Made by a program: the position numbers and the translations under genes
Part shown: piece after piece, positions 1 through 64,000 of the stretch
How the letters are laid out: each line of letters begins with the position of its first letter
Position numbering within the stretch: the first letter of the stretch is position 1
The notes under the pieces: generated by a model
The model's database searches: none
Told to the model about the DNA's origin: nothing
What the model saw: only the letters and a program-made list of their open reading frames with translations
NCBI RefSeq assembly: GCF_037042905.1
Contig: NC_087245.1
Coordinates: 24,678,001-24,742,000 of the forward strand
Length of the DNA stretch: 64,000 bases
From: Lytechinus pictus
Taxonomy: Eukaryota
Direction of reading: 5' to 3'

Positions 1-3000
1 ACGAAATAGAGGAATGTAGAATCTAGTTTTGAGAAAAAGTCATGTCCCATAGAGATTACACGTAAAATGAGGAAAAATGACATGCCTCTTTTCATCGCAA
101 TTTTACACCATGATGCGTTTTTCAAAATGAAAATTCATGGTTACTGACGAGAAAGAGTACATTCTAATCTACGACATATCGAAATCTGGGCGACAAATGA
201 TCAATATTCACGGAGTTATGATCAAATTTGCATAAATTTGATGACGTCATTTTTGAAAAAATGAAATTTTCAGTTTAGGCGCAATTTTGATGACGTCATG
301 ATCAAATTGAGGGACAATGGTGACATAAAATCAAATTTACAACTCATACTCTATCGATATATGAAAAAAAATTGGGGGTCAACGGACTATTTAAAGAGCT
401 ACAGTGAATTTTTATTAGGCATGTTTTTGCCCATATATGGCCTATAGTAAGAGCTCGCGCGCACACGTGCTGCAAACTTTAACGGGTGTTAATTTCGTTA
501 TTAATGGTCGTAGAAGGTTGATCAAGGTATAAAATTGCTCAGAATTATATTATCAATGCAATGATATAAAAAAATGGCGTTTCTGCGTTGCGTTGAAGGC
601 GTTACGCGCGGAAACGCGCGCGCATACGTGTGCGTGCGCAAATTTTTGAAATGCTTGAAATGACCTGAAACGTACTTTACTTTGGTCAAAAAGTGATTTT
701 GAGCATTTTAAAAATTTGACGAGCGCGTACGCGCGCGTCGTGACCTCCAGGTGACCTTTGATGACATGACCTGTTGACCCTTGACCTGAAGTTGATGTGA
801 TGTTAATTTGATCGATTTTTAATTATTGATAATGGAGATATGATCGACAATGTGATTTTACAAAATGGCGCCTGGATGACGTCATCATGACCTGATGACC
901 TTGACAAAGTTGATTTTACTTGAAATCATAGAGCTTGATGACTGACAGAAATTTGAAGGAAATTGACCATGTCGATTTCGAGTGAACGTGTGTACAAAAA
1001 AGTGTACGGAAGAAATAAAAATTCTGGCGAAATCAATAGGTGATCTGTCGTTGACAGACCACCTAATAAAGAAGAAAGAATTGAGCTAGAGTATTTCCCA
1101 TAGACTTTACACGTAAGGAAAATACGAGAATATCCAATCCAATTTTGCAAGTGAAATACGGGCATGATCCCGGCATCTGATCGAAAAGATAGGGTGACAT
1201 TTTCGAAAGCTTAGAATCTCAGCTACAACATACTAAAAGCTCAGGAAAAACTGACAAGAAGAAATGGAGATATGGCTCACGAAATAGAGGAATGTCGAAT
1301 CTAGTTTTGAGAAAAAGTCATGTCCCATAGAGATTGCACGCAAAATGAGGAAAAATGACATGTCTTTATTATTTGCAATTTTTGAGGATGATCCGTTCAT
1401 TAAAATGAAAATTGAAGGCAATAATTCAGAAAGAGTAAGACTTAAGCTACAACATATCGAAAAATGGGCGAAAATTGACCAATATTCACGGAGTTAGAGC
1501 CTAATTTGCATAATTGTTATGACGTCATAACAAGGAAAATGGATATTTTAACTTCCGATGCCATTTTGATGATGTCATGATCGAATTGAGGGACAATGGA
1601 GACATGAAATCAAATTTACAACTCATACTCTATCGATATATGAAAAAAAATTGGGGGTCAACGGACTATTTAAAGAACTACAGTGAATTTTTAATAGGCA
1701 TGTTTTTGCCCATATATGGCCTATAGTAAGAGCTCGCGCGCACACGTGCTGCAAACTTTAACGGGTGTTAATTTCGTTATTAATGGTCGTAGAAGGTTGA
1801 TCAAGGTATCAAATTGCTCAGAATTATATTATCAATGCAATGATATAAAAAAATGGCGTTTCTGCGTTGCGTTGAAGGCGTTACGCGCGGAAACGCGCGC
1901 GCATACGTGTGCGTGCGCAAATTTTTGAAATGCTTGAAATGACCTGAAACGTACTTTATTTTGGTCAAAAAGTGATTTTGAGCATTTTAAAAATTTGACG
2001 AGCGCGTACGCGCGCGTCGTGACCTCCAGGTGACCTTTGATGACATGACCTGTTGACCCTTGACCTGAAGTTGATGTGATGTTAATTTGATCGATTTTTA
2101 ATTATTGATAATGGAGATATGATCGACAATGTGATTTTACAAAATGGCGCCTGGATGACGTCATCATGACCTGATGACCTTGAAAAAGTTGATTTTACTT
2201 GAAATCATAGAGCTTGATGACTGACAGAAATTTGAAGGAAATTGACCATGTCGATTTCGAGTGAACGTGTGTACAAAAAAGTGTACGGAAGAAATAAAAA
2301 TTCTGGCGAAATCAATAGGTGATCTGTCGTTGACAGACCACCTAATAAAGAAGAAAGAATTGAGCTAGAGTATTTCCCATAGACTTTACACGTAAGGAAA
2401 ATACGAGAATATCCAATCCAATTTTGCAAGTGAAATACGGGCATGATCCCGGCATCTGATCGAAAAGATAGGGTAACATTTTCGAAAGCTTAGAATCTCA
2501 GCTACAACATACTAAAAGCTCAGGAAAAACTGACAGGAAGAAATGGAGATATGGCTCACGAAATAGAGGAATGTCGAATCTAGTTTTGAGAAAAAGTCAT
2601 GTCCCATAGAGATTGCACGCAAAATGAGGAAAAATGACATGTCTTTATTATTTGCAATTTTTGAGGATGATCCGTTCATTAAAATGAAAATTGAAGGCAA
2701 TAATTCAGAAAGAGTAAGACTTAAGCTACAACATATCGAAAAATGGGCGAAAATTGACCAATATTCACGGAGTTAGAGCCTAATTTGCATAATTGTTATG
2801 ACGTCATAACAAGGAAAATGGATATTTTAACTTCCGATGCCATTTTGATGATGTCATGATCGAATTGAGGGACAATGGAGACATGAAATCAAATTTACAA
2901 CTCATACTCTATCGATATATGAAAAAAAATTGGGGGTCAACGGACTATTTAAAGAACTACAGTGAATTTTTAATAGGCATGTTTTTGCCCATATATGGCC

Positions 3001-3624
3001 TATAGTAAGAGCTCGCGCGCACACGTGCTGCAAACTTTAACGGGTGTTAATTTCGTTATTAATGGTCGTAGAAGGTTGATCAAGGTATCAAATTGCTCAG
3101 AATTATATTATCAATGCAATGATATAAAAAAATGGCGTTTCTGCGTTGCGTTGAAGGCGTTACGCGCGGAAACGCGCGCGCATACGTGTGCGTGCGCAAA
3201 TTTTTGAAATGCTTGAAATGACCTGAAACGTACTTTACTTTGGTCAAAAAGTGATTTTGAGCATTTTAAAAATTTGACGAGCGCGTACGCGCGCGTCGTG
3301 ACCTCCAGGTGACCTTTGATGACATGACCTGTTGACCCTTGACCTGAAGTTGATGTGATGTTAATTTGATCGATTTTTAATTATTGATAATGGAGATATG
3401 ATCGACAATGTGATTTTACAAAATGGCGCCTGGATGACGTCATCATGACCTGATGACCTTGAAAAAGTTGATTTTACTTGAAATCATAGAGCTTGATGAC
3501 TGACAGAAATTTGAAGGAAATTGACCATGTCGATTTCGAGTGAACGTGTGTACAAAAAAGTGTACGGAAGAAATAAAAATTCTGGCGAAATCAATAGGTG
3601 ATCTGTCGTTGACAGACCACCTAA
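1..3624. repeat. Head-to-tail tandem array of a 1279-bp unit (partial 1-1066, 1067-2345, 2346-3624), possibly a non-autonomous Helentron/HINE-type element
   Basis: Identical ORF-track entries 1279 bp apart; each unit ends in the hairpin TAGGTGATCTGTC-gtt-GACAGACCACCTA. The array is seen directly; the family is inferred. Confidence 0.85.
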
Positions 3625-3661
3625 AAAGTAAATGTTTACTTATTTAAAACATGCAGGCGCT

Positions 3662-3915
3662 TAACCCTAAATCTCCCGGGGTATTTTGATTCTTGTCATT
3701 CCCGGGGGGGGGGGGGCATTATGGCCCCCCTCAAGATCTTGGCCGCCGATCGCGCGAGCGACGCAAAATTTTGAACGCTGGTAGTGTGCGATGTAATCTA
3801 CAATAATTTGGTCTCAAAATTTGCACGAGACTTAAAAGTAAAAAGTTAGTGAGCGGCGAAGTCAAAAAATTTCGCGCAGCAGATATATCGCGAAAATTGT
3901 CGATAATGGAGGGGT
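3662..3915. mobile_element. Truncated copy of a TTAACC-ended non-autonomous DNA element related to 52927-53545
   Basis: Shared start ttaacc...polyG-cat(t/g)atggccccc...gccgccg.tcgcgcga and internal tggtctcaaa..tgc.cgagactt. Confidence 0.55.
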
Positions 3916-4439
3916 TGAGCTGAATGTGGGAGGGAGTGATCCGGCCCCTAAAAATCACAAATTTATGGACTTCGCGTTTTTGTATACGTTTGCTGAATTT
4001 AGGGGGGGGTGGAATGACGCTTCATACCGACTCCAACGCATCTGTAATTAATTGAACTAGTACAAAGATAGAGACAAAACGGGATACAAATCTTTCATGG
4101 CTAATTTATTACTTTTGTTTTCGGTTGTGAAAAAAATCCAGAACGGTTAAAAAATGAATAAAATGAAAGAACAAAATAAAACACTTAGATGCTAAAATTT
4201 CAATAGATAAAAATGATTTACTTTCTCTCATTGTGACGAACAGTAATCGGTAGCATGGTTATTTTGGAGGGAAAACTGAGATAGAAAAATGAAACGTAGA
4301 ACGAGACGAGGAGAGCGTTCCCAGGTAACAAGCCAACGTTGGCTCCACGTTGGAAACTTGAAAGTCGTTGGACGTTGGGAAAACTTGATGGATTAACGTT
4401 GAATCGACGTTGGAAACTAGTTTGATGGAAAGATGATGG

Positions 4440-5900
4440 ACAATCAACAATGACACGACGTTGGCAACGTTGGAAACTTGTTAGTCGGAGAGTTGTTGGA
4501 CAGTCGACAATGTCACAACGTTGGAAACACGTTTGATTGGATAGTTGTTGAACAGCCAGCAAAGGCACAACGTTGGCAACGTTGGAAACTAGTTCGCTGG
4601 AAAGTTGTTGAACAACCGACAGTGGCACAACGTTGACAAAGTTGGAAACTAGTTTGTTGGAGATTTGTTGGACGGTCGACAATGGCACAACGTTGGAGAC
4701 TAGTAAGTTGGAGAGTTGTTGGACAGTCGACAATGTCACAACGTTGGAGACACGTTTGATTGGATAGTTGTTGACAGCCAGCAAAGACACAACGTTGGCA
4801 ACGTTGGAAACTAGTTCGCTGGAAAGTTGTTGAACAACCGACAATGGCACAACGTTGACAAAGTTGGAAACTAGTTTGTTGGAGATTTGTTGGACGGTCG
4901 ACAATGGCACAACGTTGGAGACTAGTAAGTTGGAGAGTTGTTGGACAGTCGACAATGTCACAACGTTGGAGACACGTTTGATTGGATAGTTGTTGACAGC
5001 CAGCAAAGACACAACGTTGGCAACGTTGGAAACTAGTTCGCTGGAAAGTTGTTGAACAATCAACAATGACACGACGTTGGCAACGTTGGAAACTTGTTAG
5101 TTGGAGAGTTGTTGGACAGTCGACAATGGCACAACGATGGAAATTAGTAGGTTGGAGATTAGTTGGATAGTCAACGATGACACAAGGTTGGCAACGTTGG
5201 AAACTAGTTCGATGGAAAGTTGTTGAACAACCAACTATGGCACAACGTTGTCAAAGCTAGAAACTAGTTCGATGGAGATTTGTTGGATAGTCGACGATGG
5301 CACAACGTTGGAAACTGGTAGATTGGAGATTAGTTAGATAGTATACAATGACACAACGTTGATAAAGCTGGAAACTAGTTAGATGGAAAGTTGTTGAACA
5401 ACTGACACTGGCACAACGTTGGAAACTGGTAGATTGGAGATCAGTAGGATAGTCGACGATGACACAACGTTGGCAACGTTGGAAAGTTGTTGAACAACAG
5501 ACAAAGGCACAACATTGGAAACTAGTGTGTTGGAGATTTGTTGGACAGCCAACAACGTCACAACGTTGGAAACGCGTGTTTGATTGGATAGGTGTTGAAC
5601 AGCCAACAAAGGCACAGCGTTGACTACGTCGGAAACTAGTTCGATGGAGAGTTGCTGAACAACCGACAAAGGAACAACGTTGGAAACTATTTTCTTGGAG
5701 ATTTGTTGGACAGTCGACAATGGCACAACGTTGACAAAGTTGGAAACTAGTTTGATGGAGAGTTGTTGAACAACGGACAATGGCACAACGTGGACAGCGT
5801 AATTGGAATAGTTTATTGGACAGTTAACATTGACACAATGTTGGAAACTATAGTTTGTTGGATATTTGTTTGACAGTCAACATAATATCCTGGCATAATA
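4440..5900. repeat. CAACGTTG-based minisatellite with a 222-bp higher-order period
   Basis: AGTTCGCTGGAAAG recurs at 4591, 4813 and 5035; monomers of about 41-50 bp. Confidence 0.85.
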
Positions 5901-6976
5901 TACACAGTGTTGAGAACGTTAGAAACTGGTTCATTGGAGAATTGATAATTGATAAAGTTGGCGGAGTACAGCAAGTCTGCATATGCCGACTTAACCCAAG
6001 ACAAGACAAGACTACTGGCATAATTTCCAATGGGGCCAAGGGGGGGGGGGGTCGATCAAGTAAGTTTGCTTGTCTATCCATGTCACCCTTGGTATCCCCC
6101 AGCAATAAGGGGAAAAGAAATCGAGAGAGAAGGAAAATAATGGGAAGGGAAAGAGGAACTAAAACTAAGTCTAAGGGGAAAACAAAAATAAAGATGGGGT
6201 AGAATAGAGAGGCTGCATGCACCTGCATGGGGATGCAAATTAATGTGTCGATTAATATAGAAAATAAAGAAGAAAAACAAGAAAAAAAATGTAGTTCAAG
6301 ACCAGAATTTCCAGAAACGCCCTCGTCGATCCTTTGCAGCTGGCAAGGCCTTTCACAGTAAGTACGAGATATGTCATAGGCCTACCGTACCGTCACATAA
6401 CTAGAAGAAATTGAAGAAGGAAATACAAGCATCAAATGTGCCTATTTAAAAATACCATACTATTCTGATGCGCAGAATTAGTCGCGACGTCGGACTCCTT
6501 CTGTCATGTCTGTGTAGTCTGCTTCCTTCAATTTTGAACTTGAAGAATCTGGCAGAATTTGGACTGGATAGTGGATATAGATAAGTAAATTCCAGAATAT
6601 CTAGTGATCTGGAACAGTACTTATAAGCTGTATATTTAGGACCTACAATCTACAGTTGAATTTTCTTTGCACTTGCAGATAATCGGTAACTGCAACCATT
6701 GATCCCCTCCGAAAGATCCCGGAGTCAGCTTCTGTGTGCGTACAGTCCGACGCTATAATATTCGTGTACTGTAAGTAGTAGTAAAGTAGTACTTAACACC
6801 AGTCACTGCACAGTATAACATACTAACTAACCTCGTAATTAGCTTGTGTGAGTGACTAATACTAACCTCGCAATACGTGTGAGTGGGAACGAGTATGCGA
6901 TACCAATGGCAAGGCAACAGTCATTGGATGATTTTCAAAATTCAAGTACGTACAGTGTTGAAATCTGGTGTTGGTG

Positions 6977-7590
6977 TAACCCAGAGAGCTCCGGCCCGCG
7001 TAGCGGGCCGGAGCCCAGACGCTCAGTGTGCAAACGGGCATTCAGGTGAGAGTACCGTGAAGTTTGGTCAAAATCATTTTAATAATAAATAATTAAAACA
7101 GAAATTAAGCACTTACCACGATTGTATGGATGATAGTCTAACGAGTGGCAGTTTCCTGACATCGAGGCACAGACTGGAACCTCAAAAAACGATAAGTTCT
7201 GTCGCGGTAGCTCTCCTCTTTCAGAATTCAACACAAAATGGCCGATCGAGACCGAGGCTAGTATAGCACTAGCGCATATAGACTTTGTCAAATTCGCGCA
7301 TGCGCCCTACACCCTCTCGAACGGCCATTTTGCTATGAATTCTGAAAGAAGGAGAGCCACCGCGACAGAACTTATCGTTTTTTGAGGTTCCAGTCTGTGC
7401 CTCGATGTCAGGAAACTGCCACTCGTTAGACTATCATCCATACAATCGTGGTAAGTGCTTAATTTCTGTTTTAATTATTTATTATTAAAATGATTTTGAC
7501 CAAACTTCACGGTACTCTCACCTGAATGCCCGTTTGCACACTGAGCGTCTGGGCTCCGGCCCGCTACGCGGGCCGGAGCTCTCTGGGTTA
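6977..7590. mobile_element. Palindromic (foldback) MITE, TAACCCAG termini, 9-bp TSD GTGTTGGTG
   Basis: Arms of about 270 bp are near-perfect reverse complements; TSD at 6968-6976 and 7591-7599. Confidence 0.9.
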
Positions 7591-7765
7591 GTGTTGGTGT
7601 AACCCAGGCACCCAAGGGTTCATTACATGCCGCCGCGCACAGAAAAATCAAGCCATAGAAGTCGTGTGTTGTGGACCCAAGAAGTGAGATCCCAGCACGT
7701 GCGACCCACTAGTAAGAAATCCACTGCCAAACGCGGTTCGTGGTGCGAGGTTAGTATACTAATAC

Positions 7766-8307
7766 CCCGGGGGGGGCACTCAGTATATAATGCATAGTGG
7801 GTATGTGCCGCGGAGGGGACCCCCATTTTTACACTCAAATTTCCGTTCCAAGGCATAGCATTTTTGTCTTTTTGAGAAAAAGAACAAAGAAAGCCGCTCC
7901 AAGGCATAGCATTTCCTTCTTATCGAGAAAAAAGAAGAAAGAAATCCGTTCCAAAGCTTCGCATATTTTTCGTTACGCCGTTCCGGTCGCATTGATCTGC
8001 TACAAGGAGCTGCAATTTTGGTGAAAAGCGGCCGTAGAGCGCTTTTCGACCATCGCCTAAGCGCGAGCGCACCCGGCGGAGGCCGCGCTAGCTGCGTCAT
8101 GCACGATTGCCCGTTCCATAGGAATGCATACGCACTCACAGAGATACGGAGATCCGTTCCGAGGACCCCCATTTTCACAAACATTTGTAGTTCCGAAGCC
8201 CGTTCCGAGGACCCTCCTTTTTACAATAAGCCCGCTCCAAGGCCCCCGTTTTTTGCCTCGCCCGCGGCACACCCCTACCACTTTTTTGGTCGAGTGCCCC
8301 CCCCGGG
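7766..8307. mobile_element. MITE with CCCGGGGGGG-GCACTC terminal inverted repeats, 8-bp TSD ACTAATAC
   Basis: TIRs visible at both ends; TSD at 7758-7765 and 8308-8315. Confidence 0.88.
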
Positions 8308-8338
8308 ACTAATACTAACCTGGCAATACGTGTGAGTG

Positions 8339-8980
8339 TAACCCAGGGAGCTCCGGCCCGCTGTGCGGGCCGGAGCCCAGGGGCTTACCGTGTAATTCAC
8401 CATACCCACGGTAGTAGCATGAAGTATGGTCTAAATAATTATCCGAATAAATAGTTAAAACAGAAATTAAGCACTTACCACGATTATATGGATGAAGGTC
8501 TAACGAGTGGCAGCTTCCTGACATCGAGGCACAGACTGGAACCTAAAAAAACGAAAAGTTCTGTGGCGGTAGCTCTCCTCTTTCAGAATTCAAAACAAAA
8601 TGGCCGATTGAGACCGAGACTAATAGCACTAGTGCATTAGTATACATCTCTATGATATAGACTTTGTCAAATTCGCGCATGCGCCCTACACCCTCGGTAC
8701 CGGTCTCGAACGGCCATTTTGCTATGAATTCTGAAAGAAGGAGAGCTACCGCGACATAACTTTTTCGTTTTTTGAGGTTCCAGTCTGTGCCTCGATGTCA
8801 GGAAGCTGCCAATCGTTAGACCTTCATCCATATAATCGTGGTAAGTGCTTAATTTCTGTTTTAACTATTTATTCGGATAATTATTTAGACCATACTTCAC
8901 GCTACTACCGTGGGTATGGTGAATTACACGGTAAGCCCCTGGGCTCCGGCCCGCTGAGCGGGCCGGAGCTCCCTGGGTTA
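8339..8980. mobile_element. Second palindromic MITE of the TAACCCAG family
   Basis: Long inverted arms homologous to 6977-7590; followed by GTGTTGGTG at 8981-8989. Confidence 0.88.
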
Positions 8981-11900
8981 GTGTTGGTGTTGTGACAACA
9001 CCGTACTTGAATCAGGCTGGTGTTAAGATTGACCTCGGAAAATATGGTGTATTTCCGGCAGTTTGTGTTGAAGGCTGGTGTTGATTGTCATCTGCTGAAC
9101 CCAACACTGCACTGTGGCTGCATGGTGTTGATGATCTACAAGCAATTTCCCCATTCAGCAACACCGACGTACCCCAGGGATTGGGAGAATCGTGATTTAA
9201 AGTTCAGTGTTGGTGTTGATGAACTGTAGCTATTACGAACAGGGGGCGAACACGACGAACCATCTCCGTAAAATTATCTTTTACATTTAAGATGAGAGCA
9301 AATCATTAGAGTTTTAATACATTTCAATGAAAAATAATATTACGCTTGGTGTTGGAGCTCAGTTCAGCAGCCCTTTCACGCTCTCAACACCGTACACCGT
9401 ACTTGAAATCACCCAAATGACTTGCTACCTGGCATTCCTGCCTTATTTATTATACGCTGCCTTGAATTGACTTGGTCGGTCCTGCCTGGCCTAGCCTGGA
9501 CCGAGTGTTTTCCAACTGCTGTCAAACCTGTAGTTGCTATGTGAGGCATGCTACACTTGACGCTGAAATATCATTTAATAGTTATGGCACGAGCGAGACT
9601 AGGCCATGGCCATGGATATTGAGATATCAGTTGACTTCTATCTTAATCAAAAAGAGGCACTCTTTAGTTACAGTAGGCAGTAGCTACGTTACTCTGAGTG
9701 AGGCCAAGTTACGCGACCTCCTTTTTTGATTTTGTAAATACTGAGAGACTGCAATTACACATGTGAGTTTTTGTGATGATTACTGACGTTGCAATTGGCA
9801 TTGCATACCGAGTCATTAAACAATTGTAGACAGAAACAGAGATTGCAACTCGCAAGAAAATGTAATACATCTTAATTTTTATTACATATGCATATGTTTT
9901 TTTGGTATTAGTCTTGTTTGAGAAAAAGAGGATGTCAAAAAAGTTTGAATGCTACAAAGGCCTCAATAAATATCACACGTAATTATCTTGATTTCTCTTA
10001 ATTATGTGAAGAGACTTGTAACAGAAAGAATGAAAAGAAATGAATAGCTGTAATAATAGTTGTAATGTTTTTTGATAGAATCATGAACAGATTACAGATG
10101 ATGATGGCACAGTGTTGAAAACTGTTTGATGGAGATGGCGCATCGTTGGATTTGTTTAGAATTAGACCAACAAAGAATCAACGTTACAACAAAATTTTAC
10201 CGATATTAGACAAACATTGAATCAACGTTTACGCCAACGTTGGACTAACATTGGACTAAAGTTGAATCAACTTTCCATCAACATTGGACCAACATTATAC
10301 CAACGTTGGATCAACGTCACCCAACGTTGGACCAACATTGGACCAACGCTGCCATACCTGCCTCATCTGGACAATGATTATGCACTCATGAATATTCATT
10401 ACATCAGTAAATGACCAAAATTTTAGGTAATATTGCTATAATAATTAGAGTATTTATGTTTATTCAATATTTCCACCATGAAAAGTTTCAGAAAAGTATG
10501 TGGCTCCATTACCATATCATATATAATCAAAACATATTATTCTAAGTGAAATATTCAAGGTTAAGTGTGGAAAATGATATTAACTGTATTCTGCCAAGTA
10601 TAGCAAAGTTGCTCTATATATAGGAGTCAATGACAGGTAACAGTGGATAGGTGTAGGATGATAGGAATAGGATATAGGATTAGGATGTAGGATTTTAGGA
10701 TAGGATAAGACATATGATGATAAAGATTTGAGTGTAGAGTTGTAATGGTGGACTTCACCTTGAAACCAATTAATGTTTTGTTAATTACTGCCATACGTTG
10801 GAATAACGTTGGAGCAATGTTGGAGCAACGTTGTGACAACGTTGTAACAATGTTGGAGCAATGTTGCCAGACAACGTTGGAGCATTGTTGCTGGACAGCG
10901 TTGAACCAACGTTGTAAACATAGTTGGACTGACGATGTATGCAAGTGCACGTCCATCGCTGCTTCAACGTTGCCCATCAACGTTGCAGCAACGCTGTTAT
11001 TGATGACTCAGCCGACATTATACCAACGTTGGAGCATTGATGGTGGACAACGTTGAACTGACGTTGGAAATGTTGTTGGTCTGACGATGTATGGACGTGC
11101 ACTTCTATCGATGATACAACGTTGCTTACCAACGTTGTAGCAATGTTGTATTTGACTATTTAGCCAACATTAGATCAACGTTGCCAGACAACGTTGAAAC
11201 ATTGTTGCTGGACAACGTTGAACTAACGTTGGAAATGTTGTTGGTCTGACGATGTATGCGCGTGCACTTCTATCGATGATGCAACGTTGGCCTGCCAACG
11301 TTGAGGCAACGTTGGGAAAAAAATTCCCAACGTTGATCCAACGTTGGTCCAACGCTGTATTGTTACCTGGGTTGGGAGGTATGATTTCAGATTTGAGTCA
11401 CATTTACACCCTTCGCTCTTTGAAATTGCAACAGGAAAACAAATCGAACACTGGTATGCAATCTTCAGGAACAAAATTATTTTTTATTACAAACTGTAAT
11501 TTATGAAAAGAAGAAACCAAAGGCGATTTTTAGTGAAACATTGAGGCCACCGTCTTGAAGCCCAGAAGCCAAAAATCACAAAATAGTTTCGGACTTTCGT
11601 TGCGCAGCATCATCATCGTACTTGCAAGGGAATATATTCACCCTTTTTTATTCATTCTGGAAAATAAAGGTATTTGGTATGGTGTGATTTCACCAAAAAC
11701 GGATTATCGTCGTAATTATACACTTTGCAAATGATCTGAATACAAGGGGGTAAAGAGACCATTCATGAGTAGCGTTACAATAGGCAAAGAAAAAAGCACT
11801 AGAGCAGACAACAAAGCGGTATCGATCGAACCCGACTTGTCCGCGCGTGCTGATTGCCCTTACGCATTTTTGTACACAGTGCCTATTGACTTGGGAAAAA

Positions 11901-12522
11901 GCGAAGATTTGACAAAATAACACGACTTTTTGCTCGTAAATTTCTTAACTATTCTGTCGATTTGAGAAGCGAGACCTTTAATTCTAGAAAGAAAAATGTC
12001 TGATCTTTCATCTTTACATTTACTAAAAATCCTGAAAATACTTCAGTTTGGCGCAATTAGCAATAGATTAGGAAAACACCGCCACAGATCCAAATACTAG
12101 CAATGTACAAAAACGGCTCCGCCGCAGGGAGAGGTATCCGGTTTCGCGGGCCCGCACGCAAAGGGATATTTTCACTGGGATTTGACTTGCAACTATATCA
12201 TCATCATTGTCATCATGTGTTAAAAAAAACTTATAGACTAAATATGACTAGAGAACGGAACTACATAGACGGATGCAACAGCCAAAACTACAACAGCCCA
12301 AATTTAATGAAAACTTTAATTAATGTTGTGAACAAAAAACATAAATACAATATCTCGTTGTAAGGTTTGATCATGTTAAAATGTGTGATCGTGTTAGAGA
12401 GACGTTTTATTATGATTCCGAGTTTGTAAAGGGGGAGTAGTATTTTTAAACAGACAAGCATTGATCTTTGAGAGTAGTTGAATTGCCATGAAAAATATAA
12501 TATTGTATTCTTCTTCTAACAG

Positions 12523-12824
12523 ATTATGATTTCACACGACCAGTTTTCGTCGAACCCAAATCAATAACCAATAAACGAAGCGTAGATTCAGAACCAGTCT
12601 CGAATCCAAACCCTGAAGTGAAGTTCAACGCGTTTGGCCAAGTCTACCATGTTCGTCTCCAACCAAACCGCTGGTTACTAAGACAAGGTTTAGTCGTTGA
12701 ACGAGTAGCTGCAGATGGAACGGTTACAGAAGAAGAGATACACGATCGGGATTGTTATTACTTTGCTCACCTATTATCTCATAGTAGTGAATCTGCTGGT
12801 GCTCTCAGTACATGTAACGGACTG
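12523..12824 (+). CDS. ADAMTS exon: reprolysin (M12B) propeptide
   Basis: ttctaacAG acceptor, ctg|GTAAGA donor; YDFTRPV...KFNAFGQVYHVRLQPN...DCYYFAHL...GALSTCNGL matches the ADAM/ADAMTS prodomain pattern. Confidence 0.9.
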
Positions 12825-15800
12825 GTAAGATATGTTCACAATCTTCTTAATCTAAAAAATCTATTTGTGGGAACCACACTCAACAGCCCATGCTTTCCTC
12901 AAATTTAGACTACTTTAACAAAATTAAAATGTATATTAAAAAATACAATTCCGGTATTTTGTCCGCGCTGTCCACACGTGAGGTTGATTTTTTTTCCATT
13001 TTTATATTGCCTCGTGTATTTATGGTATTGGGAAATGATTTACGTATCCTCTAGTTTAATGGTTATAGATACATTTTATTTTATGATCTAAAACCATAGA
13101 GATATGTCTAAAACAAACGTGAAACCATCGAGCGTAGAGGGCAGCAATAGACAAAAGTGCTGCCTTCTACATTAATTTCTTGAAACTCAAATAAAAAAAA
13201 TCACATTTTACGGAAAGTTTTAATTATCTTCTCATGAAGTAAGTGTAAGTGGACGTACAAACACTAAAATCAAATTTGAATACTAATATAATACTAATTC
13301 TATTCTTTATCTGTAGTGAGAACTTTATTCAAAGAAGGCATATATGGTTGGGACTGGTTAAAGAGGTTCTGGATTGAATGAAGAATTTGATCCCCGATGA
13401 AAACTGCATGTGAAACTTTTCTCAGTATAAATGATACTTTTATTTGTTTTTAGCGAATTCAAATCGATCATAAAGTCAAATATCCTTAAGATTACAGAGA
13501 AAAGATTACTAAAGACAAATAAAACAAAGGGTCACAGCTCATTGATTCAGAATGAGGGGTCTACATAAAAAAAAAACATAAACAGAGAAAGTGGTATATG
13601 AGGCATATATAGAGTATCAAAAAGGATATCATTAAATCTGAGAAAATATATACAATATCGTGATAAGTTATTTCATGCTCCTGGCATTCAGAAATCTCAT
13701 GATTTATTCTTATATCTCGACAGCGTGGTTTAATAAGCCATGACGATACTGATACCTACATTGCTCCGTTGAAAGACCATCATGCAATGCGATACCGCCG
13801 GGAGATCGAAGACCTGATCGAAGGCGAGCAAGCTCATATTGTGTATAAACGAACATCACGTACACGGCGACAAACTACGACGTCATCATCGGATGATTAC
13901 ATTGATGACAGTGATGATAACGACGATGACAGCGAGTTCTACTCCTATGATGATCAAAGGAGTGATTTTAGCGGCAATGACACTTACAACAATGACACAT
14001 TCTGTGAGCAAGTTTTCGGTAAGTGTCTGAAATGAGTTATAATTATATCCTATCAGGGGCCGCGGAAGCGGGGGGGGGGGGGGGGGCTGGGGGGGCTTCA
14101 GCCCCCCCCCCCCCACCCACTTTTTTTTCCAAAACCGTGTACAAAAACGTAAAAATTACCATATGATTGTGATTTTTTGCATGGTCAGCCCCCCCCCCCC
14201 ACTTTTGGCTCAGCCCCCCCACTTTGAAAACCGTTCCACGGCCCCTGCCTATGATATATTATAGACATATGTATGTTAAAATAATTATGTTTTTAAGTAC
14301 ATAATAAGTGAACAACTTCAAACATCAGCGTAGACTAGACCTACCCCTTGTAGTATTTAGTTACAATAACTATGATAACTTATATACGCTTGGGGAAAAA
14401 ACACACGCCGGGTTGGATTGAGTAAACAGTATATGTCACGTGATCTGCTTTTAACCAGTCATTTCATTTGGATCGATGGGCCTATAGGCCTATCAATTTT
14501 AGTTGTAATGTTATTGGTATCTCACTTCAAAAACAAAACCTACAAGTTGTGTCACCTGAGGAGCGTTTTATTCAAAAAGGACTTGGGCGACGTTTAATGT
14601 AACGAGTCCCGTTGTATCCGACAGTTACCATTTTCAACATTGCCTCTCAGCTGATCAAAACCAAGAAAAGTTGTCAGATCGCACAACTCGTCGGACAGAA
14701 ATGTGAATGAAACACTCCCATGCTGGTCTATGCAATTCTTAAGAACTGAATATCGCAAATTGGTATAGTACCAGACTACCAGGTGAACTTGAACGACATA
14801 TTAATAAAAATGAAAAACAGTTACGTACATATCCAATTTGATAAATGGGAAGGTCGTTTTCGAAAAGTTGCTCTATACAGTGCGTATCAATAAAACGGAA
14901 CAGTTTTGAAAAGTCTATAAAATATTTGTTTCAAAATATTATATCTATATTTTGATGTTAATAGATGCTCTGAGATCTTATCTTTAAAATGCCATTCAAA
15001 TTAATAAATTTTGTTCATGCTTGAGCGAACACGAGACGTTTTTGTCGGGGGTTCAAAAAGAGGCTTGCGCCAAAATGGCAGAAATTAGAAATTTGATGAT
15101 TAGACTTTTGGCTAATCAGCAGACTTTTTCTTAATCTTTTCATTATCTTTGCCATAATTTTCGAATTATGCTGTCAAATTTCATTTACAAATTTATTTAT
15201 TTACCTGAATTATTTTGTTTTTCATTTAAACTTTTTTTACCTTTGAATTTTCTTCATAACTAAGAAAAGAAGACTTTTTGTCAAACCAAGTAAGAAGATT
15301 TGCATTATTAATTGGGAGAGTTTGTAATTATTTAAATCCTTTTATTATGTGAAACAAATTATGTTATGGTACCTATATAAAAGACATGAATCCTATTTTC
15401 AAGGGGTTATTGAATCCTTCACCAAGTTTAATTATGTGCTTGACAGGACAAACAGGAAAGTATTCATTCTTTCAATGGCAATGGTGTATTGAGTCAATTT
15501 TGAAGGAGCAAGATATGGCAGATCGGGTAAAATGTATTAAAAAGTTGTGAAGCGAGCAAGCAATAATTTCCACTTTTTTTGACATAATATTCAGAAAATG
15601 ATATCATATTTCACTTTCTATGTTTTCTGTTATTTTTCTTTCCACTTTTTTCTTGGTCATGATTTTTTTTTATTTGGGGGGGGGGGGAGCACCCCGAGCC
15701 CCCATCCATCAGTATGCCACTGTTCAAAGGCACCATAACCTTTGTAGCACACAATGAAAGGATTTGAAAAAAAAACACGCTCTCCCATACTTCGGTTTAA

Positions 15801-18800
15801 AAAAAAATGTCCTTGCCTAAAGAAGGAATATTCAAAGCTAAAAGAGAACATATTAAAAAGGAACAACAACGGAAATATTCAAGCAAATAAGTAGATTTGG
15901 AAATGAATTTTGACCACATAATTAAAAAATTATGGCAAAGATAATGAAAAGGTTAAAAGGAAGTCTGCTGATTAGCAAGAAATCCAACTATCATATTTAT
16001 CATTTTATGCCATTTTGGCGCAAGCCTCCTTTTTAACCCCAGACAAAAACATTCCGTGTTCGCTCAAGCATGAACGAAACTAAATTATTTTAATGGCATT
16101 TGAAGGATAAGAATTCAGAGCCCCTATTGACACCAAAATATAGAGATCATAATTTGAAACAAAAATTTTATAGACTTTTCAAATCTGTCCCATTTTTTTA
16201 TACGCACAGTAGTTAATTAAAATTGGCTGATTGTATCTTGATATTACACCCCAGCACCAGTGGATCTACCTGAGCACTCCTTCCTTGATCACGGATCGGT
16301 GGATGGTGGTAATGCGTCAGACTATGAACCAAACTTTGCCGATAGGATGGCTGCAGATCAAGAAGACGGTGATCATTCCCAAGAAGGGGGTCACAGATAC
16401 ATCGAGGTCTTCGTCATCATCGATGACAAAATGCTCAGACGTCACAGAGAGGACGTCATGAACTACACATTATCTATCATGAACATCGTAAGTAAAAAAT
16501 AATGTTGAATTAAAGGTGGAAGTGTCGTGGTCTAGTGGTTCGGTCTTGACTCTTAATCCAAAGGTCGAGGGTTCGAATCCCACCCGGCACTATATAGTTC
16601 TTTGGCAAGGCATTTATCCACGTTTGTCACTCTCCACCCAGGTGATAAATGGGTACCGTCAATCAGACCTTCATTTTTGAGGAGCGCGATCGCGCCGGTG
16701 TACCGGCGGATCCTGCGCCTGGCAGATACTGTTCTAGGCACCAAATCCGCCGGCGGATCGTGTTCTACTCCGGGAGATTCAGTACCAAAAAAGGCCACTC
16801 TCTTCGGAAGATATCGTTCTTGCGCTATCGCGATATCCTTCCTTCACATGCTCAATATACATTCATTCTTTCAGTTTGCGTATTGTTATTATTTGCTTTA
16901 GCAGCATTTTTGCATGATTTCGGATTATGTCTCTGTTCTGATACAATTTGTCTGCTATATGTTACAGTGTTATTTGATTTGAGTATTCACAGCTGCAATT
17001 ATCATTTTTTTTTTCCTTAATTATGTATGTATGAAATTTATTTGAATGAATAATAAAGATCACTACAAAACAAAAAAAGGTCACGTGGTACTTGAAAACT
17101 ATATAGTCAAAAGCGGTAGATTTCATCAATTAAAGCTTGCAGAAAAAGATATTTATGATATATCTATGTGATAGAAGTGAAGAAATAAAATGCGTAATCT
17201 GAAAGGGGAAAATAACCCATTTTCTTGTAACAACTCTATGGAATTACTCCACTTCTAACACTACATGACGTCACGGTCTCGGTGCGAGGCCGGTGAAAGC
17301 ATTTACAAGAAAGTATATTTTCGAAACCCGATAATTGGAGTTATTCTTATGCAAAATATTCAGCTGTAAGCGATGACTGCATAAAACTTGCATTTCTGTT
17401 TTTAGTTTAAATTAATAGCTTTCGTCGGATTTGTCTGATTCGTCAATTAAATTTTTGGGTCTGGTCTGGGTCTTTAAATAGTCCACATTTAGTCTTCATT
17501 CAACTGTCAATGTCTGCTGCACTATAGTATACAAAGAATTTACCCCAAGATATGATAATAATGCTTGTAATCAAATAACATGCATTTGTTAATTTATTTT
17601 ATGCCTATTAATTTATTGCAGTATGAAAAATCCTTCTTATCACAATTTTAGGGATAAATTGGGCACAATATGCATCAATTATGATTAATACAGAGTATTA
17701 AATAAAGGCAAACAATGGCAGTTTTGATATTTAAAATTAGTATTTTGTAATAAGCTTTCTAAAGGGAAGTATGAATAATGATCACTGCAAATGAAATTTC
17801 TGATTACCGAAATTCCAATGTATTACTATTATTTCCTTCACATTTTCTTGTGTATTTTTTATATTTTCTCTCCCCTTCCTCTTTCTCCTTTTTAGTGCTA
17901 TATCACCCACTCGTATACGCCCCAGATATATTCATAATGTGCCAGAAAGGTTAGGAAACTGGAAAAGAGGCAAAAGGGGCGAAATGAGCAAGGAAAGAAA
18001 GAAAGGCAAAAAAAAATAAAGAGATGAAAATCAGGAGGGGGTATATATAGTGAGAGAAACAAAAGATATAAAGGAGAAATCATATTTCACTAAAGATCCC
18101 ATATTGATCTTAAAATTAGATGACTAAGAGGTAAATTAGGGAGCACCAAATAGTACGTGGCGTATCTAAATTCTGTCAGGGTGAACTTCCGGTCCCCTTT
18201 AATTAATTCAGATTCCTTAACATTGAAAAAAAAAAGAATTAAAAAAAACAAATTTAAAAAAATACATGAAAAATTAAAAATAGGCCTACAATAAACTACA
18301 TCATGTTTTGACATTCTTTTTTTTTATGTTTGTTAGAAATATCAAATTTATGTTTTCACAAAAAAATTAACATTCTACAAGCAATAATATGAGTTAACAT
18401 CAAAACATATTTTCATACACTAATTTGCATCATTTATTTTGAAATATGAAGTTTTAACTTGTTGATTTTTTTCTAAACATTTGTAGTTTCAAAAACCTAT
18501 AGGCCTATATGGGGGTGCAAATTTTCGCCAACCGTCTGGCAAACTGACACATGGTGTGAAAAAGCACAGTTAAAGAGATCGATGCATACTGCGGACTGAA
18601 AATAGTATAAAAATTCACAAAACAAAATGATGGAAATTTCATCAAAATCTTATAATTATGTTTAGTTTTGACGTATGTGCCAGGTCTATGTAATACATGA
18701 AATATCGAGACATTATTCAGTTTCAGTTTCAGTTTAGTTCATTTCACTTCCATTTTCTGATAATAAACATAACAAACATATATACATGTGTATGAATGTA

Positions 18801-21050
18801 CATAACAGAATAAGTGTCATAAGAATACTTCAATAATTAATTAACAAACTCGTAGGAAATAGTCGGAGTATATATAATTCTTTTTGTTCCAAACATTTTG
18901 ATAATTAGACAAATTATAGATTACAGTTAGCATGTGAAAATGAAAGTGAGGGACTTATTAAAAAGCAAAGCTTGTAATGGTAAGTCCCTTGGGATAAATT
19001 TATAGTAATCTTAATCGTATGTAATTAAAAGTAAAGTAGGTCAATCTTGACCATATATGAAGAACGGCAACACCATGGAAGTCTACATGTGGGACTACAA
19101 TATTTACCGAGTGTAAGTTCAAATCAGAGTTGGGAAAGAGGTGAATATTCTTAATTTTTCTGATAGTTTTCAAGAAAATAAAAATAATTTCAAGGAATTA
19201 TGGAAAATAGATGGCCATTTCATGGATTTAAAGATGTAAAATGTGAAATTTTAGCTTTTTTTTTTTTTTTTTTTTTTTTTAGCAGGAGCGTCATATTTTG
19301 TAAACGTATTGACCCAGACCTAGTTTCACCTAAGATTAATTAACAGCTACACAGCTATTGCATATATATGATGTTAAAAAAGTCTACAATTTATCATACA
19401 TGTATTGTATTGAATTGATTTGGGCTCCTCAAGGATAGCGATTCTGAGGAGCTCAATTGCGCTCCTCAAAAAAAATAAGGAGAGCGATTTATGGAGCTCC
19501 ACGAAAATATAAACGTGAAGGACTGCGTCAATGTGATTAGACTGGCACGTGCTTGCTAGGCAACTCCCCAGGGAGTGCAGATGGTGCACTTTATGTAATG
19601 ACCGGCGTAGAATCCAACGTATGAAGCGCTATATTAATAGTAATAATTATTATTATTATTATTATTATTATCAGTGAATTAGTTCGACAAGCTATAATCC
19701 CTTTCGTCTACCATGTCTCCCTCTTCATGAATATCTATCATGTGCCTCTCTTCTCGCATCTTCCCAATGTGGCATTACATTCTTCTACATCATTTCCCCT
19801 TCCCTATTACATGTATTATGTTCCCTCCTTTTCTTACCACTCACCCCAACATTGTCTCTCCGTTCCCTTCCTCATCTCATCTCGACCTCTCCCTTCCTAC
19901 CTATTTTTTAACCTCCCTTTGCCTTCTCTATATTCCTCTTTATCTCTCCCTTTCTACCTGTTTCCTCTCCATACATTGTTCATTTTTCGAACATCCTATT
20001 TCCCTTGTGGTTGTCGTCACATTACTCTTCTTTGTGTATCACACTTTATTCCAGATTTCAAGAAGATACATTGATCCTTCATTGAAGAATGAAATACGAA
20101 TGGCTATCGTAAAATTAGCAGTGGCTGAAACCGAAGACTTAACGGTAACGTCGATCTTACTTTTCACCTTCTTCTCCTTCTTTTCCTTGATTTTTTTCTC
20201 TTCATCTTCTTCTCCCTTTTCTTTTTCTCTTTCTTCTTCTTTTTCATTTTCTTCTTCTTTTCCTTGAGCTTTTCTCTTCTTCTCCTACTTATTCCTATTT
20301 TTCTCCTCCTCCTTCTCCTTTTTTTTCTCCTTCTTTTTCTTCATCTGCATCTTCATCACCGCCTTGTTCTTCTTTTACTCCACTATGGTGAGCAGAATTT
20401 TCACGTTTAAAACATTGATAAACCAAGGTCCGCTCGCCGCCAACCCCCCCCCCCCCCGAATCCTTGCCTTTGGTATCATTTATAGTACAAAAAGTAGCAG
20501 CAGCAGTTGCGGTAGTAGAAGTAAAACTAGAAGTAGCAGTAGCGGTAGTAGAAGTGGAAGTAGTGGAAGTAGTAGAAGTAGTAGAATTAGTAGCAGCAGT
20601 AGTAGTAGTAGTAATAGTAGTGGTAATACATGTAGTAGTAGTAGAAGTAGTAGTAGTAGTAGTAGTAGTAATAGTAGTAGTAGTAGTTGTTGTTGTCGTA
20701 GTAGTAGTATATAGTAATAGTAGCAGTAGCAGCAGCAGCAGTAGCAGCAGCAGCAGCATCAGTAATAGTCAGGGGCGGATCCAGCTTTTTATAAAGGGGG
20801 GGTTGGGGTGGTATGCGAGGGAGCGTAGCGACCGAGTCCAAGCGAGCGGAGCGAGCGAGGGGGGAGGGTGTGTGAGGGGGGTGTCCCCCCTCCCACAGTA
20901 GGGAAAATTTTTGAAAATCTGTGTGTGAAAATGGCGTTTTCTTGCATCTAAAAAAGATAAGATTTAAATAAATGGTCCCCGGATTTTTTTTTTTTTTTTT
21001 TTTTGGGGGGGGTTGCAACCCCCCAACCCCCCCTCTAGATCCGCTTCTGA

Positions 21051-21100
<50 letters not shown>

Positions 21101-24100
21101 ATCATGGAAGTAGTATGTCCTTTCATAATCGTTCAATCGCCAAGTTAAATCCTTTTCTACCGTAAAGCAAGCTTCGATTATCTGAGAAAAGGAAAGCACA
21201 TTTTGCCTCGATCTTGAATCATAGGCTAGTAACATAATCACTTTCATTTCATTTTATTTCATGAGGTGGTTTCATCGGCTTCAGAGTATTAGCGTTTTAC
21301 GTGTATGATAGAAAGGTTTTAAAGCAATTAAAAGGATGGTCTTTTAAAAAAAAGAAATTCCCAATATAATTATTGAAACTCAAGACTCGAAACTCCAGAT
21401 TCGAAACTCGAGACTAGAACTTTGGCAACACGCGCAGACCGCCGTAATAGTGGTGGTAGTATTAGTATTATGATGAGGAGTTGTTGCTATTGTTGCTGCA
21501 GTAGTGGTAGTAGTATCTTTCATGTTCATTTTCATACAGCTGCTTGGAAGGGATGGTAGAAACCACACTCTGAGGATACATGGTAATGGCCCTGATCTAG
21601 TGGATGACGTATGTCGCTGGGCAAATATCTTGAACCCCTCCAGCGTTAATGATCCGCTACACTTTGACAACACCATCCTCATGACAAGGTATTTCACTGA
21701 TTACATTGTATCAACGCGATTTAAATAATTACCGGTATGTAACAAAACCATATTTTACGATGGTAAATGTTACCATATACCTTGGGCCGCTCTTTAAGCT
21801 CCGAAGTGTGACGCCATCAGTTCTTCAATTTTGCATTTGAGCAATTTTGATATTTCGGTAGAACACGATGAAATGCCGCCACATTCTAAATTGGGTGGGA
21901 ATCTGTCAAGGGGGCCAAATATATGATTTTGTGAACGCAAATTTAGCCCCTTGCAATTTTAAGTGACCGGTGCGTGTAATATGGAGAGATTGAAGAGCGC
22001 CATCATTTTTTATTAACTATTATAATACTACTTTGATAATAATCCTCTCACCATTTACAGGAGAGACCTGTACACCGTCTCTGGAGGCCAAAAGAACTTT
22101 GGGCTGTTAGGAAGGGCACCTCTTGGGACGGTCTGTAGACGGACTGATTCTTGCAATGTAAATGAAGAAGATGGATTGGAAGCAGCACTAACAGTCGCTC
22201 ATGAACTTGGTCATAAGTAAGATCTGCTTCTGTCTCGGCACGTTGCGTATGTCATGATTGGAGAAAAATAATTAGGATATTATAGAGAAAGTGAATTGGA
22301 ATTAGAATCGGAATAGGGCCTCCTGTATTTTGGATGCTGATTTGGGAAAATTAATTCATGAAGATTAAAAAATATTTTTCAAGGTATGCATGTCTTTACT
22401 TAATATCTTTAACGAATTTAGAGGAACAATTGTCGTTTAAAACAATACTGTACATATCTAGTGACGTAGATAATAAAGAGGTGTTAGTAATTGCCCAACT
22501 CAAAGAACAGTCAAGAGCCCCAACGTCACATTAATACTGGTTCTTGATATACCAACTCGATATATTTTATTCATGCCCTCCTCTCGTGATTATAATATAA
22601 TCATTAAAAATATATATATTATATTTGTTTTTAAAAAAGTATATATCATATTTGTACAAAAATCTATTATTTGTATTCTTCATTGACAATTTCCTATCTG
22701 TTTCAATAATTTCCTCTTTGTTTGAATATGTCATGTAAATGTAACATCCTCACAATTTCATGCCTATATAAATCATTAGTGATGATGCTTGATGGTTTGC
22801 ACGGTGGTATGATGAATCGCCGAAGTGTCTTACAGTACACCAGGGGCGGATGCAGGATTTTCAAAGGGGTGGGGGGGTATTTTTTACAGGAAAAATTCGG
22901 CATACCCCTAAAAAAATGTGACCCTGCCGGGATACGCCACTATTCATGGTGTACTGTAAATCACTTCCGCGAAAATCTACCTTATTATCTTCTATCTATC
23001 TATCTTTCTATCTATCCATCCATCCATCTATCCATGCATCATATCCATTTTAGTTTGAATCTATACCACGATCCCGACTATGGTTGTGCAAATGGTCGAT
23101 ATGTCATGTCATCTATGAAGGTCGTAGGGGCGTCATCCTTCAAATGGTCTCATTGTAGTGCAACCTACTTAGCACTGTTTCTCAAGTTAGTCATCCAACA
23201 TCATAGCAACCAAATAATATTTATCGACATTGTTAAACCTTCCTCAAAATATATCCATCCCGTGGTCTGACACAAGCAATCGTCACCACGGTTACATGTA
23301 TATTCTGTGGCTGATTCGTATCCCATCCACGTAGGCCTACTTCAAAACTGCAATAATAATCTTTGGTGTGGTATTTTTATATTTATTTCTACACCTGATT
23401 TGTAATGTTGCCTTATTATTGATATCGCTTGATTGGCCTGTATTCAATGAACAACGTGAATTAATTCTACATCGATGGTATCTAAGGTAATTAAGAGCAA
23501 CATTCGTTTTCATATTATTTCATTGATCTTTCTTTATTTATCTATTTATTTGTTTTATTATTTATTAACTATTTTAGATACTAAAGTTAATATCCAATTA
23601 ATACTAGAAGTAATAAGACAATGGTAGCGGAGGAATCAAACTGTATTTCCATATCTAATTTAGATCCCTATTTTTATCTTCATGACTACACCCTTAATTG
23701 TGATCGGTCATAAATTATAGCCAAATTGTTGGTTATATCAATTTTGACATACAAAAATTATCAAAATCAATAATTTATTGGTAAGAATATTACCAGAACT
23801 TTGGTTGATATTGACCACTTTCATTTGGGCGGACACTTATTCACCAACAGATTGAATGCTTTGATTTAAATGATGCATCGAAAAATCTAATCAGCCGATC
23901 TTTATGTTCTTTCGATAGTTCGCATAAAGCAGCATGCGTCCTACATGGTAATCGAACTCTATTTCTATATCTAATGTAGATAGCTGAATTCATCTATCAT
24001 GACTGACATGAATGATATTCTTCAATGTTGCATCTTATTATTTAAATGACAGACCTATTTTTTTTTTATATGCAGTTCTCCCAAAGCGGCATGCCTTCTG

Positions 24101-27100
24101 GATGTACCCTCAACAGATCACCAGGAAGTCGATATGATACCTATAGATCAATTAGCAGGTACAAAGTATAGCAGATTGCAACAATGTAAAAAGGCATATG
24201 GAACTGATGTCTATACACTATGTGGAGGAGCACGGGCTCATACTGTAAGTATGCATGTTTATTAGCTAAATTTGACTTATTTGATTCATTGGCACTATGG
24301 CTGTCGATCCGGAGAAAATTAGGGATATATTTCCCAATATTTGAGGTGGGAATGACCTTTAATATCACCTCCAATAATTTAAAGTACAATAATTATGAAC
24401 ATCATTCATGACAAGTGTCATGATGATAAAGAGGTAGTACGAGTATGATGATCATGATGGTAGTGATGATTGTCGTATAGCCCACAGGCATGATGACAAC
24501 CATATTTTTTTTTTTTTTTGGGGGGGATCTCCTTACGTTAAGTGTTATTGAATGAATCCATTGCTTTCCGAAAGTGTTATAGAAACAGATGTACGGATAG
24601 AGCAAACATAGAGTAAAATAGTTAATATTTTTACACTTAATATTTTTTTTCAAATTCACTCTTTCCCCAACAACGAATACCGATCGACACCCATGACCGT
24701 TATAGTATAACAAGGTAGAAATATGTGATTTACTTATATCGAGTAGTGTTTAAAATGCCGTGTATACAATCTTCTCATGTCATTATCAAGTTGTAAAGTA
24801 TCTCGATATATACCCGATAAATGCGGCACATATTTTGGACGTTAATACAATTCATCTGAATTCCGTTTCATAAAAACAAATTTGCAATAACAGATAAAAG
24901 CTAAAGAAATCGATCAATTTGATTGGCTAACTGTAAACGTGTTGTGGAAGTTATGCATCTGATATAATAATAAGTCTTTATCTACTTTCGAAGTGAAAAC
25001 TGTTATGGTGTATTGTGTTTTATTCCACTGCTATCTACTTTGCCAGACTTGTGGACAACTCGGTTGTAACCGGTACGGGTGGTGTATGCACATGTCAGTA
25101 ATGGAAGGCACCAGCTGCGGAGAAGACAAGGTAAAATCGGTTCTAGGACAATTACCCCCCGGACAATCACCCCCGGACAACTACCCCCCTGACAATTACC
25201 CCCGAGGACAATTACCCCCTGGACAATTACCCCCCGGATAATTACCCCCTGAGGACAATTACCCCCGAGGACAATTACCCCCGAGGACAATTACCCCCGG
25301 ATAATTACCCCCTGGACAATTACCCTCCGAGGACAATAACCCCCGAGGAAATAACCCCCCCCCGGACAATTACCCCCGAGGGCAATTACACCCGGACATT
25401 CACCCCCCCCCCCTCCCCCGGACAATTACCTCTGAGGACATTTACCCCAAGACAATTACCCCCGGAAAATCCCCCCCCCCCCTTCTCTCCGGCATCGATA
25501 TCAGAATCAAGCGGGACCCATTGTAAGTCTTGGTCGGTGGCACAGGTTTTCGAAATATTTTCTACTGTATCTTATGTTAATAACTTTTTAGTTTTTTCCT
25601 GGCTTTTACCTTTTTTTCTTCCTTTTCCGCATTTTTTTGTTTTTGTTTTTGTTTAGCAGTGCCTTTTGCATCATGAAAAATGGGGATGGGGGCTTGCGCC
25701 CCAAACCTCCCGTTTAGCTACGCATATATACATCAGAAAATATGTAAACTGGCCCTCATACTAAGTTTTCATAGAACAATTGAATATTCATGAAAGGACA
25801 CGATTGGACATAATAATCACAAATACCTAATATCCCTGATTCCAACTGATCTATTTTTTAAAATTTATTTTGGGTTTAATTTCAGGGAAAAAATCAAGCA
25901 AATACATACAACGTTAAAAGACACCTTCACAGGTAGAAATATTGAAAGTCGATAACGCAACCATCAACACTAACACTGACAAGTAGGAACTATAAACCTG
26001 TTATTTTAAAACAATTCAACTAACAAGAAGCTAAGAATTATGAAACAATTGGTGCACATTCCAGATTAAGATGTGGCTTTAGTTTATAACTTAATACAGT
26101 AAGCTAAAAAACAAATCTATGCACAGATTGTGTGTATTATCTTAGAGTGAAGGCAATTAAATGTTAAAAAAGGAAATTAAGTACCAAAATTACTCAATTT
26201 GTAAACAGTATGGCATAATCAAATACTGTGTTTTTCCATACAAATTGGCAATCATGATAGTGTTAAGCATATATACAATTCGTTTAAGGGGCATTTCAAG
26301 GACGGTGAGAATTTATAAAGAAATTGGCCTATACATAATTATACTAAACAATCAAATAATGCGACCGCGCATTGTGAGCTGAAAATATTAATATTTAGAC
26401 CATAAAACGGACATTGTACAGAGCTCTTGAAAAAATCAATTTGTAAATGAAAAAATAATGAAAGCTCGATATACGAGCTGAATTATATTTTTATATTGAC
26501 TTCAAAAGTTGATATTTTAAGCTCTATATCAGCCTATATTGAGCAAGATATGAATCTCATCGAACAGGCAATGCGAGCGCGAAGCGTTACCGAAACTTGT
26601 ATATACTATAATAATAATAATAATAATATGTTCATTTATATAGCGCTCTTACAATATATCATCGTTTCACAGCGCTTTACACAATGATGGAATAAAAAAT
26701 TACAATAACTAATACATGTAAATATTATTGATTAAAAAGCAGAGTCTTGAGATGTTTCTTAAATACTTCCAAAGAAGGAGAAAGTCGCATATATCTTGGA
26801 AGGTCATTCCAAAGTCTTGGGGCACATGTCTGAAAAGCATTGTCACCAGGTTTAGTATTTGTCCGTGGAATATGGAGTAGAGTAATGTCCGTACTCGAGC
26901 GAAGCCCGGGACGTTCTGACTGATGTAGGCGGATGAGAGAGTCCATGTAGTGTGGAGCTTCATTGTGGACAATCTTGAAAACAATGGTCATAATCTTGAA
27001 GACAATACGTTGCTTCACTGGAAGCCAATGCAACTCTCTTAACAGAGGAGTAACATGATCGTGCTTACGAGCTTTGAAAATCAACTTGGCTGCACGGTTT

Positions 27101-30100
27101 TGGACCCTCTGAAGACGTTGCATCTGTGAGGAGTTGATTCCATACAAGAGTGAATTTGCATAGTCAAGACGTGACAATTCAATGGCTCGAATAGCATGTT
27201 CACATACATTGGCAGTTATGTAGGGTCTAATGCGGGCTATGTACGAAAGCTGACAATGAAGTCCCCGACAAAGTGCTGAAACTTGTTTATCCATTTTCAG
27301 AGTCGAATCCAACTCAACACCCAGACTCTGAGCATGAGACACTGGAAGGATGTTCATACCGGACAACGTGAGAGAGACATCTGCTACATATTGCCGGGCT
27401 TGTGGGTAGAAACTACAAGAAATTCAGTCTTGTCACAATTAAGTTTCAACATATTGGCAGCCATCCATTCCTGTAGATTTTCAACACATTTTGTGAGTGA
27501 TTGAAGAGCTTGACTCAATGATTCAGGACTTCTAGGATCAGCAAATGTATAAAGAGAGACATCATCTGCATATGAGTGATAACATACTCCATCGTATTGT
27601 TTGATAATATCCGACATTGGCAGTGTGTACATGCTGAAAAGTCGCGGTCCAATTACCGATCCTTGCGGAACGCCATACTGAAGCGACTTCGGTGAAGACA
27701 GTTCACAAGTAACTTTACATCTGCTGGTACGACCTGACAGGTAAGAAGTGAACCAGGAATGAGCATTACCCGTGATGCTGAACACTTCAGACAGACGATT
27801 GAGGAGAATGTTATAATACACAGGATCAAACGCAGATGAAAGGTAAAGGAGAAGAACAAATGCATGTCTATAGCCTGAAGGATATCATTCTCTATCCCCA
27901 ACAGGGCTGTCTCTTTGCTGTAATGTTTACGATAGGCCGACTAATAATCAGAGTTGAGCTGATTCAACTCTAAGTGTTCTGAGAGCTGACTAAGAACTGT
28001 TTTTTCGATCACCTTAGACAAAAAAGGTAGATTCGATACCGGGCGATAGTTTTTCAGATCGTCTCGATCCAAAGTTGGTTTCTTGATGAGAGGCGTGACA
28101 ACAGCATCCTTCAATGGTGATGGAAACTGCCCAGAGTTCAGTGACGTTTCGACAATTGACACAATGTATGGAACAAATATGTCAATATTCTCCTTCACCA
28201 ACCACACAGGAACAGGGTCGAGTGAGCAAGATTTGTTTGGCGATGACATGATAATCTTCCTGACTGCATCGGCTGACACAGGTACAAAGAATGATAGCTC
28301 TCCTCCACTTGCGGCAGGATTTTCTCCAGGGTGGAGATCTTCCGAAACAGGCGGAGTAGGATCGGTTGAGGGAGAAACTGATTATAAAGCCTCCCTTATC
28401 AGTGCAAATTTACTGCTAAAATAAGTGGCAAATCTGTTGGAGAGATCTTCAGCAGACGCATGTACTGGATGGATTTTCGGAGACCTGTCCAAGAACACAT
28501 TCAGAGCGCCAAATATTTTCTTAGCATCAGCATCACTCAATTGGTCATTGTAGAATAATGACTTTGCTTGTTTGACAAGGTTCTCTATCGTGTGGATCTG
28601 GTTTAGGTATTTATCGCGATTATCAGTGGTGCGATTCTTAGACCACACCTTTTCAAGTCTTCGTCTAGTACGTCTCGCTTCATAAATCTCATCATTATAC
28701 CATGGAGGATGAAAACAAAATTTGTGGGTCCTTTTGGTGGCTGGACACAGGGTATCCAGTACTGTAGAGATTGCATTGTTGTAAAATGTACCCTGTTCAT
28801 CTGCAGTACCTTGAAAAGGAAAGTCCACAAATGCTTCAGCTATCTCAGATCATAGAGAATCCTTGTTGAGGCTACGAAAATTACGGGAAACAGATGTCAC
28901 ATTCTGTAACTTTGGTTTTGCCACGTCAAGTACACAGTAAAAAAAAAAGATGATCAGAATAGAACTTCTCTCGAATCCAGCAGGACTTCACAAAGGAATC
29001 CTCATTGTCCTTAGAAATAATCAGATCGAGCGTATGACCACACCTGTGGGTAGGGCCCTGGATGTGTTGGCAAAGGCCAGCTTCATCAAGAGATGAGAGA
29101 AGCTGCATTGCCTCAGGTTTACTTGGGATGTCTACATGAATATTGTAATCTCCGAGTAAAAGGACATGGGACGAACTTGCAGAAAGTTCTTTTACAAGTT
29201 CATCAAAATCAGCTAAGAATTCACTAGTTTTGAGGGAATTCCGCATATAGAATGAGGTGGTCTGTAGACAACCACATAGCAATTAACCATCCGTGATGGA
29301 TCGGTAACACCGATATGCTCATAAGTATCATGTCTCAGCTCAAGTTTGATGACAGACAGGATGAGCTGAGTTTTTCTCATTGATCACCACTGGATCCTCA
29401 CTTTTCAAACATGTTTCAGTCAGAAACATGATGTCAACGTTGTTTTCTAAGATGTAATCAGTCAGAAGGAATGTTTTTTTCCTGAGTGAATGACAATTCC
29501 ATAGATGAACATTAAGTTTATCATACTTCTCTCTTTTAACAGGCACTAGATTATCAGAGGTAGCTTTTATTTTGTAAGATGGCAGCCTTCTACTAGAGCT
29601 CACGATTACAGGGATTGTGTCGTCATTCCCTCGATTGTACATATATTGATCCTTTACGTACTTCTTTGTATAACCATTTACAATCCTTTCTTGAATATGC
29701 CGTCCACCTCTCCTACCTCTCATTCGACATATACCCAACTCCTTGATACGAGTATAAGTATCAGGTGATAGATGACAAGATCTTGGCTCTGGCGGAGAGA
29801 GTACATAGCTTGCATAGTATAACATACATGCTTGTCATGTCCATTGGCAAAGGAGCTAGACTTGACACTACTAGGCATTGAAAGCGTGCGCCCATCCATT
29901 GTCACTGTATTCATTATGTGTCCATTATCTATTGTCCAATGTGTGAATTGAACAACAGCAGCTCTCTCAACTGTAATCCCATCAAATACACCAGTTAAAC
30001 AGTCCAAACTTGGGCAGAAAACATAGTGATATTACTCCAATACAGAATGATGAACAGCTGTCAAATTTGTCCAGGATGTTGACAACAACTACCCAAACCG

Positions 30101-33100
30101 AATTGCCAACCGAATGATCTTGTGCTACGGTGACATAAAAATTATGATAGAATTCTGGGATCGTAAAGATTTGCAGATGGAGCTCACTTTTTACGGCTTT
30201 CTTACTGCGTTCGTTTGATTCCAAGATACTCGAGAATGCCTTGAGTACTTCTTACGTCAACCGTACGGCCGTCGTATGACTCTGTGCACTCCCTTTGTCT
30301 AGGCCCCAGGGGGTTATTGTCCTCGGGGATAATTGTTCCCGGTGGTAATTGCCCTCGGGGGTAATTTTCCGGGGGTAATTATCCGAGGGATAATAATTGC
30401 CCTTGGGGTAATTGGCCGGGGGGTAATTGTCCGGGGGGTATTTGTCCAGCGGGTAGTTGTCCTGATAAGGGTAAAATCATCACTGGTTGATTATTATGTT
30501 AATCCCAAAAATTTCATGTCTTAGAACATGTAAGATATATATAATAAGATGGGGAGGAGGAAAAAGGCAACGAATAATAATAATAACGATAATAACAATA
30601 AGAAGAAGAAGAAGAGGAGGAGGAAGGAGGAGGAGGAGAAGGAGAAAGAAGAAGAACAAGGAGAAGAAGAAGAAGAAGAAGAAGAAGAAGAAGAAGAGGA
30701 GGAGGAAAAAGAAGCATGAAGAAAAACTTAATCACCAATTTCCCTTTATCCCTTTTCTCCTCCCCTTTACTATTTAAAAAGAAATGGAACAGGTGGCAGT
30801 TGCTCATCTGCATGTCCCCCCCCCCCCCCCTCCCCTCTGGAGGTGCCGAACCTAACTTAATGCATAATTGCTAAATTTAGACAAAACTTAGCTTTTCAAA
30901 AGCCTTACTTCTCCTATTTGACATATAATTTTGCTATTTTATTCAGTATTATGCTGGTTCGGTTTTACAAACTATTTTGCTGTTTGGTTGACTTAGCTTT
31001 ATTTACCTGCCCCTTAATTAATACAATTTTTTACAATTATTTTTGCTGCAGTGGTGTTACAGCGGGCACTGTCGTACATCTATCGGGGGCATTCCCGACC
31101 CCGTAGACGGTGGATGGGGGGACTGGACGGAGGACTTCACCCCTTGTTCTCGTACATGTGGTACAGGTGTCACTTACAGACGACGACCATGTGATAACCC
31201 TGCCCCTCGTTATGGCGGCAAAGCTTGTGAAGGCCCGATGTATATCATGCACACTTGCAATGAGAATGTAAGGCATTCATGTTTTTAAAATCTTTCTTTA
31301 AAGTTGTAACCACCCCCCCCCCCCCCCTCAGTGAAAAGTTATGAAAAATGTAGTTTGCCTGTTTAAAAAAAAATAACTGCACATTATTCAATAATATTGT
31401 TGAAATGTTTAAAATGCAAAGTCTTTATGGATAATTACTGCAATTAAGTGCTTTCCGCATTATTTTTACAGAGAAGATTATTAATTTCTTTAGTTTCATA
31501 ATGGCGAAGCACGAGCTGAAATTTTGTTAGATATTGATCTGAAATACGATACGTTACTTCGCTTAACAATAATACAATCGAGAAGCATGAGCGGACTTTT
31601 TATTATGGTTAGTGACCTAAAAGATTTGATATTCTGTCAATTTTTTCCTCTGTACTTTTCTTACTCCTTTTGTTTGTCCACTTCTTGTACTTACCTTCCT
31701 TTTCTCCTTTTCTCCTTTTAACCCCCCCCCCCCTTGCGCCGCCAAATAAAGGGTGGGGCGCTTCGCCAGTGTGCACAAGTGAGCAGAGATCTCATCAAAA
31801 TTTTATGCTGGCCGTCCCTCTCACGTCCCTGCTCCGAAGTAACGATCCACCAATGTATTGTTTAACATGCACGGATATAAAGAAACATCTTCACTCTTAA
31901 CCAATAAGATAACTGGGTTGTTTCTCACTCTTATCACAATATAAATATTGAATGTGCGAATAATTGATTCCCTCATTGTCGTACTGCCAAAGATGTGCAT
32001 ACCACTGTTTTGTGTAAAGTAAGATAATTATAAATTTATCATTTTTTAATCTTTAAAAATGGCTAGTGAAAATATTTCTAATGAAATTTTATTTTCATGC
32101 TTCTTTGTATTTATCTCTAGATATAAGTCACATGTTTATTTTTCTTGGGGTTGACTTAATGTACCCTTAAAGTGCTAAAATTAAGCTGTAATTTTTATTG
32201 TCTTGGTAGCCTTGTCCAGGGATCGAAAGTGCAGACGATTACAGACGAAGGGAATGCTCCAAGTCCAATTCTATTGTATACAAATATCGCACGTTTGAAT
32301 GGTCCACGGAAACGGATGGCAATATTTTAGGTAAAAATTATTGAGAACAAATTAAGCTTAAAGAAGTTAAAATCCAAACCATTTCACTTCATATTTTATT
32401 AATCATTTCATAAACATTTTCTTTTATTTTCCTAAGAAAATTAGATTTGAAAGACTTTGGATAGTTATTTATTGATCACTGGAGTACAAAATGGGGGGGG
32501 GGGGGCTTCTGGGCCTGGACCCCAATATTTTCAAAAACAGGAAACAAGGAGAAAATGAAAAAAGGGGATGATGAAATAATTTTGTGATTATGTTCAAATT
32601 TGTAACAAAATCAGATTTTGAAGCAACAAGGTCGATTTTTTTGCTCGCTTGCATCTTTGATAAATGTTGCCACATGTGCTATGTCTGACCCCTTCAAATC
32701 TTTGAGGTCATTATGCTGCTATGATTGATTGTCTTCTTCTTCCTCTTTTCTTCTTTTCGCCTGTTTTCTGCCCCTTTCCCCCTCCCACTTCTCTTACCCT
32801 TTTTCTTTAAGGGTACAATGCCTAATCCTGAATGAATGTTGCATGTTAGTTGGTCTTGCTTTTATTTTCTTTCTTGTTTGTTCATGTTAGATGATTGGCT
32901 GTGCATTTTGAAATGTACAGCGAAAATAGGAAGTTATGTGCTCGAGCATGTCCGACCCCCATATAAAGTATCGGGTGGAACTAAGTGCTGGAGTGATGAA
33001 CCAGATGAGCTAAGACGAACTCGAAGATGTGTCAATAACGAATGCAAAGTGAGAAATAATAATAATAAAGCATTTACCAACGAACGATTTTATCATAATA

Positions 33101-36100
33101 ATGTGAGCAATTTTAGGTTTTGTTGTTTTGGAACTTGGACGTGATCTTTATTATTAAAAAACACATCAAAAACGTTGTTGTTGTTGATGATGTTTTGTCC
33201 AAGCGCCTTTTTTATTGCTATTTTGATAAATTAACCGTATATAAATCAACAATATCTATAATTCAACCTCCTCAGCAAAAATATAGTATTAATTCTAGGC
33301 CCATGCCATTACCGGCTGCTTAAATCTAATTACTTTCAACACGAATACCCTGAATAACTTCATTTTAGTAAATACAGTTCAATCTATTTATTTTCAGTCA
33401 GACTGCAGGTCCCAAGAAAGTGGCTTCTTTCATCCAAGTGATATTCATGACTTGAGATGTTTTGCATATTTAATGAGCTTGATGCGACCCAAAACACCTC
33501 TTTTCATTCGGTCATTGCTGCTTTAATTATGCATCGAATTTCATGAATTTGGTACCATTGTAAAGAAGAAGAATTATTCTTTCAGGTCATGTGTTTGGAT
33601 TTATTCAAAGATTTTGTAATATAGGTTAAAATTGTGATCTAAAATATGCTACAAAATAAATATTTTCACCTGACAAAAGCTGCTATTTTCACACTTTATT
33701 TTTGTTTGAGCCCAAATGATATTTATATCATGATAAAGCTGAATATGTATGCTTTGAAATGATATAGGTTTCAAAATAAGAATTGGTTTAATCGGGTCAA
33801 GATCACACTTTTCATTTGCCAAGTACATAAAGCAGCTTGAAAACAAGTATACTGCACTCTGATTGGTCAAAAAGACCACACAATGGCAAATTCCAACGGT
33901 TCCAGTGCCTGGGTTCGTGGGAAGGTCACACTTCCCATGTGGTAATCTCCTCAAATACCCCGCGCCTGTTGTTCTGTGAACCTTATCCAGCCAATCAGAA
34001 CTCTGGATTTCATGCAAGTACAAAATTTCAGAAATCTCGTCTTGTACCTTGGTGGGAAAAGTGTGATCTTGACCCGATTAAAAGTTGCCGCATATCAAGA
34101 GTGGCATTGTGAGAAAGTACAGAAGTTCAGCTTTATGGTGATATAGATATCATTGAGGCTCAAAATAAAAAGTTTTGCACAATTTGCAAAAGAAAACAGA
34201 GGAAGAAAATTCAGTTTTGAGGCACAATTTCAGGCCAGAAATTTACTTATTTAACAAAATATTGTAAACAAAATAAATGACTAATGTGAAAGAGTAACTT
34301 TTACTCTATCTGATGGTGCAATAATATTTCATTTAACTTGAGGTTAAAACAGGTAAATTCTTAGAGAAAGAAAATCTCACGAATCACGAGATTTTGCAAG
34401 GAGGAGGATTCAGCCACGAGATGATCTGGATGAATCTGGCCTTTTTGCTCATTAGCATAGGGACCTGCGGTCTGACTGTTTTCTCAGCATGAAAATGATG
34501 TTTACATGAATAAACAAATAACATGGTTCCGGCTCAATCTATTTTTTTTGTCAGCTTGAAAATGATTTGTGCAGGAATAAACAGATACCATTTATTATAG
34601 ATAACAAACGGAAACCAAAGAAAATTTTAGAAAAAAAAGCTTGTAGTTCCCAGAAAATTAATATAAAATACAAAGCCATGATAACATCATTAAATGGTAA
34701 TTTATTACATTTCAAACCCATTATGCCATAGGAGTTTGGGTGTGATGGGGTATATGGATCGGGTAAATTATTGGATAATTGTGGTGTTTGCGATGGGACT
34801 GGAAGGACATGCAAACGGGTGCATGGAGCACTCCTTGAGAGGATGCCAGTAAGAAAAATGAGTAAGTTCCAGCATCATCTCTATCTGTTTCTACCAGTGG
34901 CGTACAGAGGGGGGGGGGGGCTTGGGGCGCTCGTCCCCCCACAAATAGTAATAACGGCAAAAAAGGAAAAGGAAAGAGAGAAGGGTGAAATATAATATTA
35001 TTTTCCGAACGAACATTATGTCAAAATCTATCACAAAATTGGATATCTGTAATTAAAATGTCGAAATTTTTGCTCGCTCGTTTTGCTCGCTAGCAACTTT
35101 TTGATAAAAATTGCCCGATACGCCATATCTAGCCCCCTCATTTTTTTAGCTCAATACTCCACTGGTTTTTACCAATTCTTTTGCTAATATTTTCTTGTTA
35201 TATCGTTTAGAAGATAAATGTTTGAATTGTGAGATTGCGAATTTTATAACTGACAAAACGCTTGTAACTGTAAAGACAATGAAAATTACTAAATAAACAC
35301 TGGAAATAATTATAATGCATATTGTTGAACATAAGGATGATTATACATTATTAAGAATATGATTTATGGATTAATATGAAGGGATACAAAGTTTAAATAC
35401 CTCTTTGATATAATTTTTTATATTTTGATTAAGGAGAGTTCCAAAACTGTATACCATTGTTATTGGAGTTTCAAAGTTGATTGTAATAGCATGTCCATGA
35501 AGCCATGATTATTTTGATAACACGGATTTACAATGGCAGCAGGGTATCAATTTTGTGCCACGGGTATGGTGCGCTATTTGTCCCATAAAGGCGAACACTA
35601 ATTTTATCGCCGTTATGGGACAAATGGTGCGCCATAAATGAGGCCGCAGAAGTAACCCTGGAACTTTTCTCCTATCCCCAAGGATATTGGAGGTGGTTGG
35701 AGATACCCGTTGGAGTTATAGGGGTGAATATAACAAACATCGATGCCTTCAATCAAGGTTTGGGTGAGTAACCTTTTAAGGTAAACTGCAATTCAAAAGC
35801 TTACCAACGAACGTAGAGGGCAGCAACACACAGCAGTGTTGCCGCCCTCTACGGTTGTTGGTAAGCTTTTGAATAAAACAGAAAATTGAGAACAACAATT
35901 AACGTTTATCATGTTTATAAAGATTAGCCGAAATCTATCATAGAATATCAATATTCCCATGGGTGAGCGGAGTCAGGAGCGTTGCTAGATATTGTTACAG
36001 GGACAGAGTTTGGGCCATCGCGAGATATTTCTAAAAATGGATTCATGTCTGTTCCCGAATATTTTTTTTTTCAATTTTGGGTTAACGGCCCCGCCCCTCC

Positions 36101-37910
36101 CCATTACTTCTTGATATGTAAGGATTCATTTTAAGAAACGTGATTTAGTTAGTAATAACCATTTTCTAAACAATGAAGAATGAAAATCCAAACTTGTATA
36201 ATAAGGATGGTAGATGGTTAAGTGAATATGCCAAAGTAAGAACAGCAATTAATCAACATTGGTTCAAATGCATAAAAGAAAATGAACAAACAAATGAACG
36301 GATTTAAATAGGCAAATACAGTTTACGTACTCTACTGTGAAAATTGTAAAAACACGAAGTAAGCGTAGAGTGTGTTAAATTGAAACAAATTTATAATGAT
36401 CTCTTGACTATAAAAAAGAAGACGTCTAGAGCAATATGTTACTGGAATAAATTTTTTAACCCGAATCCTGCGACGAATTGGAAATCACTTTGGTTATATA
36501 AGTTAAAATATGTTCGTGATAATTCTCTCATTCAATTTAATTTTAGTTCCATCAAAATTGTTTAAATAGAATTTGAAAGACTCTGATATTTGTAATTATT
36601 GTGACCAAAAGGGAGATTTAATGCATGCATTTTTCTTTTGTGATTCAGTTAAACAATTTTGGAATACTGTAGAAATAGTTATACGAAACATCTGTTGTAA
36701 ATTTTTTGTGTTTTCACCTCAGTTTTCCGTATTTAACTTAGTTACAAAGATAGAAAATATCAATGATATAAGATTATTTATCAACTACTCACTTTTTTTC
36801 TATTTATAGAGCCGCAATTATACATATAAGAAACAAAAATGCGACACATACATAATATTTTGAAAAATTATTCGTCTTTATTGTTAAGAGATCGTATAGA
36901 GGTAGAAACAAACAAAAGCAAAACAAATAATGAGATAAATATTGAGTTGTGGAAAAGGGTCCTCGGAGGATTGTAATTCCTTTTTAATTCAATTCATTGT
37001 TGTCATCGTATTCCGACAATTTGTATTGTTTTCCTTGTTTGTACCTTAAATTTTAGTATACAGTTTTTTTTTGTTTTCATTTGAAAAAAGGAAATTTTGT
37101 AATAGCCCGTAATTTTTATGTGGATTTGATATGTAATAAATGAGAACAGAAATGGTATAAAGAGAAAAAAGAAACGTAAGGGGCGTTTATACACAAGAAA
37201 AATTTATTTGGATCACGATCCAAATTTCGATTTTCGATTTTAAATTCGAGAGAAGGTTTACACACACCCACACATGCGGTGCTCAACAAATTATCGCGAT
37301 TATTATTAACAAAAAACCGCAAGAACTATACGAATTAAATCGTGGTTAGGACCGCGACATTTCTAGGATTTATTTTGTCAACAGTAATCGAATTTCAAAT
37401 TCACTTTTGCCATGTCTGCCGTATCTATGAGGACCTATCCATTATTATTGGATGTAGTAACTTAAGTGAGATAAAAATTATTGTGTAGCTTAAATCTCCA
37501 AGCTGCCCTACTGCTTCGAAATTTTGTAAAGGTTGAACAAAAATGTCCGCCGGGAATCGAACCTGAAATTCAAAATTTATGTTTTCATTCTCGTTTTCAG
37601 TTCTGATGGTTGATGGACGAACCATTTTTCGCCCGACTGCTTTGAAAAGACAGAATGCTAAACGATTTACCTTGCATAATATGTTAATTCTCTTGCAAAA
37701 TAAATATATGAAATGGGAAAAACTGTGGATTCTTTCTGGACCAACGACTAAGCCGATATTTCTTGATCTTCTAAATGAACATTTTATTATCAAATCAAAT
37801 GCCGAAATTCGTGCGAACCCAACAATATTCTACGAGTGGTATGAACCGATCAACATGACTGTCTCTTATTAGTGAGTATGTAGTATTTACACTGAAATAT
37901 ATATATATAT

Positions 37911-37961
<51 letters not shown>

Positions 37962-40295
37962 AGTACATGTATAACTTCACACATTTGTATACTTTCTCCC
38001 ATACGTGTACTGTATCAAAGCAATAGCTTTGATCCGGCTGAGGCATGGCGGCTTGTCATTGTTCAAAACCCACCTTCACCCGACAAAGGAAATTATAATT
38101 GCTATGGTGTCGAAAATCTGTCTATCTGACGGTCAATCGGATCGGGGTCGCCCTAGCCACTAACCCGTCTCTGTGGTCTAGTGGTTAAGGCACCGGCGCA
38201 CAGTGGGCCAGAATGAATCCAAACTGCGCCAAAACCCATTATTCACACATTTGTAAGATTAAAGTTGGTAGAAAGGGGTAAATTCACCCGTAGAATTCAA
38301 TGAAAGTATTTTCAAATATTGATGACGTCGTCAAAATACCGTTTTCTGATTGGCTGTTAACATTTGAGAAGAAATTACATGTTTCTAATTCTACAATAGG
38401 TTTCAAATTTTCAGAAACTAGTTTTAGAGAAATTTCAGCAATAATTTAGCATATTAGCAAACAGCAAACACACAAACAGGCAAACAAACAAGAAAAGTCT
38501 GTGCTCGGGGTACAAACAATTCAATTGGTGACTTGAGTATCGTTTAAAGAGGGCGCCCTACCATGAATCCGGAATTGTAAAATTCAAAGTGAAATTGTAA
38601 AAAAAAATGCAAATGAGTATTTTCATTCCCTGGGTACAGTAATTAACCACACCTATATGATTTTTAACAACTTTTTTATTACAATATCAAATTTCGTGAT
38701 CGATTTTGACATAATATTAAGAAAATAGTATCATATTTTACTTTCTACCTTTCCTTTTATTTCCTTTCCACTTTTTTTTCTTGGTCATGATTTTTTTTCA
38801 ATTGGGGGGGGGGGGGCATCCCCGAGCCCCCGCCCATCTGTATGGCACTGTTCAAAAGGCACCATAACCTTTGTAGCACACAATGAAAGGATTTGAGAGA
38901 AAAATACACTCTCTCCCATACTTCGGTTGAAAAAATTGTTTTTGCTTGAAGAAGGAATATTCACAGCTAAAAGAGAACATATTTGAAAGAAACAACAACA
39001 ATTCAAGCAAATAAAAAGATTTTAAAATGAATTTCGACCGCATAATTTGAAAGTTATGGCAAAGATAATGAAAAGGTTAAGAGGAAGTCTGCTGATTAGC
39101 AAGAAGTCCGATCATCATATTTATAATTTAGATTTTGGCGCAAGCCTCCTTTTTAGCCCCAGACAAAAACATTCCGTTATTCGCTCAAGCATGAACGAAA
39201 CTAATTTTTTAATGGCATTTGAAAGATAAGACTTCAGAGCACCTATACCAAATATAGACATCATAATTTGAAACAAAAAGACGTTTCAAATCTGTCCCGT
39301 TTTTGATACACACTGTATAGTTAGTGGAAGTGGAAATGAAAGCTTGTCTTTATGTAGGTTTAACGAAAATATTTTAGGTAGATACCAGTCACAAGAGCCA
39401 AACACTTGAGCCAGACATTCATGGTCATTTCAACCATTTAATGTAAACATTGGATTGCCCCTACCCGTCTCCTCCCCCTTCCCTCTCTCTCTCTCTCTCC
39501 CAGCACGCGACGGGGATTTGTTTATTATGTGACCCGCAATTATTTTTTGACGTTTGGCTGGTCTACTACATAATGGGACATTAACTTTGAACGATTTTTG
39601 TGATAAATACGGCGAACATGTGGTTGGAAAATTGGTTATATCTCCAGAAAATGCACGTTTCTGCAGCTAAATTTGGTATCAATGTAAAGCATGAACTATA
39701 ACAAAGACCGTCATGGTATTTATAGCGCAGCAATCGGCAGCAATTTGTAAAAGAAATGCTCATGAAAAAAAATTGCTAAAACCCCCCCATTGTCAAATAG
39801 TTTCGTCCAAAATTACCTCTGAAGGGATTATCATTTTATCTTGAAAATATTCGATCACTTAAAACAATTATTCATCAATAAGCACCGTGAATTGGAAATA
39901 CATTAAGCAATTCGTTTTGTTAAAACAGTGAAATATCTAAAAACGTGTCATTTACACATGCGGTAGCAGTAAAGAGTCATTTGCCGGTAATATTGAATAA
40001 AATTGGCAACTAATAATCAATTTCATGGAGAAATATTGTATGGAGACATTCTACAGGTTCTTATCTTTGCTTAGAACATGAAAAAAACAAAATTTGTTTC
40101 ATGACCAAAAACCAGTTTTGGCGCACTTTTGCTCTATCCTGGCCCACTGTGCGGCGTTCAAAGCTGGGGGCCCGGGTTCGATTCCCGGCAGAGACATTTT
40201 TTCGGCATCACCAATTTTTCCAAAAGGGTAGATAGCTCTGGGGAACCTTGATTTAAGCTACGCCTACCATTGTTCTCTTCATCCATTTCTTTCAC

Positions 40296-40347
<52 letters not shown>

Positions 40348-43300
40348 CATACATATATACAGTGCGTCCCACAAAAAACGATACCGAGATTTAGCGATGA
40401 TTTATCATAACTTAATCATAAATACAAAAGACAAATGACCTATCAATGTAAAGCTCTTCGTTCATCTGATATTACGTAGGTTATTCCTAATTCACGCGTG
40501 AGTGAGCAAAAACAATTTGAAGAAACGATATCAAAAACTCATTTGGCGGGGGGTATCTGAATTTCAACAAGAAAATCACATGCCTAAAAAGTTCAATATC
40601 TGCTCTTTTATTTGATACCTTAATCACACAAAAATGGTCGAGAAGTAAAAAAGTTATGTTCCCTCGAAACAAGGCTTGTATTTCGGTAATTTCATGAAAT
40701 AAACGTGTTTTCACCGGTTTTCCACAGAAGCTATATCGCAGTGCACGGTTAACAAACGACTTAATGCATGGCTGATCGTCAACAAAACGGAGTGTCGAGT
40801 AAGTTTGAACGCCAGCCTGTAAAAACCTCTTCATTTTATGAATTTATTTAAATTCAAGCCTTATTTCAAATAACCAGAACTTTGTTATTTCTTGACCATT
40901 TTCTGTAATTGAGGTATCAAATTTAAGAGCAGATATTGAACTTTTTAAGAATGTGATTTTCTTTTTGAAATTCAGATACCCCCGCCAAATGAGTTTTTGG
41001 TATCCTTTCTTCAAATTGTTTTTGCTCACTCATGCGTGAATGAGGAATAATCTAAGTAATATCAAATGAAAAAAGAGATTCTAAGCTTTACAATGGTAGG
41101 TCATTCGTCTATTGTATTTGTGATTAAGTTATGATAAATCATTGATAAATCTCGGTTTCGTTTTTTGTGGCACGCACTGTATATATATATATACATTTTC
41201 TTGGGGAGAAAAACAGGGGGTTGCCATATTAAATTATAATTAACTCGTTTATAATTCCACGATATAAAAGCACGCATAATGTGGCTTTGATCTATTATTT
41301 TCTTATTCTAATGGTCGGAAGAACGGAATAAACCATCCGCAAAAAGGTTTATAACGTAATTACTGCAAATAGCATTATTTCTATTATAGAAATCGGAATA
41401 TCCTTAAACTCTCCTGGAAAGGTAATGATAAGACAGATTTTCAAATGTCTTTGTAAAAGAAGAGACTTCTTGTAATAATGAAGATATTCAACCGTTTCTA
41501 TTTACCATTTTGTGTTTTATATTGAACTTCATACATTATTATGTTATCATTTTCCTTTCATTGAATTCATATAGTTGGGTGTTATATACTTTAATTGAGT
41601 GTTCGGTTACGTGTGGAGGAGGTAATCAGACGTTTCAACCAGTTTGTGTTGAGGTAGGTTTATTATCTCTTGCTAGCTTTCCCTCCCTCTCCATCCACCT
41701 CTTTCTCTTCCTCTCTCTTCTCTTCCCCACCCCATTCTCTGTCTTTTTCCTTCTACAACTCTCTATTTATCTTTTATGTATCATTTTGTCTATCCATCCA
41801 TCCATCTATTAATCATCGTCCACGTATTTGCGTAAGAAACAACAACCATCAAAAGTCAATGTGCAGAGCTGACTCATCATATGCATATAGTTGTCAACAT
41901 GATCAATAAAAATTGATTTTCCCCAAATTTGGGGCCCTCCCCTTTCCTTGGGGATACAGACGCTCCCTAAAAATAGGGGATCGAGCCCCCCCCCCCCCCC
42001 CGAGGGCTTTATTTGATTAACAAACCTCTTATTAATGTATGAGGTTTTTATTCATCGGAGAATTTGGATTTTCCAGATTTTGTAGATAATGCCGTAGCTA
42101 TAACGTGCGTGTCTTTTTAATCAGCCGCCACACTCTTTCTTGTTCGGGGCCAAAATAGCCCAGTCTTTTAACGGTTAAAACGGTTCACATACAAAATAAA
42201 TGATTCTGTTTTCAATGTTCAGGAAATCAATGGAACGCGTGTAAACACAAGTGATATCTTCTGTAAAGATTCCCCTGTGCCACCAACCGTCTATGATTGC
42301 AATACTCAGAGATGTCCAGGAGTGTTCTGGTTGATAGGTGATTGGGGTCAGGTGAGTTACCAATAGACACACTGTCGGAAAAAACAGAATATTTTATAGA
42401 ATAAAAAAAACTGATTCTATAGAATAGTTTCTATTATTGTTATAACAGAAAAAAATTATACAATTTTAAAGAACAGGTCTGTTTTAAAAAGGGAAAACAG
42501 TTTATGTTACAATAAATTTGTAAGGTTACATACACCAAATACAAATTTTCTGTTATTTTACACAAATGCATGTAGGATTACACAGTGCAGTAAGATTATA
42601 TAAGTGTTCTCGAGACTCTGCTGCAGGAAGTTTTGTCGTTGCGCCGAACTGAGCAGTCTACTAAAAATGCGTTACAATTAGATTTCTGGTTTTTTTTATT
42701 GCTGTTTGAGCCTAGGCTTGTTTAGCCACAGAAATGATGCACTTTTATTTACTGACAGGTCGGAACGAATTTGACCCCGTTCAAGATTTACATCGACCCC
42801 CCCCCCCCAAGGACATTTATATATGTTCATATACAACGTAGATGAGTTACATAAGCGTATTTAAATCGTATTTTTAAAACCAACTTGTTCCTTTTGATAT
42901 AATATTTCAAGGAGTGCTCTGTGACATGTGGACAAGGCGTCTTCGAGCGTTTCGTTGAGTGTGTAGAAGGATATACCATGGTGGTCAAACCAACCATTGA
43001 CTGCATTGCAGATCTGGGGTATAGACCTAATATCACCTTGCCATGTCCTCTAGGTCCATGTCCTACCGTCATTGCAACCACATTATCAGGTATCCTATCT
43101 ATCAATCAAAGTATTTCATACTTTTAAATCAGGGGAGCTTTTCATCGACATTTTTGTTCGACAAGTTGCCGGATCTGACTACTTTCCTTGATTTTTGGAT
43201 TGCTAAGGGGAAACTCTACAACCACCAATTCCTTTGAAAATGCACGTCAAATCACAGTGGAGAGCTGAGAGGCTTTTGTCTAAAGTTTGTGGACCGGGAC

Positions 43301-44720
43301 AGCATCGAAATCACTTGACTCTGGACAGCGACAAAATTTTATTTGCAACTGTTCGTTCGCTGCAACTCTTCGGATGATCTGCTGTCCCAGTCCGCCAACT
43401 TTCGACAAAAGCCTCACAGCTCTCCATTCAGTTTGATTTTAATTGCATGCATTTTCAAAGGAATCGATGCGTTGTAGTCAGAGTTTCCCCGTAGAAAATA
43501 AGAAAACTGAGAAGCACTGCTATTATGGTAACTGTCAGATAAAAGCCGAACTTGTCGGATAAACTGTCCTATAATTCCTTACATGAAATGCTCCCAAGGT
43601 ATCGGATCACTTCACATCTACTCATGATGCTTGAATGCAAGTTGATACCTCATTCTCCCTCATTCGCTGTAAGCCGCCGTAGTTGGCGTCATCAGATGAA
43701 TTATTAGGAGAAATGCCCAGCCGTCATGGGCGCACGCCTCTTATTATTCCACATCATGCCCATAGATTCATGTTTAATCAGATTTGATAAAAACACCAAC
43801 ATTAAGCTTAATAAATAAAAAAAAATCAATTCTTTCTGAAAAATAAAGTGCTAAATTAACCACTTTCGGTATTACAAGCATAAATGCCTAGCAGTAAAGG
43901 ATACACACTCTGATTATTCATCATCATGTCAATAAATTTATGCGTTATAATTAGATCTGATAAGTCACAGAGAATAATTGTTAATAATTAGAGACTTCAT
44001 ACACTCTAACATAAAGGGCTAAATCCACCCATGTAGGATAACAAGTAGAAATACCCAGACGTAAAGGGTGCACGCCTCTAATCATTTCTCTATCATGCCT
44101 TATATATATATTTATATATATACATGCCTCATGTAATATAAAATGATTTGATAAATACCACACAGAATAAGTGCTGATCGATGGTAGGATTCATACATGA
44201 ATAAATTGTAATTTCAGCACTTTCAGTAGCTCCTATTGTGACTACACACACATGACCTGTTATTCAGCACTTTCGTTGCTAAAATGGTCGTGTGGGGGTT
44301 CACTCAGTTTATTCACATTCTATTACGTTTGCTTGTTTTTGCCCTGTTTAACTCTCCTCTTCAGCCTCAGATATAGTGTGTGAACTCGTACTCCATGCTT
44401 TTAAGTTTACCTTTTTATCAAATATTGTATGTGATTAACTTATTTGTGATCATTTTGTATCTCTAAGATCTAGAATTCGTTCTTCTGTTTCAGATATTAC
44501 AACAGGCACTGAAGGAGAAGCAACTATGTATAGTGACGTAACAATGGAGACAACTAATGAGTCAGACTCGGGTCAAGGAGCAGGAGGATGGCCCGGAGGA
44601 GGAATTCCACCATTTATTTCTTTACCAAATACTGCTTCTTTTAACGAGTACAATGTTTATCTACTACTCACAGCTCTTACAATCAGTGCTCTAACAGCGT
44701 GTTATAAACTTACAATGTGA
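12523..44720 (+). CDS. ADAMTS-family metalloprotease with thrombospondin motifs, 19 exons, 5'-incomplete (signal-peptide exon not identified)
   Basis: Hand-spliced exons 12523-12824, 13724-14018, 16255-16487, 20055-20144, 21540-21688, 22061-22216, 23054-23185, 24076-24244, 25047-25130, 31052-31267, 32210-32330, 32891-33048, 34732-34861, 35683-35763, 37601-37871, 41575-41653, 42223-42351, 42912-43089, 44494-44720. All introns are GT-AG with matching phases, and the frame stays open to TGA at 44718-44720. Canonical ADAMTS domain order. Paralog/ortholog identity not assignable by eye. Confidence 0.93.
13724..14018 (+). CDS. ADAMTS exon: prodomain with RYRR/RTRR sites and Asp-rich tract
   Basis: gacAG acceptor, g|GTAAGT donor; RGLISHDDTDTYIAPL...AHIVYKR continues the CNGL-RG-x-YIxPL-HIVY prodomain motif. 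Confidence 0.88.
14054..14247. mobile_element. Short CAGGGGCCG MITE, 5-bp TSD CCTAT
   Basis: cctat|CAGGGGCCGCGGAA ... TTCCACGGCCCCTG|cctat. Confidence 0.8.
14878..16209. mobile_element. Tc1/mariner-like non-autonomous element with long TIRs, TA flanks
   Basis: ta|CAGTGCGTAT ... ATACGCACAG|ta; arms of about 300 bp are inverted; a partial second copy lies at about 38640-39315. Confidence 0.8.
16255..16487 (+). CDS. ADAMTS exon: acidic linker and start of catalytic domain
   Basis: cccAG acceptor (a second in-frame AG 6 nt downstream), atc|GTAAGT donor; RYIEVFVIIDDKMLRRH...NYTLSIMNI. Confidence 0.88.
16518..19671 (+). mobile_element. tRNA-derived SINE (head 16518-16663, tail 19526-19671) interrupted by a DNA transposon
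   Basis: A-box TGGTCTAGTGG and B-box GGTTCGAATCC, core GGCAAGGCATTT...CCACCCAGGTG...AAATGGGTACC; tail AAGCGCTATAT...(ATT)n. Confidence 0.75.
16664..19525. mobile_element. 2.86-kb non-autonomous DNA transposon, CAG(A/T)CCTTCA TIRs, 7-bp TSD CGTCAAT
   Basis: cgtcaat|CAGACCTTCA ... TGAAGGACTG|cgtcaat; subterminal TGAGGAGC motifs at both ends. Confidence 0.8.
20055..20144 (+). CDS. ADAMTS exon: catalytic domain
   Basis: ttccAG acceptor, acg|GTAACG donor; ISRRYIDPSLKNEIRMAIVKL (DPSL motif). Confidence 0.85.
20490..21100. repeat. (AGT)n/(AGC)n microsatellite interrupted by a MITE
   Basis: Direct inspection. Confidence 0.9.
20770..21049. mobile_element. CAGGGGCGGATC MITE, 5-bp TSD ATAGT; internally deleted relative of 58432-59003
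   Basis: atagt|CAGGGGCGGATCCAG ... CTAGATCCGCTTCTG|atagt; near-identical to both ends of the inverted copy at 58432-59003. Confidence 0.85.
21540..21688 (+). CDS. ADAMTS exon: catalytic domain
   Basis: catacAG acceptor, ag|GTATTT donor; DDVCRWANILNP...HFDNTILMTR. Confidence 0.88.
22061..22216 (+). CDS. ADAMTS exon: first part of zinc-binding motif (not in ORF track)
   Basis: tttacAG acceptor, aa|GTAAGA donor; RDLYTVSGGQKNFGLLGRAPLGTVCRRTDSCNVNEEDGLEAALTVAHELGH. Confidence 0.93.
23054..23185 (+). CDS. ADAMTS exon: end of zinc motif and Met-turn
   Basis: ttttAG acceptor, aa|GTTAGT donor; completes HELGHNLNLYHD, then YVMS Met-turn and WSHCS. Confidence 0.92.
24076..24244 (+). CDS. ADAMTS exon: end of protease domain, start of disintegrin-like domain
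   Basis: tgcAG acceptor, act|GTAAGT donor; SPKAACLLDVP...LAGTKYSRLQQCKKAYG. Confidence 0.9.
25047..25130 (+). CDS. ADAMTS exon: disintegrin-like domain
   Basis: tgccAG acceptor, aag|GTAAAA donor; TCGQLGC...VMEGTSCGEDK. Confidence 0.88.
25139..30469. mobile_element. Foldback/MULE-like element with 15-16-bp GGACAATTACCCCC subterminal arrays, 9-bp TSD GGTAAAATC
   Basis: Array at 25145-25480 and its reverse complement at 30307-30463; TSD at 25130-25138 and 30470-30478. Confidence 0.8.
26608..30290 (-). mobile_element. Decayed L2/CR1-group LINE (APE endonuclease + reverse transcriptase pseudogene)
   Basis: Minus-strand ORF pieces carry APE motifs (LWNCHSL, FLTET, LLGDYNIH, GHTLDLI, SDH) and RT motifs (NYRPVSNLPFLSK, GVPQGSVIGP, YADD, LHWLPV); in-frame stop at QSAYR and frameshifts; 3' end AGCGCTATATAAAT...(ATT)n. 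5' boundary approximate. Confidence 0.93.
30598..30715. repeat. (GAA)n/(GGA)n microsatellite
   Basis: Direct inspection. Confidence 0.9.
31052..31267 (+). CDS. ADAMTS exon: central TSP1 repeat
   Basis: ctgcAG acceptor, aat|GTAAGG donor; WCYSGHC...VDGGWGDW...CSRTCGTGV...CDNPAPRYGGKACEG. Confidence 0.95.
32210..32330 (+). CDS. ADAMTS exon: Cys-rich domain
   Basis: ggtAG acceptor, g|GTAAAA donor; PCPGIESADDYRRRECSKSN...YRTFEW. Confidence 0.85.
32891..33048 (+). CDS. ADAMTS exon: Cys-rich domain
   Basis: gttAG acceptor, aaa|GTGAGA donor; LCILKC...VSGGTKC...CVNNECK. Confidence 0.87.
33395..34478. mobile_element. Non-autonomous DNA element with CAGTCAGAC(T/C)GCAGGTCCC TIRs
   Basis: 19-bp TIRs with one mismatch, TTTT on both flanks; internal inverted pair TTAATCGGGTCAAGATCACACTTTT at about 33788 and 34057. 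Confidence 0.75.
34732..34861 (+). CDS. ADAMTS exon: end of Cys-rich domain
   Basis: catAG acceptor, a|GTAAGT donor; EFGCDGVYGSGKLLDNCGVCDGTGRTC. Confidence 0.92.
34895..35164. mobile_element. hAT-like CAGTGGCGTA MITE (second copy 59746-60045)
   Basis: TIRs CAGTGGCGTA/TACTCCACTG; flanks GTTTCTAC and GTTTTTAC (8 bp, one mismatch). Confidence 0.7.
35683..35763 (+). CDS. ADAMTS exon: spacer domain start
   Basis: ccccaAG acceptor, g|GTGAGT donor; YWRWLEIPVGVIGVNI resembles the spacer Y..V..IP.GA..I.I pattern; phases fit both neighbours. Confidence 0.8.
36150..36980 (+). pseudogene. Degenerate 3' fragment of an L1/Tx1-type LINE ORF2
   Basis: ICNYCDQKGDLMHAFFFCDSVKQFW fits the CxxC...HxxxxC..V..FW zinc-knuckle of L1/Tx1 ORF2; upstream NWKSLW..K motif; frameshifted. 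Confidence 0.65.
37601..37871 (+). CDS. ADAMTS exon: spacer domain
   Basis: ttttcAG acceptor, ta|GTGAGT donor; EKLWILSGPTTKPIFL...NPTIFYEWY (GPT..P and NP.I.YEY-type spacer motifs). Confidence 0.85.
38167..40196 (+). tRNA. Interrupted tRNA-like gene or SINE head (38167-38198 + 40157-40196), UCA anticodon in the best fold
   Basis: Joined 72 nt fold into a full cloverleaf: GTCTCTG/CAGAGAC, GTCT/AGGC, CCGGC/GCTGG with loop GT-TCA-AA, CCGGG-TTCGATT-CCCGG; followed by T6. Non-functional as it stands. Confidence 0.7.
38199..40151. mobile_element. Transib-like non-autonomous transposon: CACAGTG termini, 5-bp TSD CGGCG
   Basis: cggcg|CACAGTGGGCCAG ... CTGGCCCACTGTG|cggcg; second conserved block TGCGCCAAAAC in both TIRs. 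Confidence 0.85.
40360..41179. mobile_element. Tc1/mariner-like MITE with about 300-bp TIRs in a (TA)n tract
   Basis: ta|CAGTGCGTCCCACAAAAAACGA ... TCGTTTTTTGTGGCACGCACTG|ta. Confidence 0.85.
41575..41653 (+). CDS. ADAMTS exon: second TSP1 repeat, first half
   Basis: catatAG acceptor, gag|GTAGGT donor; WVLYTLIECSVTCGGGNQTFQPVCVE. Confidence 0.88.
42223..42351 (+). CDS. ADAMTS exon: second/third TSP1 repeat
   Basis: gttcAG acceptor, cag|GTGAGT donor; DIFCKDSPVPP...CNTQRCP...WLIGDWGQ. Confidence 0.9.
42912..43089 (+). CDS. ADAMTS exon: third TSP1 repeat
   Basis: tandem AAG/GAG acceptor (start 42912 or 42915), g|GTATCC donor; CSVTCGQGVFERFVEC...PCPLGPCP. Confidence 0.88.
43207..43490. mobile_element. 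Palindromic GGGGAAACTCT MITE nested in an older element (about 43132-43595)
   Basis: GGGGAAACTCT...AGAGTTTCCCC and internal GAGAGCTGAGAGGCTTTTGTC/GACAAAAGCCTCACAGCTCTC inverted pair. Confidence 0.65.
44494..44720 (+). CDS. ADAMTS terminal exon: Thr/Ser/Gly-rich stalk and hydrophobic C-terminal tail
   Basis: ttcttctgtttcAG acceptor in the correct phase; DITTGTEGEATMYSDVTMETTNESDSGQGAGGWPGGGIPPFISLPNTASFNEYNVYLLLTALTISALTACYKLTM*. Confidence 0.78.
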
Positions 44721-46388
44721 TCGTAGTGATGCGAAAAGACAAATTCATTGGAAGTATAGATCTTAGATATGAAGCTCCTTTCTATGTAAAGCTCGAAGCG
44801 AGCGTTATCACTGACATTTATTGAACGCTTGATGGAGCTGTTTTGCTGTAAACCTCAGAGTGCATTAGATAGTAACATGTTTCAAAATAATGGTTGTCAT
44901 TGTTTTTTAAAATGGACAAGTAAAGGCCCTGCCTGTCAAAGAAAAGAATGAAAGTATGTAATCAAGAGAAGTTAGAAAAAGGCCATCGAAATAATCGTAT
45001 AAAAATAGGTTGAATGAAAAAACGAAACTATAATGATTTTTTAAAAACAGATCTAGGAAGTCGAAGTTGACTGTCTTCTCCATTAGTTAATTCGTAGTTG
45101 AAAATATTTGAAAAGTTGATAGGCCTGTTATCGAAATGAATTCTTAAGTAAAAAAAATATATAACATACAGTGTTAATATTTATTTCTTTTTCTGAATGA
45201 CTTTGATCAGTTGAAGTAATTAAAAAAAAACAGTGGTTTATTTTTGAAAATCTTTGGCCTCAAAGAGGTAATAAAACGTATAAAGTTCGAATTTAAGTTT
45301 TCGTGTTCATCTTTGCATAGTTGATGAGGTCTAATTGAGGATGGATGTCATACTGCCGTCACATAGAAGAAACCGATTACAAAGCGATCGATGATAATTA
45401 ACTTTGATCGCTCTGTCACTTAGGTATCGGATTTGTTGGTTTGACTGCGACATCACCTCCCCGACTGGAAATAACACAGTGTGCGCCGCAGTGTGTTCAC
45501 AGTGTGGAACACAATGTGAAATCACCTTTACATTGTTAAATTTGAGCATTTCAACAGTGTGAATCACATATTCACTTAGTCGACCATGTGAACACGCTGT
45601 GAACTGTCGAAGTGTTCACAGTGTGAAAATATCTTCACACTGTTGAATTTGAGCATTTTAATAGTGTTAATAATGTTTTCACATAGTTCATTATGTGAAC
45701 ACACTGTGATCATACTGTGTGGCACTGTGTTCTTTTCCGCAGGGATAGCACTACGGTGGCTGGGAGTTTTGAAAAAGTTGGAAAAAGGAAAGAGAGAAAG
45801 GAGAGATCCTGTTTCGAGATATCTATTGTCGAAGACACAAATCAATATTTTTCATAATATGCTTTATGAAATTAATTATAACACGTGCAATTTTCAAGAA
45901 CAAATTTTTTAATCAAATAATTTTAAGATTTTGAATATGAAGAACATCAAACTCTAAGCATGCTCAGATGGAATGGTTCGTAGCGAATAATGATAGTTTC
46001 ATTAATGAGATGAAACTAACTATTTTTGGCAGTTAATATCCTTGGTCCAGCTTGTCATAAAAAACCTGCCAATGTTTGGTTACACGGGGGAGGGGGCAGG
46101 GCGCTTTGGGAGACTCGAGTGAATACTAATCATAATTAAGAGTAATGTATACTGTTCTCACTATACACAGTTGTATTTTTTACCCTCGTCAACAAGCTCC
46201 AATCGTTCTTAAATTGTAAGAGATGGTGTGGGGGCAGCTATCACTACTATTCCAAAACGATGCTGATAACCATATCTGGGCAGCGAGGTGTCTGATTATG
46301 CTCAAATTTTACAGGGAGATGTAGGCCTACAATAATAATTCAGTAACTTTTGGGCGAATCTTTTCCAATCATAGGATGACTTTTGGGC

Positions 46389-46646
46389 TCGGTGTAAAAA
46401 TGGCAGAGGTAAAAATGGCAGAGGTAAAAATGGCAAAGGTAAAAATGGCAGAGGTAAAAATGGCAAAGGTAAAAATGGCAAAGGTAAAAATGGCAGAGGT
46501 AAAAATGGCAAAGGTAAAAATGGCAGAGGTAAAAATGGCAGAGGTAAAAATGGCAGAGGTAAAAATGACAAAGGTAAAAATGGCACAGGAAAAAATGGCA
46601 CAGGTAATAATGGCAAAGGTAAAAATGATAGAGGTATAAATGGTCA

Positions 46647-46683
<37 letters not shown>

Positions 46684-48476
46684 CCCCTCCATGTACAGTA
46701 GATTAAATATGAAAGGTTCTGAGAAGAAATTTGGAATTATAATGTTTGACTAATGGAAAGGGTAACATTTTCAAATGATGCTGTAGATCTTCTACACCAA
46801 ATTGATAACACTTGAGTTGGTATTTCTTATTTTTTCCTGGACTTACATGCACGGTCTTCTCATGTCAAATCGCTCTTCTAATTTTCAAATTTGAAGCACA
46901 CTTTGGATCCCAAGTATTATACTTCATTCATTACAGGAGAAATTCACACTGACATAAAGATTATTGTAGAAATAGCAGAAAATAATTAAAATGATACTGG
47001 TGGGGGTTTTAGGGAATCCATCAAAGATTTAAAAAGCTGTTAGAATTTTACATCTAAACGGTGACGTCATTTGCGAGCAGTTTTCCCTCATATGGGGCCT
47101 GTTGCATAAAACTTTTTACCTGAGAAAACTCTGGTAAAAACTGAAAACTAAGGTTAGTCTGATTTCTGCCATTGACTTTAACACAGGGCAAAAACTCCGG
47201 TAAAAACAACCTGAGTTTTCTCAGGTAAAAATTTTTATGCAACGGGCCCATGGTGTATTAAAAAATATCAATGAAATCCGCACCTGAAATATTTTTTTTA
47301 GCAATCATTAACCACTGATTAAAATTTTGAAAAGTATACATTTTGGTGCATTAAATACGGGGCAGCTGCTAATATATGACGTCACAGATCATAAAAACTC
47401 AAACTTCTAATAACTATCTTAATCTTTGATGGGCTTGCCGCAAACTACCACCAATATATTTTTCTGCTAATTTTACAGTAAACCATTTGTCAGGGTGAAT
47501 TTCCCCTTCAAAACAGGTCGATAGAATGGTACCTAAGAAACACCTAAAAATTCAAATCCCTGATTCGCTACACATTTCAAAATTAATGCGGTAACCGTTA
47601 CCATAGAAACTAGGTTAGGAACCTGACATCCACTTGGACTAGGTGCAATGAGGTATTGCTCTGAAAAACTGAACACTAGTTGCTATTATTATATAATTTA
47701 CATTAAACTATATACGTAACATATCAATATCTATTCGGATCCATTATGATGTTGAAATATGAAAAATTGCTTTTATTGCAGAACGTTTTGTTATTTTTCT
47801 GTTATCCAAGTTATGCCAGTGGTTCAAAGAAATTCCGAACTTGTCTATTTCAGTGTGTTAATGGTAGCGCACATTGGTCTTTACATTAAAATTTGTTGGT
47901 TATGTATGGGATGAAGTGCTGTTCTACTATACGAACTGGCCAAGATAAATACTTTCATCAATCACTAATTGAAATTATTTTGGCATGAAATAGTTTGAGT
48001 TTGATCATATCGACGATAAAGTATAGACCTAAAATGATGACAGAAAAATCCATATAATATCTGATCAGTTCATAATACTCCTTTCGTCGAGAGGAGTCCA
48101 TTCAAGTTCAATAACTATGACTGATATTAACCGAAAAGTTTCTGTTTTTTCATTGTTGATGTAGCATATCATGATCTTTACCTCTGCCATTTTTACCTCT
48201 GCCATATTTACCTCTGCCATTATTACCTCTGCCATTTTTACCTCTGCCATTTTTACCTCTGCCATTTTTACCTCTGCCATTTTTACCTCTGCCATTTTTA
48301 CCTCTGCCATTTTTACCTCTGCCATTTTTACCTCTGCCATTTTTACCTCTGCCATTTTTAACTCTGCCATTATTACCTCTGCCATTTTTACCTCTGCCAT
48401 TTTTACCTCTGCCATTTTTACCTCTGCCATTATTACCTCTGCCATTATTACCTCTGTCATTTTTACCCGGCACCGA
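46389..48476. mobile_element. Foldback/MULE-like element with 15-bp GGTAAAAATGGCAGA subterminal arrays, about 9-bp TSD
   Basis: Arrays at 46394-46645 and inverted at 48177-48468; ends TCGGTG/CACCGA; flanks CTTTTGGGC and CTTTTGCGC. Confidence 0.85.
47095..47249. mobile_element. PIF/Harbinger-like MITE, 3-bp TSD ATG
   Basis: atg|GGGCCTGTTGCATAAAA ... TTTTATGCAACGGGCCC|atg. Confidence 0.75.
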
Positions 48477-48734
48477 CTTTTGCGCACGTCGCTCACTTCA
48501 CTCGCTTGTATATAGAAGCATACAGATTTCATTGGTATAGCTATTTCAAATTCTACCAATTTGTAGCTTTTCTCATTTCATTTTTAGACGATTTAGTTCA
48601 TAGTCAGCGATTTGGGACACATGAAAAAGTGCAGTATCAGTATATAGTAGCAACAACAATGACGATGATAATAAAAACACTGACAACAATTATGATAATG
48701 ATAACATTAATAGAAATCGTATTGATAATAATTA

Positions 48735-48900
48735 CACTGTAAAAAATGAGGTGCTAATTTAGCACTTACAGTGCTTGTATAGTGACTGCACTACGAGTGC
48801 TGATTTTCTAGTTCAAATTTAAACTAGAAAATCAGCACTCGTAGTGCAGTCACTATACAAGCACTGTAAGTGGTAAATTAGCACTTCATTTTTTACAGTG
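48735..48900. mobile_element. 166-bp near-perfect palindromic MITE, CACTGTAAAAAA termini, TA flanks
   Basis: The whole element folds back on itself with only a few mismatches. Confidence 0.88.
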
Positions 48901-49133
48901 TATAATTACAATAATAATGATAAACTATAGTGATATTACTGCTGCTGCTGCTATACTACTACTACTACTAAAAATGATAACAATAATAATAATAATGATG
49001 ATGACAACCGTATAAATAAACATAATGATAGTGATTGATAAGTTTTTAATTCTAGGATCTAAAACTAGATATAAGCATAGTGACAATTACACTGAAATTT
49101 CAGATTAAGTAAGTAAATACAACAAGTGACCAG

Positions 49134-49290
49134 GGTCTCGTAACACAAAGGTTAGCGATTAATCGCTCATTTCAAAGAACAATTTTGATTGCTTCCTAAT
49201 CAGGCTACAGAGTAAAATGCGCATGCAACGATAATCTTAATAGGCCGTTTAATTTAGCGATCAATCGCTAACCTTTGTGTTACCGGGACC
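49134..49290. mobile_element. Short MITE with TAACACAAAGGTTAGCGAT inverted ends
   Basis: About 35-bp inverted repeats; TSD not clean. Confidence 0.65.
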
Positions 49291-52229
49291 AGATAATACA
49301 ACAGAAGATCGAATTGCAACGGAAATCCGTTTGATAAAATAACTTTATCTTCTATTTTATCCATTTGCTAACAAATAATTGGGATTGCACAAAGATATCT
49401 CTGTTCTTTTTCCTCGGAAGTTGACATATTTTGAATTTTTGTATGTGTCGTCTTCCCGAGAATGATATTTCAAATGCAAAATAAGTTCCTGAGAGTGACG
49501 TCATTCTTCCTTTCTTAACGGGTTCACTGATCCGTAGCATTTCGTACAGACATGGATGGGGTGAAACTTCGGTGAATTCTGATGTCATACAATCTCAAGA
49601 TATAGAAAATAATTAAAATTAGCAAATAAAAACTAGAATGCCTTACTTTTTCACTGAGTGAATGATATTATTCATTAAAAATACTTAACATTGTGAATTC
49701 CATGACGTCATCGTACGGGCTTTGACCGAGACGGTTTGCGAATGCTCCAGCGGGTTGCGAGGTTAGAAAAAAGAGGATTCTTTGATAGGAAAGTGATGAA
49801 AGATTTACATATATTTTTTCACATATGGACGTGCCGTATAAAGAAGCAATTACTATCAGTTCTTAAAATATTCTAGCTTCCCCATATAGACTTGACACAA
49901 AATGAAATTGAATTGAATTCGTGTTTGGGCAAATGCCAGTGAGAAGAGTTTTCACTCATGAACATGTATGACGTTTTGACATATTCAATATTCAAGCATG
50001 GTGTATGAAGTACAGGGGCATGGAGGGCACGCCCCCCCCCCCCCCCCATTGGCTGACATGAAATGGGGGTAAGGCAAGAAAAGGGTGTAAAAGAAAGAGA
50101 AACATTGTCATGATTGTGTGAAAGGGATTTTGAAAAAAAGTATGTCTTTGAAGCAAATTAACAAAGAAATGCAATATCCCCGGACTTAAAGAATATGACA
50201 GAATAGACTCGTTTTTTTTTCGAGTGATGTGATGCTGCTTAGGTAGGTATATCGTGCATTTTGATAGTATTAATGTAGAACATACATCGCTCGTTTGTAA
50301 GATTATAATTCAAAGGAAAATTAATGCGACAAGAATAGTGAAAATATATCGATAATCTAGGGTGTGAATAAAGTTTATACTGTTTTCTTTTCAGTAAGGT
50401 ATGTTTGAAAAGGCGCTTCGAACGTGTCGACATTTTGTTTTACACATATTACTTTTGCTTAAGCAAATGCACATATTTTGTGTATTTTATTTGTCAATTT
50501 ATTTTCGATGATTCCAATTCCCAATAATAAGCCAATGTGTTTCAGTATCAAATAACCTCCGAGCAGTAACGTGTAATCATCCGTTGCAATATAAGTTTTA
50601 GACTGTCGATGTGACAGACCATAAAAATTCCAGCAATTATAGCTGGTTATTCATCCGATTGATATAAAATCTATCGAAGACGTACAAATAAAATAAGTTA
50701 ACCTAATTCACGTTAACCTTTATTTGCATACCTGATTCTCTGCGTTAAATTGTAATATATAACAGTATAATATAAAGAGTAGAAGGACTTTCGAATGAAT
50801 CTAACCTCCAAGTTATTGTGAATACCAGCTATTTGATATTTTTAGTCTTGAAGTGACTGTTTGAAAGATAGATAATCACCCCTAATCAGGGAAATGGCGA
50901 TTGATTGATCTTTAGTACATGGTAGTTAACTTTATCTCATTTTCTTAATGCTTCTGGGTATATTTTGGATTGAAGCATTTCTGTTTCCTCTTCAATTTTT
51001 ACTATCTTTGACTGAATATTATGCAGAGCAACTGCAATTTTCGTAAACTCGTCCTAACAATCACAAGGCAAAGCTACTTACAGCCTACCATCCGAAGGCT
51101 AGTTAGAAAAGACATGGATGGTGGTTAGTGCTATGAAAGATTAACTAAGGTGATGAAAGGGGAAGTCACTCAAACGAAAAGTACATTTGAATGGAATACA
51201 GAAAAAAACATACAAAACACTGAAAATTTCATGAAAATAGGATGGCGCCTATTTGTATATTTTTATTGTTATTATTTTAATTATTATCATCATCATTTTG
51301 TAAGGCATATTTAAATAAATTGAATAAAAGGGAATATAACAATGAGTGCCATGTGGGTTAGGGTTCACAAAAGACAGTCAAAGAGAAGTTCTTCCCTGTT
51401 GTCTGATAGGTATGAACCCGCACATGCCACTCTAGACGATAAAATTTCATGTTGCACCATAATCACGGTCGCCCTTCAGGACACCGTCACATAAACATGA
51501 TACATGTTTGCGATGGATTCGAATTATGAAAGCACCATTCTGTTTAGTTCCGTTGAACAAGGTGCCCATGCAAAAACGATTTGTTGATTGGCTGTTTCCA
51601 TTTAGTGATTGATTGTAAAGCATTGTGAGCCATGGGCGAGAGTAGGATTAGCTTGAGTCTATTATACTTGGGTTCAAATCAGGCTCTTTTCTCCATGCAA
51701 ATCTTCATTTTTTTCGAGTAGTATTCCAATGTTAAGAAATGCATTTAATCCTATGGGGAGGTAAGTAAACGTAGACTAATACTGGGACAATAGTCTTTCT
51801 ACCAATCCAATGCGCATGCTTTCAGGCACTGAAGCAAAACTAACTTTATTTTCCTTGGATTTAAGATTTCTTGGATTTTATTTCTTCTATACAATTCATT
51901 TTAGCCAAGGAATGTAAGATTTGTACCGAGGACCCTATTATATGCCTTTACACTCATTGAGTATGAGGGAGAAAAAAAGGTTGTCAGAAGGTTGTTCGTA
52001 TGTTTGTTTATCTGTTTGTTTGTTAGACTTAGAATATGTTCAAAATAGGAAAATATATGCATAGAAATATACATGGATGTATGTAATAAACTTGATGCAG
52101 TCATGCAACTTCTTACACATGGTATATGAGGACCACGGTTTGAATTCAACGTATTTATCACAGAGTAATCTAATGAACTTTTGTTTTTTTTTCTCCAATA
52201 ATAACTAAATCCTGCATGTGAATGACTTG

Positions 52230-52585
52230 ATATTAGCCAAAATGATAATTAGACTAAGTGGAAATTAGCCGAAGTGGAAATTAGACCAAGTGGTGTTAGA
52301 CCAACTGGAAATTAGACTTAATGGTTTTAACCCAACTGCTCATTAGACGAATTGGATATTAGACCAAGTGGGAATTAGACGAATTGGATATTAGACCAAG
52401 TGGAAATTAGCCCAACTGGTTATTAGCCCAAATGGAGATTAGACGAATTGGATATTAGACCAAGTGGGAATTAGACGAATTGGATATTAGACGAACTGGT
52501 TGTAGACGAAATGAGTTTAGACTATGTGAAGTTGGACGAGCTGATAAGTAGACCATGTGGTATTAGACCATCCGATAATTCACCA
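52230..52585. repeat. 15-16-bp ATTAGACCAAGTGG minisatellite, probably transposon-derived
   Basis: About 20 degenerate tandem copies. Confidence 0.8.
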
Positions 52586-52667
52586 GCTGTATCACCTCGT
52601 TGAGCACTAATCATCCCTTGACATTGGAAATTGAAGATACTTTACTTTTTAGAAATGCCTCTGTTAA

Positions 52668-53734
52668 AGGGCAAGTCTACCCCCAACAGAAGTTAATATG
52701 AATGAAAACAGAAAAATCAAAGAAACCATTATACTTTTAAAAAAAATCATCAAAATTAAATAGGATGTAAGATACGGTCGGTATATAAATCAAGGAACTG
52801 ATAACTTTACTCATTCATGAATTCTTTTGTATTTTTTATATTACATTTTTTATATTACATAAAATGTTAAATTTCTTAATTTTCCTTCTCATTTGATATG
52901 TGAAACAAGTGCAGTTTGATTCCGCCTTAACCGTAAAAGGACTGGGCTATTTGAGATGTATTATGGACCGGGGGGGGGGGGGCATGATGGCCCCCTTCTG
53001 ATCTCAGCCGCCGTTCGCGCGATCGCGCCGAAATTTTGCACGCACATTGTTTACCACATAAACTACAAGCTAGAATTAAAAAATTCTGAAAATAATTATT
53101 TTGTATTTATTATGAATGAAATATGCAAATTTATTCATGAAAACATTATTTGCATATTTAACACCAAATTTATCATTATGTATTTTTTTGTTTTTTCATA
53201 TTTTGTTTTTCATTGTTTTTTTTCAATGGAAATTATTTCAGACCATTAACAAACTAAATAAAACACTAAATTAATTAAGCAGACCAATTAGAACGAAAAT
53301 TAATCACCCTTTTATGAATTTCATCTCCCATAGACTTTGTATAACAATGAGCAATTTTCGGCATGACACTGTCTCGTAAAAAGTCATGTGACGTCGCGAT
53401 GCTATACCTGTATGTCGCGAAATTGGTCTCAAATGTTGCGCGAGACTTCATGAAATTTTGCGGCGCTATCTTTTTGGGTTTCAGAAATATCGCGCGAAGC
53501 GTCGAGGGGGGCCATCATGCCCCCACCCAGTTCTTTTAAGGTTAAATATGTAACATTACCATGTTTCCATCCTATTTTCATTCACAGAAGATGATTCATT
53601 ATTGTATAATCTACATGAAATATTTACATAAATGTTTTAAGCGAAAATTCAAATTATCATAACTTTAACGTTATACTTATTTGATTTTGTTTTTATTTAT
53701 TCAAACCCACTTTTTGTTGGGGTGGACTTACTCT
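52668..53734. mobile_element. Kolobok-like non-autonomous element (TTAA flanks) containing a nested TTAACC-ended element at 52927-53545
   Basis: ttaa|AGGGCAAGTCTACCCC ... GGGGTGGACTTACTCT|ttaa; nested TIRs TTAACCGTAAAAGGACTGGG/CCCAGTTCTTTTAAGGTTAA. Confidence 0.7.
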
Positions 53735-56105
53735 TTAAGTTCTGATGAATTTACCTAAAAGTGGTCCATTGAATGAACGTGTATGTCCTAAATTAAAACC
53801 CGGATATAAAAATAGATGATGCTGATGCTGCTACATGTCTAAAATTACTTTTTTATGGGGGATGTCACAAAGCCGAAAGGTGAACTAAAACATGATCCGT
53901 GGATTATCCCCCCCCCCCCTTTCCTGAATAACCCTGAGATTCCACTTATTCTTATGTAGTGAAATTGGTTCTTAACCTCTAAGCGGGACCTCTATTTAAT
54001 GTCCTATCCGATGGATGCATGGTGATTTCCATCCCAGCATATATCACATGTGTCTTTAAATATTAAAGGGAGGGACTCGGCAACGCGCGCTTCAGTCATC
54101 CACCCGCGGCATGGGTAGCCTCGAACCCACGAACTCACTTCATACTTCTCCCACAAGGCCACAAGTATCGCCACCGTCACCACCTCCGCCATGTATTTCC
54201 TCGAATTTCCTTTCTATTTTCTGGAGTGGACCCTTCGATTTTTCTTTGTCTAGGCCTATCAAGCGTTCCAATCTCATTTCAGTTTTTTAAACACTGGTCA
54301 GCCCACTGTCTGGATAAACTTGGCTCATCAACTCCAATCAAATTTGATATAATACTTTGCGGAGAAAGCTTCAAATTGAGATTTCCTCGTTATGATTTAG
54401 ATCATGAACTTGGAAAACAACAAAGAACCACATAAATATCCCAAAGAAAAAAAAATCACCCGTATTCCTCAAATGGAAGTCATCTTTGAATATGTTTCGA
54501 ATAAGATTCACCTTCACGCTTTCAATGCTCATATAAATACGTGTTATTAATTTGTACATATATATGTAATCAATATCCATCTTTTTTTTAATCCATTAAA
54601 ACTTTGTTTTTTTAATGAAAAGACAGGTAGGTGCATGTACTGACCTACTGATCAATTGTTTTAACCGAAGAGTCATGGCAAACCTATTCAGGAGGGGCAA
54701 AACAATTCTGAAAAGAAGAAAAAAAAGAAAAAGAGGCGGGGTCACAAAAACTTTGGATAACGTTTTCCCGCAAAGCTACAGAACGGGTGGTCTTTAAAAT
54801 TATGTCGGGGGGGGGGGCACTCTAGTAGTCACATGAGCTCAACAAAAATTCGAAAGAAACATGTTCCAAGATTTATAAAGCTATAGTGCTTCATGTAGTG
54901 ATTTTTTTTTTCAAATTGAGATTATTGGGGTCTTCGAAGGTGGAAGGAACACCAAATCGATTATCTTATCTATTCATCCGATCTTTAATCTAGAACTTCC
55001 TATACACAGTAAAAAAAATATCACTCTAATAATTTAAACATCGTTTTTACATAGTAGTCACAAATTCCCATCCGTGGAGATGTCTTTACTTTGAATTGAC
55101 TGATTGATAAAAATAAGCCTAAGCCACGAATAATGATCAACCAAATATTTACATTGATTTTCTAAATTAGAATCTTGATGCATCATCTTCATAATGCATA
55201 TTTCTAACTAAAATGGGAACCAATATTTACGGTTATCAATGAATATAATTGAATTGTGCTTTTAACCAGACGAGCGTAATTATACTCATGAGGCTATTCA
55301 GTTGTTTGCGTAGCTTCATGCCCACCGGGTGTCTATTCAAAACAATAATTTTGCCTGACAGCTGAGGAGCTCACAATCCAGCGGTTATTAATCTACTTTG
55401 AAAAATACACGAAAACACCCTTGATAACTACTTTTTTTTCGTTGGATGACAATAATAACTGATAACAGACGATAGATAAAATGATTTCTGAAACCTTTTA
55501 ATGAAATATTCAAAAACTTCTTTCAGATTGCCGTCGCCAATCCACCCCCTTACAAGTTTGTCGAACTTTTGTCCCCGTCTGAATGTGATCGAAAACCACA
55601 AAAACCACTTTGAGCACACCATAATACAAGAACCATAACCACGGGCGCACGCGAAACGATCGAACTTACGGTCGAGTCATTATTACGCGCTATGACTGTT
55701 TAGCGGGACAAATAGCACCCGAAGCAGACGATATTTAGTACAAATGAAATGAGCAACACCGTCCCACTTCACATCACTGACAGATTGTCAATGCAGCGGG
55801 AGGCTTGAACTCTGTACAAATTGTTACTTTACCACCCTGCAGCTGGCAAGGAATTTATGCACCTTTTTTCTCAAGATGATCCACATTTCTCGAGGAAGAT
55901 ATTGATCTCTTTTCATAAATTTACGGAAAAAGCACCTTTCATCATAATTTGTTGGTGTTTTGTGAGAGAGGGATCATATTACTTCACGATTATTAAGGGT
56001 GAAAGTGTGACGGATATTACGCGGACAGGTGTAATCATTATTGACCAAAGTTCAAGATGAGATTTGTTTTGTGGAATGTAATTAATCTGTTTGTGATCTG
56101 GTCAA

Positions 56106-56143
56106 ATGGAGGAGTACTTTCCAATGGAACACGTAAATTCAAG
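56106..56143 (+). other. Possible first exon end of a downstream gene
   Basis: Consensus donor AAG|GTGAGT after ATG-GAG-GAG-TAC..., preceded by a CpG-containing non-repetitive stretch near 55640; no partner exon found. Confidence 0.2.
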
Positions 56144-58431
56144 GTGAGTTCGATTTGACTTTTGCCGCGGGGTTAGTTTCTTTGCTTTGTTTCAATTGTC
56201 ATCACGAACTCTTCAAGATGAAAAGTAGGCCATCCACCGTACTGACTTCCAAGGGAAAGTGGTCTTTTGTTGTGATTTGATTTCACATCGTGTGTTGATG
56301 TTAATTATTCTAGTTGTTCCATAATGACATCGTGTTTAAGAGTATTCATAAAGGTCTTATTTTTATTGCATTTTTAAATACATTCTCCAGCTTACAGGAT
56401 GATCCAGAAAGCTTAAAAAGGTAACCTACTTTGAAATTGTCTTGTTTTTATTTGCAATTTCAAATTTATCCTTCTTTAGTATGATTTTTCCTTCACGAGA
56501 GTTTATATAGAAACAACCATTATTTTGCAAAGCAGTATACCGATTATATGGATTGAAAAAGCATGCATGGGGATATGTGATTAATATATGATCTTAAATT
56601 ACAGAATCTCCAGCATCCAGCTGCATTATTTCTTGTAATGTAGTGTGTAGCCTTGTGCTTTTGGAAACTTCGTTTCGGGTTATCCTTGAGAAAAATCAAC
56701 TACTCGTTCTAATCGAATTTCCGAACGTTCAAACTGGATTATCTTTAATCCATAAACACAGAGTTTATCGCTTGGGGTTTCTAAATCTTATGCTTATTGT
56801 GTTGTATTCCAACCGGGTGCATGGTCTGGAAACGGTCGTCAATAGATATTCATTCTGAACTCTATTTTTCGCTGATTGAAATCATTGAATAAAGACGCAT
56901 GGGAAATCTGCTCTGAATCGAGTTCAATTCTTCTCCAAATCGTCTGATGATTATTCTTGCTATATACACGCATAATAGAGAAGAGTTTTTGCAGTTTTTG
57001 CTGACCTTCTTTTTTTTTCTCATAAACTGTTTAGTCTTCTGTTCTTCCTCTCCCTCCTCTTAACATTCCCCTTCTTATGCTGTAGAGTTTTCATATATAG
57101 TCATTGGCGTACTGATGGGAGGGGGACTTTGGGCCATGGACATGCCGAAAAAAGGAATCAAAGGCACGACAAAGAAAAAAAGAATGTGAAATGTAAAACT
57201 AGCTTGCTCGCAGCCTATATTTTTTTTCAATTTTTTCAAAGAAATTCTGTCCAATTTGCCATGCATGGTCCCCTCAGAATTTGTTAGCTTATTAAATCCC
57301 TGCATAGAGTAACGACATTTAATTTATATGTTGAGAATATTTTTGTTCTAATTATTGGAGGCTTACCACAGGCGCAGATCCAGGGGCCAAGCGGTGAGCC
57401 TCTTGTCTCTTGCCCTCTCACTCTTCCGACCCATTTTTTCGTATGTCATTAATTAAGTGCCCCTCCCATTGGTAAATCCTGGATCCGCATCGGTGGATAG
57501 CCCTCCTCCCTTCCAGGTTCATTTATAATGATTGGTCGGTTATACCAGAGAAATAGCAGCGTTATGTTGTTAACACCCCCCCCCCACAAAAAACCCTACT
57601 TCTGTACCGAGTAGAGACTGCCATTAATGAGATAATCGAGGCACGGATCTCTTGTTAGAAACCCCGATGGGAACAGGGAACTTCATATACGTCTCATTAT
57701 ACAATAATGTATTGTAAAGTGTCATCGACCTGTGCCATGTTCAATCCATTATCCTTGTAATCGTTGCCAAACGAATCGGTATCTTCTTTAAATGGTTTCA
57801 GATTCGCTGCTTTATTTTGAAGTTTTAGATGGTGTCACAGTCACTGTCACTGTCTGTATCATACCTTCGCTTCATCATCCCAAAGGAACTGGGACACGTT
57901 CCATCATGGAGGTGAAAGAGTTTCGTTTGACTAAATAAAAACAAATAGAAATAATCAAGTGCAATCAAGTTCCAAATACGCGCTATTAATATTGGCTGAT
58001 AATCAAGCTGCTTTTGATTGTATTTTTCCGCACCAGACCCTGGTAATATATTCCAAGGATTTTTCCGGTTCCCAATCGAGTTTTCAAAGTGTCATGTTAC
58101 GATACTAAAACAAATATTTCTTTTTAAAATTCGCATTTTTGTTGTAAACAGCAGTGACAATTTTTATTTCGTATCTTGTAAAGATTTGGAAAACAAAAAT
58201 ATTTTGAAACGAATCGAAAAAAAAATCGGGGAGGATAATTGAGAAGGGAGTTTTCCAAAGATGAAAGAAATGAAGGATTTCTTTGGCAAAAGTGGCCCAA
58301 TTATCGCCCCTATAAAAATACAAACAAAAGGAAAGGAACAAATGTCATCACCGCAAATATTGTTGTATTTTACCTTTAAAAATGTGAAAAGCACACACAC
58401 ACACACACAAAAAAAAAGTTGTTCACTTGTA

Positions 58432-58581
58432 CAGAAGCGGATCTAGAGGGGGGTGGGGGGGGGTTGCAACCCCCCCCCCCCCCCCCCAAAAAAAAAAAAA
58501 ATCCGGGGACCATTTTTTTTAATCTTATCTTTTTTTTTAAACTTGTAATTTTATTTTATTCTATTTCTATGTATTTATTTC

Positions 58582-58615
<34 letters not shown>

Positions 58616-59003
58616 TCTTTTTGGGGGAGGGGGGGGGTTGGGCGAACAAATGTCGCAGAGTCCCTTGCCCCCCCCCCCCCCCATCAGCTTATTCCAAGGT
58701 CCCCAATTCTTTGTATCTGTGTTGTTAACTGGCCTTACATTGCAGGAAAATGCAACTTAATTTTACAAATTTTCATGGGGGTTAATTTGGCAACGACCTC
58801 TATACCAAAAAGAGTGGTGTTTTAGATGCAAGAAAACGCCATTTTCACACACAGATTTTCAAAAATTTTCCCTACTGTGGGAGGGGGGACACCCCCCTCC
58901 CACACCCTCCCCCCTCGCTCGCTCCGCTCGCTTGGACTCGGTCGCTACGCTCCCTCGCATACCACCCCAACCCCCCCTTTATAAAAAGCTGGATCCGCCC
59001 CTG
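58432..59003. mobile_element. CAGGGGCGGATC-family MITE (inverted, longer copy), 5-bp TSD TTGTA
   Basis: ttgta|CAGAAGCGGATCTAG ... CTGGATCCGCCCCTG|ttgta. Confidence 0.85.
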
Positions 59004-59043
59004 TTGTAGTAGCAATATGGTTTACCTTGGACACAGGGCTGGA

Positions 59044-59166
59044 GCGGATAGCAGCGACAGCAGGCTTTGTAATACCTCGGATGTTATCTCGTAGAATCTT
59101 GCGATGGCACTTGGCACCCTCGGAAAGGGTGGTGCCAAACGATTTCTTGAAGTCCTGGGCAATCTC
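59044..59166. pseudogene. Scrambled histone H4/H3 fragments
   Basis: Minus 59118-59059 GAKCHRKILRDNIRGITKPA (H4-like); plus 59119-59141 LGKGGAK(R) (H4 tail); minus 59166-59146 EIAQDFK (H3). Confidence 0.8.
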
Positions 59167-60422
59167 CCCCAGGCGTACCCTTCAAGAAGTTACACGTTGG
59201 TGGATCGAGCCCCCCCCCCCCCCCCTTAATCCAACCCTCCCTCTGGATCTGTCACTGGTCATGTCACTGAAGTTCAATCACAACACTGCTTCCTACATCT
59301 TGATATGGCGGCCTGAGTAACATTTACATGTACCTCGAGCCATTTACTTTTGATCATATCTGAAGAAACAGAAAAGATCAGAGACAATGAAATATTTTGT
59401 TGTATCAACTCGAGGATATACGTCTGATTGTCACTATCCTTTTAGTCATTCATCTTGTTTTCGTATCACCTCTAGATAATAGGTATCTTCGGGATTGGGA
59501 GGAAGTGTCCTTTATGAGGCCATTGAAGTTTTCTTGGCAAGTGGTTAGGCGGAAGTTCAAGGAGGTTTCAATGATGATTGCTGGAGGAACATATCCGATT
59601 TCAATTTCGAATGCCACCCCCCCCCCCCTCTCGAAGTAATTAATTTAGAAAAGATTCAAAATTAAATTAGATATAAGGCTTTGGAAAATAGGTTGCGCAA
59701 GAATTTAATTTTTCACTATGACCATTTAGATACCAACTTCTATCTCAGTGGCGTACAGATGGGGGGCTTGGGGCTCTTGCCCCCTCCCCGAAAAAATGAA
59801 AAGTTCACGACCAAGAAAAAATAGAGATAAGGAAAGAAAAGGAAAGAGAGAAGGGTGAAATATGATACTATTTTTTGTATATTATGTCAAATCTATCACA
59901 AATTGGATTTTCGAAATAAAAATCTGAAAATGTCGAAATTTTGCTCGCTCGCTCGCTTCGCTCAGTCGCAACATTTTTAAAATAAATGTTGCCTGATACG
60001 CCATATCTTGCCCCCTCAATGTTCTTTTGTCTCATTACGCCACTGCTATAGCAAAAGTAATACCTGAATACCGCGTATAAGTGATTATGGTAATTATGCT
60101 ATAATTGCATTATGATGATAGATATTTTTTTTTTCCTTTGTGTCACCTAGTTCAAATGTTATTAATAGTTTTTTTAATGAGTGAATATTCATTAAATGAT
60201 GATTTCTAAAGGGTTGTAGAAATCCTTTGTAACCCAATAACCTGATTACAGTTCGAAATTATTTCAAATAAAGTGTATTGCAGAAATTGTCAAAACGTTC
60301 ATTTGTAAGAAAATTGTGTTGATTAAAACGTTTGCTTGCATGATTCAACTCACTATTTTTTCACTGAACAATGAAAAGGTTCCTCTGTTGGTTTTGTTTT
60401 CATGTATTAAAGAAATACCACC

Positions 60423-60500
60423 GGACACTATGGGTTAGTGGTAGAGCACCCGTCAATTGAACGGGAAGTCGTGGGTTCGATGCCTTACCGACATGACCGA
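60423..60500 (+). mobile_element. Degenerate tRNA-derived SINE head
   Basis: TGGGTTAGTGGTAGAGC A-box-like and GGTTCGATGCC B-box-like motifs. Confidence 0.45.
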
Positions 60501-63025
60501 GTATCTAATACGTAAGAAAAATATGATCTCTTCCTTCTCGCTTTGCACTCAATATAGTTTACAGCAACATATTGTGTAATTCAGGACCCATTTGTAGAGC
60601 CGTTTGTTAACTAAAGTTACTGGTGGGTAAAAAAAAACCACTGTTTAAAAGTTTAAACCCATCACTATATATCAATAGGTTGTTTAAACTTTATTGAAGT
60701 TGTTTAATCTTTTATTGATAACTTGTTTAAAACTTTCAACACCTTTAAACAGCGTTTAACCATGTTTACAGTGAACGTTATTATGCTTTCTCGTTTGCAA
60801 GTACTATTGTGATCTTGTTAAGAATTTGATCGTCACATGAGGGGGAGGGGCGAGTCGGTCTTAGACTTTTTTGTTTTCTGTTATTGAAAAAAAAGTGGAT
60901 TGATGCCTTGCTAGAGGACGGTTGGACGCGATGTGATTCGAACACATGAGAATACATCAAAACTTTTTTTTTTAATCATTAACTTGCTCGTTTTTCATGG
61001 ATGACTAGGAAAGAGTTTGGGAAAGATGGGGCTGAGTAGGTATGACGTTGGTCTATGGTGAGTGGCTGAAGGGGGAGGGGGTGGATATATCGCTAATAGG
61101 GCATTTTAGCAATCACTACGCAGACGTTTTCTATAAGGCAGATAATCTTTTGCCAAAAGCCCTTCATAATAAAGCAGCCTTTGTCGAAAATCGGTGAATC
61201 AAAACAGAAGTGTCGCCCTGGATCCTGGCCAAACGACACAATTATTTGCAATTTTTGTCCGGTTCGAATCTTGAGACAATGTACTCTCCCGGTCCACCAA
61301 CTTTCGACAATGACCTCTAATCTTTCCATTGTGATTTTACGGGTATTTTCAATAGATTCTAAACGTTGCAAAAAGTGTCTGCGAAGTGATGCTTAATACG
61401 CTATTTATTTTAAAAACAGACTTACCTGAAGGTTAGAAGAAAAAAATCTTAAAAATCATCCCATCCTTGCTTGCCCGCACACGTGCACTCTCTACACTCC
61501 CTTGGTATTTTAGCATTACAGCCATGCACAGTAAAAACGCTGTTTAAGATTTTATACAACGCTGTTTACTATAATGAGCCTTACATTATGTGTTTAACCG
61601 TTTAAACAATCATGTTTGATTTATTGAAAATTTGATATTGAAAATTAAACTTTGTTGCTTAAGATTTAAACACTTGTTTAAACTGTTTAAACAATTACTG
61701 TAATGTTCATATATTAAACAGCGTTGTATAATATATTTTTTTACTGTATGCATATCCTACAAAGTATACATTGAGCACCTGGGTAGAGAGTGGAATAGTG
61801 GGGACTGATGCCTACCTGTAAGGACGCTATAGGCCACAATGAGATCGAACACAAGATAATACAGCAAATATATTTTTTTTAACTTCATTAACGCAGTGAT
61901 TTTAGATGGATGAATTCAAAAGAGCTTGGATAAAATGGGGGTAGAAGAGGCACGACGTTGGTGTATATGGTGAGTGGATGAAGGGGAGTGGATGCATCGC
62001 TAATTTTGGACAAACAGACTCAACTTCCGTAAAATATACTTTCTCTAATATCCGTTTAGTCTGGGGCCTGGAGCGTTTAAGATTGACAGCTTTCAAATAG
62101 TCTGGACATCACCAGAGAGTGAAAAGTATTCTTCCCAACTAAATAACAACATTTTTATCAAACGATGCGTATATATGCGATGCAAATTTTTGATAATTAT
62201 GGTTATGTGCGAAACAGGAAGTCGACGCCCTTACCTACATGGATGGTCATCAGAGCAATATGAGGACAAAAAAAAAATGATTTGTAATCCAACATTAATA
62301 GGACCGAGTAGCCATCAACACCTCAAATATTGCTAAGCGAAAACTATCAACATTACCGATTTCAAGAATTTAAATTCACGTACCAACATGACCAATATGC
62401 CGATTGTTTTTGTAATTTGATTTTGGCACGATCTTCAATTTGATAATGTGAATCCGAGTATCCTTAAGGGGTTGGTTTAAGATCATAGCCTCTCTAATCT
62501 TTTAGACATTTTTAGAAATAACAATTTCATAACAGTTTACTCACCGCATTATAAATTGTTTGCTTGTAGAGGATTTCTTAACCGCGTTTCAAAAATCGAT
62601 AGGATTTTTTAAGAGAAAGAGAGTGTAGATTTAAAATGTTCAAGAACTCTCGTGAATAAAATCTCACTTCATTCTTTTTCCAGAATAATCACGAGTATTT
62701 GCTCAGCGCTGTTTGTGAAAACATGGCGTACAGGCGGATGAGCACAAAAATGACTTATTTGAAATCGAAATCTAATACTATGACCTTAGGCTTTCATTTA
62801 TTTTGTTTTCATATCAAGAACTACTATAGTTCTAATACTATACCACTATGCTATTAGTTCTACTCCTACATACTACTTTATTTACATCTCAGGATTACTT
62901 GCGATAAGTTGACAAATATTTATGTAATTGATTTGAAAGAAATGTCTACAAATTAGATAAATAGTTACATAATTTTACGCAGTATGAATACAAATCTACC
63001 ACACCAAAACACATAATTATGTTAA

Positions 63026-63609
63026 AGGAGAATGAAACTCTTGGAGCAAGTTAACTTTTGTGAAAGCAGAAAAATCAAAGAATAAGATCGACAAAAGTTT
63101 GAGTAAAATAGGACTAGAAATAGAAGAGTTATGAGCATTTGAATGTCGAGATCACTAATGCTATGGAGATCCTCCCATTGGCAATGCGACCAAGATCTAT
63201 GATGTCACAGATGAACAACTCTCCCCTTTTGGACACTGAAAATATACCCCAAAACATCTCTTTTTGCTCATTCTAATCATATGACAAACGATTCATCAAT
63301 GATATAATGTTGTGAAACCTCTGTACTTGTCCTCTCATAAAGAGAACACCTCACCTTGTGACAGACTCTATAAAAGTGAGAATATAAGTGAAATATGTAC
63401 TAAAGTAATGAGGGAGTTGTACGTGTGTGACATCACAGATCTTGGTCGCATTGCCAATGGGAGGATCTACATGGCATTAGTGATATCAATATTCAAATGC
63501 TCATAACTTTCTTGTTATTCATTCAATCTTACTCAAACTTTCAACAATATGTTTCTTTGATTTTTCTCTTTGATATGGATTCAGCTGGTTTCAAGGGTTT
63601 CATTCTCCT
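63026..63609. mobile_element. Kolobok-like palindromic MITE, TTAA TSD
   Basis: ttaa|AGGAGAATGAAAC ... GTTTCATTCTCCT|ttaa with about 190-bp inverted arms. Confidence 0.85.
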
Positions 63610-64000
63610 TTAAAGATACCGAGTCACATCATGGTCCTACTACATGGTCACATCAACACAAAAATACCCCTCGAATAACTGACATTCTCTTTCATGTTAT
63701 AGGCGTAATGTTCAAATTTCAAAAGAAAGCTCGAACAGTATAGTAATAATAGCTTTGCACCCTCTGGGGTTCCACGAGCCTAATTACATCAGGAGGGCTA
63801 AAGATATTCGTTCGACCCAACCCATTCGAATTTTTGTCAATTTGATATTGCTGATTGACAAAAATGTATGAATGTGATTCAAAATCTAACACTGATTCTA
63901 GAAATGGTAACTACTGAACTTACTTCGCCCAAATTGGGAAGATAAATAAGTGACTTGGAACTATTTTTTGACTGGCGGAATAATTAGGGCTATTTTACTG

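Follow-up and report, generated by a model that had tools for sequence, protein, structure and literature searches.

A probably GPI-anchored ADAMTS protease of sea urchins, predicted from the genome of Lytechinus pictus and its relatives

Our analysis of a stretch of 64,000 nucleotides from Lytechinus pictus (GCF_037042905.1, NC_087245.1, + strand; hereafter the window) indicates that a sea-urchin ADAMTS is probably GPI-anchored and would work tethered to the cell surface, a reading to which we give a probability of about 0.7. Surface tethering is probable because the protein ends in a stalk and an anchor-like signal, a layout also found in related urchins. The gene has 19 exons and an intact zinc site (Table 1), with exon 44494-44720 as the last. 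The 19 exons are bounded by canonical GT-AG sites and together read as one open frame. The sequence shows a propeptide, then the metalloprotease domain and the disintegrin-like module, a TSP1 repeat, the Cys-rich domain, the spacer and two more TSP1 repeats; behind these come about 55 residues of flexible stalk and a GPI-type signal.

Table 1. Parts of the ADAMTS gene located in the window, in 5' to 3' order (positions count from the first letter of the window)
Feature	Position	Strand	Remark
M12B propeptide exon, first coding exon located	12523..12824	+	Pep_M12B_propep on L. variegatus orthologue
Exon with propeptide end, two furin-type sites, acidic disordered linker	13724..14018	+	pLDDT <50, orthologue residues 131-231
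Exon with linker and metalloprotease domain start	16255..16487	+
Metalloprotease domain exon	20055..20144	+	Absent (skipped) in current L. pictus RefSeq model, kept in L. variegatus X1
Metalloprotease domain exon	21540..21688	+
Metalloprotease domain exon carrying HExxH half of zinc motif	22061..22216	+
Exon with third zinc His and Met-turn	23054..23185	+	Skipped in current L. pictus RefSeq model, kept in L. variegatus X1
Disintegrin-like module, two exons	24076-24244, 25047-25130	+	ADAMTS_CR_2 on orthologue
Central TSP1 repeat exon	31052..31267	+
Cysteine-rich domain, three exons	32210-32330, 32891-33048, 34732-34861	+	ADAMTS_CR_3 on orthologue
Cys-free spacer domain, two exons	35683-35763, 37601-37871	+
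Second TSP1 repeat, two exons	41575-41653, 42223-42351	+
Third TSP1 repeat and stalk start, one exon	42912..43089	+	Tandem acceptors 42912 and 42915; phase-1 donor
Terminal coding exon: Thr/Ser/Glu/Gly stalk and predicted GPI-addition signal	44494..44720	+
Predicted omega, omega+1, omega+2 (Asn-Thr-Ala)	44628..44636	+	29-residue propeptide
Polar spacer, omega+3 to omega+8 (6 residues)	44637..44654	+
Terminal hydrophobic stretch, 21 residues	44655..44717	+	Kyte-Doolittle mean up to 1.58 over 19 residues; cytoplasmic domain absent
Probable 3' UTR	44721..45275	+	Ends near AATAAA at 45270-45275

The sequence-only reading had placed a phase-compatible stalk exon with a strong acceptor after the third TSP1 repeat, and this assignment holds up well. 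The donor after 43089 and the acceptor before 44494 are both phase 1 and give an open exon of 75 codons with its stop at 44718-44720. With a scoring matrix trained on the 18 other acceptors of the gene, the acceptor at 44494 ranks first among 200 AG sites in 43110-46500 and third among 1042 in 43110-63990, and the best GT inside the exon scores 3.4, below the 4.1 of the lowest-scoring donor among the 18 real ones. Motif and tblastn scans of 44720-64000 revealed no further TSP1 or CUB exon, and no Pfam family matched the tail exon. A W-x-x-W-x-x-C match at 59760 was rejected as a TSP1 exon, as it sits in a repeat-like stretch. L. pictus RefSeq proteins match the C-terminal exons of the gene and end in the same tail. 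Among RefSeq models, which are predictions, exon 44494-44720 is used by both L. pictus models reaching the end (XP_054758823 and XP_063961422) and by 6/6 L. variegatus isoforms, so that splicing to a different last exon, named beforehand as evidence against the proposal, is not what the models of either Lytechinus species show. Two contigs of run X1, a run of unrecorded kind, span 44490-45261 without differences. One contig of this run matches from 44490 onward and carries 538 further letters before that point, a weak hint of splicing; its match begins on four letters that the acceptor shares with the end of the upstream exon. These letters also close exon 42223-42351, so the upstream partner could be either exon. 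Of 104 joints, the 15 listed do not include 43089-44494. The word share of run X1 is 0.33, versus 0.32 expected from the exons and 3' UTR alone. Its coverage is thin just before 44490, and we do not take missing cover as evidence.

The layout of the tail agrees with a GPI-addition signal under published region rules, as had been claimed. Its order, i.e., stalk, Asn-Thr-Ala, 6-residue spacer and 21-residue hydrophobic end, is that of a textbook GPI signal. The Asn is the 30th residue from the end, consistent with the earlier description of small residues about 30 residues from the end followed by a polar spacer and a hydrophobic end lacking a cytoplasmic domain. The hydrophobic end (44655-44717) holds one Lys, and no residues follow it. 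One usable omega site, with Ala at omega+2, is predicted in the L. pictus tail, contrary to the absence of a valid site that would have counted against an anchor. By these rules, a small omega residue, with mostly Gly, Ala or Ser at omega+2, is expected about 20-30 residues from the end; the candidates here are Asn/Thr/Ala in L. pictus (propeptide 29) and L. variegatus (propeptide 31), Ser/His/Gly in Strongylocentrotus purpuratus (propeptide 28), and either Ala/Asn/Gly (propeptide 24) or Asn/Gly/Thr (propeptide 23) in Diadema setosum. Such a candidate is easy to find because small residues are common in stalks of this kind. The expected polar spacer and, after it, a hydrophobic tail from about omega+10 to the end with no cytoplasmic domain are seen in the proteins of L. 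pictus, S. purpuratus and D. setosum.

Our GPI rule, hand-set together with its thresholds, is passed by three of the four urchin tails; that of L. variegatus just misses it (mean hydropathy 0.81 versus the 0.9 cut-off; 31-residue propeptide). Only 2 of 181 other zinc-motif ADAMTS-type proteins pass, and 5 of 248 other ADAMTS-type proteins overall. Hydropathy of the last 20 residues equals or exceeds that of the L. pictus tail in one of the 181 background proteins, while 7 are as hydrophobic as the L. variegatus tail and 12 as the D. setosum tail, both of which are moderate. Applied to candidate phase-1 terminal exons downstream, the rule passes 5/30, corresponding to two distinct ends only: this tail and a low-complexity frame near 48516-48600. 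In the AlphaFold model of the orthologue, pLDDT is below 50 and secondary structure is absent from residue 971 to the end, and this low stalk pLDDT may partly come from thin alignment coverage. Hydrophobic ends were also seen in P0020, P0050, P0158 and P0232, where we treated them as probably mis-predicted.

A model with the stalk and hydrophobic end is present in four of the five urchin species sampled (L. pictus, L. variegatus, S. purpuratus and D. setosum). The proposed conservation of the hydrophobic tail in orthologues is thus borne out in part: TSP1, Thr-rich stalk, small residues, spacer and hydrophobic end all occur in S. purpuratus P0266 and D. setosum P0013, whereas the hydrophobic end is missing from 3/3 D. 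antillarum models, 2/3 full-length D. setosum isoforms and S. purpuratus model P0112. Homology links the last exons of Lytechinus and S. purpuratus (score reached by 0 of 2000 shuffles), and the S. purpuratus omega candidate is placed differently, yet also lies about 10 residues before the hydrophobic run. The D. setosum last exon is not significantly similar to that of Lytechinus, its score being equalled or exceeded in 1609 of 2000 shuffles. In isoforms X2 and X3 of D. setosum the stalk exon is translated in another frame (45/45 residues compatible) and the tail is lost, and the same exon skip in the L. pictus window leads to a stop after 15 codons. Of the D. antillarum models, one runs on into the next gene and two have other ends; these tail-less ends look like modelling errors. 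Tail-less isoforms probably coexist with the tailed form. In a 50%-cluster search, the best 150 of 1050 matches (E <1e-30) added only urchin fragments as orthologues and included no tailed orthologue outside echinoids. The notion of a lineage-specific cell-surface ADAMTS is supported, the lineage being sea urchins broadly and not one species, and the surface anchor is a prediction.

Phylogenetic analysis places the tailed gene within the CUB-ended echinoderm ADAMTS. In the IQ-TREE analysis (25 rows, leaving out 26 of the 51 FastTree rows, including the short fragments P0266, P0107 and P0099), the tailed clade has support of 100/100, with the neighbouring CUB-ended gene of urchins as its sister (100/99), and all CUB-type rows group together (100/100) versus five other ADAMTS. 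FastTree (51 rows) recovers the same clade. Vertebrate ADAMTS13-like rows meet the CUB-type clade only at an unresolved basal fork. The chimeric models P0097 and P0264 indicate that the tailed and CUB-ended genes lie in tandem. No CUB domain is present in P0008, P0013 or P0266, and no CUB exon lies downstream in the window; because the CUB pair is absent, the gene is derived from the CUB-ended subgroup and is not a member of it. Tree and gene order together show that the gene arose in sea urchins as a tandem duplicate of a CUB-ended ADAMTS13-like gene, the CUB pair being replaced by the stalk and the predicted signal.

The core of the protein is that of an ADAMTS. The zinc motif, HELGHNLNLYHD, spans exons 22061-22216 and 23054-23185 and fits the consensus HEXXHXBG(/N/S)BXHD (PMC4448532). 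The Met-turn is expected 14-20 residues after the third His; here the counterpart of the ADAMTS13 Met-turn in the alignment is a Met at +13, the loop being two residues shorter through deletion, and a second Met stands at +16. Pfam matches on the orthologue P0008 follow the ADAMTS domain order, and the spacer region has 132 residues and zero Cys. The fold matches ADAMTS1/4/5/13, with target TM-scores of 0.83-0.88 to catalytic fragments. Exon 13724-14018 holds two R-x-x-R furin-type sites, and none lies directly before the catalytic domain. EGF and cytoplasmic modules are absent, and the terminal hydrophobic signal is a departure from the family description. An ESM Atlas search with residues 235-324 returned only a circumsporozoite TSP1 cluster (0.78) and was discarded, as shuffles often reach higher.

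We propose that a signal peptide from an upstream exon would direct the protein into the ER, where GPI transamidase would cut after the Asn at 44628-44630 and add the lipid. Furin-type convertases may clip the propeptide. The stalk would hold the enzyme off the membrane, letting it cut matrix or surface proteins beside the producing cell, and a soluble form may also arise through exon skipping, possibly also through phospholipase or protease release. Our best guess for its role is local matrix remodelling.

Other readings of the same data were weighed. An improbable one is that of a mainly secreted enzyme held in the matrix via TSP1 and spacer; its hydrophobic end would then be too weak for GPI addition, be removed by trimming, or occur only in a minor transcript. 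It agrees with the description of ADAMTS as secreted and without membrane modules (PMC4448532), with the marginal L. variegatus tail and with the tail-less forms, namely D. setosum X2 and X3, the short product of the L. pictus skip and the D. antillarum models. But the D. antillarum ends resemble modelling errors, 8/8 Lytechinus models reaching the end have the tail, and without a function it is hard to explain why four species from three genera end in a hydrophobic run, versus a background of 1-2%. Less probable still is tethering without GPI, with the tail left uncleaved as a single-pass membrane anchor that has hardly any cytoplasmic portion. Here the 19-residue hydropathy means pull in both directions: S. 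purpuratus (2.47) is strongly hydrophobic and L. pictus reaches 1.58, but L. variegatus (1.19) and D. setosum (0.73, in a run of about 15 residues) are weak for a stable transmembrane helix. Furthermore, a small-residue site lies about 10 residues upstream in 4/4 tails, and none has a basic cytoplasmic flank.

We regard it as very unlikely that the signal peptide has been lost from the Lytechinus gene, or that most of its splice forms are inactive, leaving no active anchored protease. A signal-peptide exon was not found in 1-12500 by tblastn with five N-termini and a motif scan; an ATG-plus-hydrophobic scan gave three candidates, all weak and unconvincing, and nothing credible came from scanning 1-12450 for donors. 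Signal peptides are absent from P0003, P0008, P0011, P0121 and P0015 (Lytechinus, S. purpuratus and D. antillarum models), and an N-terminal hydrophobic signal is present in D. setosum X1. Since the window begins only 12.5 kb upstream, the first exon may lie outside it. As to splicing, the current L. pictus model skips the third-His/Met-turn exon and 2/6 L. variegatus isoforms lack the zinc-motif exon; against this, the 19 exons keep one open frame, and the core shares 88% identity with L. variegatus X1, whose active site is whole.

We lean slightly towards a broader scenario, in which a natural GPI-anchored ADAMTS subfamily evolved in sea urchins when a duplicate of the ADAMTS13-like gene exchanged its CUBs for stalk and anchor before the diadematoid/camarodont split. 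Splicing would then yield anchored active, anchored inactive and released forms, and the enzyme would take the surface role of ADAMs and membrane-type MMPs. A missing membrane anchor is one of the features separating ADAMTS from ADAM (PMC4448532). If true, a natural GPI-anchored ADAMTS across sea urchins, beside an untailed CUB-ended sister, would break this rule. The two genes would form a matched pair for the effects of tethering on substrate choice, range and regulation without CUBs, in a genetically tractable embryo model, L. pictus; ADAMTS13 is autoinhibited by its CUB domains. The impact is limited in that GPI-anchored metalloproteases are already known in other families and the role of this gene is putative. 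The tailed ADAMTS is probably a variant within the known family, with the putative GPI anchor as its new feature.

Human ADAMTS13 (PDB 6QIG) shares the core domain order and is the best PDB match both by sequence (E 6.9e-66) and by fold (E 4.6e-45). Unlike ADAMTS13, which is a secreted plasma enzyme, the urchin enzyme is predicted to be GPI-anchored; it lacks CUB domains, carries just two TSP1 repeats downstream of the spacer, has a long propeptide that includes an acidic linker, and ends in the stalk with the GPI-type signal. According to a passage in PMC4448532 citing Angerer 2006, S. purpuratus reportedly has two ADAMTS13-like genes. Sea urchins do GPI-anchor proteins (PMC2119707). In the literature searched, which lay outside the 2006 urchin metalloprotease survey (PMID 17059814), no natural GPI-anchored ADAMTS was found but only the engineered GPI-ADAMTS13 MDTCS fragment, an artificial fusion to the DAF signal showing that an ADAMTS core on a GPI anchor stays catalytically active on cells (bioRxiv 10.1101/2025.06.12.659386). 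The ADAM proteases are likewise M12B and membrane-tethered, but carry EGF, transmembrane and cytoplasmic modules without the TSP1/Cys-rich/spacer ancillary domain of ADAMTS; the urchin protein has this ancillary domain and no cytoplasmic tail. In its mode of action, the urchin enzyme would resemble the GPI-anchored metzincins. Among these, the vertebrate MT4-MMP is a zinc endopeptidase tethered to the cell surface through GPI, and MT6-MMP is also a GPI-anchored vertebrate metzincin. Drosophila Mmp1-PC and Mmp2 are GPI-held surface zinc endopeptidases with tethered and released splice forms (PMC5353688). These Drosophila Mmps and MT-MMPs differ in being matrixins with hemopexin domains, not M12B/ADAMTS, and their anchors are experimentally shown, whereas that of the urchin enzyme is predicted. 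The sea-urchin egg bindin receptor EBR1 is also ADAMTS-type, with propeptide, reprolysin domain, TSP1 repeats and cell-surface action (PMC13672419). It differs in having about 27 TSP1 and about 20 CUB and is described as secreted, the words 'GPI' and 'anchor' do not occur in PMC13672419, and in our tree the many-CUB EBR1-type protein P0110 lies far from the tailed gene.

The ADAMTS gene reads as one open frame of 1065 residues from 19 exons on the + strand (12523-44720) joined by GT-AG introns; its spacer exon shows 100% identity to a RefSeq protein of Lytechinus pictus and 88% to L. variegatus. The last intron begins at a phase-1 donor following 43089 and closes at a phase-1 acceptor preceding 44494, and this acceptor ranks first among the 200 AG sites of the next 3.4 kb and third among the 1042 of the remaining window. 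The sequence-only reading had claimed a phase-compatible last exon with a strong acceptor, encoding a stalk, small residues, a polar spacer and a hydrophobic terminus, and every one of these is present in exon 44494-44720. No competing donor was found inside this exon, and no TSP1 or CUB exon downstream of 44720 within the window. Annotation uses the exon as had been proposed: it is the last one in both L. pictus models that extend to the gene end and in each of the six L. variegatus isoforms, these models being annotation-pipeline predictions and not observed molecules. In addition, a 1095-nt contig (one run, kind unrecorded) matches 44490-45046 without differences after 538 other letters, the match starting on four letters that occur both at the acceptor and at the end of the upstream exon, and a second contig of the run reaches 45261, just short of the AATAAA at 45270. 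The first contig gives a weak hint of a spliced transcript of the terminal exon, with 15 of 104 joints listed and 43089-44494 not among these.

Features of the tail, the third TSP1 repeat and the surrounding window
Feature	Position	Strand	Remarks
Thr/Ser/Glu/Gly stalk	exon 44494-44720	+	from the translated sequence
Asn-Thr-Ala (omega to omega+2)	44628-44636	+	then six-residue polar spacer and 21-residue hydrophobic end
Tandem in-frame acceptors	42912/42915		third TSP1 with or without one Glu; RefSeq picks 42912
Broken LINE retrotransposon	26728-29834	-	intronic; endonuclease and RVT_1 Pfam matches
Second LINE-like relic	~36140-36900	+	weak zf-RVT match below the Pfam cut-off
Tandem repeat of ~1279 bp	~1-3800		identical reading frames at 1288/2567, 1523/2802 and 1698/2977
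Related inverted-repeat elements	~6850-7600 and 8310-8960		upstream of the ADAMTS gene
15-bp minisatellite	~46390-46640 and 48170-48470		opposite orientations, ~1.5 kb apart, foldback-element-like
Possible terminal exon of a convergent gene	~57830-57930	-	pyrimidine-rich acceptor, short open frame; no Pfam match
Short frame	58948-59181	-	no Pfam match; resembles pieces of histones H3 and H4

GPI signals are described, in PMC2571997 and bioRxiv 10.1101/838680, as a flexible linker followed by small residues from omega (the residue predicted to receive GPI) to omega+2, a spacer that reaches about omega+9 and, from there to the C-terminus, a hydrophobic tail. The L. pictus tail fits these regions, with Asn as its one omega candidate, omega+2 occupied by Ala and a propeptide of 29 residues, which bears out the proposed match to a GPI-addition layout. 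Of 181 other ADAMTS-type proteins with a zinc motif, 2 pass a version of the published regions with thresholds set by hand; overall, 5 of 248 proteins pass it. By a threshold-free measure, the hydropathy of the last 20 residues, one of the 181 background proteins equals or exceeds the L. pictus tail; the corresponding numbers are 7/181 for L. variegatus and 12/181 for D. setosum. For the orthologue in L. variegatus, AlphaFold gives confident domain folds to residue 970, except for the acidic linker 131-231, and an unstructured chain after that.

Tailed models are present in four of five species, and three of the four tails satisfy the hand-set rule, that of L. variegatus falling just below it. 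In D. setosum, the orthologue XP_072180813 (44-46% identity, signal peptide present) has TSP1 followed by a Thr-rich stalk, small residues, a spacer and 15 hydrophobic residues at the C-terminus. In the S. purpuratus fragment P0266, TSP1 is followed by a short stalk and a strongly hydrophobic C-terminus. The last exon of P0266 is homologous to that of Lytechinus (score reached by 0 of 2000 shuffles), and no significant sequence similarity was found between the D. setosum and Lytechinus last exons (1609 of 2000 shuffles as high); a short P-x-x-S-[IL]-P motif is common to all four tailed species. The expectation that orthologues conserve the tail thus holds for D. setosum and P0266, but not for the three D. 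antillarum models, which keep the stalk and lack the tail (one is fused with the next gene), nor for the second S. purpuratus copy, which stops six residues past TSP1. We conclude that the tail is a real, conserved feature of an ADAMTS13-like sea-urchin paralogue, in which a predicted GPI anchor replaces the CUB domains.

By all core features that could be tested, the tailed gene is an ADAMTS. Its zinc motif agrees with the family consensus, its Met-turn aligns with that of ADAMTS13, its spacer domain has zero cysteines, and Pfam finds all core ADAMTS domains and no CUB in the orthologue. Human ADAMTS13, followed by ADAMTS1, 4 and 5, is the best match by both sequence and fold search. A tree built from the catalytic-to-spacer core (25 rows, 569 columns, IQ-TREE LG+G4) places the tailed genes in a single clade (100/100). 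This clade has the CUB-ended urchin gene as its sister (100/99) and lies nested within the CUB-ended ADAMTS of echinoderms; the CUB-type rows all group together, vertebrate ADAMTS13-like included, against five other ADAMTS as outgroup. A 51-row FastTree recovered the same tailed clade. Chimeric models of D. antillarum and S. purpuratus (P0097/P0264) continue from the tailed gene into a downstream CUB-type ADAMTS and so place these two genes in tandem; no exons of such a neighbour were found in 44720-64000 of the window. The most economical history has a tandem duplication taking place in sea urchins, after which a stalk-and-signal exon took over from the CUB exons. Among the best 150 representatives, none outside echinoids was seen to be a tailed orthologue, and no cidaroid or irregular urchin was recognised in the matches. 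Of the lineage-specific cell-surface ADAMTS first suggested, the lineage is a sea-urchin clade, wider than a single species, and the cell-surface part is a prediction.

Family reviews (PMC4448532; PMC4349717) describe ADAMTS as devoid of EGF, transmembrane and cytoplasmic modules, with only TSP1, GON-1, CUB, PLAC and mucin additions. The available part of an echinoderm review (PMC10381214) calls ADAMs and ADAMTSs membrane-anchored in general, naming no gene or anchor, which is at odds with PMC4448532. Phrase searches for GPI-, membrane- or transmembrane-anchored ADAMTS found an engineered GPI-ADAMTS13 construct alone, and the part of PMC5446238 available holds nothing on anchored ADAMTS. No description of a tailed urchin ADAMTS was found in the mostly open-access literature searched in part on ADAMTS with GPI or echinoderms; RefSeq carries the protein under automatic names only. 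EBR1, an urchin ADAMTS at the cell surface, differs in being CUB-rich and described as secreted (PMC13672419). The tailed gene is an ADAMTS13-like paralogue but not a proper member of the CUB-ended ADAMTS13 subgroup, and its product would work as a GPI-anchored MMP does.

The sequence and tree show domain content, tail layout and origin, and we infer anchoring, activation and substrate: with a probability of roughly 0.7, and judging from sequence, the precursor would enter the ER, a transamidase would swap its last 29 residues for GPI, convertases would clip the propeptide, and the enzyme, carried on a stalk of some 55 residues, would act at the cell surface; splicing or shedding would also give a released form. 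GPI anchoring occurs in sea urchins (PMC2119707), Drosophila MMPs exist both in anchored forms that PI-PLC can release and in released forms (PMC5353688), and an ADAMTS13 fragment engineered to carry GPI shows activity on cells (bioRxiv 10.1101/2025.06.12.659386). A furin-type site directly before the catalytic domain is present in two crinoid and two ADAMTS16/18-type proteins; it is absent here (13724-16487), in the Diadema and Strongylocentrotus relatives and in three other echinoderm CUB-type proteins. After furin cleavage, the long acidic linker with its one Cys would remain on the enzyme.

That the enzyme is instead mainly secreted is unlikely. In the D. setosum isoforms X2/X3 (P0096, P0098), one or two exons are skipped and the stalk exon is used in the +1 frame (45/45 residues compatible, 0/45 in the other frame), giving an unusual C-terminus, and this shift would yield a released enzyme; the same skip in the L. 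pictus window would meet a stop after 15 codons. An uncleaved transmembrane segment is a somewhat less probable reading still of the hydrophobic end. That the gene is non-functional in Lytechinus is very improbable. The current L. pictus RefSeq model omits catalytic exons 20055-20144 and 23054-23185, both intact in the window. Two of the six L. variegatus isoforms (X3, X5) lack the zinc-motif exon and retain the tail, and these, like the exon-skipped L. pictus model, would if real be anchored, inactive forms (models P0002, P0003 and P0006). The main gap concerns the signal-peptide exon: none was found in 1-12500 of the window. Separately, the hydrophobic end of P0050, a CUB-type ADAMTS13-like model of the brittle star Amphiura filiformis, passes the hand-set GPI rule, which could reflect either a wrongly predicted end or an independent occurrence.
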